64,000 nucleotides of DNA from Candidatus Parcubacteria bacterium (lineage in GTDB: Bacteria > Patescibacteriota > Minisyncoccia > Phycocordibacterales > UBA918). The stretch spans positions 1,563 through 65,562 of the forward strand of contig JAKFXN010000004.1 of NCBI GenBank assembly GCA_021731405.1. Direction: 5' to 3'. Below, one piece after another: positions 1-64,000 of the stretch. The notes under the pieces were generated by a model. It was not told the DNA's origin, did not search any database, and saw only the letters and a program-made list of their open reading frames with translations. The translations under genes and the position numbers were made by a program. Numbering within the stretch: position 1 is the first letter of the stretch; each line of letters begins with the position of its first letter.

Positions 1-2
1 GA

Positions 3-1241
3 GGCACCTTCACCTATGAACTTGAATTTCCCGATACAGGTGTCTTTTGGTATCACCCACATGTACGTGAAGATTACCAGCAGGAACTCGGACTCTACGG
101 TAATTTTGTTGTCGAAGAGCCAGAATACTGGAACGATGTCGATCAAGAGGGATACCTTGTTGTTGATGACGTTCTTGAAAACGGTGATTTTGACAAAGAT
201 GTTGTAACTAATACACTGATGGGTCGTTTTGGGGATGCCCTCCTTATCAATGACTCAGAAAATTTTACGCTCAAAGTAAAACAAGGCGAAGTTACTCGTC
301 TCTTTCTCACAAACGTCGCTAATACTCGCACGTTCGATCTCGCTTTTACAGGTGCAAAGACAAAAGTAGTGGGCGGAGATAATGGTCGCATTGAGAAAGA
401 AGTAATGATTACCGATGTCGTTATTGCTCCATCAGAACGTTACGTACTTGAAGTGTTCTACTCATTGCCGGGTACATACACCATCACGCACCGTGGAAAG
501 AAAATGGGTACGGTCGTTGTTGAGCCAAGTGGCACAAATAGAACAGCAGCATTTGAAGTACTTCGAGATAACTCTGTTGATTACGCCAGTTTACGGGGAG
601 ATATGCAGTCATTACTTGCTCGTACTCCAGACAAACAGCTTCGGCTTGATATCACTATGAAGGGTGACATGGAAAAGATGATGCAAGATATGGAGAGTGG
701 CGAAGGTATGTCCATGTCGATGGGTATGGGTGGAGATGATGAAGCGATGCGCGCCCACTGCCAGATGATGCCAAATATGGCTGGTTGCGAGAAGTATCTT
801 GATTCTACAGAGTCAGAAACTAAGACTGAGAAAGATGACGGTATCGAATGGGAGGAAGGCGACATGGCAATGATGAATAGTATGAGTACTGATGAAAATA
901 TTGAGTGGTTTATAGAAGATGCGGTTACTAAAAAAAGAAATGAGGATATTGATTGGTCCTTCAAGAAGGGCGACCTTGTGAAAATAAGCATCAAGAATGA
1001 TGAAAATGGTATGCACCCAATGCAGCACCCGATTCACTTCCACGGTCAGCGCTTCGTAGTGCTCAGTCGTGACGGTGTAACCAATGACAACCTGCAGTGG
1101 AAAGACACCGTATTGATTCCTCGGGGCCAGACGGTCGATATTCTGGTTGAGATGAGTAATCCTGGCGAATGGATGGCACATTGTCATATTGCTGAACACT
1201 TGGAGTCTGGCATGATGTTCGACTTTACAGTAACTGAATAA
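3..1241 (+). CDS. multicopper oxidase, 5'-partial (open from window start), with a Met-rich insert
   Basis: Frame 3 is open from nt 3 and continuous with the listed ORF 219..1241. It has the WYHPH copper-site motif near the start and C-terminal HCHIAEHLESGMMF (the MCO type-1/trinuclear Cu motif). A Met-rich segment MSMSMGMGG resembles CueO/CopA Met-rich inserts. Confidence 0.8.
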   Translation, partial: GTFTYELEFPDTGVFWYHPHVREDYQQELGLYGNFVVEEPEYWNDVDQEGYLVVDDVLENGDFDKDVVTNTLMGRFGDALLINDSENFTLKVKQGEVTRLFLTNVANTRTFDLAFTGAKTKVVGGDNGRIEKEVMITDVVIAPSERYVLEVFYSLPGTYTITHRGKKMGTVVVEPSGTNRTAAFEVLRDNSVDYASLRGDMQSLLARTPDKQLRLDITMKGDMEKMMQDMESGEGMSMSMGMGGDDEAMRAHCQMMPNMAGCEKYLDSTESETKTEKDDGIEWEEGDMAMMNSMSTDENIEWFIEDAVTKKRNEDIDWSFKKGDLVKISIKNDENGMHPMQHPIHFHGQRFVVLSRDGVTNDNLQWKDTVLIPRGQTVDILVEMSNPGEWMAHCHIAEHLESGMMFDFTVTE

Positions 1242-1252
1242 TCAAATATCGT

Positions 1253-2077
1253 ATGTCTTATAAAAAAATTATGTATGGGTCTGTCCTGGCAGGAATCGTA
1301 GTGGTAAGCGCTGTATCGTTTTGGTCACGAAGAGACACGACTATTCCTGATGCTCCAGCTGGAAATTCCAATACTGTCACCATTAATGACGTGATGAGTA
1401 TTGTCTCTCCGACCACTGACACCGTTACAGAAGTTACGGTGTCAGCTGTCACAATGCCTGAACCTGGCTTTATTGTCGTACGCGAAGTTGATGACACACG
1501 ACTAGGACAAATTGTCGAAATCAGTAGCTACCTTGAAGCTGGTATGCAAACTAATATCACTGTTCCGCTAGGAGACGAACCAAGACCAACCGATAGTCTT
1601 GTGGTCATGGTATACGGAGATGCTAAGAATGACAAAGTCATGAACGACCTCGATCGCCCAGTGCGAACAGTCAGCAATCTCCCGATTGCTTACTATGTAC
1701 AAAGTGGTCAATCCGTTCCCATCGATATTTTAGCTAATGGCTTTCAAGCTGAAGCTATAGCGATGATGGAAATGGGAAAAAGCATGCCGGGCATGGCCAT
1801 GCCGATGGAAACAATCCGCTATACCAATGAAGGCTATGTGCCCGCGAACATAACGGTTAAGGCAGGTACCATGGTGATGTTTGTAAATGAAAGTGATCAA
1901 GATATGTGGGCTGCTTCAAATGGTCATCCGGCTCACACGGATTTGCCAACCTTTGATCAATTTGAGTTTTCACCAAAAGGTAGCCAGTATGTCTACACCT
2001 TCGATCAGGTCGGGTCTTGGAAGTATCATGATCATATTGCACCAATTTATGGCGGAGTTATTACTGTCACTGAATAA
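1253..2077 (+). CDS. membrane-anchored/secreted cupredoxin-like copper protein, Met-rich
   Basis: N-terminal TM helix. The C-terminal segment GHPAH..WKYHDHIAPIYGGVITVTE resembles type-1 Cu ligand spacing. The Met-rich AMMEMGKSMPGMAMPME segment and C-terminal tail resemble the upstream MCO. Confidence 0.5.
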   Translation: MSYKKIMYGSVLAGIVVVSAVSFWSRRDTTIPDAPAGNSNTVTINDVMSIVSPTTDTVTEVTVSAVTMPEPGFIVVREVDDTRLGQIVEISSYLEAGMQTNITVPLGDEPRPTDSLVVMVYGDAKNDKVMNDLDRPVRTVSNLPIAYYVQSGQSVPIDILANGFQAEAIAMMEMGKSMPGMAMPMETIRYTNEGYVPANITVKAGTMVMFVNESDQDMWAASNGHPAHTDLPTFDQFEFSPKGSQYVYTFDQVGSWKYHDHIAPIYGGVITVTE

Positions 2078-2086
2078 TAATTACGT

Positions 2087-2800
2087 ATGTTATTAGGAAT
2101 TAAAAGTACAAAAACGTTACTGTTACGACATCTAGGTGTGGCGATTGCGGGTATCCTTGCGGTCACATTGGTCTGGCAGGTAAATAGCACATGGAGTCCC
2201 GATATGCGACTCTGGAAAGCGTTTGGTGGAGGATCATTCTTTTTGCTCTGGTTTGCGCTATTTATTGGACCTGCCGCTCGGGTCTGGCTACCACTCCAAC
2301 GTTTCGTTTCGTTTCGTCGCGAAGCAGGAGTATGGTTTTTTCTGATTGCAGTGGTGCATTCGTACCTCATTCTTGATGGGTGGGTACGTTGGAGTGTCTG
2401 GGAGTTTTTTGGGTATCAATTTATCCCCGAAACAGAGATGTATATGCGAGTTGAGTCCGGATTTGGTCTCGCGAACTTGGCTGGATTTGTAGCTCTGACG
2501 TTTGCGCTTACTTTGGCGGCGACATCATTTGATCGGGCAATTAACTTTCTAGGTGTGTCATCGTGGAAATGGCTACATTCGTTCTCGTACTTGGTGTTTT
2601 ATCTCAGTGCTATCCACGTCCTGTACTTTGCCTTCATTCACTACACACCATCGCTTTTGCGAGCAGTCTTAGGGCAACCGACGAACTATCCCGATAATCC
2701 GCTCAAGTTTTATTATCTAGCAGCATTTCTAAGTGTGCTCTTGGTGCAAATTATTGCCTTTATTCTGACAGTTCGTAAACAAAGAAATAGTGGTTGGTAA
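2087..2800 (+). CDS. ferric-reductase-like transmembrane domain protein (bis-heme b, MsrQ/FRE-type)
   Basis: About 6 TM helices. Conserved His pairs in TM helices (VVHSYLIL; LHSFSYLVFYLSAIHVLYFAFIH with H-x13-H spacing) are typical of PF01794-type heme ligation. Confidence 0.5.
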   Translation: MLLGIKSTKTLLLRHLGVAIAGILAVTLVWQVNSTWSPDMRLWKAFGGGSFFLLWFALFIGPAARVWLPLQRFVSFRREAGVWFFLIAVVHSYLILDGWVRWSVWEFFGYQFIPETEMYMRVESGFGLANLAGFVALTFALTLAATSFDRAINFLGVSSWKWLHSFSYLVFYLSAIHVLYFAFIHYTPSLLRAVLGQPTNYPDNPLKFYYLAAFLSVLLVQIIAFILTVRKQRNSGW

Positions 2801-2802
2801 GT

Positions 2803-3483
2803 ATGTACTTTGAAACACAAAAAATATCCCATCAGTTGGTTGCAAAGAACACCTACGAGGTCGTCTTCAAACGTCCGAAAGGTTTTGTATTTACCGTTGG
2901 TCAGTATACACAAGTTGCACTTCAGCACCTGATTCATCCAGATCCCAAAGGACGGTCGCGTCAGTTTTCAATTGCAACCTCGCCACTGAATCTTACCCAA
3001 ATCGCAGTCGTGTTTCGTGATACTGGTAGCGGCTTCAAACGGACATTGCTTGAATTACCTGTCGGTTCATTAGTTACCCTAGAACAAGGAGCGGGGAGTT
3101 TTGGTTTGCCTATAGTCCCAACAAAGCCTCTGGTCCTTGTGGCTGGTGGAGTCGGTATTGCACCATTCATTAGTTATATTCGCACGATAGCTGTCACAAC
3201 ACTACCGCAACCTATAACGTTGTTGTATGGTAATCAGCATCCTGAAAGTGCAGCTTATCGGAATGAAATAACTTTGTTTGCAAAAAAGTTTCAACAGTTC
3301 AGACTTGAAGAAATCTACAAGCAACCTACTCCTGCGCTATTCGCAAAATACGCAAACAAATTACATTCGGCAACGTGGTTTGTGGTTGGTCCGCCAGGCA
3401 TGGTAGCGACCACTGTGTATGGACTGGAAGCTGCTGGAGTCCACCCGAACTCGATTATTAAAGAATCATTTGATGGATACTAA
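2803..3483 (+). CDS. FNR-like FAD/NAD(P)-binding oxidoreductase domain protein
   Basis: RQFSIATSP (the RxYS FAD-binding motif), GGVGIAPF (the NAD(P)-binding GGxGxxP motif) and C-terminal VVGPPGM. The reading frame opens with TTG at 2794, overlapping the stop of the upstream gene; the likely ATG is at 2803. Confidence 0.6.
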   Translation: MYFETQKISHQLVAKNTYEVVFKRPKGFVFTVGQYTQVALQHLIHPDPKGRSRQFSIATSPLNLTQIAVVFRDTGSGFKRTLLELPVGSLVTLEQGAGSFGLPIVPTKPLVLVAGGVGIAPFISYIRTIAVTTLPQPITLLYGNQHPESAAYRNEITLFAKKFQQFRLEEIYKQPTPALFAKYANKLHSATWFVVGPPGMVATTVYGLEAAGVHPNSIIKESFDGY

Positions 3484-3591
3484 AATAGTTAAAAAATGTA
3501 ATGTCCAAAATTATTAAACTAATACCATTGTCATAATGTTAACTAACAAAACCGCTCACTATTGTGAGCGGTTTTGTTATACGTACTATCT

Positions 3592-4278
3592 TTATAATCC
3601 AGTCAGCAATTTTTTCATTAGTTGAATCTCCTCAGTCTGTGTTTCAACTATTGCTTTCGATAAATCAGTAATCTCTTTATGTTCAATATACGGCTGGACA
3701 CTTTGCGCCATCATAACTGCTCCCATATGGTGCATGAGCATGTCTTCCAAGAACACCTTATCAAGTGCTGCTCCACTGAGTTTTGATAGGTCCCGCATCA
3801 TTGGTTCATAATCGTTAGGATCAGCAACATACGCTTCTCCATACCATTCCTGATACCAGCCTTTCATCATGGCGATTTCTTTCTCTTGAGCTACAATGAT
3901 GTCTTCCGCTAACTTCTTAATCTCAGGCGTTGAGCCACCACGAGCAATGACTTCTTTGGCAGTATCAACTGCTTCTTGATGGTGTGGAAGCATACCTTCA
4001 AGAAACTCTCGTTCGCTTTTTACCATCATGGCACTGTGATCCATGCCTCCCATCATACCCATACCAGAATTGGATTCGCTGGTTGGAGAGGTTGGATTAC
4101 CCATAAGTGAACCATCGGGCATACGGTGCATACCAGCCGGTACGTCATCTTGAGTATTCATATCCATGTTCATACCCATTGAATTGTCGGTAGACTTGCT
4201 CGTGCCAAAGCTATACGAAACTGCTCCGATGACTAATACTGCTAATCCTATAATTATTGCAACTGATTGATTTTTCAT
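3592..4278 (-). CDS. DUF305-family periplasmic protein (copper-resistance associated), Met-rich
   Basis: Signal/TM N-terminus. Paired HH motifs (LEGMLPHHQEAV; LEDMLMHHMGAVMM) are typical of DUF305. Met-rich MGMNMDM.. region. There is a paralog at 26126..26788. Confidence 0.7.
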   Translation of the reverse strand: MKNQSVAIIIGLAVLVIGAVSYSFGTSKSTDNSMGMNMDMNTQDDVPAGMHRMPDGSLMGNPTSPTSESNSGMGMMGGMDHSAMMVKSEREFLEGMLPHHQEAVDTAKEVIARGGSTPEIKKLAEDIIVAQEKEIAMMKGWYQEWYGEAYVADPNDYEPMMRDLSKLSGAALDKVFLEDMLMHHMGAVMMAQSVQPYIEHKEITDLSKAIVETQTEEIQLMKKLLTGL

Positions 4279-4292
4279 AAATAATTTATTTG

Positions 4293-4841
4293 TTACATGA
4301 CCATCATGGTCATACTATTAAACATCACGAGCATCCAGAGACACATAAGTATCATAAAACTAGCTTCAATAAGCGTGACGGTTGAAAGCGGCAGCTTAAA
4401 ATACGTTCCGAGGCACACACAGTGCAGTGTCTCTTTTTTCATCATTGACTGGATTGCTCCATACAGACTAGCACTGTATATAAAGAGCGTGATGAGTGTT
4501 GCAGGTAGAATAATGATCTGGAGAATAAAGAGAATACCTAAAGTGATTTCAAGAAACGGATACGACTGGGCATAGGCAATACTTCGTTTCGCTAATGGAT
4601 CGTACTTTGCAAATCCATCCGCAAAACCAACGACATCAGTGAGTTTAATGAGTCCAAAAAATACTAGTACCCAGCCCATGAGGTGAGACATATAGTCGGG
4701 ATACATGTGCCATTGTGCACTATATACAGACACTATGGCAGCTACTATATACAGGAGGGCAATCGGCCAATATGACCAGATAGGTACCTTGGCGGTATTA
4801 TGAACTCGTACTTCGTGATGGTTTGTTACTGTATGTTCCAT
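4293..4841 (-). CDS. integral membrane protein with conserved HCVCLGTYFKLP CxC motif (putative metal-handling; DUF4396/MauE-like)
   Basis: 4-5 TM helices. It is about 60% identical to the paralog at 26800..27348, and both sit between csoR and the DUF305 gene. Confidence 0.6.
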   Translation of the reverse strand: MEHTVTNHHEVRVHNTAKVPIWSYWPIALLYIVAAIVSVYSAQWHMYPDYMSHLMGWVLVFFGLIKLTDVVGFADGFAKYDPLAKRSIAYAQSYPFLEITLGILFILQIIILPATLITLFIYSASLYGAIQSMMKKETLHCVCLGTYFKLPLSTVTLIEASFMILMCLWMLVMFNSMTMMVM

Positions 4842-4851
4842 ATGATTAACG

Positions 4852-5187
4852 TTATTTTTCTAAGGTTTTACCTAATGTGTAAAAAGTGACTGCTCCGACT
4901 CCCCACGCAAACGGTAGCCAGAGTGGTATTGGTAATACGCCGGCGTTGCTCCAAACTTGCACTCGATCAATGCTAGTCAGTAATAGTTCGATTGCTAACC
5001 CAAGTGAAAATCCGATAACATATAAGCAGAGAATCACTTTCTCTCTTTTTATATTTCTTAAGATGTAGAGTGAGTACAGTACGACAAGTACTAACGGTAC
5101 ATATTCGTTACCATGGAATAACACCTCAGTTGCAAAGAATACTGCTAGTAGACAGACATACTTAAGTAAAAGAAAAGTTTTGTTCAT
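4852..5187 (-). CDS. small integral membrane protein
   Basis: 111-aa ORF with 3 predicted TM helices, located inside the csoR cassette. No paralog in the second cassette. Confidence 0.45.
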   Translation of the reverse strand: MNKTFLLLKYVCLLAVFFATEVLFHGNEYVPLVLVVLYSLYILRNIKREKVILCLYVIGFSLGLAIELLLTSIDRVQVWSNAGVLPIPLWLPFAWGVGAVTFYTLGKTLEK

Positions 5188-5195
5188 ACCTGCTA

Positions 5196-5462
5196 CTATT
5201 TTCTTTTTAACTGGTAGACTCGCAAAATTTCTTCAGTAGCTTTGGCAGCTTTTCCAACTTTAATTTGGTTCACAACACAGTTACTAAGGTGTTCTTCAAG
5301 TAATACATCTTCAATGTTTGAAAGTGCTTGCTTGATGGCAGAGGTTTGGGTAATGACATCAATACAGTACGTTTCTTTCTCAATCATACCTTGCAAGCCA
5401 CGCACTTGACCTTCGATGATCTTAAGTCGACGAATTAGTTTTTTATGTGATTCTTTCATCAT
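5196..5462 (-). CDS. csoR: CsoR/RcnR-family (DUF156) copper-sensing transcriptional repressor
   Basis: 88 aa, with the C-H-C signature (YCIDV...EEHLSNC). Near-identical paralog at 27350..27616. A palindromic operator lies directly upstream. Confidence 0.8.
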   Translation of the reverse strand: MMKESHKKLIRRLKIIEGQVRGLQGMIEKETYCIDVITQTSAIKQALSNIEDVLLEEHLSNCVVNQIKVGKAAKATEEILRVYQLKRK

Positions 5463-5470
5463 GAGGAATA

Positions 5471-5488
5471 ATACCCCCTTGGGGGTAT
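5471..5488. promoter_or_regulatory. CsoR-type operator palindrome ATACCCCC-TT-GGGGGTAT
   Basis: Perfect 8-2-8 inverted repeat, 9 nt upstream of the csoR start. It resembles the known B. subtilis CsoR operator (TACCC..GGGTA) and is repeated at 7743..7760 and 27625..27642. Confidence 0.55.
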
Positions 5489-5512
5489 TATTGCAACTAT
5501 GATAAACACATA

Positions 5513-7732
5513 CTAATTGTCAGCCGTTAAGTCTTTCTCTACTCGCTTCAGCAGCACTGCGTTAACCGCTACGATAATTGAAGATATGCTCATTAAAAGC
5601 GCAGCGAATTCTGGACGAAGCATAATACCGAAACTCGGATACAAGATTCCACCAGCAACTGGTATAGCTAGAACATTGTAAATTGAAGCCCAGAAAAGAT
5701 TTTGTTTCATTTTTCGAACTGTTGCCTTACTTAAGGTTATTGCCCTAAGAATGTCTAACGGGTCAGATTTCATAAGGACCACTTTTGCTGTTTCAATCGC
5801 TACGTCAGTGCCCGCACCAATTGCGATGCCAACGTCAGCTTGAGCAAGTGCTGGAGCATCATTAACGCCGTCACCAACCATTGCGGTAAATTTTCCTTCT
5901 TTCTGGAGTTTTTTCACATACCCAGCTTTATCTGCAGGCATCACTTCCGCAAATACTCTCTCTATACCAATTTGACTCGCCACTTTATCTGCTGTCGTTT
6001 TGTTGTCGCCGGTGATCATGGCAATTTCAATTCCTAAAGCCTTTAACCGCTCCACAGCTTTTATAGCATTTTGTTTTATTGGATCTTGCGCTCCTATCAC
6101 TGCTTTAATAGCACCGTCGACTGCCAATATCATAATTGTTTCTCCTCTTTCCAAAAACTCATTTATTTTCGGCTCCAAAGTGCTGAGAGTAATGTTATTT
6201 TCTATCATGAGCTTTACGGTACCAATAAGCAGAGATTTTCCATCTACAACAGCTTTTACTCCTAAGCCAGACAGGTTTTCAAATTTATCAACTGATTCTG
6301 GTAGCGTGAGGTCACGTTTTTTAAGCTCCTCAAGTACGGCACCTGCCAACGGGTGAGATGACTTCGCTTCTGCCGCGCCAACAAAGCGAAGCGCCTCACC
6401 TGCATCATATCCATTTATCGTGGCAACATCTGTAATTTTTGGCTTTCCTTCAGTGAGCGTGCCAGTTTTATCGAGAACTATTGCTTGAATCTTTGAGACT
6501 TGTTCAAGTGTTGTTGCGTCTTTAATGAGAATATTATGTCTTGCTCCAATGCCGGTACCGACAGCAACTGCCGTCGGGGTAGCAAGTCCAAGCGCATCTG
6601 GACACGCAATAACAATGGTGGCGATGGTAAAGGAAAGTGCCAAAAGTATCGGCACTCCGACGACAAAATACCAAATAACAAAAACCAAAAGACCAGAACC
6701 TAAAGCACCAATGACTAGGTATTTTGCAAATCTATCAGCAATTCTTTGACCTGGAGCTTTCGAGTTTTGGGCTTCTTCAACGAGGCGAACAATCTGAGCA
6801 AGAGCTGTATCTTTACCAATTTTTGTTGCTTTAAATTTAACAGATCCAGTAGTATTGATTGATCCGCCGATCACCGGATCCCCAGTCTTTTTAGGAGTAG
6901 GGATTGATTCCCCGGTAACTAAAGATTCATCGATAGCAGTTTCTCCTTCTATTATCTCCCCATCAACAGGCACCTTGTCGCCCGGCTTGAGGATAATGAT
7001 GTCTCCAAGCTGGATATCTGAAGTAGAAACCATTACCTCCTTCCCATCTTTAAAAACTCTGGCTTGGGGCGGTACCAGATTGAAAAGTGCCTGAAGAGCG
7101 TCAGTTGTTCCGCGACGAGACTTCATCTCCATCCAGTGTCCGAAGAGAACAAAAGTAATGAGCATGGCGGCCGCTTCGTAGTATGAATCTGTACTGCCAA
7201 TTACAGTAAGTAAAATACTAAAACCATACGCCGCAGTAATACCAACAGCAATGAGCACGGCCATATTGAGGACTCTTTCTTTCAATGCGAAATAGGTCGA
7301 GTACAGAAAAATCCAGCCCGAATAAAAGAATACTGGTGTTGTTAAAATAAAGAGAAGCCACGGGAGTGGCATTGGAGAAGGAAGATTGAGCTTTAGAAAC
7401 TCAGTGCCGAGTGGCGAATACAGAATTATAGGAATCGTGAGTACAAGTGCAAAAAAGAATTTATTTCGAATATCTATCTCCATCAACCGAGCCATCTCAC
7501 GACCCGCAAGTCCTGTATGGTCCATGCCCATAGTCATAGACATACTCATCTTAAATTTCCCCCACATACTCATCTTAGAGGAGTCTCCCATTACATGACC
7601 AGAGTGAGCGCCGTGGTCTATGGTCTTTTCATTCTTTACGAGCATCATCCAGCACTTCGGACATCTGCCAGGTTTGTCTTTTTTCACACCTGGATGCATC
7701 GGACAAGCGTATAGTTTTTTATTGTTTGTCAT
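5513..7732 (-). CDS. copA: Cu(I)-translocating P1B-type ATPase
   Basis: CPC motif in TM6 (IACPDALGLATP), DKTGTLT, GDGVNDAPAL. N-terminal CPMHP...CPKC heavy-metal-binding domain plus a His/Met-rich stretch. The start is set at the Met of MTNNKK because the upstream operator lies inside the longer listed ORF. Confidence 0.9.
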   Translation of the reverse strand: MTNNKKLYACPMHPGVKKDKPGRCPKCWMMLVKNEKTIDHGAHSGHVMGDSSKMSMWGKFKMSMSMTMGMDHTGLAGREMARLMEIDIRNKFFFALVLTIPIILYSPLGTEFLKLNLPSPMPLPWLLFILTTPVFFYSGWIFLYSTYFALKERVLNMAVLIAVGITAAYGFSILLTVIGSTDSYYEAAAMLITFVLFGHWMEMKSRRGTTDALQALFNLVPPQARVFKDGKEVMVSTSDIQLGDIIILKPGDKVPVDGEIIEGETAIDESLVTGESIPTPKKTGDPVIGGSINTTGSVKFKATKIGKDTALAQIVRLVEEAQNSKAPGQRIADRFAKYLVIGALGSGLLVFVIWYFVVGVPILLALSFTIATIVIACPDALGLATPTAVAVGTGIGARHNILIKDATTLEQVSKIQAIVLDKTGTLTEGKPKITDVATINGYDAGEALRFVGAAEAKSSHPLAGAVLEELKKRDLTLPESVDKFENLSGLGVKAVVDGKSLLIGTVKLMIENNITLSTLEPKINEFLERGETIMILAVDGAIKAVIGAQDPIKQNAIKAVERLKALGIEIAMITGDNKTTADKVASQIGIERVFAEVMPADKAGYVKKLQKEGKFTAMVGDGVNDAPALAQADVGIAIGAGTDVAIETAKVVLMKSDPLDILRAITLSKATVRKMKQNLFWASIYNVLAIPVAGGILYPSFGIMLRPEFAALLMSISSIIVAVNAVLLKRVEKDLTADN

Positions 7733-7742
7733 TGTAACAATA

Positions 7743-7760
7743 ATACCCCTGAGGGGGTAT
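7743..7760. promoter_or_regulatory. CsoR-type operator palindrome ATACCCC-TGAG-GGGGTAT upstream of copA
   Basis: 7-4-7 inverted repeat, 11 nt upstream of the proposed copA start. Same half-sites as the csoR operators. Confidence 0.55.
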
Positions 7761-7807
7761 CTATGCAACTTGAATACCAATCTAATGGTACTGTCAGTGC
7801 AAAATAG

Positions 7808-8143
7808 TTATATCTTATTACAGGAGGTCCACCAGCAGTCTAAAGAGTCAGTAATCATATGTAAAAGTAAACCGACAGCAATGACTTGGATATAAAAATT
7901 AGGAACAAACAGAAGTAATGTATATATACAGATTGCAAAATATGAATGAAGAGGATGGAACCCAATACTACAGCGGTTAGGATCAAAAATTGGTCTGGCA
8001 AGTAAATGGTCAAGGTCAACCAACATAGTTCCAATCATTATGGCCCAGGCAAGCTCCCACCGCTCACTAAAAAATATCCAGGCTAGAAACCCGGGAGCTA
8101 AAAAATGTAAACTATAGTGGATGATAGTTTGTAGCTTAGGCAT
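7808..8143 (-). CDS. hypothetical integral membrane protein
   Basis: 111-aa ORF with 3-4 TM helices and no recognisable motifs. Confidence 0.4.
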   Translation of the reverse strand: MPKLQTIIHYSLHFLAPGFLAWIFFSERWELAWAIMIGTMLVDLDHLLARPIFDPNRCSIGFHPLHSYFAICIYTLLLFVPNFYIQVIAVGLLLHMITDSLDCWWTSCNKI

Positions 8144-8196
8144 TAACTTACTATAACAGAACTAGCGCGAGACAAGCGTCTCGTGCTAGCACGATT

Positions 8197-8286
8197 TGGC
8201 GGAGAGAGAGGGATTCGAACCCTCGAGGAGCTTTCACCCCTAACGGTTTTCAAGACCGCCGCCTTCAACCACTCAGCCATCTCTCC
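8197..8286 (-). tRNA. tRNA-Ser(TGA), CCA encoded
   Basis: The reverse complement folds as a cloverleaf: acceptor GGAGAGA/TCTCTCC, anticodon loop CTTGAAA, long variable arm, T-loop GGTTCGAATCC, discriminator G then CCA. A hairpin follows at 8161..8190. Confidence 0.85.
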
Positions 8287-8373
8287 AATATATGTAGGGC
8301 GTCTGCCCGTTAGCAACAGATACTAGCAAATTAGAGGCAAAAAGTACACTAGCGGTGTGATACAATTTTTGTA

Positions 8374-8844
8374 ATGGAACCATTAGCTCGTGCAATTACT
8401 TGGGAAGCCCCAGAACACCATCACTATGAAAAGAGTGGGGATTGGTTCTTTGCGCTAGCAATTGTTATTGTGGCGCTTTCTATTGCCGCTGTTTTGTTTG
8501 GAAATACGCTATTTGCGCTCCTTATTGGCGTCGCAGGAGGGGCTTTAGCTGTCTCCGCAGCCAAGCGGCCCTCCGTAGTGCCCTTTGCCATTACGGTGCG
8601 TGGAATACGTATAGACGATCAACTGTATCCCTATACAACGCTCCGCGCCTATCATATTGATGAGGAAGATGAGTACGGACCTCAGCTCTTGGTGCTTTCA
8701 AAAAAGCGCTTTATGCCCCTCATGGTCGTGCCTTTGCCAAGCGAATACATTGATGATGTAGAAGACATTCTTCGCGACAAATTGCCCGAGCGTTTTCTAC
8801 AAGAACCGCTTTTCATGAAGCTACTGGAAAAATTTGGATTTTAG
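8374..8844 (+). CDS. hypothetical membrane protein
   Basis: 156-aa ORF with two N-terminal TM helices. Confidence 0.45.
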   Translation: MEPLARAITWEAPEHHHYEKSGDWFFALAIVIVALSIAAVLFGNTLFALLIGVAGGALAVSAAKRPSVVPFAITVRGIRIDDQLYPYTTLRAYHIDEEDEYGPQLLVLSKKRFMPLMVVPLPSEYIDDVEDILRDKLPERFLQEPLFMKLLEKFGF

Positions 8845-9012
8845 GGTATGATGCTCTGCGAAGAAAGTCCGAACGTTTGCTCTACTGTCTTCTCGACTAA
8901 GGTTGGGGGAAAGAAGAGTTTGCTCTACTGTCAAAATTTTATATAAAAATTTTGGCGAGAGCTTCATTCAGAACTCAAATAAAAGCAAAAGCTTTTGCTT
9001 GATTCTTCATTC

Positions 9013-9084
9013 GCTCTCGTAGTTTAATGGATAAAATGCTGGTTTGCGGTACCAGCGCTCCAGGTTCGATTCCTGGCGAGAGCA
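9013..9084 (+). tRNA. tRNA-Arg (anticodon read as GCG)
   Basis: Cloverleaf: acceptor GCTCTCG/CGAGAGC, anticodon stem CTGGT/ACCAG with loop TTGCGGT, T-arm CCAGGTTCGATTCCTGG, discriminator A. No CCA encoded. The anticodon assignment is less certain than the fold. Confidence 0.7.
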
Positions 9085-9266
9085 CAAACGGCCGGCCCAA
9101 ATGCGAAAGCATTTGGGCCGTTGTCGTTTGTAGTTCTCGCCAGGAATCGAAAGACGGAGCCGGGGACCCTCTGGGCAGGCGAGTCGGGGTCGAGAACACT
9201 TAGTAGATTTGGAGCGAAGCGAACAAATGTACTTAGTGATTCGTGACCGAGACTGGCGAGAGCACA
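9085..9266 (+). repeat. tRNA-3'-end-linked structured element, copy E1 (downstream of tRNA-Arg-GCG)
   Basis: Order of parts: a long bulged hairpin at 9085..9131; an antisense copy of the tRNA T-arm/acceptor (agttctcgccaggaatcgaa) at 9132..9151; a module with GAGCGAAGCGAA; and a direct repeat of the tRNA 3' end, CTGGCGAGAGCACA, at 9073..9086 and 9253..9266. Confidence 0.55.
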
Positions 9267-9302
9267 TAAAACAAAACTCACTTCTTAAGAAGTGAGTTTT
9301 GT
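9267..9302. terminator. bidirectional rho-independent terminator
   Basis: AAAACAAAACTCACTTcttaAGAAGTGAGTTTTGTT, between E1 and the convergent gene 9319..10497. Confidence 0.6.
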
Positions 9303-9318
9303 TAAGTAGAGAGTCCTA

Positions 9319-10497
9319 TTAGTTGTCATTGTCGTCATCTCTATCATCGTTACCAACGTTTAACTGTAAACTACCGCGAACATCTAGGAGACGGTCGTCC
9401 TTATCATCAGAGTTACGATCATCATCTCCTGAATCACCATCATCCTTGTCATCGTTAGAATCGTCATCTTGGCCAGCATCGTTTAAGTCGTCTTTGTCAT
9501 CTCGGCTATCGTCGTCAGATTCATTCTCACTTTCTCTTTTGTCTTCAAAATCATCGTCATCAGGTGTCTTGGTGTCGATACGTATTTCACCGTCTTTCTC
9601 TCGGATACGAATTCTGTTTTCGTCATCACGGATTTCGATTCGGCTGTCATCTCCATCATCGTCATTTCTAATTTCTACCCAAGCGTTGGTATCTTGGATA
9701 CGCATCCGCTGTGAGTTCATCTTTACCGGCACTCCATCCAGTAGGGTAGAAAGTTCTGAAAGAAGGGTGTTTCGAGTGTCGTCGTCAAAATTTCCGTTGA
9801 GTACATACCCAAGGGTAATAGCAACGGCCTCGTTTACACGAACTTCATTTTCGCCTGAAATAGTCAGCTTTGACTTGTCTTCTGCCTGACTTCCTCGATC
9901 TTCCACTTCAAAATCTAAATTTGTCTCTACTACCGCTCGGGTCACCCCAAAGCGATTCATAATCTCAAGTACTACTTCTTCTCGTGTGTCAGCATTGGTC
10001 TCAAACACCGTCTTCCGGTCATTGAGTTCCACTTCAACAATAGTAGTGTCTGAAAAGACATCTGCTTCAGCTTCAAAGCTGTTGGTAGTAGACGCTGTAA
10101 TAACGCGATTGTTCTTTTGTACAGATTCGTTCAAAATTGAGCTGAGCTCTAAAAGTCGTTCTGCTGCAAACTGAGCTTCCAGGCGGGTTTTTGTTTCGTC
10201 ACTCGAGAGAGCGAGACGAAGTTCTTCAACCTTCTGTTCAATCACAAATAATGAGTCACCAGGACGAGCTGTCTCTGAAGCCGCTACAATTCCCGTGGTA
10301 CCAAGCATCAACATCAAGGCAAGAGCAATAGGAACCATATGTTTTTTTTGGTTAAATATAAATAAATAAGGCGACAGTGTAGGGGTCGAGTTGCCAACGT
10401 GTGTATCTATTTTATCCCACAGCGCATCTTTCTCCGTTTGCGAAAGCTTCGGAGTGTAACCATCTAGGGTTTCTGAAATTTTATTGTTTTCATCCAT
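9319..10497 (-). CDS. membrane-anchored putative anti-sigma factor with a poly-acidic (D/E-rich) C-terminal region
   Basis: Immediately downstream of, and 2 nt from, the sigma-factor gene. Single TM helix (HMVPIALALMLMLGTTGIVAA). C-terminal ~120 aa are about 50% Asp with IRxxDxxIRI micro-repeats. Confidence 0.45.
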   Translation of the reverse strand: MDENNKISETLDGYTPKLSQTEKDALWDKIDTHVGNSTPTLSPYLFIFNQKKHMVPIALALMLMLGTTGIVAASETARPGDSLFVIEQKVEELRLALSSDETKTRLEAQFAAERLLELSSILNESVQKNNRVITASTTNSFEAEADVFSDTTIVEVELNDRKTVFETNADTREEVVLEIMNRFGVTRAVVETNLDFEVEDRGSQAEDKSKLTISGENEVRVNEAVAITLGYVLNGNFDDDTRNTLLSELSTLLDGVPVKMNSQRMRIQDTNAWVEIRNDDDGDDSRIEIRDDENRIRIREKDGEIRIDTKTPDDDDFEDKRESENESDDDSRDDKDDLNDAGQDDDSNDDKDDGDSGDDDRNSDDKDDRLLDVRGSLQLNVGNDDRDDDNDN

Positions 10498-10498
10498 A

Positions 10499-11035
10499 CT
10501 AGGTTTGATTAGTAAGCGTTGTTGCTAAAGATTTTAAGGCGCGGTGGTGGCGAACTCGTACCGCCGACTCTGTCATATTAAGAAGTGAAGCGATTTCGGG
10601 AAACGTGTACCTTGACCAGTGATGCAGAATTATAATTTCACGCGTGTCCTCCCCCAATGTATCTAGTGCCCGTCTAACACTATCTGCCTCTTCAATTTTG
10701 TCTGGAGGTGAAGCGGTGATTGATTCATCAAAGGCTATTTCCATCTCCATCTTATTGTTTGTAGACATATAGTATTTGGCAAGCTTTCGTTTTGTGATAA
10801 GGAAAACGAAGCTATAAAATTGAGCGTCAGACTGATATGTGAAATTTTGTAATCCGGCGTGTAGGTCAATAAATATCTCTTGCACAATGTCAGTTGCGGT
10901 ATCTCTATCCAAGACACGGTAACTAACATACGCAAAGATTTTATCTACAAGGAGTTCGTAGACAGTTTTAAAGCGCACAGAATACTCTGTGTCTTTTGCT
11001 GTTAGTAACGCTTGTAAGGTAACGTTTTCCGTCAT
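10499..11035 (-). CDS. sigma-70 family (ECF-like) RNA polymerase sigma factor
   Basis: Region 2 plus a region 4 HTH (LHHWSRYTFPEIASLLNMTESAVRVRHHRALKSL). Confidence 0.75.
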   Translation of the reverse strand: MTENVTLQALLTAKDTEYSVRFKTVYELLVDKIFAYVSYRVLDRDTATDIVQEIFIDLHAGLQNFTYQSDAQFYSFVFLITKRKLAKYYMSTNNKMEMEIAFDESITASPPDKIEEADSVRRALDTLGEDTREIIILHHWSRYTFPEIASLLNMTESAVRVRHHRALKSLATTLTNQT

Positions 11036-11146
11036 ATGTTCTTCACTCTACTATACAATGGCAAAAAATCAGCAAAACGTTACATCCTGCCAGAGGGGTA
11101 ATTTTAGGGAGTTTTTGATTAGAAATCCTCATGGTATGCTACCAAT

Positions 11147-11536
11147 ATGTCTCGATTGCTCGGTATAGATTATGGTCATAAACGTGTTGGTTTAGCGGTG
11201 TCGGACGAAACAGGTACGATGGCTTTTCCACACAAAGTCTTTCCAAATGACCAAGCGCTGGTAAAAAACATTTGCACTGTCATACGTGAGCAGAAGGTGG
11301 GTGAAATAGTGGTTGGACATTCGCTTGATAAAGAGGGTAATCCAAACAGCATTCACGATAAAGTGGAGGCTCTCATGCTCGATCTTACGCTTGAAACTGG
11401 ACTTCCTATCCATCTTGAGCCAGAGCAGTACACCACTCAAGCCGCCCTTCGAATCCAAGGGAGGAATGCCATGACTGATGCTGCCGCAGCGACCCTCATC
11501 CTCGATACTTTTATTGTTCGAAATAAGAAAAAATAA
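11147..11536 (+). CDS. ruvX: Holliday-junction resolvase-like RuvX/YqgF
   Basis: MSRLLGIDYGHKRVGLAVSD N-terminal YqgF/RNase H-like signature. Confidence 0.8.
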   Translation: MSRLLGIDYGHKRVGLAVSDETGTMAFPHKVFPNDQALVKNICTVIREQKVGEIVVGHSLDKEGNPNSIHDKVEALMLDLTLETGLPIHLEPEQYTTQAALRIQGRNAMTDAAAATLILDTFIVRNKKK

Positions 11537-11537
11537 C

Positions 11538-11870
11538 ATGGACCAAATTTCATACGACGATTTTGCAAAGCTAGAAATAAAAATTGGAACTATTCTTTCT
11601 GTGGAAGTAGTTCCAGAAGCCGATAAACTATTAAAGCTGAGTGTTGATGTGGGGGAAGAGACCCCAAGACAAATTATTTCTGGGATCAGAACATATTTTG
11701 AAGATCCGCAAGTGCTGGTGGGACGACAGTGCCCATTTCTCACCAATTTAGAACCTAGAACCATTCGGGGTTTTGAAAGTCAGGGTATGATTTTGGCGGC
11801 GAGTTTTGATGAAGAGTTTGCCCTTCTGCATCCACATGTAGCACTACCTTCTGGTTCAAAAGTTAGGTAA
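11538..11870 (+). CDS. stand-alone tRNA-binding domain protein (CsaA/Trbp111/MetRS C-terminal-like OB fold)
   Basis: FAKLEIKIGTILSVEVVPEADKLLKLSVDVGEE..RQIISGI matches the MetRS C-terminal/EMAP tRNA-binding domain. The ATG at 11538 follows the ruvX stop. Confidence 0.75.
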   Translation: MDQISYDDFAKLEIKIGTILSVEVVPEADKLLKLSVDVGEETPRQIISGIRTYFEDPQVLVGRQCPFLTNLEPRTIRGFESQGMILAASFDEEFALLHPHVALPSGSKVR

Positions 11871-11934
11871 CACTATTCGTTTTTAGATGTGAGTTTTGAC
11901 GAGTTTCCGATAATAAACAGCGTATACTATTTGT

Positions 11935-13029
11935 ATGCGGTTATTTAATGCGCTCTCAAAACTCGTGCCTCCGCCAAGTTATATTGCTCTACCAAGCATG
12001 GGGGTGGATATTTCTGACACGTCTTTAAAATACGTTTCTTTTTTGCCGTCACTACGGCCAGAAAAAGTGAAAGTGCTCGACGTGTGGGGTGACATTACTA
12101 TTCCGGAAAATGTTCTCCAACGTGGTGAAATAAAAGATTCAAAAACACTCACGAGTGTACTTAGTGAATTTAAAGATAAAACCAAAGCTGACTTTATTCG
12201 AGTCTCGCTACCGGAAGAGCGAGCGTATATTTTTGAGACTGAGATAAAGAAGAATGTTCCTGTAAAAGAGATTCATAGCTTGCTCGAATTTCGTCTAGAA
12301 GAAAACGTACCAATCTCAGCCCGGGAAGCAATTTTTGATTATGAAATCGTGGCTAGTGATGACAAAAACCAGACTGCTAAAGTAGTGGTAGCTGCGTATC
12401 AGCGCGAAACCATCATGCAGTACTACGAAGCTTGTCGTGCCGCTGCGCTCACCCCACTTTCTTTTGAGGTGGAAGCACAGGCTATGGGAAGAGCGGTGGT
12501 ACCAAACAACATGACCGACACCGTGATGCTTATTGATTTTGGCAAGACGCGAACGGGTGTTGGTATTATAAATAATGGAACCCTCCTGTACACCTCAACC
12601 ATTGATATCGGAGGGGGACAGCTTTCACAAGTACTCAGAAAGACGCTGGGGGATGTCGCGGAGTCAGAATTGACGGCCATTAAAAACACGAGCGGCCTCA
12701 TTCGTGGGGTAGAAGATACTCGTGTCTATGAATCACTCATCTCAATCATTTCAGTCATCAAAGACGAGATTGCGTCACGAATGCAGTATTGGCATTTGAA
12801 AGATAGTAACCGGAATAGTCGTCGAATAAAAAAAATTATTCTCTGTGGCGGTAGTGTAAATCTCAAAGGCTTGCCTGAGTACCTTACCGAGTCGCTTGGT
12901 GTGTCGTGTGTACGAGCTGACGTGTGGGGGAACGCCTTTAGGACCGATCTGGTTGTTCCGCCATTTGAAAAGCGGTACTCATACGGGTACGCGACCGCCA
13001 TTGGTCTTGCCCTCAAAAACACTGTTTAG
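11935..13029 (+). CDS. pilM: type IV pilus assembly protein PilM (actin-like ATPase fold)
   Basis: MLIDFGKTRTGVGIINNGTLLYTSTIDIGGGQLSQ actin-like motifs, followed by pilN/pilO-like genes. Confidence 0.8.
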   Translation: MRLFNALSKLVPPPSYIALPSMGVDISDTSLKYVSFLPSLRPEKVKVLDVWGDITIPENVLQRGEIKDSKTLTSVLSEFKDKTKADFIRVSLPEERAYIFETEIKKNVPVKEIHSLLEFRLEENVPISAREAIFDYEIVASDDKNQTAKVVVAAYQRETIMQYYEACRAAALTPLSFEVEAQAMGRAVVPNNMTDTVMLIDFGKTRTGVGIINNGTLLYTSTIDIGGGQLSQVLRKTLGDVAESELTAIKNTSGLIRGVEDTRVYESLISIISVIKDEIASRMQYWHLKDSNRNSRRIKKIILCGGSVNLKGLPEYLTESLGVSCVRADVWGNAFRTDLVVPPFEKRYSYGYATAIGLALKNTV

Positions 13030-13031
13030 AT

Positions 13032-13571
13032 ATGATTAACCTAATTCCACCAGTTGTACGAAAAAGCATAGTTACCGAATATTGGATACGGGTGGCTTCA
13101 GTCTGGCTTTTTATTGTGGCGGTAGCTGCGACTGCGGTTGTGTTTTTGTCACTCCCTGTCTATGTGCTCGTGTCTTCACAGGTAGATGTGTACGCCCAGT
13201 CGGCGGCGGAAGCAACAGAGCGTGTGACGGAGTATGACCTATCTGCCGGCGCGCTTGTGCGCGCAAACGTGATGGCGCAGAAAGTATTTGAGCTTCGTGA
13301 AGTAGAAAAGTTTTCAACTATTGTTGCCAGTATTGAAGCTCTGCAGGGAAGCGATATCGTGATTGATGGATTTGAGTTTGCGCGACAAGAAAATAGCCTT
13401 GCTCCTGTCCAAGTGACGGGGCGAGCGGCGACTAGACAAGCGTTGTCTGATTTTCGAGAGAGTCTTTTAAGTCAAGAGAGCATTAGTGATGTAATACTAC
13501 CTATTTCTAACCTCGCAAAGGATAGAGACATTCAGTTTTCAGTCTCGATTACCTTTAAAGAACCGCAATAA
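13032..13571 (+). CDS. pilN: type IV pilus assembly protein PilN-like (bitopic)
   Basis: N-terminal TM helix. Position and size match pilN in a pilMNO cluster. Confidence 0.55.
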   Translation: MINLIPPVVRKSIVTEYWIRVASVWLFIVAVAATAVVFLSLPVYVLVSSQVDVYAQSAAEATERVTEYDLSAGALVRANVMAQKVFELREVEKFSTIVASIEALQGSDIVIDGFEFARQENSLAPVQVTGRAATRQALSDFRESLLSQESISDVILPISNLAKDRDIQFSVSITFKEPQ

Positions 13572-13574
13572 TAT

Positions 13575-14093
13575 ATGGGAACAAAAACAAAAAAAATATT
13601 TATAATCTCTGTAATTACCGCTCTGGTAAGTATTGCCGTGCTCGTTTTTTTCTCGTACGAAATCCAAAACCAAGGAGTTCGTCTCGAAGAACAAATTGCC
13701 ATTCTGACCGAGAGTAACACTAAAGAATCAGCTCATGTACGCCTCAATCGCCTTGTGCAGGATACCGAGTCAGAGAGAGCACTTTTAGCCTCTAGTTTTT
13801 TCAAAGATGAAGGCGACAGTATCCTATTCTTGGGTGAAATAGAGACGCTCGCTGGTGCCCTCGGTCTCTCACTCAAGACCGAAGAGCTCGATAAAGTAGT
13901 AGACGAAGAAAAACGTGAATCTATCAGAATGACTTTTTCCTATGATGGAGCAAAAGATACCGTCTTCACGTTTTCAAAATTAATGGAAGTCACCCCGTAT
14001 CATTCACGAGTCGAAAGCCTGTCGTTACGTAAACTCACCAATGAAAATTGGCAGGGAACCCTTACCATACTCATTAGTATCAATTCACTATGA
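13575..14093 (+). CDS. pilO: type IV pilus assembly protein PilO-like
   Basis: N-terminal TM helix and coiled coil. Translationally coupled to pilN. Confidence 0.45.
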   Translation: MGTKTKKIFIISVITALVSIAVLVFFSYEIQNQGVRLEEQIAILTESNTKESAHVRLNRLVQDTESERALLASSFFKDEGDSILFLGEIETLAGALGLSLKTEELDKVVDEEKRESIRMTFSYDGAKDTVFTFSKLMEVTPYHSRVESLSLRKLTNENWQGTLTILISINSL

Positions 14094-14551
14094 TAGAAAA
14101 TGCTTTTGTTAAAAAACTGGTAAAAGGAGTGCTTAGAAATCGAAAGCAGTCGCTTTTAGATAGAAGTATTATGCACCCAACTCGGGAGTGGGTGACTGGT
14201 CTTGCCCTAGGGATTCTTATTTTAACTTTGGGAGTGGCGTGGGGAGTCAGCACCTATATTCAGTTTAGTAATGTATCGGTGAGTGGGGAGGCTGTAGAAG
14301 ACGCTGCAGTTGTGTACCGACAAAGTCTAGTTGAGACTGCTCTGACGGATTTTGAGGCGCGAAAAAAAGAATATGAAACCCTCAAGCAAACGCTTCTTAA
14401 TAAACAGAGAAATGTAGAGACAGTAGCACTACCGCCACAAGTAGAAATAGCTACCACAACTGAAGAGACTGTCACTGAATCAGAACCAGATATGTCTAGC
14501 CCAATACTAGAGGGGAGTGAGTCGAATGAGGGTCCGGAGTTGGGGTTGTAG
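14090..14551 (+). CDS. pilus-cluster-associated bitopic membrane protein (possible PilP analogue)
   Basis: Start overlaps the pilO stop. Single TM helix with an acidic C-terminus. Confidence 0.35.
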   Translation: MIENAFVKKLVKGVLRNRKQSLLDRSIMHPTREWVTGLALGILILTLGVAWGVSTYIQFSNVSVSGEAVEDAAVVYRQSLVETALTDFEARKKEYETLKQTLLNKQRNVETVALPPQVEIATTTEETVTESEPDMSSPILEGSESNEGPELGL

Positions 14552-14601
14552 GTTGTGCTTGGGTTAAAGCTTCTGTGAGGTCAAGTTTCTAAATTCACTG
14601 T

Positions 14602-14800
14602 CCGCGAGGAATGATCCTGCAGTTTCTAATTCGCTACGCTCATAAGAACTGCTGGACGCAGCTCACTAGTTTTCTTTCTAGAAAGGAAAGAAAACATCGC
14701 TCCGCTGGTTCGATTCCTACGGAAAGTGCATTAGCACTTTCCTCGCGGGGGCACGAACAAAAACAGCACACTTAAATAAAGTGTGCTGTTTTTATACTCG
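14602..14800 (-). repeat. tRNA-3'-end-linked structured element, copy E3 (downstream of tRNA-Arg-TCT)
   Basis: Read on the + strand: a direct-repeat copy CCGCGAGGAAT at 14602..14612; a conserved block CGCTACGCTCATAAGAACTGCTGGACGCAGCTCAC; a hairpin GTTTTCTTTC-TAGAAAG-GAAAGAAAAC; CGCTCCGCTGG; a T-loop copy GGTTCGATTCCT + AC + hairpin GGAAAGTGC-atta-GCACTTTCC + CCTCGCGGGGGCA (inverted copy of the tRNA 3' end); and a terminator hairpin at 14759..14794. Confidence 0.55.
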
Positions 14801-14872
14801 TGCCCCCGCGAGGAATCGAACCTCGAATAACGGCTTAGAAGTCCGCAGTTATATCCATTTAACTACAGGGGC
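14801..14872 (-). tRNA. tRNA-Arg(TCT)
   Basis: Reverse complement GCCCCTG..CGGGGGCA. Anticodon loop CTTCTAA, T-arm CGAGGTTCGATTCCTCG, 72 nt. Confidence 0.8.
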
Positions 14873-15046
14873 AAGTGAGGAATAGAATGGAAGCTTGCTT
14901 ACATTCTAGTTCCGAACGCAGCCCTTGTATGCGGAGCATACAGGGGCAAACGTTCAACTTGAAGATTCAGGTCACCTCGCTCGCAAGAATAGCAGAAAAC
15001 AAGAGGAGAGGGAATATATAAAAGAATGCCCCACCAAGGTGGGGCA

Positions 15047-15475
15047 TTAATGCGTGTGTGTTTTGGAGGGGGTTACCTCAAGTCGCAGAATGATGTCTCT
15101 GTAAAAGAAAAAACCTTTGACCTTTCCGCGTTCTGGTGGAGCTTGATAGAATTCTCGCCTCTCTTCGTGTACTAGCATCGAGACTGCTGTTATGAACCCC
15201 TGATCACCAATTCCGTATATATAAGAAGTGGGACTGTCCTCAGTTGAGGTGATGGTAGCTCCGGGAAAAAGTGTGGAGGTCTGTGATTGGAGTTGGCTAA
15301 TTAAGTAGTCAAACTGAACGCAGGGTATCACACAGAAAATGGCTGCCTCCTCTCGATTTCCAGCCATTTTCATGGCTTTTACGGCAAGACCTGCCAGCTC
15401 CTCTAACTTTGGAGCTATGGAGGCTACCAGTTTCTCTACGAGATGGTTGGATACTTCCATACTATAACCCTCCAA
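15047..15475 (-). CDS. hypothetical protein
   Basis: 142-aa ORF followed by a terminator hairpin at about 15017..15043. Confidence 0.4.
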   Translation of the reverse strand: MEGYSMEVSNHLVEKLVASIAPKLEELAGLAVKAMKMAGNREEAAIFCVIPCVQFDYLISQLQSQTSTLFPGATITSTEDSPTSYIYGIGDQGFITAVSMLVHEERREFYQAPPERGKVKGFFFYRDIILRLEVTPSKTHTH

Positions 15476-15582
15476 TTGTTTAAAGAACTAGAAAATAGAG
15501 TACGGCCAAAATAAAAATCTGTAAAGCAAAATTGGTTTTGAAATTTAAAAAGCGGTACCAACGAAGTTAGTACCGCCTTTGG

Positions 15583-16029
15583 TTACAGCAAGTGTCCAAA
15601 ATTGCTTGGTTTGACCTGCATGATTTCAACTCTTGTTCTTGTACAGACAAGAGCTTTTACGAAACCTGGTGAGAGAGGTGTATTCAGAATGACCTCAGTC
15701 GTTTCAGGGAGCATTTTTTCAAAATTTGCAAAAAATGTCTCGGTGGCAACCCCATAAAAAACAGGACTGCTTTTTGGTGATTGAACTTTCTTCCAGTCAC
15801 TTCGTTCCTCGACTCCTTCAATAAGCCTTCTCCAGCTGGAATTCCCTTCAAGGCAAAAAACAATAAATTCTTCAGGCTGGCGATTGTTGCGATGAACCTC
15901 TTCCCAAGCAAGGGTCTGAAGAATTCGTGCTGCTTCGTAGACAACAAGTGCGTGGAAATCTTCTGGATCCAACTCATCTGTAGCCAATGTGTGATTCGTA
16001 GTCATGGTTTGCTCCCAGAACAGTTGCAA
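15583..16029 (-). CDS. hypothetical protein
   Basis: 148-aa ORF with the most protein-like composition of three overlapping frames. Confidence 0.4.
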   Translation of the reverse strand: MQLFWEQTMTTNHTLATDELDPEDFHALVVYEAARILQTLAWEEVHRNNRQPEEFIVFCLEGNSSWRRLIEGVEERSDWKKVQSPKSSPVFYGVATETFFANFEKMLPETTEVILNTPLSPGFVKALVCTRTRVEIMQVKPSNFGHLL

Positions 16030-16134
16030 AAGAACAAATTACCTACGTACAATACTGCTAACGCTGCTTTTGTAAAGAGAAGAGTTATTTATGTGCAAAA
16101 AGTCGTTAGCAGAAGCTAACGACTTTTTGTATTG

Positions 16135-16414
16135 TGTGCGATGAGAGATTAGTCCCACTTTTTCTAATTCCTTAACAGGAACTGTCCACTCATTGGGGTT
16201 TTTCATTCTTCAAAACACCTCAATGAGTCTTGCGAAATGACATTATGGTCATTTCTCACGCTTCGCTCATAAGAACGCTGGACGCGGCTCAACGGTTTCA
16301 ATTTCTGGGAAAGGAAATTGAAACACGTCTCCGCCGTTCAAATCTCTACAAAAGTGCCGCAGGGCACTTTTTCATCGCGCATATAAAAAACCCGCATTGC
16401 GGGCTTTTTATCTG
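16135..16414 (-). repeat. tRNA-3'-end-linked structured element, copy E4 (downstream of tRNA-Val)
   Basis: Read on the + strand: a direct-repeat copy TGTGCGATGAGAGATT at 16135..16150; a long imperfect hairpin; CGCTTCGCTCATAAGAACGCTGGACGCGGCTCAAC (31/34 identical to E3); a hairpin GTTTCAATTTC-TGGGAAAG-GAAATTGAAAC; CGTCTCCGCCG; a T-loop copy TTCAAATCTCT + AC + hairpin AAAAGTGCC-gcag-GGCACTTTT + TCATCGCGCA; and a terminator at 16386..16409. Confidence 0.55.
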
Positions 16415-16487
16415 TGCGCGATGAGAGATTTGAACTCCCGACCTTCTCAGTGTAAATGAGCTGCTCTACCAACTGAGCTAATCGCGC
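16415..16487 (-). tRNA. tRNA-Val(TAC)
   Basis: Reverse complement GCGCGAT..ATCGCGCA. Anticodon loop TTTACAC, T-arm AGGTCGGGAGTTCAAATCTCTC. Confidence 0.85.
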
Positions 16488-16568
16488 ATGCCTACCTAAG
16501 TAGTGCCACACATAGTACCTGTTTTTGAAATTATTTCAATATCAGATACTTGAGGTATACTGACGGTC

Positions 16569-16841
16569 ATGATTGAGATGCAAAGTACTATTATTGGTAA
16601 AGTCCAAGGCGTACGCTACCGAGACTATGTCCAGGCGGCTGCAGGGGAGCTTGGATTGGTGGGGTACGTCAAAAATAACCCTGACGGTACGGTTTTTGTC
16701 TTAGCTCAGGGCGAGCCTGAGATTCTTCGAAACTTTGTGGAATACCTCCATGAGGGTTCTGTCTTAGCGACAGTTGATTCTGTGAGTGTAGACTGGGCTA
16801 CTGCGCAGAAACACTACGATGATTTTTCAGTGGTACGGTAA
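16569..16841 (+). CDS. acyP: acylphosphatase
   Basis: 90 aa with the VQGVRYRDYV and GYVKNNPDGTV acylphosphatase signatures. Confidence 0.8.
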   Translation: MIEMQSTIIGKVQGVRYRDYVQAAAGELGLVGYVKNNPDGTVFVLAQGEPEILRNFVEYLHEGSVLATVDSVSVDWATAQKHYDDFSVVR

Positions 16842-16845
16842 ATAT

Positions 16846-17529
16846 ATGAACACAACCATTCCTACGTGTATCGGCTTTATGATGGACGGCAATCGACGTT
16901 TTGCAAAAGCTTCGGGACTGGATACCTTGTTTGGACATGTGGCAGGGAAGGAGAAATTTTTTGAGGTGGTGACGTGGGTTCACGAAGCAGGTATCAAGCA
17001 CGCCGTGTTTTATGCTTTTTCTACTGAAAATTGGCAGCGTGAACAAGCTGAAGTCGACGGGCTTATGACCATCTTTCTCAATGCCGTAAAAGAATTACAA
17101 CAAAAAAATGACGGTCGGAATATTTCTATCCGGATAATTGGTCGAAGAGAAGATCTTTCGTCTGAAATGCAGGCGGCAGTAACCTTGGTAGAAAAGGAAA
17201 CTGCCTTTGAAAATCTTGATACGACTATTTGGATTGCGCTTTCATATGGTGGACGAGCAGAAATAGTTGACGCAGTTAACAAAGCGGTAGCAGAAGGTTC
17301 CTCTGTCACCGAAGAAAGCTTTAAGGGTCTCATGTGGAGCGCAGGGATGCCTGATCCTGACCTCATTATTCGCACCGCTGGAGATAAGCGCCTTTCAAAC
17401 TTCTTACCGTGGCAGGCTGTTTATAGTGAACTCTTTTTCATAGGTACGTATTGGCCGGCTTTTACAAAAGAGGAATTTACGCGTATCCTCAGTGATTATG
17501 AAAAGCGCGAACGAAGAATTGGAAAATAA
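16846..17529 (+). CDS. uppS: undecaprenyl-diphosphate synthase (cis-isoprenyl transferase)
   Basis: GFMMDGNRRFAK, RTAGDKRLSNFLPWQ. Start placed at the ATG after the acyP stop. Confidence 0.9.
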   Translation: MNTTIPTCIGFMMDGNRRFAKASGLDTLFGHVAGKEKFFEVVTWVHEAGIKHAVFYAFSTENWQREQAEVDGLMTIFLNAVKELQQKNDGRNISIRIIGRREDLSSEMQAAVTLVEKETAFENLDTTIWIALSYGGRAEIVDAVNKAVAEGSSVTEESFKGLMWSAGMPDPDLIIRTAGDKRLSNFLPWQAVYSELFFIGTYWPAFTKEEFTRILSDYEKRERRIGK

Positions 17530-17533
17530 GCCT

Positions 17534-18277
17534 ATGACAGAACCGGCTGTTATATATGAAGACACTTCAGTCTTGGTGGTAGATAAGCCGTACGGGATGC
17601 TCGTGCATGAAGACTGGCATTCGGGCGCAGAGGGGACACTCGTGGAGTGGTTTTTGAAGCGAGTACCCGAAGCGAAGGGAGTTGGGGAAGAAACCACTAA
17701 GCCTGACGGTACTCCGCTTGAACGTTCGGGAGTAGTACATCGACTTGACCGTGAGACTTCGGGAGTGATGATTTTGGCTAAGACCAAAGAAGCACACACC
17801 TTTTTGAAGGCGCAGTTTCATGACCGGCAAGTAAAGAAGGAGTACCGCGCTTTTGTGTATGGACGGATTCATGACAAGTGGGGGACCATTAATCGCCCAA
17901 TTGGCCGCAGTGCCAAAGACTTCAAAAAGCGTTCAGCCGAGCGGGGAGCTAAAGGCACTATGCGTGACGCCGTCACTCACTTAGAGCGGATTGGGGTGGG
18001 GGAATATAACACTGAGCCGTTCTCATACCTAAAACTTATGCCGCAGACTGGTCGTACCCACCAATTGCGCGTTCATTTGCGGGCTATTGACCGTCCCATT
18101 GTCTGTGACCCGCTCTATGGTGAGAAGCAGCTAGCTACCTCAAATAACCTAGGGTTAGACCGTCTGGCGCTCCATGCTCATGTACTCGAAATCGTCCTAC
18201 CCCATGGCCAAACAGAACGATTTATTGCCCCGTTACCACTAGAGTTTGAGCGAGCCGCTGAACGTATTGCAGAGTAG
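17534..18277 (+). CDS. RluA-family pseudouridine synthase
   Basis: HRLDRETSGVMILAKT catalytic Asp motif. The ATG at 17534 is preceded by a GGAAAA RBS. Confidence 0.85.
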   Translation: MTEPAVIYEDTSVLVVDKPYGMLVHEDWHSGAEGTLVEWFLKRVPEAKGVGEETTKPDGTPLERSGVVHRLDRETSGVMILAKTKEAHTFLKAQFHDRQVKKEYRAFVYGRIHDKWGTINRPIGRSAKDFKKRSAERGAKGTMRDAVTHLERIGVGEYNTEPFSYLKLMPQTGRTHQLRVHLRAIDRPIVCDPLYGEKQLATSNNLGLDRLALHAHVLEIVLPHGQTERFIAPLPLEFERAAERIAE

Positions 18278-18295
18278 GGAAGCTTGTGGTAGATT

Positions 18296-18919
18296 ATGGC
18301 ACGCTTAAACGGCCTATTGTTTAGATATTATATTATGAAATCAGCAGTTACTGGGGTGACAATCTCACCCGTCAACATGAACGAACGAAAAGAACTTGGT
18401 ATCAGACCAGGAGATACTATTCGTGTTCACCAAAAAATTCAGGATAAGGGCAAGACTCGTATCCAGATTTTTGAAGGACTTGTACTCGCGCGAAAGCACG
18501 GAGATGAGCCAGGAGCTACTTTTACTGTACGTAAGGTAGCGAGTGGAGTTGGAGTAGAAAAAATCTATCCGCTGTACTCACCACTTATTGATAAGCTTGA
18601 AATTGTTAAACGAGCTAAGGTTCGTCGAGCAAAGCTTTACTACATCCGTGAGAAGGTAGCTCGTGAAATCAAGCGACAAATGCGTCGCATGACACTTGTA
18701 GGATTCTCAACCGAATCAGAAGCAGAGGCAAGTGTACGAGCAGCAGCTGAAGCCAAGGCTCTCGAGGAAGCTGAACTTAAGGAGAAAGAAGCTGTAGCAG
18801 CAAAGGAAGCTGAAATGGCTACTCCAGAAGTAGTGGAGGAGACACCAGCTGAGGTTGTAGCAGAAGCTCCTGTTGAAGAAGTTGCAGCAGAGGCAGAAGC
18901 TGAGGTTAAGAAGGACTAA
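18296..18919 (+). CDS. rplS: 50S ribosomal protein L19 with an ~80-aa Ala/Glu-rich C-terminal extension
   Basis: IRVHQKIQDKGKTRIQIFEGLVLARKHG..KIYPLYSPLIDKLEIVKRAKVRRAKLYYIR is the L19 core. The tail EAEASVRAAAEAKALEEAELKEKEAVAAKEAE.. is low complexity. Confidence 0.85.
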   Translation: MARLNGLLFRYYIMKSAVTGVTISPVNMNERKELGIRPGDTIRVHQKIQDKGKTRIQIFEGLVLARKHGDEPGATFTVRKVASGVGVEKIYPLYSPLIDKLEIVKRAKVRRAKLYYIREKVAREIKRQMRRMTLVGFSTESEAEASVRAAAEAKALEEAELKEKEAVAAKEAEMATPEVVEETPAEVVAEAPVEEVAAEAEAEVKKD

Positions 18920-18931
18920 GGTCTGCAAAAG

Positions 18932-18964
18932 AAAAACCCGCACCCCTGTGCGGGTTTTTCTTTT
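18932..18964. terminator. rho-independent terminator after rplS
   Basis: AAAAACCCGCACccctGTGCGGGTTTTTCTTTT. Confidence 0.7.
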
Positions 18965-19037
18965 AGTATGCGCCATGCCGTAAAACTTGAACAGTTATGG
19001 GTTTTCGTGCATAATAACGGCCTTGAAGTAACGACCT

Positions 19038-19121
19038 GTCCAGGTGGCGAAATTGGTAGACGCACTACCTTGAGGTGGTAGCGCCTTTACGGGCATGCTG
19101 GTTCAAATCCAGTCTTGGACA
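19038..19121 (+). tRNA. tRNA-Leu(GAG)
   Basis: GTCCAGG..CTTGGACA. D-arm TGGCGAAATTGGTAGACGC, anticodon loop TTGAGGT, long variable arm, T-arm TGGTTCAAATCCAG. Confidence 0.8.
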
Positions 19122-19309
19122 CAAATAAAAACTCCCCGAAAGGGAGTTTTTTGTGTCTAAGAAAAATGTGCCCTGCGGCACATTTGCCTGGATTTGAAAA
19201 CCGCAGTGATGCCGAAGGCGAGCGAGGTGGGGTCGAGAGTACTTAGCAGAATCTGAGCTTGCGAAAGATTATGCTTAGTAACTCGTGACCTAATCCAGTC
19301 TTGGACACA
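19122..19309 (+). repeat. tRNA-3'-end-linked structured element, copy E2 (downstream of tRNA-Leu)
   Basis: Terminator hairpin at 19126..19151; hairpin AAATGTGCC-ctgc-GGCACATTT; an antisense T-loop copy GCCTGGATTTGAA; a module GGGGTCGAGAGTACTTAGCAGAATCTGAGCTTGCGAAAG..CTTAGTAACTCGTGACC homologous to E1; and an 18-nt direct repeat AATCCAGTCTTGGACACA at 19106..19123 and 19292..19309. Confidence 0.55.
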
Positions 19310-19389
19310 CTGCAAAAAGCCCCAAATGGGGCTTTTTGTTTTTCTTAAGAGTTTGAAATTCCACGTTCAGTTTTGCGTAGCAATAGAGT

Positions 19390-20286
19390 ATGATACACAC
19401 TATGCGACTCTTACTAGCGCCTTTATTTCTCGTCTTAATACTGACATTTGTTAGTATCCCTTCGTCTGCTTCTGCTGTAACAATGACCTATGAGGAAGGG
19501 AAGGTACATGCTGCGCTCTTATTACAGATTAAGTCACTTTTGGCTGAGGTGGTGCGACTTCAAGAGTTGTTGGCTGAGCAAAAGGAGCGCTCGCTCGCCT
19601 CTGCTTCGTATACTCCTTACGACACGGTCATCTTTCCACTTTCGTTTGAACGAATCTATGAAGTGAAAAACGGGACTATAAAAAATACTAATGGAGAAAC
19701 TGGACAGCGTGTAGTAGATAAACAGCTCTTTGATTTATTTGCAGCCGTGATTGGAGATGATGCGGTTGATGAGTATGTAAAAGAGTGGCGGGTGTTTAAA
19801 AATGACAACAGTGACCTCGGAGCATTTGTGGAATTAATTGCTGGTACAGAATCATGGGTAATTGGAGTAAACCGTGAAAGCTATAGTTCGGGAGATGAAC
19901 AGCTTACGCGCGCCTTTGCAAACCTCTTCACTCACGAGTACGCACATATATTACTATTCAATGAAACTACCTTTGAGACTACCTACAAAAATCTTTTTTG
20001 GACAGCTGAAGACCAAAGGCATTCTGCTCGAGTACAAAATCTTAACAGTCAGTTTTCGGCACTCAGCCGATATTACGACGAGAATCGCAGTCGGTTTGTG
20101 AGCGACTACGCTACCTTAAGTGCTGAGGAAGATATGGCTGAGACCTTTGTCTCGTTTGTACGTGAAGAGAAGCCGCTTGGTACAACTATCCGTGAGAAAA
20201 AGATAAACCAGTTTTATACCTCAAAGGTTTTTGTTGAGGCGCGAGCTGAGCTACGAGCTAACCTTCAAGCTCTGGGAGTTCTCTAA
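19390..20286 (+). CDS. secreted hypothetical protein with an HExxH motif (putative Zn-metallopeptidase-like)
   Basis: Signal peptide. LFTHEYAHILLFNETT contains HEYAH. Confidence 0.4.
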   Translation: MIHTMRLLLAPLFLVLILTFVSIPSSASAVTMTYEEGKVHAALLLQIKSLLAEVVRLQELLAEQKERSLASASYTPYDTVIFPLSFERIYEVKNGTIKNTNGETGQRVVDKQLFDLFAAVIGDDAVDEYVKEWRVFKNDNSDLGAFVELIAGTESWVIGVNRESYSSGDEQLTRAFANLFTHEYAHILLFNETTFETTYKNLFWTAEDQRHSARVQNLNSQFSALSRYYDENRSRFVSDYATLSAEEDMAETFVSFVREEKPLGTTIREKKINQFYTSKVFVEARAELRANLQALGVL

Positions 20287-20317
20287 TAAAAAGCCCCGCG
20301 CATGGCGCGGGGCTTTT
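20287..20317. terminator. bidirectional terminator
   Basis: AAAAGCCCCGCGCatgGCGCGGGGCTTTTT, between convergent genes. Confidence 0.7.
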
Positions 20318-20324
20318 TAGTAGT

Positions 20325-20846
20325 CTATAGTCCTAGTGCTCCTAACAATCTATCTTTAAGAGTTGTTTTGGGCATTGAGGGTGCTTTGTTTATAGGATTT
20401 CTTGATGTTGGACCTGAAGTTAATGGATATACAGGTTTCGCGGGAGGTACAAAGTCTGAAAAACCTTTATCTGGAGAAATTTTTCCGCCAACGTCAGTAA
20501 GTTGACCGACATATATACCTGGATTTTTTGGGTCTTCTCTCATGACTCTAGTTACATTTTCACTCACTCCACTCTTTAGGATGCTGGACGCATCCTCCAC
20601 TACATCTTCAAGTTGTGCCCCTGTAACATCAGCAACCGGAGAACGTTCTTTGTCGGTTTTTATAATATAGTCTTGCACACCTGGTGAAGTCATTTTTTCC
20701 AAATCAGCTAACTCTTCGGGGCTTGAAGAAAAGCCCGTATCTGTAGCTTCTGATGTTCTTATCTCATTGACCCGCCTTTCTTTCTCTAAACGAGCAGCTT
20801 CTGGTGTCTGGTCTTTCCAAAGGTTTTCACTCATATAAGTAACCAT
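20325..20846 (-). CDS. hypothetical protein
   Basis: 173-aa ORF with no recognisable motifs. Confidence 0.4.
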   Translation of the reverse strand: MVTYMSENLWKDQTPEAARLEKERRVNEIRTSEATDTGFSSSPEELADLEKMTSPGVQDYIIKTDKERSPVADVTGAQLEDVVEDASSILKSGVSENVTRVMREDPKNPGIYVGQLTDVGGKISPDKGFSDFVPPAKPVYPLTSGPTSRNPINKAPSMPKTTLKDRLLGALGL

Positions 20847-20920
20847 TAATTATTTAATACTGATATTGTCACACAAAAGCAGTTGGAGCTCAATCTAGGT
20901 AAATATGATATGCTGTTGCG

Positions 20921-21679
20921 ATGCAAAATCTTCCAATGTTAGAAATAAAGAACTTAGTAAAGGTGTACGGGACTGGTACAAAAGCCAAAACAGCAGTAAA
21001 TGACGTATCATTATCGATCCCAAAAGGTAGTTTTTTTGGACTTCTTGGTCCAAATGGGGCAGGCAAGAGTACAATTATTCAGTGTATTACCGGTATCTCG
21101 CAGCCTACCTCAGGGCAGATTTTGATTGATGGTACTGATGTGGTAACTGAGTATAAGCTGGCACGTACCAAAGTTGGCCTCTCACCACAGGAATACAATG
21201 TCGATATTTTTGCCACCCCAGTTGAACTCATGGACTATATGGGTGGGTACTACGGAATCGAAAAGGAGCAGCGCGCCATCCGAACTGAAGAATTAATTAA
21301 GCGTTTTGATTTGGAGGGGCACCGAAACGTAAAGTTTCAAAAACTATCAGGCGGACTGAAGCGGCGAGCAATGCTCGGGCGCGCGCTTATTCATACTCCC
21401 GACCTCCTTATCTTAGACGAACCAACCGCTGGAGTAGATGTCGAGCAGCGACGTGATTTGTGGGCGTATCTTAAAGAACTCAACGAAAAAGAAGGCAAGA
21501 CCATTATTTTGACATCTCATTATTTAGAAGAGATTCAATATTTGTGTAAAGACATTGCGATTATTAACAAAGGTCGAATTGTGGCGGAGGGGACAAAAGA
21601 AGATTTTATGAAAGAGGGAAGAAGTATAGAAGATTCGTACTTGCAGATTACTCGCGACAGTAACGCCCAAACCATATGA
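20921..21679 (+). CDS. ABC transporter ATP-binding protein
   Basis: Walker A GPNGAGKST, signature LSGGLKRR, Walker B LILDEPTAGVD. Confidence 0.9.
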   Translation: MQNLPMLEIKNLVKVYGTGTKAKTAVNDVSLSIPKGSFFGLLGPNGAGKSTIIQCITGISQPTSGQILIDGTDVVTEYKLARTKVGLSPQEYNVDIFATPVELMDYMGGYYGIEKEQRAIRTEELIKRFDLEGHRNVKFQKLSGGLKRRAMLGRALIHTPDLLILDEPTAGVDVEQRRDLWAYLKELNEKEGKTIILTSHYLEEIQYLCKDIAIINKGRIVAEGTKEDFMKEGRSIEDSYLQITRDSNAQTI

Positions 21680-22443
21680 AAATAAATACCATTGGACTCT
21701 ACACGATGCTTCGTCGAGAAGTGAGGCGAACCATGCGTGTAATGATACAGACATTGGTTGCTCCAGTAGTCTCAGCGGCACTCTATATCTTTATTTTTGG
21801 TACCGTAATCGGCTCACAAATAACTGAAGTATCTGGCGTACCATACATCTCGTTTGTGTTCCCCGGCATCCTTATGCTTTCAGTTATCAATGCTTCGTTT
21901 GCAAGTGCATCTTCAGCTTTATACTTCATGCGCTTCACCAGAGGAATTGAAGAAATTCTCATCGCTCCATTTTCGTATGTGGAAATGCTCATAGGGCTTG
22001 TGGGTAGTGCCGTCATGCGAGCACTTATGGTCTCGTTTCTTATTTTGGCAGTTGGTGTAGCTTTTGGCGCGGTCTCTCTTGAGCACCCGCTCCAATTTGT
22101 GTTTTATGTTTCGAGTATTGCCGCTATTTTTGCAACGCTCGGTATTATTGTGGCGCTCTGGGCAGAAAGTTTTGAGCAGCTGCAGGTTCTCAATACCTTC
22201 GTTATTACGCCGCTTACGTATCTTGGCGGTATCTTCTACTCAATCTCGTTCTTGCCAGAACTGGCAGCGACCCTGACCCGTCTCAATCCGTTTTTCTACT
22301 TTGCTGATGGTATTCGTAGCAGCATGATTGGTATTAGTGAAGCCAATAGCTTTGTGGGGCTCTGTCTCATTCTTGCTCTGTTAGCGGGATTATCCTTTTT
22401 GGTAACTCAGCTCTTCAAGCGTGGTTGGAAGATTCGTTCATAA
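21676..22443 (+). CDS. ABC-2 family transporter permease
   Basis: 6 TM helices. Translationally coupled to the ATPase gene. Confidence 0.7.
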   Translation: MKINTIGLYTMLRREVRRTMRVMIQTLVAPVVSAALYIFIFGTVIGSQITEVSGVPYISFVFPGILMLSVINASFASASSALYFMRFTRGIEEILIAPFSYVEMLIGLVGSAVMRALMVSFLILAVGVAFGAVSLEHPLQFVFYVSSIAAIFATLGIIVALWAESFEQLQVLNTFVITPLTYLGGIFYSISFLPELAATLTRLNPFFYFADGIRSSMIGISEANSFVGLCLILALLAGLSFLVTQLFKRGWKIRS

Positions 22444-22556
22444 GAAGCTGCTTTTCTTAGTAAGAGTTACCATGCCAAAACCTGTCTCCTGGTAAGAAAA
22501 CGTGGTTGTGGTAGTCTACATATATATATAGGTGCAGAAAGGGGGCTTCTGCTAGG

Positions 22557-24338
22557 TTGCTCCCAGATACATGTATGAAAAACTCTATCTATACAAGGGT
22601 GCGTTTTCTCTTCCCAACCATCATACTGGGAGTAATTTTCTGCATTGCTTTTACCACTGAAGCTTTGGCGCAGAGTGGGTCATATGGCGTTAGTTTTAAA
22701 GCCTCGACAGCTGCGGTGGGGAGTGAGGTTGCTGTCAATTGGCAAGCTCCAACTAGTCGGCCAAAAGATGGGGCATGGATAGGCTTGTATATTGTTGGTG
22801 CCTCAGATCAACGGTATGAAGCGTGGAAATATGTCCCCAACACTGGTACCAGCGGCGAAGTTTCTTTTTATATTAATAAAGCCGGTGAGTACGAGGTGCG
22901 AATTTTTGATTCAAGTGCATACACAAGAGCGGCGGTAAGTGCAGTGACTCTTCAGGTGGGAACAGGTGTTCCGCCTGATGAAGAAGATGACGACGACGAA
23001 GAGGAAGAAGAGGAAGAACCAGGTGGAGGAACAGGTAGCGGTTCATATACAGTGACGACAAACAAAGGTACGTATCAAACTGGCGAGACTATAGAAGTGC
23101 GCTTCACTACCCCGAGCCCAAGGGAGTCATACAATGATTGGGTGGGGCTCTATGCAATAGGTGATGGAGACCAGCGATACAAAGTTTGGAAAAGTTTACC
23201 AAATAACAGCACTAACGGGACTCTGACGTTTACTGCTAGCGCCGGCACGTATGAATTTCGCCTTTTTAATAGTGGCGGATACACTAGAGTAGCGAACTCA
23301 GCCCAAATAACAGTGACTACAGAGACGGCACCTCCTCCTGGTGGCGGAGAGGGTAGTGGTGAATATGAACTGGAGATAAATAAAACAGAGCTGATGGTTG
23401 GTGAAACAGTGACTCTTTCGTGGTCAGCTCCTTCGTCTGATAACTTACAAAACGACTGGATTGGAGTGTATTACTCGACAGCTTCCAATGGCTCGTATCG
23501 AGCTTACCGCTACACTGACGGAAAGACATCTGGTACCCTCACCTATACTCCAAGCAGTCCGGGGACTTATGAATTCCGATACTTAAAAAATAACGGCTAT
23601 ACCAGTGTAGGTAAGTCACCAACATTTGTGGTCTTGGATGACGAAGCAGAAGAAACACCTATTGCCTGTATTGTTCCGGCCACAACACTCAATACCATTA
23701 CCAATTATCCTGTTGGGTCAGGAAATATTGTTGCTTTCGGAGACAGTCTCACGGCTGGGGTTGGAGCCACTGCTGGTCGAGATTATGTGAGTCAACTGGA
23801 GGACTTATTAAGTGTCACTATCGAAAATGAAGGAGTGTCTGGTGATACCACCAGAGACGCACTGCTACGACTTGATAACGATGTTATCGCCAAAAGTCCA
23901 GAAGTGGTTATCGTGTGGCTCGGTGGCAATGACATTCTGCAACGTTACTACGAAGATGTGTTTACCGGTGCACAAAATCCAGGCCTCGCTGATACTCTCC
24001 GTCTCATTTTGCTTCGTATTACCGGTAAGCTTCCAGAGCCACAGGGTATTACTGAAGCAGAAACATTTGAAAATATCACAGAGGTGGTGACGCGCATTCA
24101 GGATAGTGGAGCGATAGTTGTCATTGTTGGCTTTAGCGGGGGAGTTTTTGATTCTGGTTTAGAAAACAGGTACCGCGAGGTAGCACTTGATACAGGTGCA
24201 CTGTATGTACCAAACGTTCTCCGCAATATTATCGGAAGACCTTCACTCATGAGCGACCTAGTACACCCAAACAATAGCGGGTATGCGATAGTAGCCGAGC
24301 GTATTGCGGAGTATGTGAGTTGTACGATTCCTGAATAG
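22557..24338 (+). CDS. secreted SGNH/GDSL hydrolase with three tandem ~95-aa beta-rich repeats and a poly-acidic linker
   Basis: Signal peptide. Repeats start at SGSYGVSF.., SGSYTVTT.. and SGEYELEI.., each with a W(I/V)G(L/V)Y motif. Linker DEEDDDDEEEEEEEPGGGTGSGS. C-terminal IVAFGDSLTAGVG (GDS block) and DLVHPNNSGYAIVAERI (DxxH block). Confidence 0.7.
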   Translation: MLPDTCMKNSIYTRVRFLFPTIILGVIFCIAFTTEALAQSGSYGVSFKASTAAVGSEVAVNWQAPTSRPKDGAWIGLYIVGASDQRYEAWKYVPNTGTSGEVSFYINKAGEYEVRIFDSSAYTRAAVSAVTLQVGTGVPPDEEDDDDEEEEEEEPGGGTGSGSYTVTTNKGTYQTGETIEVRFTTPSPRESYNDWVGLYAIGDGDQRYKVWKSLPNNSTNGTLTFTASAGTYEFRLFNSGGYTRVANSAQITVTTETAPPPGGGEGSGEYELEINKTELMVGETVTLSWSAPSSDNLQNDWIGVYYSTASNGSYRAYRYTDGKTSGTLTYTPSSPGTYEFRYLKNNGYTSVGKSPTFVVLDDEAEETPIACIVPATTLNTITNYPVGSGNIVAFGDSLTAGVGATAGRDYVSQLEDLLSVTIENEGVSGDTTRDALLRLDNDVIAKSPEVVIVWLGGNDILQRYYEDVFTGAQNPGLADTLRLILLRITGKLPEPQGITEAETFENITEVVTRIQDSGAIVVIVGFSGGVFDSGLENRYREVALDTGALYVPNVLRNIIGRPSLMSDLVHPNNSGYAIVAERIAEYVSCTIPE

Positions 24339-24375
24339 GCTTGCCCCATAACTATTGATTGAGAATTTTAATAAT

Positions 24376-24422
24376 AAAAAAAGCCCAGGACTTAGCGTGT
24401 AATAGCTAATAGTCCTGGGCTC
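24376..24422. terminator. bidirectional terminator
   Basis: AAAAAAAGCCCAGGACT...AGTCCTGGGCTCTT hairpin between convergent genes. Confidence 0.6.
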
Positions 24423-24445
24423 TTGTGACCATATTGGTCAACAGG

Positions 24446-25450
24446 TCACTTCTTGCGCATGACTTCCGTCACGGGCTCGATCTTGCCGGCGGTGATGCTG
24501 AAGACCGAATAACGGTCGTCGTCACCAGCCTTCGGGCACATCACGAGCGTTCCGCTGTTGAGGCCTTGGTCTCGCAGTCTTCGGATGCTGTCCATGTCGG
24601 AAGCCAAGATGACTTCTTCCAGCTCACCCTTGACGGGTACCGTCACGAAGGAAATGTTCTGCTGGGAAACCTTCTTCACCGAAGTGTTTTCCTTTGTCAC
24701 TGTGGCGACAGCATGACGGGCTTTCCTTGCGCCGTCTACTTTCACCGCGAAGGATTCGATCAGCTCCCCGATCTCCCCATTCTTGGTGTCGTACGAAGTG
24801 ACAGATATGCAGAAGGCGCCAGCACTGAGCACCAGCCATTCGTCACCGACCACAGGGTAGCCGTGACGGCGATCACCAGATAAGGTGTAGGCGAAGATGC
24901 GTTGACGGCCAGTGATTTCGGCCCGCTTGGCATCCCGCTTGGCGTAGTGCAAAGCACGCTCTCGTTCATATGCTGCGTCCACGGCAAGCTTTTCTGCTTT
25001 GCGCGCCTCGACCGAAGCCTTGTGGAGAGCCGTGCGAAGGGCTGCTTCACGCGGCGACCAGAGAGGTTCAAGACGTTCAGCCGCTGCGACCAGCTCCTTC
25101 AGCTGGACCAGCTCCTTCAGCTTCCGTCCACCGACAACTTCGTTGCCGATGATTTGGCGGTGCGAGAGATCTCGAACCGGCACCACCTCGTAGAGGGTGT
25201 GCCTGGTGGAGACCATGATGACGAGTTCGTCACCAACCTCGCGTAAGAACGCCATTCCGCCGAAGTTCTTGTGGTCTTTCGAGAAAGACCACACCTCTTT
25301 GCCGTCGAAGACGACCCGGGCAGGCAGGAATTCCGCATCAGACGAAGCGCGCGGTGACCGCAACTGCTCGATCTTGAAGCCCTCGAAGAGGGTAGTTTGC
25401 AGATGAAACCCGCGGGAGTCGGTGGTCTCGTTGGTGATGGTCCAGGTCAT
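24446..25450 (-). CDS. hypothetical protein encoded in a GC-rich (~58%) island, likely horizontally acquired
   Basis: 334-aa ORF with protein-like composition. GC content and codon usage differ sharply from the flanking genes. No recognisable motifs. Confidence 0.5.
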   Translation of the reverse strand: MTWTITNETTDSRGFHLQTTLFEGFKIEQLRSPRASSDAEFLPARVVFDGKEVWSFSKDHKNFGGMAFLREVGDELVIMVSTRHTLYEVVPVRDLSHRQIIGNEVVGGRKLKELVQLKELVAAAERLEPLWSPREAALRTALHKASVEARKAEKLAVDAAYERERALHYAKRDAKRAEITGRQRIFAYTLSGDRRHGYPVVGDEWLVLSAGAFCISVTSYDTKNGEIGELIESFAVKVDGARKARHAVATVTKENTSVKKVSQQNISFVTVPVKGELEEVILASDMDSIRRLRDQGLNSGTLVMCPKAGDDDRYSVFSITAGKIEPVTEVMRKK

Positions 25451-25629
25451 GGCATGCTCCTTCTTAAGTTCCCCACAGAACTAAGGTATGTAAAGAATTG
25501 GTGTGTGGGCACCGCTATAAATATTATAGCACAATTCTAGGTAAAAAGCAAGTATTTAAGACCTAGAATAGAGCGAGTAACAAAGCTTATTTTAGCTACT
25601 AAGTCCGTCAGTGGTATCATATGTAAGAT

Positions 25630-26088
25630 ATGGACTATTCCTGTAAAAGGCTAGGGGAAAACGATGTTGAGCTTATACAGCAGCTACGGCAAGTGTTTAG
25701 AGTCGCTTTTGATGAGGACGATACGTGGAATGCAAACCCACCCAAAGATTCATATCTGTCTAAAGTACTGGCAGACAAAAACTACATTGCCCTTGTGGCA
25801 ATTCTGAATGAGGAAGTGGTCGGTGGTCTCGTGGCGCATGTATTGCCAAAAATTGATCAAGCCCATAGCGAACTCTACTTATATGATTTGGCTGTTGCGA
25901 GTGAACATCGTCGAAGGGGCATAGCCACCAAGCTTATTGAAACTTTAAAAGAGGTAGGAAGGGAGGTCGGAGCGTCTGTAATATTTGTGCAAGCCGACAA
26001 TGTCGACATCGGTGCGGTGGCTTTGTATGGAAAGCTAAGTGATAGCAAAGAAACCGATATCTCACATTTTGATATACGGATTGATTAA
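25630..26088 (+). CDS. GNAT-family N-acetyltransferase
   Basis: LAVASEHRRRGIATKLIE acetyl-CoA-binding motif (R/Q-x-x-G-x-A). Confidence 0.8.
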   Translation: MDYSCKRLGENDVELIQQLRQVFRVAFDEDDTWNANPPKDSYLSKVLADKNYIALVAILNEEVVGGLVAHVLPKIDQAHSELYLYDLAVASEHRRRGIATKLIETLKEVGREVGASVIFVQADNVDIGAVALYGKLSDSKETDISHFDIRID

Positions 26089-26125
26089 GTGGGAAAGATT
26101 GCCAGTCAGCTACTTATTTCTACGG

Positions 26126-26788
26126 CTAAAGACCACGAATCAATTGACGCATTAATTGTATTTCTGCTGTTTGAGTCTCAACGATCGCTTTAGTCAAGTC
26201 GGTCATTTCTTGATGTTCAATATACGGTTGGACGCTCTTGGCCATCATGATTGCTCCCATGTGGTGCATTATCATGTCACTCAAGAAGACTTCATCTAGT
26301 GGCGCACCACTGAGCTGAGACAGGTCGCGCATCATTGGTTCGTAATCGTTCGGGTCAGCTACATAGGCTTCAGCATACCAACTCTGATACCAATTTTTCA
26401 TCATGCTGATTTCTTTCTCTTGAGCCACCACAATGTCTTCAGCTAACTTTTTAATTTCTGGAGTTGAACCGCCACGTTCAATTACTTCTTTGGCAGTGTC
26501 TACTGCTTCTTGGTGGTGGGGAATCATGCCTTCAAGAAACGCCCGCTCACTTTTGACCATCATCGTGCTGTGATCCATCCCATTCATCATACCCATCTCG
26601 CCTTCAGCGGGGGCATTTCCCATAAGTGAGCCATCAGGCATACGGTGCATTCCAGCCGGTACAGACATGTCATTAGTCTGCATTTGAGAAGTGTACTTAC
26701 CGGCAGGAGAACCCCACAGGGCGTAACCCAGAGCTAACCCAACTCCGACAGCGAGAATACTAATTACAATAATTGATTGATTTTTCAT
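26126..26788 (-). CDS. DUF305-family periplasmic protein (second copy)
   Basis: About 70% identical to 3592..4278 over the C-terminal 150 aa, with the same HH motifs. Confidence 0.7.
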   Translation of the reverse strand: MKNQSIIVISILAVGVGLALGYALWGSPAGKYTSQMQTNDMSVPAGMHRMPDGSLMGNAPAEGEMGMMNGMDHSTMMVKSERAFLEGMIPHHQEAVDTAKEVIERGGSTPEIKKLAEDIVVAQEKEISMMKNWYQSWYAEAYVADPNDYEPMMRDLSQLSGAPLDEVFLSDMIMHHMGAIMMAKSVQPYIEHQEMTDLTKAIVETQTAEIQLMRQLIRGL

Positions 26789-26799
26789 ACAAATTTTTA

Positions 26800-27348
26800 T
26801 TACATGGCCATGTGAGCCATTTCATTAATCATTAAGAGCATCCACAGACACATCATTACCATAAAACCAGCTTCAAGGATGGTGACGGTAGAAAGTGGGA
26901 GTTTGAAGTATGTGCCCAGGCAAACACAGTGAAGGTCTTCCTTTTTGCGGAGCGATTGTATGGCACCGTACAAACTCGCGCTGTATATAAAAAGAGTAAT
27001 AAGCGTGATAGGAATAGTGAGGAGTTGCAAGATAAACAGTACCCCGAGCGAGATTTCCAGAAACGGATACATCTGTGCATAGGTAATGCTCCGTTTGGCT
27101 AGAGGGTCATACTGACCAAACCCTTTGGCGAAGCCTGCTATGTCTGACAACTTGATGGCCCCAAAAAGCACTAACACAAAGCCCATCAGGTGTGACATGT
27201 AGTCTGGGTAAGTGTGGAATTGAATCGTGTAGAGGGCAAAAAGAGCAGAGAGTAAGTAGATGCATGCAATCGGCCAGTACGACCAGACACTTACTTTAGT
27301 TACGTCGTGCACGTGAACTTCGTGATGAGTGTGAGAAGAATGTTCCAT
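26800..27348 (-). CDS. integral membrane CxC-motif protein (second copy)
   Basis: Paralog of 4293..4841, sharing the HCVCLGTYFKLPLSTVT segment. Confidence 0.6.
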   Translation of the reverse strand: MEHSSHTHHEVHVHDVTKVSVWSYWPIACIYLLSALFALYTIQFHTYPDYMSHLMGFVLVLFGAIKLSDIAGFAKGFGQYDPLAKRSITYAQMYPFLEISLGVLFILQLLTIPITLITLFIYSASLYGAIQSLRKKEDLHCVCLGTYFKLPLSTVTILEAGFMVMMCLWMLLMINEMAHMAM

Positions 27349-27349
27349 G

Positions 27350-27616
27350 TTATTTTCTTTTTAGTTGATAGACCTGCAAGATTTCTTTAGTAGCCTTGTC
27401 AATTTTACCCGCTTTAATTTGGCTTACGACACAATGTTGCAGGTGGTCTTCTAATAAAATATCCTCGACATTTGAAAGAGCCTGTTTGATAGCTGAGGTC
27501 TGAGTAATTACATCAATACAGTACGTTTCATTTTCAATCATTGCTTGCAAGCCACGAACTTGCCCCTCAATTATTTTTAAACGGCGGATTAATTTTTTCT
27601 TGTCTTGTATCATCAC
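27350..27616 (-). CDS. csoR: CsoR/RcnR-family copper-sensing repressor (second copy)
   Basis: About 85% identical to 5196..5462, with the same YCIDV / H..C signature. Confidence 0.8.
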   Translation of the reverse strand: MMIQDKKKLIRRLKIIEGQVRGLQAMIENETYCIDVITQTSAIKQALSNVEDILLEDHLQHCVVSQIKAGKIDKATKEILQVYQLKRK

Positions 27617-27624
27617 CCATAAGT

Positions 27625-27642
27625 ATACCCCCTAGGGGGTAT
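27625..27642. promoter_or_regulatory. CsoR-type operator palindrome ATACCCCC-TA-GGGGGTAT
   Basis: Perfect 8-2-8 inverted repeat, 9 nt upstream of the csoR-2 start. Confidence 0.55.
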
Positions 27643-27696
27643 CAGTGCAAATGATGTGAAGTGCAAAGTGTGTGAGAGGTGAGAGGGGAAGGCGTG

Positions 27697-28122
27697 TTAT
27701 TTTAGGTGATTTTCTACTTTGAACATTTGAGCTAGCTTTGCCACTCCATCGAAAACCTGCATCGATTTGATGTCATTGGCATCAACAAATTTTATTTCCT
27801 CACATTCATCTGAAGATCTGAAATTATAATGCTCCAGTACACATTCGTAGATAACGTTAGCAATTTTGATATTTGGGTTAGTTGTTTGTTGACCGGTTAA
27901 GAAATAGCTCGGATTATCTGCAATCCATAAGACATTTAATCCCATTTCTTCCATAATTTCTCGCTTCAAGTCTTCTTGTGCAGTGACACCCCACTCAAGT
28001 CCTCCGCCAGGGAGTTCCCAGTAGTTGCTATTTTCTCGACAAACTAAAAACTTATCTCTCGCTTCATTTAGAATTAACGCTTTGATACTGACACGATAAA
28101 AGCAATTTGGCACTTCATTCAT
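27697..28122 (-). CDS. NUDIX hydrolase
   Basis: Nudix box GGGLEWGVTAQEDLKREIMEEMGL. Confidence 0.8.
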   Translation of the reverse strand: MNEVPNCFYRVSIKALILNEARDKFLVCRENSNYWELPGGGLEWGVTAQEDLKREIMEEMGLNVLWIADNPSYFLTGQQTTNPNIKIANVIYECVLEHYNFRSSDECEEIKFVDANDIKSMQVFDGVAKLAQMFKVENHLK

Positions 28123-28326
28123 AGATTGTGTTTATGTTATAAGAGGTACCAAGACGCGTTGTCTCCGGCGCTGAGTATTTTGATTTTACCAACAGACTGT
28201 ATTGATTTCAATGGCACGACCCTTTTGGTGAAGCCAGTTTGAGGATATTCATTTGAGATGGTTAAAAAAGCGAAGTTAGTTTTTTGGATAAAGAAAATGC
28301 CCCACAATTAAGTGGGGCATAGGCAA

Positions 28327-28809
28327 CTATCGTTGGGCGATACTTGGAAAAGCTTTTTCGGCTGCTCGTCGAGCAACTCTGGCTACTTCGTTTCCTCGAG
28401 AGCCAAGCAAACTGCTCTCTGCCCACTCAATCTCTAAAATTTCTGGATTGGTTTTTATTGTAGAAGTGCTTTCAATTGTTCCTCTGTACATGGTGACGGT
28501 GTCTTTTTTCCCCTCTATTGAGGTTAAGTATTCACCAAGGAGACTCAACTGTAAAACTTCTACTCCTAGCTCCTCGAAGACCTCACGTCTTGCTGCTTTT
28601 TCGGCACTTTCATTCTTCGGGTTATATCCGCCGCCTGGAATGTTCCAGAGCGACGTGTTTCCGTATGAATGCCGTACCAACAGCACTTTGCTTTTTTCAG
28701 CAGGGTGGGTGAGTAGCACTTTTACACCGAATGATTTTGGTTTGAATATACGCCAGTACACTTTTACAAATGGCATGAGAGCTGCAAAGAAAAATTGTTT
28801 GAATTTCAT
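28327..28809 (-). CDS. NUDIX hydrolase
   Basis: Nudix box GGGYNPKNESAEKAARREVFEELGV. Confidence 0.75.
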   Translation of the reverse strand: MKFKQFFFAALMPFVKVYWRIFKPKSFGVKVLLTHPAEKSKVLLVRHSYGNTSLWNIPGGGYNPKNESAEKAARREVFEELGVEVLQLSLLGEYLTSIEGKKDTVTMYRGTIESTSTIKTNPEILEIEWAESSLLGSRGNEVARVARRAAEKAFPSIAQR

Positions 28810-28811
28810 GA

Positions 28812-29522
28812 TTAGTACCTGATTCTTGCGTTGAGTGTATCATCGTATCTGACTCTGAGCATTCTACGATGTCCGGTAAAAGGAAGTCTATCGTGCAGCG
28901 TAATGAGATTGTTGACAAAAAGTAAGTCCCCGGCCTCCCACTTGTGACTTACTAACAGACAGCTTTGGATAATCGCATCGACGTGCTGGTATACCTCATC
29001 TTCAGAAAACTTACCTGACTTAATGATAAAGTTTGTCTCAACTTTTGAACGGTACCGAACCACTCTTTCTCCCTCTGTAACAACAAGTGGGTAACGAATT
29101 CGTGCCTGCGGATTTGCAAGTGCCGAGTATTCGATAATCACATCATTTAGCCCAGGTATCGCATCAATAGCAGCGGCAGCTTTTCTTCCATCAAAGAGAC
29201 GTGTTTCACCTCCTGAAGATGAAGGTTTAATACAACCAAGAGCAAAGTATGGAATGATTCTACTATCGTTAGAAATACCCTCAGTGTGCAAGGCAAGTAT
29301 GTCATTTGAGCCTGTAGCGTCTAGGGTGTGATACCCAAAATTCTCCCCTAGGTCTGTGCCAGCAAGGGTGCAAATAACCAGCATGTCACTTTCAATTTTT
29401 ACCGAAGGCTCAATCTTTACTAATGCCCAGCCTTCTGTGGGTAGGTTGGCAGAAAGAAAGGGAAGCAAGGTGCTTTTCACACTTGCTTTTGTATCAAGAA
29501 AAAGAACGTTACTCATGAGCAT
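28812..29522 (-). CDS. TauD/TfdA-like (clavaminate-synthase-like) Fe/2OG dioxygenase, putative
   Basis: An H-x-D/E segment (LHTEG) and the C-terminal LHDRLPFTGHRRMLRVRYD resemble the TauD-family 2OG-binding HR tail. Low sequence complexity limits confidence. Confidence 0.45.
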   Translation of the reverse strand: MLMSNVLFLDTKASVKSTLLPFLSANLPTEGWALVKIEPSVKIESDMLVICTLAGTDLGENFGYHTLDATGSNDILALHTEGISNDSRIIPYFALGCIKPSSSGGETRLFDGRKAAAAIDAIPGLNDVIIEYSALANPQARIRYPLVVTEGERVVRYRSKVETNFIIKSGKFSEDEVYQHVDAIIQSCLLVSHKWEAGDLLFVNNLITLHDRLPFTGHRRMLRVRYDDTLNARIRY

Positions 29523-29740
29523 CTCCTGTGTTGTGAATGTTCAGTCCTAGTATTGAAAATACAACACTATTATGAATTTGTCTACGGGCAATAAATATGT
29601 TCAGGAAGTTCAAAAAATAGGAGTCCGACACAAGTCGGACTCCTATTATATTCTGGGCACGTACTGTCTTCGGGGGGAATTAGTTTGAAGAAATGTGTCT
29701 GTGCCTATTTTCTCTAGGTCAGATTAACTTTAGTTAAGGT

Positions 29741-30370
29741 TTATCTGGTGCGATCTAATGTTTTCTTAATATAATTAACATAGTCGCGATAAATAGTGAG
29801 TGTCATCTCTGGGCCCCAACCAGGGCCTAGACGTTGTAACAAACTGGATGTCACATCCCATTTGGCGCATTCATACGGACTTTTATCTGGGAGATGGATT
29901 ATATGATTTTTTCCGTCTAGGAATAAAGTCATGCGTTCTTGATCATTATTATTTTGAATTTCTTCCCAGCGACGCCCGTACTCTTCTGTCAAACCTTCAA
30001 ACTCTCTTTCTAGATTTTTAATTTGGGTTTCAAGATTTGGTTGCCAGCCCCCTCTACCTTCAATCACGGTATCTTCACGGAGCGTATCAGGAGACGTTTC
30101 CTCTTGTGAGAGACTTTCATTTCTGTTTTGCTCTTCTTGTAGAAGCTGGGCTCTCCTAAGACTTAAGGTGTGAACAGCATCAAAATTATTGTTTGCTACG
30201 GATTCCCTTATCTGCTCCTCAGTTTGTCGTATTTGTTCCTCAATCGGATACCTATTATCAATATTTTCACCCAGCCCAGTTTGTCTTATATATTCAGGTC
30301 CTAACATTCTTTTATTAAAGCATAAAATTAATACATTAGTAATCTGTCTAATTTCTGAAGGTAGAAACAC
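29741..30370 (-). CDS. hypothetical coiled-coil protein
   Basis: 209-aa ORF with a Gln/Glu-rich heptad region. Confidence 0.4.
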   Translation of the reverse strand: MFLPSEIRQITNVLILCFNKRMLGPEYIRQTGLGENIDNRYPIEEQIRQTEEQIRESVANNNFDAVHTLSLRRAQLLQEEQNRNESLSQEETSPDTLREDTVIEGRGGWQPNLETQIKNLEREFEGLTEEYGRRWEEIQNNNDQERMTLFLDGKNHIIHLPDKSPYECAKWDVTSSLLQRLGPGWGPEMTLTIYRDYVNYIKKTLDRTR

Positions 30371-30407
30371 TAAATACAGATTAATGCCTTGCTGAGCAAG
30401 GAAAATG

Positions 30408-30580
30408 GGCGGCTATCGGGGTAATATTTCCCTACGGGAACGGTACAGTCTTCATAGCTCACTTCGCCAAAGGCTCGCTCCGCTATATTCAGACTCTTCG
30501 ATTCCCGAACGGAAGCAAAGCAGTTTGCTTCCTTAGCCGTCCTCTACGTAAAAATCCCCCGAAGGGGATTCTTACTACGA
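30408..30580 (-). repeat. tRNA-3'-end-linked structured element, copy E5 (reduced; downstream of tRNA-His)
   Basis: Read on the + strand: a direct-repeat copy GGGCGGCTATCGGG at 30408..30421 (matching 30581..30594 of the tRNA); AGCTCAC..CGCTCCGCT blocks; a T-loop copy TTCGATTCCCGA + AC + hairpin GGAAGCAAAGC-agtt-TGCTTCC + TTAGCCG; and a terminator AAAAATCCCCcgaaGGGGATT at 30550..30571. Confidence 0.5.
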
Positions 30581-30654
30581 GGGCGGCTATCGGGAATCGA
30601 ACCCGAATAGCCGGTACCACAAACCGGAGTAATAACCGTTATACCATAGCCGCC
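30581..30654 (-). tRNA. tRNA-His(GTG) with genome-encoded G-1
   Basis: Reverse complement G-GCGGCTA..TAGCCGC-C. Anticodon loop TTGTGGT, T-arm TCGGGTTCGATTCCCGA, C73 discriminator pairing with G-1. Confidence 0.85.
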
Positions 30655-30882
30655 ATACTTGTTTGCTTCACTACTGTGGTGGGACAGTTATACCTATTTT
30701 TAATAAAAAAGTCGAGGGGTGCTTTGCGGTTTAAAAAAGTTGGTGCTACACTAATATATGAATATGGACCAAGAGCCGCTAATGGTCACCCTTTTTTTCA
30801 CCTTTATGTTAGGCGCAGGTATTGGCTTTTACCTCGCACGACTCGTTTTCTAGCGGCATTATCATCTAAGTACGTTTGTTGT

Positions 30883-32178
30883 ATGAATCTTAAAAGTTTC
30901 GTGGGAGTTTGGTTATTCTTGTGTTTGAGTTTTTTTGTGTCTCCGGTGCAGGCGCAGGAAGTGCATCAAGAGTTTCAGGAGACGGTTAAAGCCGAGGTAA
31001 TTGAGATTACTGCGCAATATGAGCGTGACATTATGGGTACTGGGGCGACTACCACTGTGCAAGAGATGCGTATCCAAATCAAAGGCGGTCTGCGAGAAGG
31101 AGAGGTGGTGCGTCTTGATAACGACCTTGTGGTGCTTGAAGAAGGAGATAAAATTTTTGTGAACCGACTCCAATCAATTGATGGCGCAGAGTACTATGTC
31201 TTTAAAGATGTGGAGCGACGGTTACCGCTTTTAATACTGGTAGGTATTTTTGTCCTTTTGGTTATTTGGCTTTCAGGTATGCAAGGGGTGCGAGCAGTTT
31301 TGAGCCTTGGACTCAGTATTGGTTCGATTATTTTCCTCCTTATCCCGGCCCTTTTGGCCGGCTATTCACCGGCACTTACAAGTCTCGTGATTGCAGGACT
31401 TATCTTGAGCGTTACCCTCTTCTTTACGCACGGCTTTAAGCCAAGAGTGTTCATCACTTTCCTCGGTACCTTTGGAGCGGTGTTTGCCACCTGTGTGATT
31501 GCTTGGATATGGGTAGAGTGGATGCGCTTCACTGGCTTTAGTGACGACTCTTCGGTCTACCTCAACTTTGCAACAGGCGGAACTATTGATCTTACAGGAC
31601 TACTCCTTGGTGGAATTATTATCGGACTCCTTGGTGTACTTGATGATGTTTCTATTACACAAGCATCAGTGGTACAAGAACTCAAAGGCGCAAACCCGCA
31701 GTTTGGTTTTAAAGATTTGTACCAGCGGGCGCTTCGGGTAGGGCGAGACCATGTCGGGTCACTGGTGAACACACTTGCGCTCGCGTACGCCGGTGCGTCT
31801 TTGCCGATGCTTCTTCTCTTTGCGTACTCAGACTCTTCAATGATAATGCTGGTAAACCAAGAAGTACTTGCCGCTGAAGTGCTTCGAATTGTGGTTGGTA
31901 GTATCGGACTTATCTTAGCGGTACCGTTTACTACCGCCATGGCCGCCTGGTACTTCAAAGATAAATTTGTGGATCCAAATGAAGATGCGGGACACTCACA
32001 CGGACACAGTCATGGACACGCAGTCCCGGCGGAAGCAGAGCACTCACATAAGGAACATCAACATGAGCATTCTGGGCATGAACACCATGACCATATTCAT
32101 GACGAGCACGAACATGATCATCATGAACACAAGCCACACGACCATAAACATCACGCTCATGCGCACCACAACCACTAA
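30883..32178 (+). CDS. YibE/F-family membrane protein with a 60-aa His-rich C-terminal tail
   Basis: Signal peptide MNLKSFVGVWLFLCL, GVLDDVSITQASVVQEL YibE/F block, multiple TM helices. Tail HSHGHSHGH...HEHHDHIHDEHEHDHHEHKPHDHKHHAHAHHNH. The listed ORF start at 30676 is unlikely; the Met at 30883 precedes the signal peptide. Confidence 0.7.
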   Translation: MNLKSFVGVWLFLCLSFFVSPVQAQEVHQEFQETVKAEVIEITAQYERDIMGTGATTTVQEMRIQIKGGLREGEVVRLDNDLVVLEEGDKIFVNRLQSIDGAEYYVFKDVERRLPLLILVGIFVLLVIWLSGMQGVRAVLSLGLSIGSIIFLLIPALLAGYSPALTSLVIAGLILSVTLFFTHGFKPRVFITFLGTFGAVFATCVIAWIWVEWMRFTGFSDDSSVYLNFATGGTIDLTGLLLGGIIIGLLGVLDDVSITQASVVQELKGANPQFGFKDLYQRALRVGRDHVGSLVNTLALAYAGASLPMLLLFAYSDSSMIMLVNQEVLAAEVLRIVVGSIGLILAVPFTTAMAAWYFKDKFVDPNEDAGHSHGHSHGHAVPAEAEHSHKEHQHEHSGHEHHDHIHDEHEHDHHEHKPHDHKHHAHAHHNH

Positions 32179-32238
32179 AAGATGAGTTATAATTTAGAAA
32201 GATTTAAGTGGTACGGTTTAAAAAATAAGTAATTATCT

Positions 32239-32631
32239 ATGAAAAATTTTGTGGCTGAGTTTAAAGCTTTTGCGATGCGAGGTAATGTGATTGACTTGGC
32301 AGTGGCGGTCGTTATTGGCGCAGCGTTTGGGAAAATTGTTTCTTCACTCGTTGAAAATATTGTGACCCCACTCATCGGGGTGCTTTTAGGAGGAGTTAAT
32401 TTTAGCGGGCTCTCGCTTCAAATAGGGGAGTCAGTTATTACCTACGGAATATTCTTGCAAAGCATTTTTGACTTTGTGATTATTGCACTCGCTATCTTTA
32501 TGGCTATCAAAGCACTGGCAAACTTACAGAAAAAAGAAGAAGCAGCACCCGAAGCACCAAAACCAACACCAGAAGATGTCCTACTCCTGCGTGAGATTAG
32601 AGACAGTCTACGGAATCGACATTCAAACTAA
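32239..32631 (+). CDS. mscL: large-conductance mechanosensitive channel
   Basis: [35 protein letters not shown]-terminal MscL signature. Confidence 0.9.
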
Positions 32632-32639
32632 CAGAAGAC

Positions 32640-32671
32640 AAAACATGACCTGCTAAGGGTCATTTTTTGTT
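32640..32671. terminator. terminator after mscL
   Basis: AAACATGACCtgctaaGGGTCATTTTTTGTT. Confidence 0.6.
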
Positions 32672-33064
32672 GCCTTGAGACCGTCTTTTGTGGAGCAGAA
32701 AACATTTTTTTTACCCTGAACACTATGCAAGCCCGCAAACGGTTGCTGTAACTGGTTTTTGAAAAAAGTTATCCACACAAATAAGCAGGGGATACAATAA
32801 AAAAAGCTTTAGGTTAGCCATTTGCTAAAATGTGAACGCTTTTTTAAAGAATGGTATTATCTAGGGACGCACGAGTCTCTCCACCGTGTGTCGGAGGTAA
32901 CTATGACACGCTTGTATTTCAAGCTATGCAACTAGAACGCATGGTGTTGTCTATAGCTACGTCATCTTTCTTAAACCTAATTGAGCAGTACACACACGTG
33001 TACGCATCACCGTCGCTTATGTTTGTGAGAGATGAGCAGAGATCTCCATTTAATAAATTTATTC

Positions 33065-34390
33065 ATGTCTAAAAGTATGGAAATCAAAAGTATTCGTAAA
33101 CGAGATGGATCAGTTCAAGAATTCAACATCGACAAAATCGAAGGTGCTATTCTGAAGGCTCTCTACGAAACGAAGGAGGGGGAGGCAGCTGATGCAAAGC
33201 GTGTCGCTGAACTCGTTCACCAAAAAACGATTGCCATGTGTGTACAAGCTGCAACAGCGGCGCCTGACGACCCAAAAGCAAAGAAGTGTGTGGATGGACA
33301 TCCGGCGGTGGAGGAAGTCCAAGACTTGGTGGAGCAGGCGCTCATGGAGCTCGACTACTTCGAGACTGCCAAGGCATACATCATTTATCGTAACGCGCGA
33401 AAGAAACTGCGTGAGCGAGATATCTTTAAGAAGCGGACAAACCTCAAGCCGTACGAATATCCAGAACTCTACGAGTATGTGAGTTCGGTGCGACACTCAT
33501 ACTGGATTCATACTGAGTTTAACTACACGAGTGATGTGAACGACTTCCATGTGAACGTGTCTGCGGCAGAACGAAATACTATCAAGAACGCCATGCTTGC
33601 TATCGCACAGATTGAAGTAGCAGTGAAGACCTTCTGGGGAGACATCTACAAAAAAATGCCGAAGCCAGAAATCGGTGCGGTTGGATTTACTTTTGCAGAA
33701 AGTGAAGTCCGTCATGCTGACGCCTACTCACACCTGCTTGAGATTCTTGGTCTCAATGAAGAGTTTGAAAAGATTACCCAGGTGCCAGTAATGCAAGAGC
33801 GTATTAAGTACCTAGAAAAGACTATCACCCTTGCGCGGACTGACGAAAACCGCCAGTACATGCACTCTGTGCTTCTGTTCTCGCTCTTTATCGAGCATGT
33901 GTCGCTCTTCTCACAGTTCCTGATTATGATGTCTTTCAACAAGCATCGAAACCTCTTTAAGGGTATTAGCAACGCGGTGGAAGCAACGTCTAAGGAGGAG
34001 CAAATTCACGGCATGTTTGGTATCGACGTTATCAATACCATCAAGAAGGAACACCCAGAATGGTTTGACGATGCGTGCAAAGAAATGATTATCAAAGCCT
34101 GTCACGAAGCCTTTGCAGCTGAGAGTAAGGTAGTAGATTGGATTTACGAAGCAGGGGAACTCGATTTCTTGCCATCAGCCAACGTGAAGGAGTTTATTAA
34201 GCATCGATTCAACAACTCTTTGGTAGCTATCGGACTACCACGTATCTTTGAAGTAAGTGAAGCCCTGCTTGAGGAAACAGATTGGTTTGATAATGAGGTA
34301 ATTGCCACAAAGCATGTTGATTTCTTCCACAAGCGCTCAATCAACTACAATAAGCGAAGTGCGAGTGTAACGAGTGACGATTTGTTTTAA
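33065..34390 (+). CDS. nrdB: ribonucleotide reductase class I beta (R2) subunit with an N-terminal ATP-cone
   Basis: The N-terminal ~90 aa (IKSIRKRDGSVQEFNIDKIEGAILKA) match the ATP-cone fold. The rest is a ferritin-like diiron R2 with FAESEVRHADAYSHLLE and EEQIHGMFG Fe-ligand motifs. Confidence 0.85.
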   Translation: MSKSMEIKSIRKRDGSVQEFNIDKIEGAILKALYETKEGEAADAKRVAELVHQKTIAMCVQAATAAPDDPKAKKCVDGHPAVEEVQDLVEQALMELDYFETAKAYIIYRNARKKLRERDIFKKRTNLKPYEYPELYEYVSSVRHSYWIHTEFNYTSDVNDFHVNVSAAERNTIKNAMLAIAQIEVAVKTFWGDIYKKMPKPEIGAVGFTFAESEVRHADAYSHLLEILGLNEEFEKITQVPVMQERIKYLEKTITLARTDENRQYMHSVLLFSLFIEHVSLFSQFLIMMSFNKHRNLFKGISNAVEATSKEEQIHGMFGIDVINTIKKEHPEWFDDACKEMIIKACHEAFAAESKVVDWIYEAGELDFLPSANVKEFIKHRFNNSLVAIGLPRIFEVSEALLEETDWFDNEVIATKHVDFFHKRSINYNKRSASVTSDDLF

Positions 34391-34419
34391 GAGTTTGTTA
34401 GTAATTGTAATTTACGTAT

Positions 34420-36108
34420 ATGGAACCGTGGTATTGGTTGAATGACAACAGTCGGGGATTCTTAGATCGAGGATACCTCGCCCCAGGACAAACAGCGGAA
34501 GAACGAATTCGCGTAATTGCAGAAGCGGCTGAGAAGTTTCTCGGACGCCCTGGTTTTGCTGACAAATTTTATGAGTACATGGGGAAGGGGTGGATTTCAC
34601 TCGCATCTCCAGTGTGGTCAAATTTTGGCGTAAAGAAAGGACTACCAATCAGTTGCTTCGGTTCGTACGTGGCAGACAGTATGGGGAGTATTCTCTATAC
34701 CAATGCAGAAGTAGGGATGATGAGTAAGTTTGGCGGTGGATGCTCCGGCTACTTTGGTGATCTTCGTGAACGAGGCTCTGGCATTTCTGACAATGGACAT
34801 TCATCGGGTTCAGTACACTTCATGCAGCTCTTTGAGACGTTGGTGGATGTGGTGAGTCAGGGGTCAGTTCGTCGCGGACATTTTTCACCGTACCTTCCGG
34901 TTGAACACCCAGACATCATGGAATTTTTGGATATCGGAACAGAAGGAAACCCAATCCAAAAGCTCACCCACGCTGTTACGGTAACTGATAAGTGGATGGA
35001 AGATATGATTGGGGGAGATGAGGAGAAGCGGGCTATCTGGGCACGAGTCATACAAAGACGCGGAGAAATGGGATATCCGTATATCTTGTTTAAGGATACT
35101 GCCAACAAAAACACGGTAGATACCTACAAAGACAAAGGACTTACTATCTACGCTAGTAACATGTGTAGTGAAATCATGCTCCCGTCTCGTGAAGACTGGT
35201 CGTTTGTGTGTTGTCTCTCATCTATAAACCTTCTCCACTACGATGCCTGGAAAGATACCGACTTGGTAGAAACAATGATTTCTTTCTTGGACGCAGTAAT
35301 GGAAGACTTTATCCAGAAGCTTGAAGCAATGCGCGATAGTGAAGATTCTGATAAGCGTCTTGGTTTTAGTTTTATGGAACGAGCATACAACTTTGCTAAG
35401 GCAAACCGCGCCCTTGGACTCGGTGTACTCGGCTGGCACTCACTACTGCAAGCCAAGCACCTTTCATTTGAAGCAGAAGAAGCACAAGCACTCAACGTAG
35501 AAGTATTTAAATTAATAAAGGAGCAAGCTGACGCAGCAAGTAAGAAGCTTGCTGTAGAACTCGGTGAACCAGAAGTACTCAAGGGATATGGTCGCCGCAA
35601 CACTACGCTTCTGGCTATTGCGCCAACTACTTCAAGTGCGTTCATCTTAGGACAGGTATCGCAAGGAATTGAACCTATCTGGTCAAACTGTTACATGAAG
35701 GACGTCGCGAAGATGAAGGTGACTATCAAGAACCAATCACTCGTCGCACTTTTGGCAGAGAAGGGGAAGGACACCAAAGAAGTGTGGGACAGTATTCGCG
35801 ATGCAGACGGTTCAGTCCAGCATCTCGATTTCCTGACGGAAAATGAACGAGCCGTCTTTCGTACCTTTGCTGAGATTGACCAAGCGATGGTCATCAAACA
35901 AGCCGCTGATAGACAGGTCTATATCGACCAAGGACAGTCTCTCAACATTATGGTTGAGCCAGCGACGCCGGTAAAAGAAATCAATCAGCTTTACATCAAT
36001 GCGTGGAAGCAGGGAATTAAGTCTCTCTACTACCAGCACAGTATGAACGCCGCGCAGCAAATGGTTCGAAAGAAGCTCGCTGCAAACGCCAAAGAAGTGA
36101 AGGAGTAA
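34420..36108 (+). CDS. nrdA: ribonucleotide reductase class I alpha subunit (short form, no ATP-cone)
   Basis: SNMCSEIMLP and CCLSSINL active-site Cys motifs. 562 aa with no N-terminal cone domain. Confidence 0.9.
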   Translation: MEPWYWLNDNSRGFLDRGYLAPGQTAEERIRVIAEAAEKFLGRPGFADKFYEYMGKGWISLASPVWSNFGVKKGLPISCFGSYVADSMGSILYTNAEVGMMSKFGGGCSGYFGDLRERGSGISDNGHSSGSVHFMQLFETLVDVVSQGSVRRGHFSPYLPVEHPDIMEFLDIGTEGNPIQKLTHAVTVTDKWMEDMIGGDEEKRAIWARVIQRRGEMGYPYILFKDTANKNTVDTYKDKGLTIYASNMCSEIMLPSREDWSFVCCLSSINLLHYDAWKDTDLVETMISFLDAVMEDFIQKLEAMRDSEDSDKRLGFSFMERAYNFAKANRALGLGVLGWHSLLQAKHLSFEAEEAQALNVEVFKLIKEQADAASKKLAVELGEPEVLKGYGRRNTTLLAIAPTTSSAFILGQVSQGIEPIWSNCYMKDVAKMKVTIKNQSLVALLAEKGKDTKEVWDSIRDADGSVQHLDFLTENERAVFRTFAEIDQAMVIKQAADRQVYIDQGQSLNIMVEPATPVKEINQLYINAWKQGIKSLYYQHSMNAAQQMVRKKLAANAKEVKE

Positions 36109-36112
36109 AACT

Positions 36113-36146
36113 AAAAGCGCCGACCCCTAGGGGTTGGTGCTTTTAG
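36113..36146. terminator. terminator after nrdA
   Basis: AAAAGCGCCGACCCCTAGGGGTTGGTGCTTTTAG. Confidence 0.6.
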
Positions 36147-36258
36147 TTTGTAAACACCACCCTTGCTTGCAAGCTTATTTTTCTAGGAGTACCATGTTTA
36201 ATACCTCAGGCCAATGGTGGCAGGAGGAGAAACAAGTACCTTCACAGAGGAGTAAAAA

Positions 36259-36471
36259 ATGGGAAATCAAACAGGCGGTGACTTTTGCGGCGGCCTACCG
36301 ACTGAAGAACGGAATCTGCTCACGGGCAGTACCACCAAAACAACCACAACCAATGGATCCTGCGGTTCCGATACCAGTCATCTCTCAAACACCCGCCTTG
36401 CCCGGCAGGCCACCAACCCGGTGAGTCAACTGCGGCCTGGTTGGCACCCCAATCTCAAACCCAAGGGTTGA
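36259..36471 (+). CDS. small hypothetical protein in a GC-rich island (70 aa, Thr/Ser/Gly-rich, 3 Cys)
   Basis: GGAGTAAAAAATG RBS context, followed by a terminator at about 36490..36515 (AAAGCCGCCcttcaccaGGCGGCTTTT). Overlaps another frame (36134..36424), so coding status is uncertain. Confidence 0.3.
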   Translation: MGNQTGGDFCGGLPTEERNLLTGSTTKTTTTNGSCGSDTSHLSNTRLARQATNPVSQLRPGWHPNLKPKG

Positions 36472-36601
36472 TTCCAACCCAAGCCACAAAGCCGCCCTTC
36501 ACCAGGCGGCTTTTCACATTTTAGCTAGGAGATAATTGACACTAAGGGTAAGCAGTTGTAGTCTAAATAGGGTTCTTTTCACAACGCAACAGGAGAAATA
36601 G

Positions 36602-36952
36602 ATGCCAGCAGGCAGAAGACAAGAGGGTCGTGTGGGGTTCGGTCGAAAATCAGTCAAGGACGATAAAAGAAGCCTGACTCCGGCGGCAGATAAAACAGCA
36701 CCTAAGGCTGCTGAAGATGTAAAGGAATGGTTCGAGAGAACTGTCGAGGATGAAGATCTGAAGCAATTTGCCCGTGACAACCCTTCCATCTTTCCCTTCG
36801 CAGTGGAGCGGGCTAAGAAATATGGTCGCTCTGAAAAGGAAATCAATGATTTGATTGTTCAGGCCATCACGGCAGAGTACAGTGCCAGACGAGTTCAAAA
36901 AAAACACAGAAGGATTGTCGCCGCCTGTCAGTCGTATCACAGAACTCCCTAA
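36602..36952 (+). CDS. small basic hypothetical protein in a GC-rich island
   Basis: Upstream TTGACA-17-TAGTCT promoter-like element and CAGGAGAAATAGATG RBS. A terminator follows at 36974..36999. GC is about 55% versus about 42% in the flanks. Confidence 0.45.
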   Translation: MPAGRRQEGRVGFGRKSVKDDKRSLTPAADKTAPKAAEDVKEWFERTVEDEDLKQFARDNPSIFPFAVERAKKYGRSEKEINDLIVQAITAEYSARRVQKKHRRIVAACQSYHRTP

Positions 36953-37070
36953 CCGCAGAACCACCTCACCCACAAAGCGCCCCTTACAAGGCGCTTTTTT
37001 CGTAGGTGTTGAAAGCTCGACTATTCTTCTTCTGGGGCAGTGTATTATGTAGAGAAGCTTCTGATGTGTA

Positions 37071-37134
37071 AGGACAGAGAGCAGGGACTACGTATCGCGA
37101 CTACGCAGTCCCCGCTCTCTGTCTTTTTATTTTA
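37071..37134. terminator. long hairpin terminator
   Basis: GGACAGAGAGCAGGGACTACG..CGTAGTCCCCGCTCTCTGTCTTTTTATTTT. Confidence 0.6.
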
Positions 37135-37166
37135 TTTAAACGATATCTGGTATTATTTGAGATACT

Positions 37167-38111
37167 ATGCGTCCGCTATTTGGAATTTTAGCTCTGGTCG
37201 TCTTGCTCTTTGGGGTGAGTAATTGGTATGTAGAGACAGCCGCTATCTGCCCAGTACCTATTTCGTATCGTCTCGGGGATTTTGATGAACGTTTTTTGAT
37301 TACAAAAGAAGAAGCTACTGAAGTTTTGGCGGATGCGGAGCGGGTCTGGGAGGAGGCTCTCGGACGGGACTTATTTGTGTACGAGGACGATTCAACCTTT
37401 GCGGTTAATTTTATTTTTGATGAACGACAACAGCTTGCTCGGACCGAAGAAGAGTGGCGCATGAATCTTGATAAGCAAGAACTTCTTAGTACTTCAGCCA
37501 TAGAGCGAGTAAAGGCAGAGGGGGTTGTGTATCAAGCGCTCCAGGCTGATTATGAAGAAAAACGAACTGCCTATGAGACACGCTTATCTTCATACAATGA
37601 AGAAGTGGAGACTTATAATGCTGAAGGAGGAGCTCCAGAAGAAGAGTTTGAAGAGCTCGAGGAAGAGCAGGAGCAACTGAGTGATATTTTGCGGGAGCTT
37701 ATGACTTTAGAAAAAGAACTCAACGCCAAAGCTGAAGGAATAAATAAGCTTGGTGAAGAAGGGAATGCTCTTATCGAAGCCTATAACGCCGAAGTATTAA
37801 AGTATAACGAGGTCTATGGAAATCGTGACTTGTATACACAGGGAGATTTTCAGCGCGACCAAATAAACGTCTATAAATTTAGTGATACTACCGAACTCAC
37901 CAAGGTGATTGCGCACGAATTTGGGCACGCGCTAGGCATCGGTCACGTTGAAGGGGTTGAGTCAATCATGTACTATTTAATGGCAGAACAACCAGATACC
38001 ATCATTCCGACTATTGAAGATCGAACTGCATTGGTGGAACTCTGCGGAGATGGTACTGGGTTTTCTCATCAAGCCCGAAAAATTATTCGTTCCGCATTAT
38101 CATTCTTATAA
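37167..38111 (+). CDS. membrane-anchored metzincin (matrixin-like) zinc metalloprotease
   Basis: VIAHEFGHALGIGHVEGVESIMYY is the HExxHxxGxxH motif plus a Met-turn. N-terminal TM helix and a central coiled coil. Confidence 0.65.
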   Translation: MRPLFGILALVVLLFGVSNWYVETAAICPVPISYRLGDFDERFLITKEEATEVLADAERVWEEALGRDLFVYEDDSTFAVNFIFDERQQLARTEEEWRMNLDKQELLSTSAIERVKAEGVVYQALQADYEEKRTAYETRLSSYNEEVETYNAEGGAPEEEFEELEEEQEQLSDILRELMTLEKELNAKAEGINKLGEEGNALIEAYNAEVLKYNEVYGNRDLYTQGDFQRDQINVYKFSDTTELTKVIAHEFGHALGIGHVEGVESIMYYLMAEQPDTIIPTIEDRTALVELCGDGTGFSHQARKIIRSALSFL

Positions 38112-38120
38112 TAACTTTTT

Positions 38121-38909
38121 ATGGATAAAACTTTTTTTAGTTTCACATACAATCGTTTACTCACAACGTTGGCGCTCGTAACACTGGTTGCGGCTCTCGG
38201 GACCTACGCATACTACACACTCCAACAATCAAAATATATCTACACCGGGCCAACCACTATCTCAATTACGGGAGAAGGAGAGGTGGTCGGAGTACCAGAC
38301 ATTGGCACCTTTAGTTTCTCAGTTACCGAAGCTGGGGCTGATGCTGCCGCTGCCCAAGCTGCTTCAGGAGCAAAGATTAATGATATCCTCGCCGCTCTTA
38401 AAGAGCAGGGGATTGAAGAGCGAGATATCAAGACCGAGTACTACAGCCTGTATCCAAAGTATAAGTATGAGACGGGAGTTTGTTTCCCAGGTTCGTATTG
38501 TCCGGGAGAGCAAGTACAGGATGGTTTTGAAGTAAATCAAACTATCGTGGTAAAGGTGCGTGACCTTACAAAAGCTGGCGCACTCCTTGCGCTTGCTGGA
38601 GAGAAGGGAGCAACAAACATCAGTGGTCTTTCATTTACTATTGATGAGCCAGAAATACTGAAGGCTGAAGCGCGTACTCTTGCCATTGCCGACGCAAAAG
38701 CAAAAGCAGCGGTGCTCGCAGATGAGCTTGATGTTCGCTTGGTAAAGATGGTTGGATACTACGAAGATGAGTACGCAACTCCATATTATGACGCCCGTAT
38801 GGGAGGAGACATGATGATGTCAGAACAGGCCGCCTACTCTGCACCGTCAGTGCCAACAGGAGAAAACACCACCACCAGTCGAGTCACTATTACCTACCAA
38901 GTTCGCTAG
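38121..38909 (+). CDS. SIMPL/DUF541-domain periplasmic protein
   Basis: ISITGEGEVVGVPDIGTFSFSV..TIVVKVRDL is the SIMPL signature. N-terminal TM helix. Confidence 0.7.
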   Translation: MDKTFFSFTYNRLLTTLALVTLVAALGTYAYYTLQQSKYIYTGPTTISITGEGEVVGVPDIGTFSFSVTEAGADAAAAQAASGAKINDILAALKEQGIEERDIKTEYYSLYPKYKYETGVCFPGSYCPGEQVQDGFEVNQTIVVKVRDLTKAGALLALAGEKGATNISGLSFTIDEPEILKAEARTLAIADAKAKAAVLADELDVRLVKMVGYYEDEYATPYYDARMGGDMMMSEQAAYSAPSVPTGENTTTSRVTITYQVR

Positions 38910-38928
38910 GGAAGGATTAATGCACTAT

Positions 38929-38957
38929 GAAAAAGCGCCCCATTAGGGCGTTTTTTC
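38929..38957. terminator. terminator
   Basis: AAAAAGCGCCCCATTAGGGCGTTTTTTCG. Confidence 0.7.
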
Positions 38958-39052
38958 GTAGTGCAGACACACACTTTGACTTTAGAGTAATCTCAGGTAT
39001 AATGAGAGGTAATCCGCCCTAGAGGCGTTTTTATTTTGGTTAATTAATATCT

Positions 39053-39244
39053 ATGAGCAATCTAAGCAATTACTTCAAAGCCACTTTGGCAGAAATGAAG
39101 CAAGTATCTTGGCCGAGTCAACGCCAAGCGTTTCTCTATACCTTCTTGGTGATTACCATCTCTGTATTGGTAGCGCTTTTCTTGAGTGCGTTTGATTATC
39201 TCTTCAGTCTTGGGATTGATGCTATTGTTAGTAGTAACATATAA
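39053..39244 (+). CDS. secE: preprotein translocase subunit SecE
   Basis: 63 aa, ATLAEMKQVSWPSQRQAFLYTFLVITISVLVALFL. Precedes nusG. Confidence 0.85.
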   Translation: MSNLSNYFKATLAEMKQVSWPSQRQAFLYTFLVITISVLVALFLSAFDYLFSLGIDAIVSSNI

Positions 39245-39254
39245 ATAATCTACT

Positions 39255-39800
39255 ATGGCTAAACAACACAGCACGGGAGAGCGGCATTGGTACGCTATCC
39301 ATACATACTCAGGGTATGAAAATGCGGTTACTCGAAACCTCAAGCAGCGTATTGACTCACTTGGCATGAATGACAAAATTTTTAGTGTCGTTGTACCAAC
39401 TGAAAAAAAGATTCGCGTGAAGGGAGGAAAGCGAGTAATGGAAGAAGAGCGAATTTACCCAGGATACGTACTGGTAGAAATGATTGTAGACGATGAGTCT
39501 TGGTATGTAGTTCGAAACACTCCACGCGTAACTGGTTTCGTAGGAAGTGGTACCCAACCAGTACCGCTCACTGAAGCTGAGTACAGCGCTCTGATGAAGC
39601 AAATGTCGACTGATGAGGTAAAGCACAAGCTTGACCTTACTCCAGGCGATATCATCACCATTGTGGATGGGCCGTTCAAGGAACTAGAAGGAAAGGTAGG
39701 AGAAGTAGACGAGAAGAGCGGAAAGGTGAAGGTATTGGTGTCTATGTTTGGACGCGAAACGCCCGTTGAGCTCGACTTCCTCCAAGTTAAAAAAGTCTAA
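39255..39800 (+). CDS. nusG: transcription termination/antitermination factor NusG
   Basis: NGN domain (WYAIHTYSGYENAV) and C-terminal KOW (GDIITIVDGPFKELEGKV). Confidence 0.9.
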   Translation: MAKQHSTGERHWYAIHTYSGYENAVTRNLKQRIDSLGMNDKIFSVVVPTEKKIRVKGGKRVMEEERIYPGYVLVEMIVDDESWYVVRNTPRVTGFVGSGTQPVPLTEAEYSALMKQMSTDEVKHKLDLTPGDIITIVDGPFKELEGKVGEVDEKSGKVKVLVSMFGRETPVELDFLQVKKV

Positions 39801-40033
39801 TATCACGGCATCTACGTCGTCAGACTACAGAAAAAGGGCCTCGTCGTACGACATGTACGCCTCGGCCCTTTTTCTTTGTCTTCCTCGTATCTACCGTAAT
39901 CTTAGACTTTTTACTGTAACGAAGCGGCCTTTTCTCTTGCAAAACAGGGTTTTTTCTTGTACGATACGCAGGCTTCAAAGGTCGGCTTGGTTATGGAACA
40001 AGCCTACTTTCAACATTAATCCATATACACAAC

Positions 40034-40456
40034 ATGGCTAAAAAATTAGTAAAGAAAATCAAAGTTCAGGCCACTGGTGGTAAAGCTACACCAGCTCCAC
40101 CTTTAGGTCCGGTTCTTGGACAGGCAGGTATCAATATCGGAGAGTTCGTTAACCAGTTTAACGAGCAGACACGTGACCGAATGGGTCAGGTGGTACCGGT
40201 AGAGCTTTCAGTCTTTGATGACCGAACATTTACGTTCATCACAAAGGTTTCTCCAATGTCACGACTTATCTTGAAGAAGATTGGAAAGGACAAGGGTTCA
40301 AGTAAGAATGCTACTCAAAAGGTAGGAAAGCTTACTCAAGCTCAAGTACGAGAAATCGCTGAAGAAAAGATGGCTGACCTCAACGCCGCTTCAATCGAAG
40401 CTGCAATGAAGACAGTAGCGGGTACTGCTCGCTCAATGGGTATTGATGTGGAATAA
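40034..40456 (+). CDS. rplK: 50S ribosomal protein L11
   Basis: [46 protein letters not shown]. Confidence 0.95.
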
Positions 40457-40473
40457 ATCCATTCAATAAAAAC

Positions 40474-40508
40474 AAAAGGCGCCAGCTATACTGGCGCCTT
40501 TTGTTTTG
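40474..40508. terminator. terminator after rplK
   Basis: AAAAGGCGCCAGCTATACTGGCGCCTTTTGTTTTG. Confidence 0.65.
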
Positions 40509-40521
40509 TTACTATACCTTC

Positions 40522-41238
40522 ATGCAATTTATCCCCGTTAAAACCAGAATCCTTACTCCACCCAAAGACGACCTCTACCAAGTACTCGATGAGTCTTTAC
40601 CTGTCCTGCATGAAGGGGATGTGGTGCTTGTGAGTTCTAAGGTTGTGGCTATCCACCAAGGGCGCTGTGTACCAATTGAGGGAAGTAACAAAACCGCTTT
40701 GATTGAAAAAGAGGCAGATTTTATTGTGCCAAGACCATACTGGCCGGCACCGCTGGCGGTCGCGCACCACGCCTTCTTGGGCGCGGCTGGGATTGATGAA
40801 AGTAACGGGGCGGGGCACTACGTACTTTTACCTGAAAATATTTTTGAGATAGCGGAAGAAATCTATACTCACCTTAAGAAGAAGTACGCTCTGCAAAATC
40901 TAGGTGTCATTATTACCGATAGCCACTCCAGCTTGTTTCGCTACGGAGCAACGGGCGTAGCTTTGTCTTGGCACGGATTCAATCCCGTAGAAGATCATCG
41001 GGGGAGACCAGACCTTTTTGGGCGTGAGATTCAATATGAACGCTCAAACCTTGCTGATGGTTTAGCTTCAGGTGCGGTTGTAGTGTCAGGAGAAGTAGAT
41101 GAGTGTATACCGGTTGTGATTGCCCGAGACATTCCGCGAATTGTCTTTACCGAAGCAAACACAAAAGCAGACCTGCTTGTACCCTACGCTGAAGATACCT
41201 TTCGTGTCCTGTACCAAGACTTTTTACCTAAGGACTAA
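40522..41238 (+). CDS. CofE-like (F420-0:gamma-glutamyl ligase family, PF01996) protein of unknown role
   Basis: VVLVSSKVVAIHQGRCVP, AAGIDESNG, ITDSHSS..RYGATGVAL family blocks. The ATG at 40522 lies inside a TTG-initiated ORF. Confidence 0.65.
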   Translation: MQFIPVKTRILTPPKDDLYQVLDESLPVLHEGDVVLVSSKVVAIHQGRCVPIEGSNKTALIEKEADFIVPRPYWPAPLAVAHHAFLGAAGIDESNGAGHYVLLPENIFEIAEEIYTHLKKKYALQNLGVIITDSHSSLFRYGATGVALSWHGFNPVEDHRGRPDLFGREIQYERSNLADGLASGAVVVSGEVDECIPVVIARDIPRIVFTEANTKADLLVPYAEDTFRVLYQDFLPKD

Positions 41239-41771
41239 GCCTCTTTGCGTTTGTAGTCTACCCATTCAAAAGAGATACCTTCGTGGGTCTGTACTCCGTG
41301 TCTAGCTGTCTCAATAAAATGTTCGACAAATTCTGGGAAAAAAGAATCACCAACCGCCTCATTGTCGACCAATGTTAAGTGCATGCGTGATACATAGGGC
41401 ATGGCCGCGTTGTATATTTCAGCTCCGCCACCAATGTGGATTTCACTTGGGTTTTCACGTTCAGCTATCGCAAACGCAGCTTCAAGCGAGCCAGCAGTCT
41501 CGGCCCCAGGAACTGCATATTCAGGATTGCGGGTTACAACAATATTTATTCTCCCAGGGAGAGGTTTACCAAGGATGGCTAAAATAGATTCAAAGGTCTT
41601 TCTACCCATAATTATTGGGTGACCGTGTGTTAAGACCTTAAATCGTTTAAGGTCTTCTGGAATGTGCCACAAAAGCTTGTTTTGGTAGCCAATAGCACGA
41701 TCCTTTTTGCTTAAAGCAGCAACAATAACTACTGGTACTTTTGGAAAATGCATCATATGTGCATTATACAA
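41235..41771 (-). CDS. folA: dihydrofolate reductase
   Basis: VVIVAALSKKDRAIGYQNKLLWHIPEDLKRFKVLTHGHPIIMGRKTFESI. The start may be the internal Met at about 41753. Confidence 0.85.
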   Translation of the reverse strand: MYNAHMMHFPKVPVVIVAALSKKDRAIGYQNKLLWHIPEDLKRFKVLTHGHPIIMGRKTFESILAILGKPLPGRINIVVTRNPEYAVPGAETAGSLEAAFAIAERENPSEIHIGGGAEIYNAAMPYVSRMHLTLVDNEAVGDSFFPEFVEHFIETARHGVQTHEGISFEWVDYKRKEA

Positions 41772-41830
41772 CAGGCTGGTGGACTTGTCGTTTGGCGCTG
41801 ACTGCGTCTCTCCAGTATAATTAAGTAACT

Positions 41831-42505
41831 ATGGCACACTACGAAATTGAAATTAAAAGTTTACTCGGAGAAAAGGCCGTAGCCGATGCGCTTATTGAAA
41901 AAATGAAGGCAATTGACCCCGCGCTTACGGTCACTGGTACCAATAAACAGCTCAACCATTATTTTATTGATGGTGATGTAGAGATGCTCAGAACACTCCT
42001 TCTCCCATTTCTTTCAGAGCAACAAGAACAAATGTTTCGTGAAATTTTGGAAAAAGGTAAAGATTTTTCAATTCGTAGTCGACAAAAAGATGACCAAGTA
42101 CTTTTGGTTATCAAAGCAGCGCTTGATGGGGGAACAAGCGCCAACGCTGTTTCTCGCTTGGAGTTTGAAGAAGCGATGCCAATTACACTCCCTGAACTAG
42201 ATGCCTTTTTGGAAGCAGCTGGTTTTACCTGCCAAGCTAAATGGTCTCGCGAGCGCGTGGAATATGCATACAAAGACATCACTGTGTGCCTTGATAAAAA
42301 CGCTGGCTACGGCTACCTCGCTGAGTTTGAGACAGTAACCAAAGATGAGTCTGACTTACCGGCAGTACGCGCACGACTTGAAGAGTGTATGAAAGAGCTC
42401 GGTGTCTCAGAACTTCCACAAGATAGACTCGCTCGAATGTTTGCACACTACAACGAAAGTTGGCCAGAGTACTATGGTACCGACAAAGTGTTTACCCTAC
42501 AATAA
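41831..42505 (+). CDS. CYTH-like domain protein (putative triphosphate tunnel metalloenzyme)
   Basis: N-terminal EIEIKSLL resembles the CYTH ExExK signature. Otherwise uncharacterised. Confidence 0.35.
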   Translation: MAHYEIEIKSLLGEKAVADALIEKMKAIDPALTVTGTNKQLNHYFIDGDVEMLRTLLLPFLSEQQEQMFREILEKGKDFSIRSRQKDDQVLLVIKAALDGGTSANAVSRLEFEEAMPITLPELDAFLEAAGFTCQAKWSRERVEYAYKDITVCLDKNAGYGYLAEFETVTKDESDLPAVRARLEECMKELGVSELPQDRLARMFAHYNESWPEYYGTDKVFTLQ

Positions 42506-42512
42506 TTTTTTT

Positions 42513-43061
42513 ATGTTTTTGTCTGATGTTGATATCAAAAAAGGAGTCGAGAGCGGTGCGCTTACCATTGAACCTTTTAATATAAAGCAGCTTCAGCTTG
42601 CAAGTTATGACGTAACTCTCGGCAATGAGTTTGAGGTGGTAGATAGACATCAGATTGGTGCGTCAGATCCCGCAAGGAAGATTTATCCAGCTACCAGAAA
42701 GCTCGTCGTGCCTGATGATGGAGAGTTCGTGCTTCATCCGGGAGAAAATGTACTTGGAAAGCAGCGAGAGTTTATTGGGGTTGATAACGAACACCTTATC
42801 TTACTTTCAGGGAAAAGTAGCTTGGCGCGCATTGGCTTGGTGGTCCACAACACCGCTATGCTTTTTAATCCTGGTCATCACTTTTATCCAACCTTTGAGC
42901 TTGTGAACGCTAGCAGTATCCCAATTATCCTTAGGCCGGGCATGCAGGTAGCTCAGATACTCTTTGCCAAGCTCACCTCAGCCACGAGTAAGTCGTACGA
43001 CGAAGTAGGGCGATACGACGGAGAGAATTCAAATCATTTTGCCGAAGCTAAAAATAAGTAA
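42513..43061 (+). CDS. dcd: dCTP deaminase / dUTPase-superfamily protein
   Basis: MFLSDVDIKKGVESGALTIEPF..ASYDVTLGNEF N-terminal Dcd signature. Jelly-roll dUTPase-like C-terminal region. Confidence 0.75.
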   Translation: MFLSDVDIKKGVESGALTIEPFNIKQLQLASYDVTLGNEFEVVDRHQIGASDPARKIYPATRKLVVPDDGEFVLHPGENVLGKQREFIGVDNEHLILLSGKSSLARIGLVVHNTAMLFNPGHHFYPTFELVNASSIPIILRPGMQVAQILFAKLTSATSKSYDEVGRYDGENSNHFAEAKNK

Positions 43062-43067
43062 TACACC

Positions 43068-44078
43068 ATGTCAAAAAAACACCCTGAATACCAATATTTG
43101 GATTTGATGCAAGACATTTTAGATAATGGAGCTGATAAGCCGTTGTTTTTTAATCAGGTGGTACTTGATGAGTATGCAAGCAAAGGGGAACAGCCACCAT
43201 TTATCCGTTCAGTTTTTGGTCGCCAAATTCGCTTTGATTTAAGTGAAGGCTTTCCACTCCTTACAACCAAAAAAACTTTTTGGCGCGGTATTACCACGGA
43301 GCTTTTGTGGTTTCTCTCTGGAAGTTCGAACATAAAACCGCTTGTAGATAGCAATAATCATATCTGGGATGAATGGGCTTGGAAGCATTACCATATGTGG
43401 GCAACTGAGCATGCTCCAGATGAGGATATGACCCAAGATGAGTTCATTGCTAGGCTCGTGAGCCTACCTGCAGAAGATCCTTTTGTAGTTAAGTGGGGAG
43501 ATATCATTACTATCTACGGTCGCATGTGGCGACGTTGGTCTGCAAAAGATGGTCGAGAGATTGACCAGCTGGCGTGGGTGATTGAGGGTCTTAAGAAACG
43601 ACCTGAGCGGAAGTCATATGTAGTGAGTGCTTGGAATCCAGATTTTATTTATGAAATGGCTTCGGAAGGTCAGCATTCACAGGTGCCGCCGTTTTGTCAC
43701 ACCATGTTCCAATTTCAAGTAGCTAATGGAAAGCTTAACCTTGGTTTATATCAGCGTTCAGGGGATCTGTTTTTAGGTGTACCTTTTAACATTGCTAGTT
43801 ATGCGCTCTTACTCCAAATGGTTTCGCAAGTAGTTGGTATTCCACCTGGAGAATTCGTACATAGTTTTGGTGATGTGCATATTTACTCAAATCACTTTGA
43901 TCAAGTAAAAGAACAGCTGACTCGTGAGCCAATGCCGTTCCCGACTGTGAAGTTAAATCCGGCGATTACCAATATTGACGACTTTACACTAGAAGACATT
44001 GAGTTGGTTGATTACCAGTCACATCCTGGACTTAAGGCTCCAATCGCCAATATCGGTGGTTTTATCCAGAAAAAATAA
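43068..44078 (+). CDS. thyA: thymidylate synthase (long form)
   Basis: TTKKTFWRGI, RSGDLFLGVPFNIASYALL, with the catalytic Cys region conserved. Confidence 0.95.
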   Translation: MSKKHPEYQYLDLMQDILDNGADKPLFFNQVVLDEYASKGEQPPFIRSVFGRQIRFDLSEGFPLLTTKKTFWRGITTELLWFLSGSSNIKPLVDSNNHIWDEWAWKHYHMWATEHAPDEDMTQDEFIARLVSLPAEDPFVVKWGDIITIYGRMWRRWSAKDGREIDQLAWVIEGLKKRPERKSYVVSAWNPDFIYEMASEGQHSQVPPFCHTMFQFQVANGKLNLGLYQRSGDLFLGVPFNIASYALLLQMVSQVVGIPPGEFVHSFGDVHIYSNHFDQVKEQLTREPMPFPTVKLNPAITNIDDFTLEDIELVDYQSHPGLKAPIANIGGFIQKK

Positions 44079-44171
44079 AAGGTATACTTACCCTACTAAT
44101 TTATTCACACCATGATCTAAGTTCACTCGTTCATTTACCGATATCTTTACTAAGTTATTTTCTATTTCAAC

Positions 44172-45440
44172 ATGAACGAGTACCAATTCATAAAAGACCA
44201 AGATGAAGAACTTTACGCGACATTAGTCGGCGAAGAGGAGCGGGAGCGTAAAGGAGTGGAGCTTATCCCAAGTGAGAACTACGTCTCTAAGGCTGTGCGT
44301 GAAGCCAATGGTTCTGTGTTTACCAACAAGTACTCAGAAGGCTACCCAGGCAAACGCTACTACGGCGGACAAAAATATACTGATCTGATGGAGACTATCG
44401 CTATCGAGCGAGCCAAGAAATTATTTAACGCGAAGTATGCGAACGTACAACCACTTGGTGGCGCAGCCGCCAATGTCGCAATGTACTTTGCGCTTATGGA
44501 GCCGGGGGACACGGTCTTAGGAATGGATCTGTCCCATGGAGGACACTTGACCCACGGACATCCTACTACCGCCATCAACAAAGTATTCAACTTTGTGCGC
44601 TACAAGATGAAGGACGTTGATACGGGAGAAATAGACTTTGAAGAACTACGGCGTGTGGCGCTTGAACACAAACCAAAAATTATCTTGGCTGGGTTCTCAG
44701 CGTACAGTCGCGAGCTCGATTACAGCAAGTTTGTGGAGATTGCCAAAGAAGTAGGGGCAATTACGGTGGCTGACGTAGCGCATATCGCGGGACTGATTGC
44801 GGGCGGTGTGGCGAAAAATCCTTTTGACGCTGGTTTTGATGTTATGACTACGACGACTCACAAGACGCTACGTGGTCCACGTGGCGGAATGATTTTGGTT
44901 CGTGAAAGTGAGGAGCTCGCAAAGAAGATAAACAAAGCGGTATTTCCAGGTATGCAGGGAGGTCCGCATATGCATATTATTGCCGCTAAGGCGGTATCTT
45001 TTGGTGAAGCCCTTCATCCAAACTTCAAGGTGTACGCTGCTCAGATTTTAAAAAACGCTAAAGCCATGGAGAAAGTATTTAAGGACGCAAACGTACGGCT
45101 ACTCTGCGGCGGTACCGACAATCACTTACTCCTAGCAGACGTGTACGGCTCACTTGGTATCACTGGACAAGAAGCTGAGACAGTCCTTGATGAAGTGGGA
45201 ATCACACTCAATAAAAATATGATTGCTGACGAGACTCGTACTGCTATGGATCCGTCCGGTATTCGCTTTGGTACGCCAGCTATGACTACGAGGGGAATGA
45301 AAGAAGGGGATGCGGCAACACTCGCTTCAATCATGCTTGAGACTATGGCTGCTAAAGATGATTCAGCCAAAAAACTCGAACTGCAAAAGACCGTACAAGC
45401 ACTCTGTGAAGCCTTCCCAGTCCCCGAAAAGTTTGTGTAG
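44172..45440 (+). CDS. glyA: serine hydroxymethyltransferase
   Basis: TTTTHKTLRGPRGGMIL PLP-Lys block. Full-length SHMT. Confidence 0.95.
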   Translation: MNEYQFIKDQDEELYATLVGEEERERKGVELIPSENYVSKAVREANGSVFTNKYSEGYPGKRYYGGQKYTDLMETIAIERAKKLFNAKYANVQPLGGAAANVAMYFALMEPGDTVLGMDLSHGGHLTHGHPTTAINKVFNFVRYKMKDVDTGEIDFEELRRVALEHKPKIILAGFSAYSRELDYSKFVEIAKEVGAITVADVAHIAGLIAGGVAKNPFDAGFDVMTTTTHKTLRGPRGGMILVRESEELAKKINKAVFPGMQGGPHMHIIAAKAVSFGEALHPNFKVYAAQILKNAKAMEKVFKDANVRLLCGGTDNHLLLADVYGSLGITGQEAETVLDEVGITLNKNMIADETRTAMDPSGIRFGTPAMTTRGMKEGDAATLASIMLETMAAKDDSAKKLELQKTVQALCEAFPVPEKFV

Positions 45441-45452
45441 AGGAGGACTGAT

Positions 45453-45486
45453 AAAAACCTGCCAACCTAGTTGGCAGGTTTTTTAG
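45453..45486. terminator. terminator after glyA
   Basis: AAAAACCTGCCAACctagGTTGGCAGGTTTTTTAG. Confidence 0.7.
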
Positions 45487-45632
45487 TTGTGCTAAAATTA
45501 CTTTGGAGCGGCGGGGTTGACCACCATCCCAATGTTCCAAAATGGTTACCTCTATAGGTTTTGCCCCAGTGTTGAAAAACACTGGGGCGTTTTTATATAA
45601 AAAGAAGCCCAGGCTCGGGGCGCAAGAGAGTA

Positions 45633-45661
45633 TTGCAAAAAGCATAATTATGTGCTATAGT
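45633..45661 (+). promoter_or_regulatory. sigma-70-type promoter TTGCAA-17-TATAGT in a gene-free region
   Basis: Near-consensus -35 and -10 hexamers with a 17-nt spacer. No credible ORF downstream. Confidence 0.4.
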
Positions 45662-45667
45662 AATAAA

Positions 45668-45890
45668 TGGAAGTTGCCAGACTTTCCTCCTCCCCAGCGG
45701 TGCAGAAAAGACCCTGTTGAAGCCTTATGTGTCATCCGACACGTGAGGCTTCTTTTTTGGTTTCTAAAACCACTTTGCAAGGTACCTTGCAAAGTGGTTT
45801 ATTTGTGTTATTGTGTGGCTTGAGCGGAAAGACTTAGACGCCCCTTAAGCCCCATCTGTCACGCGACGGCACTGGGGCTTTTTTTTGCCA
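45668..45890 (+). ncRNA. candidate small RNA (promoter to intrinsic terminator, ~220 nt)
   Basis: Bounded by the promoter above and a hairpin+T8 terminator (GCCCCATCTGTCACGCGACGGCACTGGGGCTTTTTTTT, about 45850..45890). Contains a perfect 34-nt palindrome AAACCACTTTGCAAGGTACCTTGCAAAGTGGTTT (45763..45796). Only 17-codon ORFs are present. Confidence 0.3.
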
Positions 45891-45901
45891 GAATAATTCC
45901 T

Positions 45902-47074
45902 CTAAAGATCTTTTAGGTAGTCACTATAACCAGCTGCTGGCATCTGTGCTTCCGGTACAAAACGGAGGGCTACGCCATTCATGCAGTAACGAAGACCGCC
46001 ACGCTCAGTTGGTCCGTCTGGGAAGACGTGTCCAAGGTGGTTGTCAGCAATTTTTGAGCGCACCTCAGTGCGGGTAGAGAAGAACGTATTATCTTCGTGT
46101 TCAGTCACTGCGTCACCAGTGATAGCAGCTGTGAAAGACGGCCAACCGGTACCAGAATCGAACTTGTCACGAGAAGAGAAGAGTGGTTCGCCAGAAAGAA
46201 TGTCTACATAAATCCCGCGACCATATTCTTTGTCGAGTGGGGAAGTTCCTGCTCGTTCGGTGCCATCTTCTTGAGTTACTTTAAAAGCGAGCGCTTCCAT
46301 TGTTTGTTTCAAGATCGCTTTGTCGGGCTTCTCATAGTTTTTCCAATTAGTTTGTGTCATTGTATTTTGATTAGTTATTTCCCAGTGCAGTGTCGGTCCT
46401 GTATCAGTTCCCCAATTTTTTTCGATAAACTTGTCACGACCAGATGCATTTCGGTAATACTGATATTTTAACGCACTGAGTGTCCCTTTGTAATAATCTT
46501 GATGGTAGTCTTCAGCGGCAAAGAAGAGTGGCCTTTCTATAATGGCTACTGCCAGAGTTTTTTCGTACGGCCCGTTTTCATCTATTGTCTTAATAAGTGC
46601 ATCTAGCACTTCTTTTTGTTCAGCGGTCTCAAAATAGAGGGCGGGACCGTAAGAAACTCCGCGGTCATAAAACGAACCTTCGCCGTCAGTCGGATCCATG
46701 TGTTTAATTGCGTAGATAGCCACTTCACGGAAGGTGACTACATTTTCATCAAAGGTGACCTCAACTACTTCTTTGTGCCCGCTCTGACTATACGTTTCAT
46801 AGGTGGGGTTTTGCGTTGTTCCGCCGGCGTAACCAGAAACTGCTTTTATAACACCGGGCAACTTTTCAATATCTGATTCAACGCACCAGAAACAACCTCC
46901 TGCTACGAGCATGGTGCGTTCTTTAGGCGCTACAGTTGTTGCTACTGGCGTTTCTGTTGTTTGAGTAGACATAGGTGTGGGTGTATCCGTGATATCTTTG
47001 TTATGATTAGTGATAAGTAAAAAAGCGCCGATACTGATAAGGCTGAGCATTGCTATTGCGATAAATAACTTCAT
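45902..47074 (-). CDS. msrAB: secreted bifunctional peptide-methionine sulfoxide reductase MsrA-MsrB fusion
   Basis: GGCFWCVESD is the MsrA active site. GTGWPSF..HLGHVFPDGP..RYCMNGVAL are MsrB/SelR motifs. N-terminal TM/signal. Confidence 0.85.
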   Translation of the reverse strand: MKLFIAIAMLSLISIGAFLLITNHNKDITDTPTPMSTQTTETPVATTVAPKERTMLVAGGCFWCVESDIEKLPGVIKAVSGYAGGTTQNPTYETYSQSGHKEVVEVTFDENVVTFREVAIYAIKHMDPTDGEGSFYDRGVSYGPALYFETAEQKEVLDALIKTIDENGPYEKTLAVAIIERPLFFAAEDYHQDYYKGTLSALKYQYYRNASGRDKFIEKNWGTDTGPTLHWEITNQNTMTQTNWKNYEKPDKAILKQTMEALAFKVTQEDGTERAGTSPLDKEYGRGIYVDILSGEPLFSSRDKFDSGTGWPSFTAAITGDAVTEHEDNTFFSTRTEVRSKIADNHLGHVFPDGPTERGGLRYCMNGVALRFVPEAQMPAAGYSDYLKDL

Positions 47075-47088
47075 ACCCCTAGTATAAA

Positions 47089-48222
47089 GTGTCGCGTTTA
47101 CAATGTAAAGTAAACTTTACATACAGAACTATGTTTCTTTCCCAATTTTCACAACATCCAATTGTTTACTTTACCAAAAAGCACTGGCTCACCATCGCTT
47201 TTTTGTTGGGTTTTATAACTGACTTTATTCTCTTGAATCGGGTTGATGATACGCTCGATAACATCGTCCTTTTAGCCTATGTCCTTCTGGCGACGCTCTC
47301 AATTATTGGTTTTTATTTGGGTATCGCCGAAAAAGTACCGCAGCGGATGGTGGGTCTTTTAAACACTGCTGCGCCAATACTGATGCAGTACTCTTTTGGA
47401 GGACTGCTCTCAGGAATGCTTATTTTTTATGGACGCAGTGGTGACTTGCTTGTGAGTGCACCATTTCTGGTCCTTATCTTGGTAGTTATGATTGCCAATG
47501 AGCTCGTGAAGAAGCGTTCTGATCGGTTGCTCTATAACTTAGCCGTGTACTACACCGGGGTGTTTTCATATTTGGTTCTCATTGTGCCTGTCCTTGTAGG
47601 GGAGATGGGGACTATCATTTTTATCGGGAGCGGACTGTTGTCTCTGCTTGTCGTTGTGTTCTTGATTAAAATTCTTTCATACATTATTCCGCAGTATCTT
47701 GTTCTAGAAAAAAGAAACCTCGTATTTTCTATAGGTAGCCTGTATGTACTTATTAATTGTTTCTACTTCTTCAACATCATTCCCCCGATACCACTTTCCC
47801 TGACTGAGCTGAGTATTTATCAGCAAGTAGAGAGAACTGCCCCAGGTGGGTATCGCATTATCAAAGAGGACTTGCCGTGGTTTAAAGATATTCTGCCGAC
47901 TCGAGACGTCTTTCATCCCATTGCGGGTGAGGGAGCATATTGCTTTGCCCGGGTGTATGCACCAACAAAGCTCTCAACTGACATTGTGCATCGCTGGGAG
48001 TACCTTGATGCAAATGACGTTTGGCAAACACACTATGTTCAGTCATATCGAATTACGGGCGAAAATAAAAATGGCTACCGCGGCTTTACCATGGTGGGTA
48101 GTATCAGAAATGGCACGTGGCGCTGTGGGGTGGAGACAGAGCGTGGACAAGTCTTGGGACGAAAGACGTTTACGGTCGATACGGGAAGTCAGCCTACGCG
48201 TCTCGTGACAGTCGTGGAATAA
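47089..48222 (+). CDS. hypothetical polytopic membrane protein with a C-terminal soluble domain
   Basis: About 7 TM helices then a ~150-aa extracytoplasmic-looking domain. The start may be the Met at 47131. Confidence 0.5.
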   Translation: MSRLQCKVNFTYRTMFLSQFSQHPIVYFTKKHWLTIAFLLGFITDFILLNRVDDTLDNIVLLAYVLLATLSIIGFYLGIAEKVPQRMVGLLNTAAPILMQYSFGGLLSGMLIFYGRSGDLLVSAPFLVLILVVMIANELVKKRSDRLLYNLAVYYTGVFSYLVLIVPVLVGEMGTIIFIGSGLLSLLVVVFLIKILSYIIPQYLVLEKRNLVFSIGSLYVLINCFYFFNIIPPIPLSLTELSIYQQVERTAPGGYRIIKEDLPWFKDILPTRDVFHPIAGEGAYCFARVYAPTKLSTDIVHRWEYLDANDVWQTHYVQSYRITGENKNGYRGFTMVGSIRNGTWRCGVETERGQVLGRKTFTVDTGSQPTRLVTVVE

Positions 48223-49929
48223 TTGGGTATTGTAAGGATATCTATGGAAGGAGTTATTACAACAGCTATCGCTGAAACACTGAAAGAGCTCGGTCTTCCC
48301 GAAGCTGATTTTGCAGTGGAGCACCCAAGCGAAACCTCACATGGGGACTATGCCTGTAACGTGGCGATGGTGTTATCTAAAACTGTAGGAAAGGCGCCGC
48401 GTGAGCTCGCTATCGAGATAAGCAAAGTACTTGAAGGCAAGATTGAATATGTCGAAAAAATCCAAATTGCCGGTCCAGGCTTTCTCAACTTCTACCTCAC
48501 GCGCGATTTTTTCTCAGCGGAAATTGAACGAGCAAATACGCTTGGAGCTGAGTGGGGTAAAAACACCCTCTGGTCTGGTAAGAAAGTGTTAGTTGAATAC
48601 ACTGACGCTAACCCGTTTAAAGAATTTCATATTGGGCATCTCTTCACTAATGCAGTGGGCGAAAGTATCGCCAGACTCTTTATGATGAATGGGGCTGATA
48701 CTAAGCGTATCAACTACCAAGGTGATATAGGGCTCCATGTCGCTCATGCAGTGTGGGGGATGCAAAAGCTCGGCATTGATGTCGAAAGTGATTTTTCTGC
48801 GCGCGAACTCGGCAAAGCATATGCACTTGGGGCTACTACGTACAAAGTAGATGAAGCTGCCGCTGCAGAAATACGAGCTATCAATAAAAAAATCTACGAC
48901 CGCAGTGATGAGTCAATAAATACACTCTACGACAAAGGTCGTGAAGTTTCTCTTGCGTATTTTGAGACGGTCTACAAAGTTATCGGAACTGACTTTGACG
49001 TCTCTTTCTTTGAGAGTGAAAGTGGGATAAAGGGAAAAGAGCTGGTGCTTTCAAATCCAGCTGTCTTTCCTGAAAGTGAAGGTGCGCGAATTTTTAAGGG
49101 TGAAGAGTATGGTCTCCATACTCGCGTATTCTTAAATAAAGAGGGTCTGCCTACTTATGAGGCAAAAGAATTGGCCTTGGCGAAGATGAAAGAGGATACA
49201 CTTGGTGTGTATGACTTGTCAGTAATCAGTACCGCAAACGAAGTGAGTGAATATTTTAAAGTGCTTAAAAAAGCTATGAGCTTTGTGTATCCAGAGCTTG
49301 AAGCTAAAACTGAGCATATTGGTCATGGTATGGTTCGCCTCACTACCGGTAAGATGTCTTCACGAACTGGGGATGTTATTCCAGCTATCGATTTTATTGA
49401 TGAAGTAGCAGTAGCAGCAACTCAAAAAATGGCTACAGAGGGAGATAGTGAGCCTGACGAGGTGCTGGCGCGCGATGTGGCAATAGCAGCTATTAAATAC
49501 GCCACACTCCGCGGGTCTATTTTACAGAACTCGATTTTTGATAAAGACAAAGCCTTGTCGTTTGAAGGGGATTCTGGTCCGTATCTGCAGTACACTCATG
49601 CGCGTATCTGTAGTGTACTCACCAAAGCAGCGGAAGCGGGTCTTAAGAGTAGCGTAGCGCTCGTACCAGAAGGTGTGTATGAAGTTGAGCGACTGGTCTA
49701 TCAATTTCCTGAAGTGATTGAAAAAGCGCTTAGTGAGCGTGCTCCGCATAAAGTGACTGGGTATCTAACTGAGCTTGCGTCAGCCTTCAATACGTTTTAC
49801 GCTCACGAGAAAATTGCTGACCGTGAAGATACCTATGCACCATACAAGATAGCGCTCGCAGAAGCGGTTCGCACCACCCTTAAAAATGGTCTATGGGTAC
49901 TTGCTATCAAAGCTCCTAATAAGATGTAA
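48223..49929 (+). CDS. argS: arginine--tRNA ligase
   Basis: HIGH (FHIGHLFTNAVG) and the ArgRS anticodon-binding C-terminal region. Confidence 0.95.
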   Translation: MGIVRISMEGVITTAIAETLKELGLPEADFAVEHPSETSHGDYACNVAMVLSKTVGKAPRELAIEISKVLEGKIEYVEKIQIAGPGFLNFYLTRDFFSAEIERANTLGAEWGKNTLWSGKKVLVEYTDANPFKEFHIGHLFTNAVGESIARLFMMNGADTKRINYQGDIGLHVAHAVWGMQKLGIDVESDFSARELGKAYALGATTYKVDEAAAAEIRAINKKIYDRSDESINTLYDKGREVSLAYFETVYKVIGTDFDVSFFESESGIKGKELVLSNPAVFPESEGARIFKGEEYGLHTRVFLNKEGLPTYEAKELALAKMKEDTLGVYDLSVISTANEVSEYFKVLKKAMSFVYPELEAKTEHIGHGMVRLTTGKMSSRTGDVIPAIDFIDEVAVAATQKMATEGDSEPDEVLARDVAIAAIKYATLRGSILQNSIFDKDKALSFEGDSGPYLQYTHARICSVLTKAAEAGLKSSVALVPEGVYEVERLVYQFPEVIEKALSERAPHKVTGYLTELASAFNTFYAHEKIADREDTYAPYKIALAEAVRTTLKNGLWVLAIKAPNKM

Positions 49930-50025
49930 CTTTGTTACTTGCCAAAGTTGTAGGTCTGTTGTAATATCTCGCTTCGTACTTCCGATGGTCGGAAGTACGA
50001 AAGTCCTTTTTTTGGAGAAAAGAAG

Positions 50026-50364
50026 ATGAAGAAACGTCCAGTAGTGTTGTTCTTTCCCGATTCCTCCGCTGCCAATCCGAATCCGCATCCCATCATGCTG
50101 CGGTGCACTACGGCCTGTCCTGATGACTTCATCCAGAAGTGCTCGGACCAGCTGAATCAGCTCGAGTTCACACATCCCCAAGGACGGGGCAAGGTGCTCG
50201 TCGGTCGTGAACACGAACCGCACATCGTGAAGCAAGACAGCCAGCACCCGAGCGCCATTGTCTGGGGAGGTGTCCAGAGGTCGGGTAAATTTCCCATCTT
50301 CGTCCGCCCGCACATCTCCAAGCTCTTCTCGTCGTCTGCGGCCACGGCTACCGCCACGATGTAA
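50026..50364 (+). CDS. small hypothetical protein in a GC-rich island
   Basis: GGAGAAAAGAAGATG RBS, followed by the terminator CCATCCGttcGCGGATGGTTTTTTT (50386..50411). GC is about 57%. 112 aa with a C-terminal SSSAATATATM tail. Confidence 0.4.
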   Translation: MKKRPVVLFFPDSSAANPNPHPIMLRCTTACPDDFIQKCSDQLNQLEFTHPQGRGKVLVGREHEPHIVKQDSQHPSAIVWGGVQRSGKFPIFVRPHISKLFSSSAATATATM

Positions 50365-50487
50365 GTCGTCACAGCCTAGACCAAGCCATCCGTTCGCGGA
50401 TGGTTTTTTTCTTGCAAAAGAAATTTTTGTTGCTAGTATGCTGCGTGGAGCTTTCAATGGTTGAAGGTACGTACAAGGAGAAAACAC

Positions 50488-50769
50488 ATGGAAAAAATTT
50501 GTCGCCCACCGTTTCGAAAAGGACACATCGTGACTGTGGCGCAAGGTTTGTTTGATGGCCTTGCGCCAGGACAGGCTTTGGCTCGCAAGATGCTTTTTTT
50601 GGGGGTTGACCAAACCTCTTGGGTTGAGGTTACCGACTTTGTGCGGAAAATTGGCCCTGACGTCTCGGTCGAGTTCCTGCAGCTGGACCCCAAAGACCTG
50701 CATACGGCGTATCTTGAGATGGTGTTTGTCACCGGAGAAGCTGCGATTCAGAGCCACTACCCCAACTGA
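50488..50769 (+). CDS. small hypothetical protein in a GC-rich island
   Basis: AAGGAGAAAACACATG RBS, preceded by a TTGTTG..TAGTATGCT promoter-like sequence, followed by the terminator AAAAAGCCGCCCCATAAAGGCGGCTTTTC (50786..50816). Confidence 0.4.
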   Translation: MEKICRPPFRKGHIVTVAQGLFDGLAPGQALARKMLFLGVDQTSWVEVTDFVRKIGPDVSVEFLQLDPKDLHTAYLEMVFVTGEAAIQSHYPN

Positions 50770-51019
50770 GTAGCCTCGGTTGCCAAAAAGCCGCCCCATA
50801 AAGGCGGCTTTTCTTTTGGGTAGCGTTTGTTATGATGCCTAAGTACATCTGATACATGTGCTCTGAGTCTTTGAAAAAATTGTAGCTACGAGGCGTGGAG
50901 AAGTAAGTGTGAGAGGCGTACTTTTGGTACGTTGAACACATGGGCGACGAACACAACAATGTAGGTACAATTTTTACGAAGACTCTACTTATTATGTCTG
51001 ATACACATAGCTATAATTT

Positions 51020-54000
51020 ATGTCTAAAAAAATTAATCGTGAGAACGATACAGTAGAGGTAATGCCCGATGTCCAAAAATCAGAAGTAGCCCTTCGTGAA
51101 GAAGCGATTCAACAGTTTTGGCTCGAGCATGATATTTTTAATAAAAGTTTAGTGACTCCTGGTGGAGGCACCTGCAAGGGAGACTTTGTATTTTATGACG
51201 GACCACCGTTTGCGACGGGAACGCCACACTACGGCCATATTTTGGCTGGCACTATCAAAGATGCTATTCCACGCTTTTGGACAATGAACGGCTACCGTGT
51301 CCGTCGGAAGTGGGGCTGGGATTGCCATGGGCTTCCACTGGAAAATTTGATTGAAAAGAAACTCGGTCTTGCCAACAAGCGCGACATCGAGGATTTTGGT
51401 GTAAAGAATTTTAACGAAGCAGCGCGCGCTGCGGTGATGGAGTATGCGGACGATTGGAAAAAAGTTGTACCACGCATGGGGCGCTGGGCAGATATGGAAG
51501 ACGACTACAAGACGATGGACACTAGCTATACCGAAAGTGTGTGGTGGGTATTTAAGACACTCTACGAGAAAGGTCTCGTGTATGAAGGTTTTAAGAGTAT
51601 GCATCTGTGTCCACGTTGTGGGACAACGCTCTCAAACTTTGAAGTGAATCAAGGATACAAAGATATCAAAGATATTGCCGTGACGGTAAAGCTCCCGCTG
51701 CTCGATGAAACAGGGAATGTGACCAATACCTCACTCTTGGTTTGGACTACGACCCCGTGGACGCTGCCGGGCAATATGGCTGCAGCGGTGCATCAAGATT
51801 TTACGTACGTGAAAGTGAAGCTGTCTACAGAAACAGGAGAAGAGTTTGTCATTTTGGCAAAGGGTCGACTAGCTCAACTTGGAGACGTTTCTCATGAGGT
51901 AGTGGGAGAAATAACAGGTTCCGAACTTGTGGGTCGTTCATACGAGCCACCATTTGCGTACTTCAAAGACAGAGATATTAAAGGAAAAGAAAATGCTTGG
52001 AAGATTTATCATGCTGACTACGTCGAGTTAGGAGAGGATGGCACTGGCGCAGTGCACCTTGCTCCGGCCTACGGAGAAGAAGACTTGCAGCTCGCGCAGC
52101 GGGAAGGAGTGCCGGTAGTGCATCATGTGAGTTATGAAGGTCGTTTCATGGACTTCATTACCGACTTTGCGGGACAGCTTGTGAAGCCGAAAGATGATGA
52201 CGCCGCTGGCGTTGATCATAAAGACGCTGATATTGAGATTCTGAAAGCCCTTCAGGCAACTGGGAAAATTTTCAAAAAAGAAAACATCACACACAGCTAC
52301 CCGCACTGTTGGCGTGACGAAACACCACTTCTCAACTATGCGACGACGTCGTGGTTTGTGAAGGTGACTGATATAAAAGATGATTTGGTGGCTGCTAATA
52401 ATTTGGTTCATTGGGTACCAGACCACGTGGGTGCAAACCGTTTTGGAAAGTGGCTTGAAGGAGCACGGGATTGGGCTATTTCGAGGCAGCGTTACTGGGG
52501 GGCTCCGCTCCCAATCTGGCGGAATCCAGAGACGGGTGATATCAAAGTGCTGGGTTCACTTAAAGAACTCAAAGACCTCTTGCCAAAACGTGGCAATGAG
52601 TATTTTGTGATGCGCCATGCAGAAGCACAGAGCAACCTCACTGGGGTGATTGATGCAATTGCTGATGAAAATAATCCGCTTACCCCAGCTGGCGAGGCAC
52701 AGTGTCTAGAAGTGGCAGAGACACTGCGTGACAAAAACATTACTAAGATTGTGCATTCAGGTATGCAACGTACGCGCGATACCGCCGAGCGGATTGCAGC
52801 AGCTTTAGGTTTATCCAAGGAGGCGATTGTGATAGACAGTAGACTTATTGAGCTTCAAACTGGTAAAGACTACGAAGGTAAAACCTGGGATGAATACAAC
52901 TCCAACTACGCAAGTGAAGAAGAGAAGTTTAGTAAGGTTATTCCTGGTGTAGAAAATCGGTACGATCTTATTAAGCGAGTCGGAGCATTTTTGTACGAAT
53001 TTGATGCAAAGATTGAAAATGAGCGGGTGCTCATAGTTAGTCATGCAAGCTCTACGTTTGCGCTCCAGTGTGTAGCAGAAGGAGCTGAGCATGAACGGGT
53101 GATTGAGCTCAAGAAAGCAGGCTACCTAAAAAATGCTGAGGTACGACCACTCCCATTTACTGCAGTTCCGCACAATGACAACTACGCGCTTGATTACCAC
53201 CGTCCCTATATTGATGATATTGAACTCTATGAAAATGGGGTAAAGCTGGTGCGGGTACCGGACGTTTTTGATTGTTGGTTTGAAAGTGGCTCAATGCCGT
53301 ATGGCCAGCATCATTACCCGTTTGAGGGTAAAGAAAATTTTGAGGGCCCTCATTTTCCAGCCCAGTTTATTGCGGAAGGTCTTGACCAAACGCGCGGTTG
53401 GTTCTACTCACTCATTGTGCTTGGTGTGGCGCTCTTTGGAAAATCACCGTACGAAAACGTGATTGTAAATGGTCTGGTGCTCGCAGAAGATGGAAAGAAG
53501 ATGAGTAAGTCACTGCGCAATTACCCAGATCCAATGGAAGTAGCAGATCGGGTGGGAGTAGACGCGATACGGTACTATCTTCTTTCTGCGCCAATTATGC
53601 GTGGGGAAGACCTCAACTTTTCAGAAAAGGAAGTACTGGAACTCCAGCGTAAAAATATTGGTCGACTTCACAATGTGCTTTTAATGTATGAAATGTTTGC
53701 TGATGGCACCAAAGCAAATGCCGCTTCAGGTAATGTGCTTGATAGATGGATTGTTGCTCGGCTAAATCAGCTGGTAGCAGAATCAACTACAGGCTACAAA
53801 AATTACGAACTTGATAAAGCCACTCGTCCCGTAACTGACTTCATTGAAGACTTATCTGTTTGGTATCTTCGCCGTTCACGCGAACGCCTCAAGGGTGATG
53901 ATGCAGCTGACAAGGCGCTTGCTCTAGGGACACTCCGTCATGTACTTCATACCTTAGCGCAGACAATCGCTCCAGCGATGCCATTTTATGCGGAGTACTT

Positions 54001-54562
54001 GTACTTAGCTGTAAAAGAAGAGAGTGAAGTAGAAAGTGTGCACCTGACTGCTTGGCCAGAAGGGGGAGAGGTTAACATGGACATAATAATCGACATGGCT
54101 GCCGCTCGAGAAATTGTGACCAAAGCACTAGAAGCGCGCACAAAAGCTGGCATTAAGGTACGGCAGCCTATTGCAGAATTGAGGATTCCCGTACTGCTTG
54201 GTGATTCTTTCATAGAAGTTATTAAGGAGGAGATGAATGTAAAAAAAGTCACAGTAGTTGAATCTGAAGACATGAGTTCTGTCTGGGTTGATACCGTCAT
54301 TACACCTGAACTAAAGGCCGAAGGGGAAGTGCGCGAGTTTATGCGAGCGGTCCAAGAGAAGCGTAAGCAAGATGGGCTTGAACCACAAGATCGAGTTGCG
54401 CTTGTCGTGCAAGCGACCAGTGAAGGACGACAAGTACTTGAGACCTTTAAGGAAATGCTCACAAAGACCGTCGGTGCAACCGAGCTCATGTTCACTGATG
54501 TCGAAGGAGAGAGTGTCACTGCTGGGGAACATACCTTTGTGATTGCTCTCAAAAAACTATAA
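51020..54562 (+). CDS. ileS: isoleucine--tRNA ligase (type 2/eukaryote-like) carrying an inserted histidine-phosphatase (PGAM-like) domain
   Basis: HYGHILAG (HIGH), WAISRQRYWGAPLP, KMSKSLRN. A ~170-aa insert between GSLKELKDLL and DYHRPYIDDI carries RHAE..N, HSGMQRTRDTA and LIVSHASS, the histidine-phosphatase branch-1 signatures. Confidence 0.95.
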   Translation: MSKKINRENDTVEVMPDVQKSEVALREEAIQQFWLEHDIFNKSLVTPGGGTCKGDFVFYDGPPFATGTPHYGHILAGTIKDAIPRFWTMNGYRVRRKWGWDCHGLPLENLIEKKLGLANKRDIEDFGVKNFNEAARAAVMEYADDWKKVVPRMGRWADMEDDYKTMDTSYTESVWWVFKTLYEKGLVYEGFKSMHLCPRCGTTLSNFEVNQGYKDIKDIAVTVKLPLLDETGNVTNTSLLVWTTTPWTLPGNMAAAVHQDFTYVKVKLSTETGEEFVILAKGRLAQLGDVSHEVVGEITGSELVGRSYEPPFAYFKDRDIKGKENAWKIYHADYVELGEDGTGAVHLAPAYGEEDLQLAQREGVPVVHHVSYEGRFMDFITDFAGQLVKPKDDDAAGVDHKDADIEILKALQATGKIFKKENITHSYPHCWRDETPLLNYATTSWFVKVTDIKDDLVAANNLVHWVPDHVGANRFGKWLEGARDWAISRQRYWGAPLPIWRNPETGDIKVLGSLKELKDLLPKRGNEYFVMRHAEAQSNLTGVIDAIADENNPLTPAGEAQCLEVAETLRDKNITKIVHSGMQRTRDTAERIAAALGLSKEAIVIDSRLIELQTGKDYEGKTWDEYNSNYASEEEKFSKVIPGVENRYDLIKRVGAFLYEFDAKIENERVLIVSHASSTFALQCVAEGAEHERVIELKKAGYLKNAEVRPLPFTAVPHNDNYALDYHRPYIDDIELYENGVKLVRVPDVFDCWFESGSMPYGQHHYPFEGKENFEGPHFPAQFIAEGLDQTRGWFYSLIVLGVALFGKSPYENVIVNGLVLAEDGKKMSKSLRNYPDPMEVADRVGVDAIRYYLLSAPIMRGEDLNFSEKEVLELQRKNIGRLHNVLLMYEMFADGTKANAASGNVLDRWIVARLNQLVAESTTGYKNYELDKATRPVTDFIEDLSVWYLRRSRERLKGDDAADKALALGTLRHVLHTLAQTIAPAMPFYAEYLYLAVKEESEVESVHLTAWPEGGEVNMDIIIDMAAAREIVTKALEARTKAGIKVRQPIAELRIPVLLGDSFIEVIKEEMNVKKVTVVESEDMSSVWVDTVITPELKAEGEVREFMRAVQEKRKQDGLEPQDRVALVVQATSEGRQVLETFKEMLTKTVGATELMFTDVEGESVTAGEHTFVIALKKL

Positions 54563-55141
54563 ATGTCTTACGTAACCTACACAACTGAAGCGCTCGTGTG
54601 TGGTTCCTTTGATCAAAACACGGCGGACAAATCGTTCTTATTGTTTACTCGTGATGCCGGAATGCTGTATGCCACAGCCCGCAGTGTTCGTGAAGAAGTC
54701 TCTAAACAGCGAAATGCGCTTCAAGATTTTTCGCGTATTCGTGTATCACTCATAAAGGGGAAGCAGGGTTGGCGGGTTGGAAGTGTCGAGGCAGAGCATA
54801 ATGACTTTAGCGCAGCAACGGATAGAGAAGTTCGGGGCAGTGTGGTGTTGGTATACCGGCTCCTACGACGATTTATTAGAGGAGAGGAAGCTTTTTCTGA
54901 CCTCTATGACTTTACGATTAGCGCACTTGATACGTTAGCAAAGCCGCAGCCAAACCGTCGCCTGCTCGATTTATATGTACAGACCCACATCATGTCGCTT
55001 TTGGGGTATGTAGACTCAAAAGCTGTGCCAGAAATACTAAGGACTAAATCATTAACTGAAATTGCATCTTTGACGGGTGAGTTTCCACTCTCAGAACTCG
55101 AAGATATCGCTGCCAAAGCCACAGAAAGTAGTCATCTCTAA
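54563..55141 (+). CDS. recO: RecO-like recombination mediator (short)
   Basis: The N-terminal OB-fold-like segment (VCGSFDQNTADKSFLLFTRDAGMLYATARS) resembles RecO. Start overlaps the ileS stop. Confidence 0.45.
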   Translation: MSYVTYTTEALVCGSFDQNTADKSFLLFTRDAGMLYATARSVREEVSKQRNALQDFSRIRVSLIKGKQGWRVGSVEAEHNDFSAATDREVRGSVVLVYRLLRRFIRGEEAFSDLYDFTISALDTLAKPQPNRRLLDLYVQTHIMSLLGYVDSKAVPEILRTKSLTEIASLTGEFPLSELEDIAAKATESSHL

Positions 55142-55149
55142 GGTGAATA

Positions 55150-57159
55150 ATGGTATACTGGGTCATATTTATGTCAGGGATACGGGATCAGCAGAATATG
55201 GATGATTTGCGCAAAAGACTCTACGAGCGTGATTTTGGAGAGGGTCAAACTAAACGTCACGGACTCACCAGTACAGAAGTGGATGTTTCGCGTGGTTGGG
55301 GTGATAGCAAAACACCCGCACCAGCTCCAGTCGTACCGCCAGTATCAGAGCAAATGGTCGTACCTGAAACCGCGCCAGAAATGGCTGCTTACGAAGCGCT
55401 TACCCCGCCGGTAGAGACAGTAGAAGAACCAGTGAAAAGGAAACGCTCTTATCGAATGATTATTGTCATTGCGTGTGTCGGGCTATTTATCGTAGCGGCG
55501 CTAGTCTCAAGCGCCTTCCTCTTTTTTGGTACCAATCAAATATCAGCCCGCAATATCAGCATCTCGCTCACGGCACCATTTTCAGTGGCGGCAGGAGAGA
55601 AACTTGGTATACAGGTGAGTGTAGCCAACCAAAACACCGTACAGATAGAAGCCGCAACACTCATTCTCAATTACCCAAGTGGCACGAAGACCGCTGATGC
55701 TGAAGCAAAAGACTTATATGAAGAACGGGTCCCAATTGAAGTGCTGACCCCCGGCCAGGCGCTCAATATTCCAGTCAACGTAATTTTGTTTGGTGAAGAA
55801 AACGAAGAGAAGGAGATTAAAGCGGTTATTGAATATCGAGTGGCGGGTTCAAACGGCACCTTCTTCAAAGACGCTGATCCAATTAAGGTAAAAATAAATT
55901 CTTCACCACTTGTCGTGCGAGTTGATGCGGTAGAAAAAGTTTCCTCAGGCCAAGAAATAGAAATCAAAATTACCCTGCAATCAAACGCCTCTGTAGTGCA
56001 GCGAAATATTCTTGTCGAGGCGGCGTTCCCAAATAGCTTCACGTTCTTGAATGCAGACCCGCAACCAGCGTATGGTCAAAACGTCTGGCTTGTTCCCGAG
56101 ATTTTACCAGAAAGCGCGCAAACCATTACACTACGCGGCCGAGTGCGCGGCGTGGCTAAAGAGCAAGCACAAATACAGATAGCGGTCGGGGCGCCACGTT
56201 CAGACAATCAATTTATTATGGGTTCAGTACTCTCAAAGGCTGATACAAACTACGAGATAGAACGACCATTTATTGATGTTTTAGTTGATATCAATCAAGA
56301 CACCGACGGTGAGGCGGTAGTGGATGCTGGTCTGGACGCTAATGTAGCGGTGCGGGTAAAAAATACGCTCGATGAAACTATCTACGATATGCGTGTCGAA
56401 GTCTCTCCAAACGGAAACCTGATTCGCGACAATCAGCTCTTGGTCCCGACTGGTTTTTATGACACTGACTCAAAGACTATCCGTTATGAAGTATCAGGCA
56501 TGCCCTCACTCGCTGAGGTACGACCTGGGGAAACGCGAGACTTTCTCTTTACCGTACGGCCAGATATAAATCAGAACACTGCATCATTTTCTGTTTCTAC
56601 AAATGTATACGCGCGCCGCGTAGGGGAAGCCAATGCCGCTGAAGAGATTGTTGGAACAGCACTGGCTGAAGCAAAGTATTCATCAACTATCTTGATAGAC
56701 TCTCAGGTCGGTCGAAGCGATGGACCATTTACTGATACGGGGTCAGTGCCACCTGTGGCAAACGCCGAGACGACCTACACCCTTACCTTTGCCGCAGCAG
56801 CAGGAGTAAATGACCTTACGGGCGCAGTGATGACCACTACCTTGCCGCAGTACGTGATATGGCTGAACGAGTATGACGGAGAAGGGACAGTCGAATACAA
56901 TCCAGTTGCCAAACAGCTTCGCTGGAATGTCGGTTCACTTGGTGCAAAAACCGCCAAACAGCTTCAGGTGCAAGTCTCACTCTTGCCAAGTGTGACACAA
57001 GTTGGTACAACACCAGTACTCGTTGGTTTACAGGAGTTTCGTGCCACTGACCGATTTACCGAGGTGGGACTCCGTACATCACGATTACCGCTCAGTACTG
57101 AGCTTTCGACCGAAGCAGGCTTTGATAAAAACAACGGAGTTGTAGAAAGCGCACGGTAG
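55150..57159 (+). CDS. large bitopic surface protein of unknown function
   Basis: ~110-aa cytoplasmic N-terminus, one TM helix (IVIACVGLFIVAALVSSAFLFF), then a ~530-aa beta-rich ectodomain with internal V..V..N repeats. Confidence 0.5.
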   Translation: MVYWVIFMSGIRDQQNMDDLRKRLYERDFGEGQTKRHGLTSTEVDVSRGWGDSKTPAPAPVVPPVSEQMVVPETAPEMAAYEALTPPVETVEEPVKRKRSYRMIIVIACVGLFIVAALVSSAFLFFGTNQISARNISISLTAPFSVAAGEKLGIQVSVANQNTVQIEAATLILNYPSGTKTADAEAKDLYEERVPIEVLTPGQALNIPVNVILFGEENEEKEIKAVIEYRVAGSNGTFFKDADPIKVKINSSPLVVRVDAVEKVSSGQEIEIKITLQSNASVVQRNILVEAAFPNSFTFLNADPQPAYGQNVWLVPEILPESAQTITLRGRVRGVAKEQAQIQIAVGAPRSDNQFIMGSVLSKADTNYEIERPFIDVLVDINQDTDGEAVVDAGLDANVAVRVKNTLDETIYDMRVEVSPNGNLIRDNQLLVPTGFYDTDSKTIRYEVSGMPSLAEVRPGETRDFLFTVRPDINQNTASFSVSTNVYARRVGEANAAEEIVGTALAEAKYSSTILIDSQVGRSDGPFTDTGSVPPVANAETTYTLTFAAAAGVNDLTGAVMTTTLPQYVIWLNEYDGEGTVEYNPVAKQLRWNVGSLGAKTAKQLQVQVSLLPSVTQVGTTPVLVGLQEFRATDRFTEVGLRTSRLPLSTELSTEAGFDKNNGVVESAR

Positions 57160-57184
57160 TATACACTAGGATTTCAAACACATT

Positions 57185-58573
57185 ATGATAAAAGACAGCA
57201 TGGACAAAGTAGTATCACTTTGTAAGCGGAGAGGTTTTGTATTTCAGGGTAGTGAAATCTACGGCGGTTTGGCCGGGGTCTTTGACTTTGGTCCGATGGG
57301 AGTTGAGCTTTTAAATAATCTTAAACGGTCTTGGTGGAAAGCCAATGTCTACGACAAAGAAAACTATTACGGACTTGATTCAGGAATGTTCAAGCATCCA
57401 CGAGTTTGGGATGCGAGTGGGCATACTTCAGGATTCTCTGACCCTCTCTCGGAGTGTCGTGAGTGTAATACACGTATTCGTGTCGATAAGGAGCTAGGGA
57501 AAATTGGTATTGAAGCTGACGAAAAAATGTCTGAAGAGGAGATAAATAAATTATTTGACGAGAACCGAGACAAAATTGTTTGCCCAAAGTGTGGTCAAAA
57601 GAATTTTACGTCAGTGAAAGCTTTTAACTTGCTAATTAAATCGAACCTAGGAGACTTTACTGGAGAAGGGAGTGAACCAGTGTATCTTCCTGGAGAGGCT
57701 TGTCAGGGTATTTATCTTGATTACAAAAACATTGTTGATTCAATGTCACCAAAGCTACCGTTTGGTATCGTACAAATTGGTAAAGCGTTTCGTAACGAAA
57801 TCTCACCGCGGAACTTTCTGTTTCGTACGCGCGAGCTTGAGCAAGCAGACACACAACTTTTTGTTAAGCCAAACCAAAATAAAGAAGCTTACGAGCAAGT
57901 AAAGCAGGATCGTCTCAATTGGTATCTTTCAATTGGTATCAAACCAGAAAATCTCCGCTGGAAGCAGCATGCCAATCTTGTATTTTATGCATCTGATGCA
58001 TGGGACATTGAATACAATTTCCCGGGACTTGGTTTTGATGAGCTAGAAGGAATTCATGACCGCACCAATTATGATCTCACTCAGCATATGGAATTTTCTG
58101 GTGCTGATTTACGATACACTGATCCTGAAACGGGGGAGAAGTATATACCATGGATTCTCGAAACTTCTGTTGGTATGGGACGTATGTTCTTGGCAGTAAT
58201 ATCTGACGCGTACCACGAAGAGGAAATGGATGGGTCTACACGAGTGGTATTGAAACTTCATAAAGATCTTGCTCCATATCGCGTCGCTGTCTCGCCACTT
58301 CTAAAGAACAAACCAGAACTAGTAGAGAAAGCGCGAGAAGTATTTAAACTACTTAAGAAGGAGTTTGGAAATGTAGCGTGGGACGATAATGGCAATATTG
58401 GTAAGCGGTACCGACGCCAAGACGAGATTGGTACCCCAGCTTGTATTGTTATCGATTTTGAAACGCTCGGACAAGAAAAACCAGAGCTTAAAGACACGGT
58501 AACAGTTCGTGACCGTGACACTGGGGAGCAGATACGAGTTGCTATCGCAGACCTTATCTCTCATCTCAAATAA
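57185..58573 (+). CDS. glyQS: glycine--tRNA ligase (alpha2 archaeal/eukaryotic type)
   Basis: RRGFVFQGSEIYGGLAGVFDFGPMGVELLNNLKRSWW N-terminal signature, class II motifs, and an anticodon-binding C-terminal region. Confidence 0.9.
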   Translation: MIKDSMDKVVSLCKRRGFVFQGSEIYGGLAGVFDFGPMGVELLNNLKRSWWKANVYDKENYYGLDSGMFKHPRVWDASGHTSGFSDPLSECRECNTRIRVDKELGKIGIEADEKMSEEEINKLFDENRDKIVCPKCGQKNFTSVKAFNLLIKSNLGDFTGEGSEPVYLPGEACQGIYLDYKNIVDSMSPKLPFGIVQIGKAFRNEISPRNFLFRTRELEQADTQLFVKPNQNKEAYEQVKQDRLNWYLSIGIKPENLRWKQHANLVFYASDAWDIEYNFPGLGFDELEGIHDRTNYDLTQHMEFSGADLRYTDPETGEKYIPWILETSVGMGRMFLAVISDAYHEEEMDGSTRVVLKLHKDLAPYRVAVSPLLKNKPELVEKAREVFKLLKKEFGNVAWDDNGNIGKRYRRQDEIGTPACIVIDFETLGQEKPELKDTVTVRDRDTGEQIRVAIADLISHLK

Positions 58574-58607
58574 TTAAAAAAACCGAAGCCTAGGCTTCGG
58601 TTTTTTT
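58574..58607. terminator. bidirectional terminator
   Basis: AAAAAAACCGAAGCCTAGGCTTCGGTTTTTTT. Confidence 0.7.
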
Positions 58608-58773
58608 AATACCTCGAAATCTTGAACATCACCCAGATTCCTATACAGGCGCCAATAGCATTTCCAATTACGCTGGCCATCGAGAAGCCAGCGGCTCCCC
58701 ACAGGGCTGGTATGTATCCGCCCAAGAGTCCACCGACAAACATACCAAGATAAATAAGACGCTTTGATTCCAT
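58606..58773 (-). CDS. unlisted 55-aa hydrophobic small protein (MESKRLIYLGMFVGGLLGGYIPALWGAAGFSMASVIGNAIGACIGIWVMFKISRY)
   Basis: Manual translation of the minus strand. Two Gly-zipper-like TM helices. Its stop overlaps the bidirectional terminator. Below the 60-aa cutoff of the ORF track. Confidence 0.4.
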   Translation of the reverse strand: MESKRLIYLGMFVGGLLGGYIPALWGAAGFSMASVIGNAIGACIGIWVMFKISRY

Positions 58774-58834
58774 AGCTATAAGTATAGCGCATGCTGGCTG
58801 TTATATTTTCCTTGCTGTGGTAGGATATTTTTAC

Positions 58835-60283
58835 ATGAAAGACTTAAAAGCCCGCTACATTACTACTACCTTACCGTACGTAAACTCTGATCCTCATATT
58901 GGGCATGCTCAGGAATTTATCCAAGCAGATGCCCTTGCTCGCTACTGGCGCGAGCTTGGATACGATGTTTTTTTTAATACTGGTACTGATGAACATGGTC
59001 AGAAAATCGCTCAGAAGGCTGACGAAAAAGGTGAAGATCGCCAGGTTTATGTTGACCACTATGCAGAGGAGTTTAAGAAACTTGGTGGTGCACTAAACCT
59101 CTCGTTTGATAATTTCATCCGTACTACCGACGAAGGACATAAAGCAGCAGCACAAGAGATTTGGCGTCGCTGTGAAGCCAAAGGCGATATCTACAAAAAG
59201 AAGTACAGTGGACTGTACTGTGTAGGGTGTGAACTTTTTTATAAAATTGATGAGCTCGACGAAAATAAGTGTTGCAAAATCCATGGCAAACCAGTAACTG
59301 AAATCGAAGAAGAAAACTATTTTTTCAAACTCTCAAATTACCAAAACTATCTTGAAGAGTATTTGAGTGTAGAAGGGGTCATACTTCCAGAGTGGCGGAG
59401 GCTTGAAGCTATTAATTTTGTGAAAGGAGGTCTCGAAGACTTTAGTATTTCCCGTGAAAAGGAACGTCTCAATTGGGGTGTGCCTGTACCAGGTGACGAA
59501 AACCAAGTTATGTACGTATGGTTTGATGCTCTTACCAACTACATCTCGACACTCGGCTGGCCAGAGGAAGAAGGTAATTTCAAAAAGTATTGGATTGATG
59601 GAGAGGTAATACAAGTAGCGGGTAAAGACCAGGTGCGCTTCCAGTCTGTTATGTGGCAAGCGATGCTTAAGAGTGCTGGGGTGAAAGCCACTGACAAAGT
59701 GGTGTATCACGGCTTTATTAATAGTGGCGGACAAAAGATGTCTAAGTCACTAGGGAACGTGATTTCACCATACGAACTAATTGCAAAGTACGGGACTGAT
59801 GCGACTCGCTACTTGCTGCTTCGTCACGTTCATCCCTTTGATGATTCAGATGTCACTTGGGAAAAGCTCGATGAATGGTACACCGCCAATCTGGTAAATG
59901 GACTTGGCAACCTCGTCTCTCGTGTCATGAAGATGGCTGAGACACATCTAACAACTCCAGTTGCGGTAGAGGAGACTCCGCTCGAAGAGTCGTTTACAAA
60001 ACTCATGAATGAGTACCAACTGGCGCAAGCGCTCGATCTTATCTTTAGTCATATCCAAAAAGGAGACGAATATATCCAAAGTACTGAACCGTTCAAGAAA
60101 ATTAAAAGTGAAGTTGAGAGTGAGCGCGAAGAAGCGCTTGCAGTAATCGCAAAGCTTGTTCAGCACGTGTATACCCTCACGAATTACCTAAAGCCTCTTA
60201 TGCCTGAAACAGCGGTTCTTATAGAAGAGGCGGTCAAAGCAAACAAAAAACCGGAAAATCTTTTCGGTCGGCTAGAAAAATAG
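58835..60283 (+). CDS. metG: methionine--tRNA ligase core (no C-terminal tRNA-binding domain)
   Basis: YITTTLPYVNSDPHIGHA (HIGH), KMSKSLGN. Ends after the anticodon-binding helix bundle. A separate tRNA-binding domain gene is at 11538..11870. Confidence 0.9.
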   Translation: MKDLKARYITTTLPYVNSDPHIGHAQEFIQADALARYWRELGYDVFFNTGTDEHGQKIAQKADEKGEDRQVYVDHYAEEFKKLGGALNLSFDNFIRTTDEGHKAAAQEIWRRCEAKGDIYKKKYSGLYCVGCELFYKIDELDENKCCKIHGKPVTEIEEENYFFKLSNYQNYLEEYLSVEGVILPEWRRLEAINFVKGGLEDFSISREKERLNWGVPVPGDENQVMYVWFDALTNYISTLGWPEEEGNFKKYWIDGEVIQVAGKDQVRFQSVMWQAMLKSAGVKATDKVVYHGFINSGGQKMSKSLGNVISPYELIAKYGTDATRYLLLRHVHPFDDSDVTWEKLDEWYTANLVNGLGNLVSRVMKMAETHLTTPVAVEETPLEESFTKLMNEYQLAQALDLIFSHIQKGDEYIQSTEPFKKIKSEVESEREEALAVIAKLVQHVYTLTNYLKPLMPETAVLIEEAVKANKKPENLFGRLEK

Positions 60284-60284
60284 T

Positions 60285-60854
60285 ATGCGAAATGCAATCA
60301 TCCTTCACGGAAATGGTGACAAAGAAGAGTATTATTCTGCGGACTATCCATCAGCGAGTAATTCCCATTGGCTTCCTTGGTTGCAGAAGCAATTACTTAT
60401 AAATGATATAAGTGCACAAACACCCGAGATGCCCCATAGTTACGCACCAGACTACGCAGTATGGAGCCGTGAGCTTGAGAGATATGATATAGGCCCAGAA
60501 ACAATTTTAGTAGGACACTCAAGCGGAGCAGGTTTTTTGGTACGTTGGTTGTCAGAACACAAGGATGTAAATGTAGGAAAAGTTATTTTGGTGGCACCGT
60601 GGCTTGATCCAAATCGTGAAGATAAAACAGACTTCTTTGATTTTAAAATTGACCACCATCTCGGCTCTCGAACTAAAGGTCTTACCATCCTTAGTAGCGA
60701 TAATGATACTGATGATGTTAAGGAGAGTGTAAGAATCATCGCTCTATCAGTAAGTCGAAATACACATACGTTACTTCACGGACAGGGTCATTTTGTAGGT
60801 GAAGAATTTCGTACCAAAGGATTCCCTGAGTTACTTGAAGAAATTTTAAAATAA
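60285..60854 (+). CDS. RBBP9/YdeN-family alpha/beta serine hydrolase
   Basis: IIHGNGD..HWLPWL, nucleophile elbow VGHSSGAG. Confidence 0.7.
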   Translation: MRNAIILHGNGDKEEYYSADYPSASNSHWLPWLQKQLLINDISAQTPEMPHSYAPDYAVWSRELERYDIGPETILVGHSSGAGFLVRWLSEHKDVNVGKVILVAPWLDPNREDKTDFFDFKIDHHLGSRTKGLTILSSDNDTDDVKESVRIIALSVSRNTHTLLHGQGHFVGEEFRTKGFPELLEEILK

Positions 60855-60855
60855 A

Positions 60856-61713
60856 ATGAAATACACCTGTATCGACACCCATACCCACCTCAATCTTCCG
60901 GCTTTTGCGCAGGATAGGGAAGAAGTGCTCGCTCGAACGCTCGCTGATAACGTGGCGCATATCAATGTCGGTACTACTGAAGCTACGAGCAAACTCGCCG
61001 TAGAGATTGCGGACGCGAATGAAGGTTCGTGGGCGATTATTGGGCTTCACCCCATACAGACTGCGCCAGGTAGCGAAGACGAAGAGGAGACACGGGGCGG
61101 TACGCCGCATTCACATACCCCAGAAGTTTTTAACCCTGACTTCTATCGCGCTTTGGCGAAAAGCCCCAAAGTCGTCGGTATTGGGGAATGTGGCTTTGAC
61201 TACTACCATACTGAAAAAGGGAGCTATAGTGTGCAAGAAGAGGCCTTTATAGCCCAAATACAGCTCGCAAATGAGTTAGGACTGCCACTGATGATCCATA
61301 CTCGTGGCCCAAAGCCAGGTGAGGAAAGTCCAACTGGACGCAGTGTCTATGCAGATGTTTTGGCAGTCTTGAAGCAATACGCCAAGGTACCCGGAAATAT
61401 CCATTTTTATGCTGGTACCAGAGAGGAGGCAGATACATTTTTTGATATCGGCTTTACGGTTTCTTTTACGGGAGTGATTACCTTTGCCAAGGTGTATGAA
61501 GATATGGTGCGAGATATCCCACTTTCACTCATGCACGCTGAAACGGATTCGCCATATGTGGCACCTGTACCATATCGCGGTCAGCGCTGTGAGCCGCGCT
61601 ATGTAGCTGAGGTGGCAAAAAAGATTGCGGAGATAAAGCAACTTCCGCTAGAAGAAGTACAAGAGCAATTACTCAAAAATGCCGAGAAGCTCTACAATAT
61701 AAACCTTCATTAA
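60856..61713 (+). CDS. tatD: TatD-family metal-dependent DNase/hydrolase
   Basis: CIDTHTHLNL, GECGFDYY, HAETDSPY metal-ligand blocks. Confidence 0.85.
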   Translation: MKYTCIDTHTHLNLPAFAQDREEVLARTLADNVAHINVGTTEATSKLAVEIADANEGSWAIIGLHPIQTAPGSEDEEETRGGTPHSHTPEVFNPDFYRALAKSPKVVGIGECGFDYYHTEKGSYSVQEEAFIAQIQLANELGLPLMIHTRGPKPGEESPTGRSVYADVLAVLKQYAKVPGNIHFYAGTREEADTFFDIGFTVSFTGVITFAKVYEDMVRDIPLSLMHAETDSPYVAPVPYRGQRCEPRYVAEVAKKIAEIKQLPLEEVQEQLLKNAEKLYNINLH

Positions 61714-61746
61714 AAAACCGCTGGACTAAGTCCAGCGGTTTTTTAA
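61712..61746. terminator. bidirectional terminator
   Basis: AAAAAACCGCTGGACTAAGTCCAGCGGTTTTTTAAC. Confidence 0.7.
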
Positions 61747-61748
61747 CT

Positions 61749-62696
61749 CTAATCAAATATTTTTACTAGGTACTCATCAATGGTGCGCTGGTCCCAGGTA
61801 TAGAAGTCTGCGTTTTCTCGACGAAGGTCGGAAGCCAAGTCGATACCGACAAAGCGCCAGTGCCAGGGTTCAAATACGTAGAATCCGTTGTCTTCAGGAT
61901 AGGAAAGTATAAATCCGTACTTATGAGCATTCTCAAGCAGCCATTTGTATTCTTCGGTCTGAGCGAAACTGGTGTACGCTCCGCCAGTAACTTGGTCACT
62001 GATGTCTACGGTGGTCCCAAGTTGGTGTTCTGAGTAGCCCTGGTCGGCCGAGAAGGCGTTGGCGCCACTTCCATACACCTGTGTGTACTGACCTTTTAGT
62101 GATTGCTGTTCATCAAAAGAGCGGTAGGCAGAAAGTACCTTTAAGTCCATCCCGTCGTTTTCTGCGTCATCAAGCATGTCGTTCAGGAAGTCGATTGCGT
62201 CACCATGGAAGTACTGCTCTTGTCTTCCAGGCAAAATATATTTTGTTTCTATCTTCGACAACTTCATTGGTACAAAGTTTTCATTCAGGAAGTAGGTACG
62301 TGAATATTTTTGTAAGAGTTCCTCGTCTGTTTTTGAAAGTTTGTCGAGAATACCAACGGTGCCAGAAATAGCTTTAATTTGATCTTCAAAGTCTTCGTTT
62401 TTGTCTTCTTCATGTCGTAAGTCACGTTCGACATCTTCGAGTTCTTCAGCGGTCATTGAGAGACGTTCCGCCAGTTCAGCAATAGTTGAGCTCGCTATCT
62501 CTCGTTCAGTCCTGAAGTTTCTAGAAGAAGAAGCATTTTCAGCCGCAAAATAGTTGAGTTCTTCTTGCAGGGAGCTAATGGTGTTGGCTTGGCTACGATT
62601 TTGGATGATAACAAACACCAGTGTCGCCAAAATGACTACAAAGGCGCTAATAGCGAGGATATTTTTTGTTCTATCTTTTATTTCCATGCCTTCCAT
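61749..62696 (-). CDS. membrane-anchored M15B (VanY-like) D-alanyl-D-alanine carboxypeptidase
   Basis: LSAYRSFDEQ and SEHQLGTTVDI Zn-ligand motifs. The start is set at the Met preceding the TM helix, because the longer listed ORF would overlap rpsF. Confidence 0.75.
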   Translation of the reverse strand: MEGMEIKDRTKNILAISAFVVILATLVFVIIQNRSQANTISSLQEELNYFAAENASSSRNFRTEREIASSTIAELAERLSMTAEELEDVERDLRHEEDKNEDFEDQIKAISGTVGILDKLSKTDEELLQKYSRTYFLNENFVPMKLSKIETKYILPGRQEQYFHGDAIDFLNDMLDDAENDGMDLKVLSAYRSFDEQQSLKGQYTQVYGSGANAFSADQGYSEHQLGTTVDISDQVTGGAYTSFAQTEEYKWLLENAHKYGFILSYPEDNGFYVFEPWHWRFVGIDLASDLRRENADFYTWDQRTIDEYLVKIFD

Positions 62697-62776
62697 TCTA
62701 ACATGCGAGGGTGTCTTGAATAACCTTAGATTTCGTGGTAAGGTACTCCCGTTACTAATTAAGTTCCTGAGACAAA

Positions 62777-63328
62777 ATGTCAGAAACAAATATGCCAGCA
62801 GCCGAAGCAGCTGTAGCAAGTGAAAAAGAAGTCACAAGCTATGAGTTTGCTTTCCACGTTCTTCCAACGGTTGCTGAAGGGGAAGTACCAAGTGTCGTTG
62901 AGATTCTCAAGGCACATATTACTAAAGCTGGTGGTGAAATCTTCGATGAGGAAGCCCCAAAACGATTTGATCTAGCATACGAGATTTCAAAGTATCTTGA
63001 AGGCAAAAATCGAAAGTTCAGTAGTGCTTACTTCGGTTGGGTGCGATTTCGCCTCGACGCTGCAAGCCTCACTGCTCTTACTGAACACCTAGAAGGTACC
63101 AAAGAAGTATTACGATACCTCCTTGTTAAGCTTACAAAGGTAGAAGAGCAAAACCCATTTAAGTTCCACGATTCAATTGTAGACCGAAAGGTTCGCACTA
63201 TCAGTGATGAAGAAATGGCTGAAGTTGAAGCTCTTGCAGCTGCCGAAGTAGAGGGAGAAGTCGTCGTAGACGACGTTTCAGAAGACGTTGTAGCAGTGGA
63301 TGGCAAAGAAGTGGAGGAGACAGTATAA
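62777..63328 (+). CDS. rpsF: 30S ribosomal protein S6 with an acidic C-terminal tail
   Basis: YEFAFHVLP...GGEI..LAYEI...G.Y..V.F is the S6 core, followed by ssb. The exact start is uncertain. Confidence 0.8.
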   Translation: MSETNMPAAEAAVASEKEVTSYEFAFHVLPTVAEGEVPSVVEILKAHITKAGGEIFDEEAPKRFDLAYEISKYLEGKNRKFSSAYFGWVRFRLDAASLTALTEHLEGTKEVLRYLLVKLTKVEEQNPFKFHDSIVDRKVRTISDEEMAEVEALAAAEVEGEVVVDDVSEDVVAVDGKEVEETV

Positions 63329-63359
63329 TAGCGATACTTAACCACTAACCAACAACAGT

Positions 63360-63812
63360 ATGTACTTAAACAAAGCAATGGTTTATGGAAACCTAACTAG
63401 GGATCCAGAAATGAAGGCTCTACCAAGCGGTATGCAGGTCTGTTCATTTTCTCTCGCTACCAATCGTGTCTACAACGACCGAGACGGTAAGCGTCAGGAA
63501 GCAGCTGATTATCACAATATTGTGGTCTTCGGTAAGCAAGCAGAAAACTGCGCAAAATACCTTACGAAAGGAAGTAGTACATATGTTGAAGGTCGGATGC
63601 AAACTCGTAGTTGGGAGAAGGATGGAGTAAAGCAGTATCGCACGGAAGTGATTGCTGACCGAGTCCAATTTGGACCAAAGGGCAGTGGAGCACCAAGTGG
63701 CGCCGCGACAGCTGGAGGAGCTTCTTCAGATTCAGGTAGTGATAAGGGAAGTGCATCGGTGCTACCTGACTACCCAGAGGAGGAGATCAACCCAGAAGAC
63801 ATTCCTTTTTAA
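63360..63812 (+). CDS. ssb: single-stranded DNA-binding protein
   Basis: OB fold (VYGNLTRDPEMKALPSGMQVCSFSLATNR), Gly/Ser-rich linker, C-terminal EEINPEDIPF acidic tip. Confidence 0.9.
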   Translation: MYLNKAMVYGNLTRDPEMKALPSGMQVCSFSLATNRVYNDRDGKRQEAADYHNIVVFGKQAENCAKYLTKGSSTYVEGRMQTRSWEKDGVKQYRTEVIADRVQFGPKGSGAPSGAATAGGASSDSGSDKGSASVLPDYPEEEINPEDIPF

Positions 63813-64000
63813 TCACTGAATATACCTAGTCTACTTTGTTACAACTTCGTTTTTATCGGTCACGGTAGCAATCTACCGCTTCCTCTAAAAACTCGTTGCG
63901 CCTCGTAGACTAGGCATCTCAATGATTAAAACCAAAAATTATATTTTGAATTTGAAACATTACCAGCCAACAAAGAAAACATGGAACAACACAACCTACA

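Follow-up and report, generated by a model that had tools for sequence, protein, structure and literature searches.

tRNA genes and associated insertions in the window

The window, which denotes the whole stretch of 64,000 nucleotides that was analysed, is a Patescibacteria-type chromosome segment with a G+C content of 44.8% and codes for CopA, an ECF sigma factor, L19, RluA and IleRS. Six tRNA genes were identified by ARAGORN and by an Rfam scan at the gathering threshold, and Rfam 15 returned nothing else at this threshold over the whole window. Behind two of these genes, tRNA-Arg(GCG) and tRNA-Leu(GAG), lie the regions termed E1 and E2 (Table 1); a promoter-like site for tRNA-Leu(GAG) was located at 18987-19015. 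An earlier sequence-only reading of this DNA had described a module of about 75 nt that is shared by E1 and E2, starts at 9178 and 19217, follows two different tRNAs and adjoins a direct repeat of the respective tRNA 3' end. Both quoted sequences (GGGGTCGAGA...TCGTGACC) exist in E1 and E2, and the two modules do sit after different tRNAs and next to direct repeats (CTGGCGAGAGCACA and AATCCAGTCTTGGACACA). Their extent had to be revised, as they are hairpins of 63 nt and 62 nt, here termed P3, and the part common to E1 and E2 exceeds this hairpin and includes a long stem (P1), a junction and a second arm (P2).

Table 1. Coordinates of the inserted units, their parts and their target tRNA genes in the window
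Feature	Position	Strand	Basis
tRNA-Arg(GCG), target of E1	9013..9085	+	ARAGORN; Rfam tRNA 63 bits
E1 proximal repeat CTGGCGAGAGCACA, last 13 nt of tRNA-Arg(GCG) plus one base	9073-9085 and 9086
E1 repeat unit, 180 nt, beginning with the proximal repeat and stopping one base short of the distal repeat	9073..9252	+	Fold, repeat positions
E1 terminator-like hairpin, distal part of P1	9093..9120	+	Terminator scan, folds
E1 antisense segment ttctcgccaggaatcgaa	9129..9151	+	Sequence, fold, family statistics
E1 arm P2, GAC/GUC base helix, conserved GNA / GA internal loop, variable hairpin on top	9153..9185	+
E1 arm P3, 63 nt, module of the sequence-only reading	9186..9248	+	Covariance model, pair comparison
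E1 distal repeat CTGGCGAGAGCACA, interpreted as the original tRNA 3' end after displacement	9253..9266	+
Original terminator hairpin beyond the E1 distal repeat	about 9269-9304
tRNA-Leu(GAG), target of E2	19038..19122	+	ARAGORN, Rfam
E2 repeat unit, 186 nt, proximal repeat AATCCAGTCTTGGACACA at 19106	19106..19291	+	Fold, L128/L129 comparison
E2 terminator hairpin, distal part of P1	19127..19151	+
E2 antisense segments	19153..19198	+	Sequence, fold
E2 arm P2, ACC/GGU base helix, GCA / GA loop	19200..19228	+
E2 arm P3, 62 nt, module of the sequence-only reading	19229..19290	+
E2 distal repeat AATCCAGTCTTGGACACA, with the original terminator beyond it at 19312-19339	19292..19309	+
E3, behind tRNA-Arg(TCT) (14800-14872)	14579..14799	-	Covariance model, sequence
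E4, behind tRNA-Val(TAC) (16414-16487)	16133..16413	-	Sequence; weak model match 16224-16346
E5, behind tRNA-His (30581-30653)	30407..30580	-	Sequence

The covariance model and direct reading of the sequence together assigned a family member to five of the six tRNA genes in the window. E3 has the architecture of E1 and E2 with a variant P3. Its antisense segment lies at 14754-14741 and its anti-T-loop at 14718-14709, and the repeat attcctcgcgg (14612-14602) is followed by the remnant of another P3 3' half. E4 contains the antisense segment gcgcgatga (16380-16372), the same extra hairpin as E2, an anti-T-loop (16346-16336), a long variant P3 and the repeat taatctctcatcgcacaca at 16151-16133. 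In E5, a terminator, an antisense segment, the recurrent hairpin ggaagcaaactgctttgcttcc and an anti-T-loop (30507-30497) are followed by a short variant P3 and the repeat cccgatagccgccc at 30420-30407; this short-P3 type is also found in two loci of other genomes, L121 and L046.

Anatomy of the inserted unit

The unit is 180-187 nt long, and P3 forms one of its arms. From the crossover in the 5' to 3' direction it consists of the tRNA 3' remainder, a terminator-like hairpin that often has a CUGC loop, the antisense segment, an AAA junction, P2, a single G, P3 and the distal repeat. The antisense segment ends in the anti-T-loop consensus GGAUUCG, and P2 is composed of two 3-bp helices that flank a conserved GNA / GA loop. 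The P3 arm of E1 contains a conserved G.U pair, an A.G mismatch, a bulged A, a U.U mismatch and the tip motif GAGCGAAGCGAA. The whole unit is predicted to fold into three hairpins at one junction, with the sense and antisense copies of the tRNA end paired as P1. Folded as a circle, the E1 unit reached -90 kcal/mol with 74% of its bases paired (z = -9.4 vs shuffles), and the E2 unit -75.4 kcal/mol with 73% paired (z = -7.9 vs shuffles). The E1 antisense segment is the reverse complement of the T-loop, the T-stem 3' strand and the acceptor 3' strand of tRNA-Arg and provides the junction-proximal strand of P1. E2 has two such segments, of which gtgtctaaga (19153-19162) is antisense to the acceptor 3' strand and cctggatttgaa (19187-19198) to the T arm of tRNA-Leu; an extra hairpin, aaatgtgccctgcggcacattt (19164-19185), lies between them. 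The terminator hairpin of E1 is supplied by the element and now terminates the tRNA-Arg transcript.

Crossovers fall into three sublocations, the T-loop, the acceptor stem and the extreme 3' end. The T-loop class is split between ..GACC and GAAUCC.. and has repeats of 18-22 nt, the acceptor-stem class consists mostly of tRNA-Trp copies together with one tRNA-Ser copy with a shared CCGC tail, and the extreme-3'-end class is split between ..GACCAC and A with repeats of 3-4 nt. The antisense of the latter two classes complements the tRNA end plus the first bases of the unit itself. In more than 90% of the copies the unit is bounded at the same discrete points and measures about 170-200 nt.

The median exact match between an antisense segment and the 3' end of its own tRNA was 11 nt, compared with 5.6 nt after shuffling. 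Where the two direct copies differ, the antisense agreed with the tRNA-proximal copy 40 times, with the distal copy 6 times and with neither 8 times. The presence of an antisense of its own tRNA in each unit and its tracking of the proximal copy mean that the target sequence is built into the element. The sequence-only reading had proposed that each site gives rise to its own direct repeat, outside the element; this is contradicted here, and it is also at odds with the element-like proximal copy and with a repeat length of 3-4 nt in some copies and up to 28 nt in others (14 nt in E1 and 18 nt in E2). Since the antisense follows the proximal copy so much more often, the distal repeat behaves as the displaced and decaying original gene end. 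The proximal copy and the antisense behave as element-borne, the proximal copy in the manner of a replacement end. The anatomy is that of a tDNA-integrating island and not that of a target-site duplication. A P1 stem closed by the distal repeat was also considered and was dropped because the antisense tracks the tRNA-proximal copy. The same tracking implies selection on a form that joins P3 to the proximal copy, which would be either an excised or circular form or a long P1 hairpin in place. As the distal repeat decays, many of the integrated copies may be dead.

Insertion polymorphism and turnover

The loci L128 and L129 derive from one sampling project and have an identical L19 protein and near-identical flanks. 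L128 contains a unit orthologous to E2, whereas exactly these 187 nt are absent from L129, in which an intact tRNA-Leu(GAG) gene is followed by the terminator that comes after the distal repeat in L128 and in the window. The tRNA-Leu(GAG) site is likewise empty in L126, where synteny is conserved and L19 is 77% identical. In the syntenic genome L121 (L19 95% identical to that of the window), the E2 ortholog has kept P1 and P2 almost unchanged, and the distal stem of its P3 has been rewritten with the pairing kept. At the tRNA-Arg(GCG) gene of L121 a different, short-P3 member occupies the place of E1, the same short-P3 type is found at its tRNA-Arg(TCT), and the element at its tRNA-Val, the ortholog of E4, is internally deleted. 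Tandem arrays are common; tandem or serial arrangements were found in L009, L051, L014, L011, L010, L012, L024, L035 and L046, in some cases with repeats that have decayed and with a mixture of variants. These comparisons identify the unit as an insertion, and within short evolutionary times copies have been gained and lost, replaced by others, stacked in tandem and degraded. Because precise loss could also occur by slippage between repeats of 16-18 nt, active excision is a step that we infer.

Distribution of the family

An exact P3-pattern scan, in which each species was represented by one genome, matched at least 120 Patescibacteria contigs, and the motif is widespread. Among the matches listed, nearly all contigs belong to Saccharibacteria, Paceibacterota, Kaiser-, Yonath-, Nomura- or Campbellbacteria, and 96 of the 128 copies have a tRNA gene on the same strand 63-387 nt (median 115) upstream. 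These tRNA targets represent at least 38 anticodon types. A tmRNA gene lies upstream of 8 further copies among the 128 listed, and some others follow tRNA-like ends without an ARAGORN call, e.g. in L009. In different genomes, P3 arms of nearly the same type can follow different tRNAs. For the 201 tRNA/tmRNA genes in the fetched loci, an antisense 9-mer of the gene's own 3' end was present within 350 nt downstream in 117 cases and upstream in 6, and a direct 9-mer repeat downstream in 108 cases and upstream in 9. In this set of loci, 38 of the 201 genes have both antisense and direct repeat but no canonical P3.

A covariance model built from other genomes recovered E2 with 101.5 bits (E=3e-26) and E1 with 100.1 bits (E=8e-26). 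No other match in the window scored above about 23 bits, the best being E3 (14606-14718, 23.4 bits, E=2e-4). Scores of 100 bits exclude that E1 and E2 resemble each other by chance.

Known RNA families were also compared. At E<=10, the Rfam matches in the E1 and E2 regions were noise below 25 bits and none of them fell on P2 or P3; a known family (Rfam including Y RNA, tmRNA, ribozymes and HEARO/omega RNAs) was rejected because P2 and P3 are unmatched. By-eye comparison with the hammerhead, the K-turn, the Ro-binding Y RNA stem and domain V of group II introns likewise gave no candidate that fits the conserved positions. Group I introns found within tRNA genes sit in the anticodon loop (PMC13011429), and the unit is too small for such an intron and is located after a complete tRNA. 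Three pattern scans over 2.9 million viral contigs yielded zero matches, and the identity of the unit with a phage attP was rejected on these grounds. A description of the family was not found in full-text literature searches, and by these searches the E1/E2 family is previously undescribed.

Selection on the structure of one strand

The two compensatory pair substitutions between E1 and E2 that the sequence-only reading had reported are real. Comparison of the whole P3 hairpin showed that 15 of its 21 pairs are identical and 6 are changed on both sides, and that none is broken. In further copies, the helix that contains the two named pairs is preserved rather than disrupted: among 125 distinct copies the first pair is GC in 84 and AT in 41 with 0 mismatches, and the second is TA in 71 and CG in 52 with 2 mismatches. 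All 125 copies have the bulged A, and there is no variation at the U.U, A.G and G.U positions. The helices of P2 covary as well (one pair is GC in 37 copies, CG in 36, AT in 29 and TA in 6), and the loops remain GNA and GA. Covariation was further assessed on an alignment of 38 sequences and a structure of 34 pairs drawn up by the analyst. In this alignment, 93.6% of the cells at paired positions were paired, compared with 77.9% after shuffling and 31-40% with slid partners, and 219 cells showed double changes, compared with 68.7 in the shuffles.

It is conceivable that E1 and E2 resemble each other by coincidence or are a decaying segmental duplication of two intergenic regions, since the exact motif occurs only twice in the window and loose matches with up to 3 mismatches would be expected 0.4-0.5 times. 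The 100-bit model matches, at least 120 independent copies from across the CPR classes, 6 compensatory and 0 disruptive changes and the strong covariation leave this explanation practically no probability. Protein coding does not account for the conservation either, because the minus-strand ORFs over the module are unconserved read-throughs.

In 118 of 125 copies the tRNA-sense (plus) strand folded more stably than the complementary strand, with a mean difference of 7.8 kcal/mol, and the invariant G.U, U.U and A.G positions are strand-asymmetric. These findings exclude a double-stranded palindrome that is bound by protein. Together with the covariation across the family, the strand bias shows selection for a single-strand secondary structure and bears out the earlier proposal of structural selection, which a decayed duplication would not preserve. 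The structural selection points to folded RNA or ssDNA, and the GNA/GA loops, like the conserved G.U and U.U, have the look of RNA motifs more than of DNA. A terminator lies between the tRNA and the core, and the scan for terminators and promoters found no promoter-like site between this terminator and the core, which argues slightly against an independent RNA.

A folded RNA could also serve the host, as a structured RNA of tRNA operons for which mobility is secondary. Read-through transcripts might carry the antisense, P2, P3 and the repeat, with the antisense switching its partner from the tRNA 3' half to the repeat and back; a protein or ligand might bind to the three-way junction, which would then control tRNA maturation or turnover; or the unit might mimic an acceptor/T-stem minihelix that is processed and CCA-tailed in the manner of a tRNA. 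For such a role speak the RNA-like features (conserved G.U, U.U and A.G, GNA/GA loops, a GA-NN-GNA-NN-GAA tip), the constant location of the element on the tRNA-sense strand, which folds better in 118 of 125 copies, the high prevalence both in the window and in the fetched loci, and the ability of P1 and the repeat to mimic a coaxial acceptor/T minihelix. Nevertheless, presence and absence in one population, variant swaps at 95% relatedness and the tolerance of deleted copies indicate that the unit is dispensable per locus, and its locations are not syntenic across genomes. The position of the core behind a terminator is difficult to reconcile with a host RNA. The repeat that a minihelix would need decays while the antisense tracks the tRNA copy, and in the extreme-3'-end copies the repeat of 3-4 nt makes a minihelix impossible. 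A host-serving RNA is thus considered rather unlikely.

Neighbouring islands and the search for an enzyme

Neither a recombinase nor a Y1 transposase was found among the 38 scanned ORFs of the window, and the 180-187-nt unit contains no conserved ORF. Clustering of 800 ORFs around 128 copies returned only housekeeping families (e.g. Hsp20, ValRS, MiaA, TypA, L19 and thioredoxin reductase) and no recurrent recombinase among the neighbour genes. One HTH protein was present in 8 loci and has no recombinase domain.

Genes for large serine recombinases were encountered in two loci. In L057, a 6-kb island with such a gene is located by the tRNA, L009 is similar, and the module lies 5-6 kb away with a decayed copy of the tRNA end between cargo and module. 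These serine recombinases appear to belong to separate islands that are stacked at the same tRNA, and a 63%-identical viral recombinase locus has no module; a large serine recombinase as the dedicated enzyme is not supported by these loci. The module is not a part of the recombinase gene of L057 either, as the similarity among the serine recombinases stops at 6449, about 120 nt short of the module, which ends at 6320, and the overlap with the ORF involves only a non-homologous tail. A further island of 1.7 kb at a tRNA site in L046 encodes a DUF6671 protein and a zinc-ribbon protein.

The sharing of tRNA sites with the gene-carrying islands of L057, L046 and L009 raises the question of whether the units are inert scars, i.e. 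attP-flanking ends of larger phage, plasmid or island elements that remained after internal deletion. Such deletion does happen, as illustrated by the remnant at the tRNA-Val of L121. Random deletions would not, however, yield the fixed boundaries and narrow length range seen in the great majority of copies, and the examined gene-carrying islands are set off from the module by their own decayed repeat, which makes them separate insertions. The lack of matches in the viral-contig scans and the occurrence of the same variant at two tRNAs in L121 also conflict with an origin as scars, and the covariation and the tracking of the tRNA by the antisense suggest ongoing selection on the small unit itself. 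This explanation is regarded as quite unlikely.

Proposed mode of insertion and significance

E1 and E2 have a defined target and anatomy, are polymorphic as insertions, turn over and are under strand-specific structural selection. They are probably members of a large, Patescibacteria-specific (CPR) family of non-coding, structured insertions in tRNA/tmRNA 3' parts, which would be non-autonomous and have a core that acts as a folded single strand. The units would integrate site-specifically into tRNA and tmRNA genes, at their 3' part, and the gene is kept intact because the unit carries a replacement tRNA 3' end. The functional form is suggested to be the folded single strand, RNA or ssDNA, of the tRNA-sense strand. 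Pairing of the sense and antisense copies of the tRNA end as P1 would bring the recombining core to the three-way junction, against the base of P3 (...UCGUGACC directly followed by the core). P1 may recreate the duplex of the tRNA-gene end, P2 and P3 could be the recognition arms for a putative recombinase acting in trans, and an excised intermediate would be expected. By analogy, this scheme resembles the use of integron attC and CTX-phage attP as folded single strands. To our knowledge, no known integrase mechanism explains how each of at least 38 targets comes to have its own matching pair of sense and antisense copies.

The antisense strand of P1 could alternatively be a programmable guide to the end of the tRNA gene that steers a host enzyme, an enzyme acting in trans or the RNA itself. 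A complement of the unit's own target does lie beside a conserved core and differs from one to another of the at least 38 targets although P2 and P3 do not change, near-identical P3 types are found behind different tRNAs in different genomes, and no protein is encoded in cis. The guide strand would, however, normally be sequestered in the long P1 stem, and retargeting would also require a swap of the sense copy that restores the tRNA. Genes for a DEDD, serine or tyrosine recombinase or a reverse transcriptase are not associated with the unit, and a published survey reports that group II introns are absent from Patescibacteria (PMC13011429). A nucleic-acid-guided element is therefore judged unlikely. 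A protein-free version, in which a viroid-like circle of ~180 nt (RNA or ssDNA) with three hairpins uses P1 as a programmable address, sense/antisense pairing picks the end of the tRNA gene and P2/P3 recruits or provides strand transfer, is likewise unlikely to be correct. If it were true, the smallest known bacteria would harbour a guide-directed parasite of tDNA, which would also be a natural, reprogrammable system of insertion without a cis-encoded protein.

The preferred reading, a family of non-autonomous insertions with a folded single-strand core, has several implications. Patescibacterial genomes measure about 1 Mb and are considered poor in mobile elements, and a third to half of the tRNA genes sampled in the fetched loci are followed by a non-coding structured insertion. 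The family is a new marker of strain-level variation and a likely source of mis-annotated tRNA fragments, and raises the question of how tRNA genes stay functional under constant invasion. It also offers a clear natural case in which the element itself apparently specifies its target, by means of a sense/antisense pair next to a conserved fold. The moving enzyme, or proof that none is needed, could reveal a new way of using folded single-strand sites or a new mechanism of guide-directed insertion.

Comparison with known systems

Genomic islands and prophages in tRNA and tmRNA genes (tDNA islands) are catalogued by Islander, and Williams is said to have defined sublocation classes of their integrases in 2002. 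The family shares with tDNA islands the target at the tRNA/tmRNA 3' end, the replacement 3' end, the displaced fragment as distal direct repeat, crossovers in the T-loop or at the 3' end, serial arrays, and presence or absence between strains. As with tDNA islands, the gene is left intact, which is the case for the listed copies behind tRNA genes (96 of 128) and tmRNA genes (8), and E1-E5 lie behind tRNAs verified by ARAGORN/Rfam; occupied and empty sites were found in relatives (L128 vs L129 and L126). Unlike tDNA islands, the unit does not encode its own integrase or any other gene in its ~180 nt, contains an antisense copy of the target and a covarying three-way junction, and belongs to a single family that uses at least 38 different tRNAs as well as tmRNA.

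Miniature elements such as MITEs, REPIN/RAYT pairs, IS200/IS605-derived PATEs and the cis-mobilizable CIMEs are non-autonomous, the CIMEs being flanked by att sites and lacking an integrase. The units resemble them in being short, non-coding, structured and multicopy, with the enzyme encoded elsewhere. They differ from MITEs in that the inverted copies are internal (P1) and not terminal and the repeat length is not fixed (3-4 to 28 nt), and from IS200/IS605-derived PATEs, which insert 3' of a fixed tetra- or pentanucleotide without duplication and have matching LE and RE hairpins, in that T-loop, acceptor stem and 3' end all serve as points of insertion and repeats are present. The strict use of tDNA 3' ends with restoration of the gene distinguishes them from these miniature elements, and CIMEs are far larger. 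The loops of IS110 bridge RNAs and the EBS sites of group II introns pair with their targets. Like the bridge (seek) RNA of IS110/IS1111, the unit is a structured non-coding part with a complement of the target beside conserved helices, but the adjacent DEDD recombinase gene is missing, the flanks are housekeeping genes and the complement resides in a stem and not in an internal loop.

Folded single-strand recombination sites are known from the attC of integrons and the attP of CTX phage, which is used by XerCD. Similar to these, the unit has an imperfect hairpin whose structure is kept more than its sequence, invariant extrahelical or mismatched bases that mark one strand, and a stem that rebuilds a duplex site from two inverted copies. 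The conserved extrahelical bases that define one strand are a likeness of design only. The integrated order of target, remainder, antisense, arms and target is what would be expected from single-strand exchange. Unlike attC, the unit has no GTTRRRY core of R/L boxes, with P3 ending in TCGTGACC, and is found in a tRNA context and not in cassette arrays next to intI/attI. Its target is tDNA instead of attI or dif and its three-way junction has RNA-like GA loops. A link to IntI/Xer and the use of ssDNA are putative. On the basis of such likenesses, tDNA islands appear to be the closest known systems with regard to the insertion site and the restoration of the gene, and attC and the CTX-phage attP the closest with regard to the use of a folded strand.

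Diverged units in the window and variation of the P3 arm

Three further units of the mini-element superfamily, E3, E4 and E5, carry variant P3 arms and lie behind the genes for tRNA-Arg(TCT), tRNA-Val(TAC) and tRNA-His (see the table). E3 is followed by what remains of the 3' half of another P3, and the only tRNA gene in the window with a plain terminator behind it is tRNA-Ser(TGA) (8197-8286). The two antisense segments, the copies complementary to the unit's own tRNA 3' end that lie upstream of the P2 arm, enclose a short hairpin (aaagtgccctgcggcacttt or ggaagcaaactgctttgcttcc) whose loop is of the CUGC type. This hairpin recurs nearly verbatim in units of unrelated genomes, is present in many loci besides E2 (behind tRNA-Leu(GAG)), E4 and E5, and may represent a fourth conserved arm of the unit.

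E2 and its ortholog in the syntenic genome L121 (the two genomes being 95% related) differ at 2 of 77 positions in the P1 and P2 arms; approximately 12 of 31 positions are changed in the distal stem of P3 (19246-19273 in E2, 10917-10945 in L121) with retention of pairing. P3 sequences fall into a few discrete types, which recur in different phyla and behind different tRNAs. Taken together, these sequence comparisons suggest that the P3 arm undergoes exchange or diversifying selection.

Islands and arrays at the same tRNA sites

Large serine recombinase genes were detected at two loci from other contigs, L057 and L009, and point convergently at a tRNA gene 3' end or a tRNA-end repeat. Their open reading frames run on across the tRNA or the P3 module, the run-on part being a non-homologous tail. 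At L009, the tRNA (3' end at 7603-7620) was not called by ARAGORN. Given this convergence on tRNA 3' ends, the tDNA sites of the mini-elements are also used by islands of about 6 kb. A four-deep array at tRNA-Ser (L046) starts with a 1.7-kb island whose genes encode a zinc-ribbon and a DUF6671 protein, and continues with one unit that has a short P3, one that has a variant P3 and, last, a canonical one; every member is bordered by a copy of the tRNA 3' end, and these copies are progressively decayed. In eight loci, a protein of approximately 227 aa recurs in the vicinity of occupied tRNA genes; its N-terminal part holds an HTH (HTH_23/HTH_7-like) domain, and no catalytic domain was recognized in it. 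A multi-unit array behind tRNA-Trp was also found on a contig labelled Patiriisocius sp. (Bacteroidota; L014, JBLHQB010000003.1); this contig probably belongs to CPR and was mis-binned, in which case it is no sign that the element family extends beyond Patescibacteria.

Protein genes of the window

The match of the isoleucyl-tRNA synthetase is split into two halves by a histidine-phosphatase (phosphoglycerate-mutase/alpha-ribazole phosphatase-like) domain at residues ~528-697. A copper-handling cluster comprises a multicopper oxidase, a ferric-reductase-like membrane protein, two DUF305 proteins and a CopA P-type ATPase. As the L19 domain of ribosomal protein L19 is confined to residues 34-126 of 207, the protein is extended by a long stretch at its C-terminus; in this group, homologues commonly measure 180-240 aa.

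Coordinates of features in the window and at loci from other contigs
Feature	Sequence	Position	Strand
E3, variant P3, behind tRNA-Arg(TCT)	window	14579-14799	-
E4, variant P3, behind tRNA-Val(TAC)	window	16133-16413	-
E5, variant P3, behind tRNA-His	window	30407-30580	-
CUGC-type-loop hairpin, E2	window	19164-19185	
CUGC-type-loop hairpin, E4	window	about 16370-16349	-
CUGC-type-loop hairpin, E5	window	about 30532-30511	-
Isoleucyl-tRNA synthetase, 1180 aa	window	51020-54562	+
Ribosomal protein L19, 207 aa	window	18296-18919	+
Copper-handling cluster	window	219-7780 and 26126-27348	
Large serine recombinase	L057	119-1801	-
Large serine recombinase	L057	6167-7891	-
Large serine recombinase	L009	6062-7855	+
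Four-deep array at tRNA-Ser	L046	2230-4530	-
~227-aa HTH protein, example	L044	+526..+1209 relative to module

What the first reader, a model, noticed from the sequence alone, without database searches (positions are those of the whole stretch)
24446..25450. Three small GC-rich (55-58%) islands of orphan genes embedded in a 42% GC genome
Three segments have markedly higher GC and different codon usage than their flanks: 24446..25450 (a 334-aa orphan, minus strand), 36134..36999 (70- and 116-aa genes) and 49935..50816 (112- and 94-aa genes). Each gene has its own RBS, and the islands carry promoter-like sequences and hairpin terminators. Antisense frames across them give long Arg-rich junk ORFs, which are rejected. 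Their size (about 0.9-1 kb each), autonomy and foreign composition suggest recently acquired selfish or defence-type cargo such as toxin/immunity pairs or phage-derived genes. None has a recognisable motif.
Basis: seen in the sequence. Interest (0 to 1): 0.55.

Follow-up and report, generated by a model that had tools for sequence, protein, structure and literature searches.

The report
GC-rich gene cassette with structured leader
The main "island" is not freshly imported DNA but a self-contained gene of a large, uncharacterised family of ultra-small (CPR/Patescibacteria) bacteria that is always far GC-richer than its host genome and carries a previously undescribed folded RNA leader; the other two "islands" are weaker and hold small, fast-evolving genes in variable slots between housekeeping genes.

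Summary
Island 1 (24446-25450, minus strand) is real: 57.9% GC against 44.8% for the window, with GC3 0.70 against 0.41±0.06. Islands 2 and 3 are weaker (49.5% and 52.2%). The 334-aa gene is not an orphan. It belongs to a family with 342 representatives at the 50%-identity cluster level. Every named genome that carries it is Patescibacteria, and Pfam, NCBIfam, PADLOC, PHROGs, PDB, phage and plasmid collections do not recognise it. In 14 of 14 loci from several CPR lineages (host GC 35-52%) the family gene is the most GC3-rich gene present. GC-richness is therefore a trait of the family and not evidence of recent import. EF-Tu and ribosomal-protein genes do not share the bias. G3 and C3 rise about equally, and the coding sequence folds more stably than synonymous shuffles (z -2.6 to -5.9; host genes -0.3±0.9). 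Ten members share a conserved promoter, terminator and ~65-nt leader made of two hairpins with complementary, covarying loops (a kissing-loop), which is absent from Rfam. The protein diverges much faster than its syntenic neighbours. Of the small genes, g70 and g112 have homologs in the same slots of relatives and g93 has none. The publicly annotated 302-aa antisense ORF is spurious. Protein function is unknown.

The parts
25546..25551 (-). -35 box TTGCTT of the 334-aa gene's promoter
   Evidence: Read. It lies 17 nt upstream of the -10 box. The same TTGCTT/TTGACT-17-TGnTATAAT arrangement occurs in L004, L095, L096, L098, L099 and L008.
25523..25531 (-). Extended -10 box TGcTATAAT; predicted transcription start near 25516
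   Evidence: The spacing from the -10 box to hairpin 1 is 7-11 nt in 9 of 10 loci, which puts hairpin 1 at the 5' end of the transcript (inference, no TSS data).
25451..25515 (-). Conserved 5' leader RNA: hairpin 1 (25513-25500, loop CCCACA 25509-25504), pyrimidine-rich linker (25499-25486), hairpin 2 (25485-25463, loop UGUGGG 25477-25472). The two loops are complementary (kissing-loop). SD AAGGAG at 25462-25457.
   Evidence: Alignment A3 of 10 loci. 99.4% of cells pair, and 8 of 18 pairs show changes on both sides, a level reached by 0 of 500 shuffles. Register-shift controls pair only 37-57%. All three helices covary, including 3 of the 6 loop-loop pairs. RNAalifold finds both hairpins. Covariance model R1 hits only this site in the window (83 bits) and only family genes in 850 kb of other CPR DNA. 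There is no Rfam match.
24446..25450 (-). CDS of a 334-aa protein, a member of a large uncharacterised Patescibacteria family. Layout: N-terminal beta domain (1-106), helix (111-124), 48-residue helix (133-180), then two alpha/beta modules (185-252, 267-331).
   Evidence: 31 homologs and 342 cluster representatives. Alignment A1 shows the motifs GDRRHGxPVVGDEW, FCISVTSYD and GLNSGTLVMCPKAGD. AF2 pLDDT is 89.4 for the full protein and 91.2 for the C-terminal half. GC3 is 0.704. The mRNA folds more stably than synonymous shuffles, z -3.4.
24372..24424 (-). Intrinsic terminator of the 334-aa gene: 14-bp stem (arms 24411-24424 and 24379-24392) followed by a T-run
   Evidence: Inverted repeat I3, 93% complementary; the T-run is read. 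The related sequence cccagga...acgctaag.cctggg+T occurs downstream of the gene in L004, L008 and L095.
36259..36471 (+). g70: small conserved gene (70 aa) with its own SD; terminator hairpin at 36490-36514
   Evidence: 58% identical homolog (E 4e-27) in the same slot after the RNR large subunit in L014. GC 56.8%, partly from GC2 0.61.
36602..36952 (+). g116: small, fast-evolving gene (116 aa) with its own promoter-like site and SD; terminator hairpin at 36976-37000
   Evidence: A near-identical copy exists in ENA (P0173). A 102-aa gene in the same position in L014 also starts MPxGR, but similarity is weak (E 0.002). GC3 is an ordinary 0.45.
50026..50364 (+). g112: small gene (112 aa), GC3 0.71; terminator hairpin at 50383-50406
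   Evidence: Homolog (141 aa, 28% identity, E 2e-14) directly after ArgRS in L019 on the same strand. Terminator.
50488..50769 (+). g93: small ORF (93 aa) with SD AAGGAG; terminator hairpin at 50786-50812. No homolog found.
   Evidence: Sequence read; terminator. No hits, so whether it is coding rests on the expression signals alone.
49891..50799 (-). Spurious 302-aa antisense ORF, called as a gene in the public annotation
   Evidence: P0175 is recorded in NCBI and Logan. The ORF spans three + strand terminator hairpins and overlaps the ArgRS 3' end. The opposite-strand g112 frame is the one conserved in L019.

Best explanation
Island 1 is a complete, self-contained transcription unit that many CPR bacteria carry as an accessory cassette. 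It consists of a near-consensus extended -10 promoter, a ~65-nt leader RNA of two hairpins whose 6-nt loops pair with each other, a strong Shine-Dalgarno site, a GC3-rich coding sequence and a long-stem terminator. Its GC-richness is an intrinsic, maintained property of the family and not a scar of recent import. The mechanism I consider most likely (inferred, not shown) is selection for a heavily base-paired, nuclease-resistant and therefore long-lived mRNA. The 5'-terminal kissing hairpins cap the 5' end and sit against the ribosome-binding site. The coding region is enriched equally in G and C at silent sites because base pairs need both. The terminator hairpin caps the 3' end. The product is a cytoplasmic three-part protein (beta domain, long helix, two SH2-like alpha/beta modules), probably a binding or scaffold protein. 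It diverges several-fold faster than neighbouring genes and shows mosaic N-termini, as expected for a protein involved in some form of molecular recognition. Islands 2 and 3 are a different and weaker case: variable-content slots between conserved housekeeping genes, holding small, fast-evolving, separately transcribed genes. Only g112 among them shares the strong GC3 bias.
For: Shown:
- The GC excess is family-wide. The gene is first in GC3 in 14 of 14 loci, with z 3.7-13.5.
- Gene GC tracks host GC (r 0.66, slope 0.66).
- It is not translational selection. In L100 the family gene has GC3 0.63 while EF-Tu has 0.41 and the ribosomal proteins 0.34-0.49. In the window, L11, S6, NusG and SSB have 0.33-0.46.
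- The shift is symmetric: dC3 +0.147 and dG3 +0.132.
- The CDS folds more stably than shuffles that keep the protein and the codon counts: z -3.4, -4.6, -4.9, -2.9, -2.6 and -5.9 in six members. Fourteen host genes give -0.33±0.88 and the small island genes +0.8 to -1.1.
- The leader has three covarying helices, is specific to the family and is absent from Rfam.
- Hairpin 1 starts 7-11 nt after the -10 box in 9 of 10 loci.
- Promoter, leader and terminator are conserved across different genomic contexts.
- The gene keeps its slot while flanks stay 70-91% identical and the gene falls to 39-51%.
- There are no flanking repeats, integrase or tRNA, and no viral, phage or plasmid copies.
Against: - There are no expression, TSS or half-life data, so the link between mRNA structure and stability is inferred.
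- The excess CDS folding is diffuse and not positionally conserved. It could be a by-product of something else.
- Single-sequence folding energies of the leader are unremarkable (z +0.1 to -1.8).
- A recombination-driven GC bias would also raise G3 and C3 symmetrically. It is suggested by the mosaic pairs P0008/P0011 and P0009/P0013 and by the low identity of alleles within conserved slots.
- One member, L096, exceeds its flanks by only 4 GC points.
- The gene does move between contexts, for example into the S10-L3 junction in L100. Repeated transfer from an unsampled GC-rich reservoir therefore cannot be excluded.
- The protein's function is unknown.
Confidence: 0.42

Rival explanations
1. 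Recombination hot spot with GC-biased gene conversion. The cassette is exchanged frequently between CPR strains and lineages by homologous recombination, with the conserved leader and terminator or the flanking genes as anchors. Repeated heteroduplex repair biased toward G/C raises GC3, and allele replacement explains the low identity in conserved slots.
For: G3 and C3 rise symmetrically. Close pairs are mosaic, with the N-terminal 30-60 residues 33-50% identical and the remainder 83-100%. Flanks are 70-91% identical while the gene is 39-51% in the same slot. Many homologs lie on short contigs, consistent with strain heterogeneity. The association of recombination with higher GC3 in bacteria is from my own knowledge of the literature (Lassalle et al. 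2015), not from a tool.
Against: The GC rise stops exactly at the CDS borders, while the adjacent leader and promoter remain AT-rich yet conserved. Biased conversion does not predict more folding than synonymous shuffles with the same codon counts. No recombination rates were measured.
Confidence: 0.25
2. One reading: recently acquired foreign DNA from a donor of higher GC (phage, plasmid or another organism), not yet ameliorated, possibly selfish or defence cargo.
For: All three codon positions are shifted as expected for a genome of about 58% GC (GC1 0.61, GC2 0.42, GC3 0.70); the expected relationship is from my own knowledge. The gene occupies different contexts in different genomes and interrupts the S10-L3 operon junction in L100. 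The ArgRS-IleRS slot is empty in some relatives and filled with different small GC-rich genes in others.
Against: The same excess appears in 14 of 14 hosts spanning 35-52% GC, and gene GC correlates with host GC. The gene persists in the same slot across lineages with diverged flanks. No copy was found in a GC-matched context. There are no viral, phage or plasmid hits, no repeats, integrase or adjacent tRNA, and no defence, TA or phage family hits.
Confidence: 0.15
3. Codon optimisation of a very highly expressed gene (translational selection for C-ending codons).
For: The promoter, SD and terminator are strong. There is a strong preference for C over T in two-fold codons (TTC, ATC, AAC, GAC, CAC, TAC).
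Against: EF-Tu and the ribosomal-protein genes of the same genomes do not show it. G-ending codons rise as much as C-ending ones. GC1 and GC2 are raised as well.
Confidence: 0.03
4. Assembly chimera or contamination: GC-rich reads from another organism joined into a CPR contig.
For: The composition borders are sharp.
Against: The identical gene with the same flanks occurs in three independent run assemblies and in the NCBI contig. Host-type AT-rich promoter, leader and terminator abut the CDS. The trait recurs in 13 other loci from unrelated samples.
Confidence: 0.01

Closest known systems
5'-UTR mRNA stabilisers with a 5'-terminal hairpin (E. coli ompA leader; B. subtilis aprE/ermC-type 5' stem-loops) - from my own knowledge
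   Same: A hairpin within a few nucleotides of the predicted 5' end, a single-stranded linker, then a second hairpin immediately before the ribosome-binding site. The element is strictly tied to one gene.
   Different: The two loops are Watson-Crick complementary and covary, forming a kissing-loop, which is not a feature of ompA-type leaders. No half-life data exist. The TSS is only predicted.
Guanidine-II riboswitch (mini-ykkC, Rfam RF01068) - from my own knowledge
   Same: Two small hairpins joined by a variable linker; a loop-loop interaction; the second hairpin adjacent to the SD; translational control is plausible.
   Different: The loops are 6 nt with a variable, covarying sequence, not conserved ACGR tetraloops. 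There is no Rfam hit. The leader is found with a single gene family and not with a set of transporters or enzymes. No ligand is implied.
Compositionally atypical genomic islets acquired by horizontal transfer
   Same: Sharp GC and codon-usage deviation, an autonomous gene, variable genomic context, and insertion into conserved operons in some genomes.
   Different: The deviation goes the same way in every host examined and is kept within conserved slots. There are no mobility genes or repeats and no donor. Foreign DNA in bacteria is usually AT-richer than its host, not GC-richer (my own knowledge).
Tandem SH2 domains (PLC-gamma, SHP2, ZAP-70, Spt6)
   Same: The best, and highly recurrent, Foldseek hits of the C-terminal half: E 5e-3 for tandem arrangements, and probability 0.97-0.99 for ~55-residue SH2 cores at ~3 Å. 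Both modules have a G-x-[FL]-[CV]-[IM] strand where SH2 has GxFLVRES.
   Different: No hit reaches E 1e-3. TM-scores are low (≤0.43 on the target). The phosphate-binding Arg of FLVRES is replaced by Ser/Cys. No sequence-profile match exists.

Membership tests
Recently acquired genomic island | Composition deviates from the host genome | tested here: met
   57.9 vs 44.8% GC; GC3 z of about 5.
Recently acquired genomic island | The deviation is specific to this host, that is, it reflects a donor and not the gene family | tested here: not met
   The gene is the most GC3-rich gene in 14 of 14 loci from hosts of 35-52% GC, and gene GC tracks host GC.
Recently acquired genomic island | Mobility signatures: integrase or transposase, flanking direct or inverted repeats, tRNA target | tested here: not met
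   No bracketing repeats. The nearest tRNAs are more than 5 kb away. The neighbours are a GDSL lipase and a GNAT acetyltransferase.
Recently acquired genomic island | Empty site in close relatives | tested here: inconclusive
   Island 1: no relative with the GDSL-GNAT junction was recovered. Island 3: the slot is 15-130 bp in some distant relatives but filled in the closest ones. Island 2: the slot is filled with homologs in L014.
Toxin-antitoxin or toxin-immunity pair | Two adjacent co-transcribed small genes with homology to known TA or immunity families | tested here: not met
   Each small gene has its own promoter-like site, SD and terminator. Pfam, PADLOC and NCBIfam give nothing significant; the best is HicA-like at E 0.01 for g116.
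Anti-phage defence system (PADLOC-DB) | Match to a defence-protein model | tested here: not met
   0 families for the 334-aa protein and three relatives.
Phage-derived gene | Homolog in viral contigs, phage genomes or PHROGs | tested here: not met
   IMG/VR none. INPHARED none. PHROGs best E 0.005, over the charged helix only. BFVD folds give no significant match.
Known structured RNA family (Rfam 15) | Covariance-model match in any island or in the leader | tested here: not met
   At gathering score only tRNAs are found elsewhere in the window. Permissive scans of the three islands and the leader give only chance-level hits.
Guanidine-II (mini-ykkC) riboswitch | Two hairpins with conserved ACGR tetraloops | tested here: not met
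   The loops are CC[CU][AU][CU]A and U[GA][UA][GA]GG, 6 nt each.
Guanidine-II (mini-ykkC) riboswitch | Loop-loop pairing between the two hairpins, with the second hairpin next to the SD | tested here: met
   The 6-bp loop-loop helix is 100% paired and 3 of its pairs covary. The SD starts directly after hairpin 2.
ompA-type 5' mRNA stabiliser | Stem-loop at the extreme 5' end of the transcript | tested here: inconclusive
   Hairpin 1 begins 7-11 nt after the -10 box in 9 of 10 loci, but the TSS is predicted and not mapped.
ompA-type 5' mRNA stabiliser | The leader prolongs mRNA half-life | not testable with these tools
   Needs decay measurements.
SH2 domain | SH2 fold (central sheet flanked by two helices) | tested here: inconclusive
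SH2 domain | Invariant phosphate-binding Arg (beta-B5, FLVRES) | tested here: not met
   The aligned strands read GAFCISVTS and GTLVMCPK, with no Arg at that position (alignment by eye).

The most novel reading that the evidence does not exclude
A gene family of CPR bacteria has kept a gene-specific, GC-rich, hyper-structured mRNA for phylum-level evolutionary time because the RNA itself is under selection. It would be an 'armoured' long-lived message, or possibly a dual-function RNA, whose translation is gated by a new class of kissing-loop leader (a riboswitch, or an operator for its own product). It would control a rapidly diversifying recognition protein involved in host interaction or defence. 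The further short GC-rich islets seen in these genomes would then belong to the same phenomenon.
Probability: 0.22. Interest if true: 0.8.

Novelty: new variant of a known kind. Interest (0 to 1): 0.62.

Why it matters
Compositional islands are routinely read as recent horizontal transfer. Here the same anomaly recurs in every host of a gene family, so composition-based HGT calls would be systematically wrong for it, and some other force must hold silent sites about 30 points above the genomic GC3. That makes selection on mRNA structure versus biased gene conversion directly testable on a single compact gene. The work also yields a candidate new cis-regulatory RNA with unusually clean covariation, including an intramolecular kissing-loop, in a lineage with very few known regulatory RNAs. 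It defines a large, uncharacterised, fast-evolving protein family in the barely cultivated Patescibacteria. A practical consequence is that gene callers choose the wrong strand in these GC-rich islets, as the public annotation did in island 3.

Tried and rejected
1. Islands as structured RNA genes. Rfam at gathering score and permissive scans found nothing. Homology shows that islands 1, 2 and part of 3 are coding.
2. Translational selection. Rejected by comparison with EF-Tu and ribosomal proteins.
3. Mobile-element signatures. No bracketing repeats and no tRNA nearby.
4. Phage or plasmid origin. IMG/VR, INPHARED, PLSDB, PHROGs and BFVD were all negative.
5. Defence or TA function. PADLOC, Pfam and NCBIfam were negative.
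6. A conserved RNA element inside the CDS. The excess folding is not positionally conserved.
7. An anti-SD helix between the linker and the SD. It pairs in 94% of cells but shows no covariation, and shifted registers still pair 58-81%, so it is left open.
8. The leader upstream of other genes. None found in the window or in 850 kb of CPR DNA.
10. Function from conserved neighbours. The contexts differ: GDSL/GNAT, RecG/malic enzyme, TerC/FtsX, S10/L3, PMT/MurJ.
11. Literature. Three keyword searches and one paper (PMC10936435) found no description of this family, this leader, or GC-rich genes in CPR.
12. Homologs of g112 and g93 by a concatenated query. None in the indexed database, although singleton entries seem not to be indexed there. 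g112's homolog came from synteny instead.
Full report
OBSERVATION. The window is 44.8% GC overall. 900-bp windows average 0.448 ± 0.027. Segment 24446-25450 is 57.9% GC with flanks of 43-46%, about 4.8 sd above the mean, and its borders fall on the start and stop codons of a 334-aa minus-strand ORF. 36134-36999 is 49.5% and 49935-50816 is 52.2%, with local peaks of 57% and about 60%. By codon position, the 334-aa gene has GC1 0.61, GC2 0.42 and GC3 0.70, against a host GC3 of 0.415 ± 0.065, and it ranks 1st of 55 genes. g112 also has GC3 0.71. g70 is GC-rich partly through GC2 (0.61). g116 is ordinary at 0.45. All five reader-called genes have a strong Shine-Dalgarno site, an ATG start, and a GC-rich hairpin with a T-run right after the stop codon.

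CONTEXT. The window is a Patescibacteria (CPR) chromosome segment carrying tRNAs, ribonucleotide reductase, ArgRS, IleRS, L11, S6, NusG and SSB. The 334-aa gene with identical flanks occurs in three independent run assemblies and in a 76-kb NCBI contig, which argues against an assembly chimera.

NOT STRUCTURED RNA GENES AND NOT KNOWN PROTEINS. GC-rich stretches with poor ORFs on both strands suggested RNA genes, so I scanned Rfam at gathering score and permissively over each island. Nothing turned up. Pfam, NCBIfam, PADLOC, PHROGs and a PDB sequence profile gave nothing significant for any of the five products.

THE 334-AA GENE IS NOT AN ORPHAN. A word-indexed search found 31 homologs at 30-71% identity and of the same length. 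An exhaustive profile search found 342 representatives of 50%-identity clusters (196 at E ≤ 1e-30), nearly all 320-360 aa. Named genomes carrying it are Ca. Elulimicrobium, Ca. Paceibacterota, Ca. Wolfebacteria and Ca. Gracilibacteria, all in the Patescibacteria group. No viral contig, phage genome or plasmid encodes it. The alignment shows strongly conserved motifs: GDRRHGxPVVGDEW, FCISVTSYD, IESF and GLNSGTLVMCPKAGD.

GC-RICHNESS IS A FAMILY TRAIT. I fetched DNA for 13 further members from unrelated samples. In all 14 loci the family gene is GC-richer than the rest of its contig (+4 to +19 points; 13 of 14 are ≥ +10) and is the most GC3-rich gene present (z 3.7-13.5), in hosts from 35% to 52% GC. 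Gene GC correlates with host GC (r 0.66, slope 0.66). The gene therefore follows its host's composition with a roughly constant offset, which is not what a common GC-rich donor would produce.

RESIDENCE IN THE GENOME. In the lineages sampled the gene is a long-term resident of a fixed slot. L006, L008 and L097 all have RecG-gene-malic enzyme. L098 and L099 have TerC-gene-FtsX. The flanking proteins are 70-91% identical while the family protein is only 39-51% identical. At that flank divergence silent sites should be saturated (my inference), so a merely foreign composition should have decayed unless something maintains it or alleles are repeatedly replaced. The gene also moves: its contexts differ between lineages, and in L100 it sits with a pirin gene between S10 and L3, inside the ribosomal-protein operon next to EF-Tu. 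No repeats bracket it in the window.

WHAT MAINTAINS THE GC EXCESS. Translational selection is rejected. In L100 the family gene has GC3 0.63, against 0.41 for EF-Tu and 0.34-0.49 for six ribosomal-protein genes. L11, S6, NusG and SSB in the window have 0.33-0.46. Across 13 members, C3 and G3 rise about equally (+0.147 and +0.132), so the force is GC-directional and strand-symmetric. The coding sequences fold more stably than shuffles that preserve both the protein and the gene's own codon counts. The z-scores are -3.4 in the window and -4.6, -4.9, -2.9, -2.6 and -5.9 in five other members. Fourteen host genes give -0.33 ± 0.88 (minimum -1.8), and the four small island genes give +0.8 to -1.1. 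The excess is diffuse and not positionally conserved. Selection for a heavily paired mRNA would explain both the symmetry and the excess folding. GC-biased gene conversion at a recombination hot spot would explain the symmetry and the allele diversity but not the folding excess. Two of the three closest protein pairs are mosaics: the N-terminal 30-60 residues are 33-50% identical while the rest is 83-100%. Recombination or local diversification is therefore active in this gene.

A CONSERVED LEADER RNA. The non-coding upstream region is conserved in 10 loci even though the proteins are 39-72% identical and the contexts differ. It begins with a TTGCTT/TTGACT-17-TGnTATAAT promoter. Hairpin 1 (GGUG-CCNNNA-CACC) follows 7-11 nt later in 9 of 10 loci, then a pyrimidine-rich linker, then hairpin 2 (CUUAGUUC-UGUGGG-GAACUAAG) abutting the SD. 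The loop of hairpin 1 is the reverse complement of the loop of hairpin 2, and the two covary: CCCACA/UGUGGG, CCCUCA/UGAGGG, CCCAUA/UAUGGG and CCUACA/UGUAGG.

STATISTICS FOR THE LEADER. On the 10-sequence alignment, 99.4% of cells pair. Eight of 18 pairs show changes on both sides, a level reached by 0 of 500 shuffles. Register-shift controls fall to 37-57% paired. Each of the three helices covaries. RNAalifold recovers both hairpins, and 7 of 8 single sequences do so in their MFE fold, although their energies are unremarkable. A covariance model finds the element once in the window (25448-25515, 83 bits). In 850 kb of other CPR DNA it finds only the nine other family loci, at 65-87 bits. Rfam has nothing like it. 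A possible linker:SD (anti-SD) helix pairs in 94% of cells but has no covariation support. Distant members (L009, L012, L013) lack this leader. The terminator sequence is also conserved in several members.

ISLANDS 2 AND 3. A relative, L014, has the same order: MscL, RNR small, RNR large (88% identical), two small genes, peptidase M10 (56%), SIMPL. Its first small gene is a 58%-identical homolog of g70 (E 4e-27). Its second also starts MPxGR and is a weak counterpart of g116 (E 0.002). That slot is not GC-rich in L014 (46.2 vs 44.1%). For island 3, a metagenome scan anchored on ArgRS returned 80 loci. ArgRS and IleRS are adjacent in 55 of them, but the gap ranges from 15 bp to 4.2 kb. One of the closest relatives, L019 (ArgRS 81%), has a 141-aa gene on the same strand directly after ArgRS that is homologous to g112 (28%, E 2e-14). 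Others (L018, L015/16, L037) hold different small, often GC-rich ORFs. g93 has no detectable homolog. None of the small genes has excess mRNA folding or the leader.

GENERALITY. A survey of about 0.7 Mb of fetched CPR DNA found 29 sharp GC-rich islets (≥350 bp, ≥ +10 points). Twelve are the family gene. The other 17 are 375-700 bp long with only small ORFs. In the ten loci scanned with Rfam, which hold most of those islets, no known RNA family was found in them.

VERDICT. The reading 'recent foreign cargo, toxin/immunity or phage' is largely unsupported. What is there is a conserved, autonomous, mobile-yet-resident cassette of a large uncharacterised CPR family. It has a family-wide GC3 excess, a hyper-structured mRNA, a novel covarying kissing-loop leader and a fast-evolving protein. 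The anatomy is shown. The mechanism (selection for a stable, base-paired mRNA, with the leader acting as stabiliser or translational gate) is inferred, and I hold it at about 0.4, with recombination-driven GC bias as the main rival. Literature searches found no prior description.

Noticed in passing
window 51020-54562 (insert at about 52604-53110): The IleRS is 1180 aa long and carries a complete histidine-phosphatase domain (His_Phos_1, aa 529-697, E 1.8e-27) inserted inside the class-I catalytic domain. IleRS in relatives is similarly long (1149-1197 aa).
   Followed up: partly
window 49891-50799 (-): Public annotation (NCBI/Logan) records a 302-aa antisense ORF across island 3. It spans three + strand terminators, and the opposite-strand frame is the conserved one. 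This is probably a systematic gene-caller error in GC-rich islets; L006 4842-5111(-) against L007 9508-9786(+) looks like the same problem.
   Followed up: yes
window 37070-37128; L014 about 10880-10940: A long, near-perfect hairpin with a T-run lies between g116's own terminator and the peptidase M10 gene. It is conserved in L014 with at least one compensatory change (A-U to C-G). It could be a second terminator or a regulatory or REP-like element.
   Followed up: no
L015-L094 (ArgRS-IleRS junction); window 49930-51019: ArgRS-IleRS adjacency is conserved in 55 of 80 related loci, but the gap varies from 15 bp to 4.2 kb. It holds unrelated small genes and, in some loci, a SulP-like transporter plus a carbonic-anhydrase-like gene. 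It is a hot spot for variable content.
   Followed up: partly
L100 3380-6402: The family gene plus a pirin gene interrupt the normally contiguous S10-L3 junction of the ribosomal-protein operon, next to EF-Tu.
   Followed up: partly
L010 9512-11011: In the Ca. Elulimicrobium MAG the family gene lacks its own start and leader and is fused in frame to an upstream ORF. The GC jump occurs inside the ORF. This is either a real fusion or a misassembly.
   Followed up: no
window 25529-25574: A perfect 9-bp inverted repeat, ATTCTAGGT-N18-ACCTAGAAT, straddles the -35 region of the 334-aa gene's promoter in the divergent intergenic region shared with the GNAT gene. It is not conserved in other family loci and may be a local operator.
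   Followed up: no
alignment A1 (P0008/P0011, P0009/P0013): Close family pairs are mosaics. The first 30-60 residues are 33-70% identical while the rest is 83-100% identical, which points to intragenic recombination or N-terminal diversification.
   Followed up: partly
L026 651-1025 and 1601-1975; L029/L030 about 430-1000 and 1330-1770; L042 11801-12200; L049 10501-11150; L093 6651-7200; L097 101-700; L008 6076-6600 and 20501-20975; L013 5976-6650; L006 4826-5250; L037 7926-8400: Seventeen further short GC-rich islets (+10 points, 375-700 bp) contain only small ORFs. Rfam found no known RNA family in those lying in the ten loci scanned (L006 was not scanned). They are possibly more members of the same phenomenon, or unknown RNAs.
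   Followed up: partly
L006 5180-5235 and 6440-6500: Nearly the same ~50-nt terminator-like hairpin occurs both upstream and downstream of the family gene, so it brackets the cassette. The upstream copy probably terminates another small GC-rich gene.
   Followed up: no
window 25088-25122: An exact 17-nt tandem duplication (GACCAGCTCCTTCAGCT twice, spacing 18) lies inside the 334-aa CDS and encodes the repeated KELVQLKELV at the start of the helical region.
   Followed up: no
window 9319-11035 (-): An ECF-type sigma factor (10499-11035) is followed by a 392-aa protein with one membrane segment and an extremely Asp-rich C-terminal tail, possibly an unusual anti-sigma factor. Two CsoR-like metal repressors (5196-5462, 27350-27616) and a DUF305 protein lie near island 1.
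   Followed up: no
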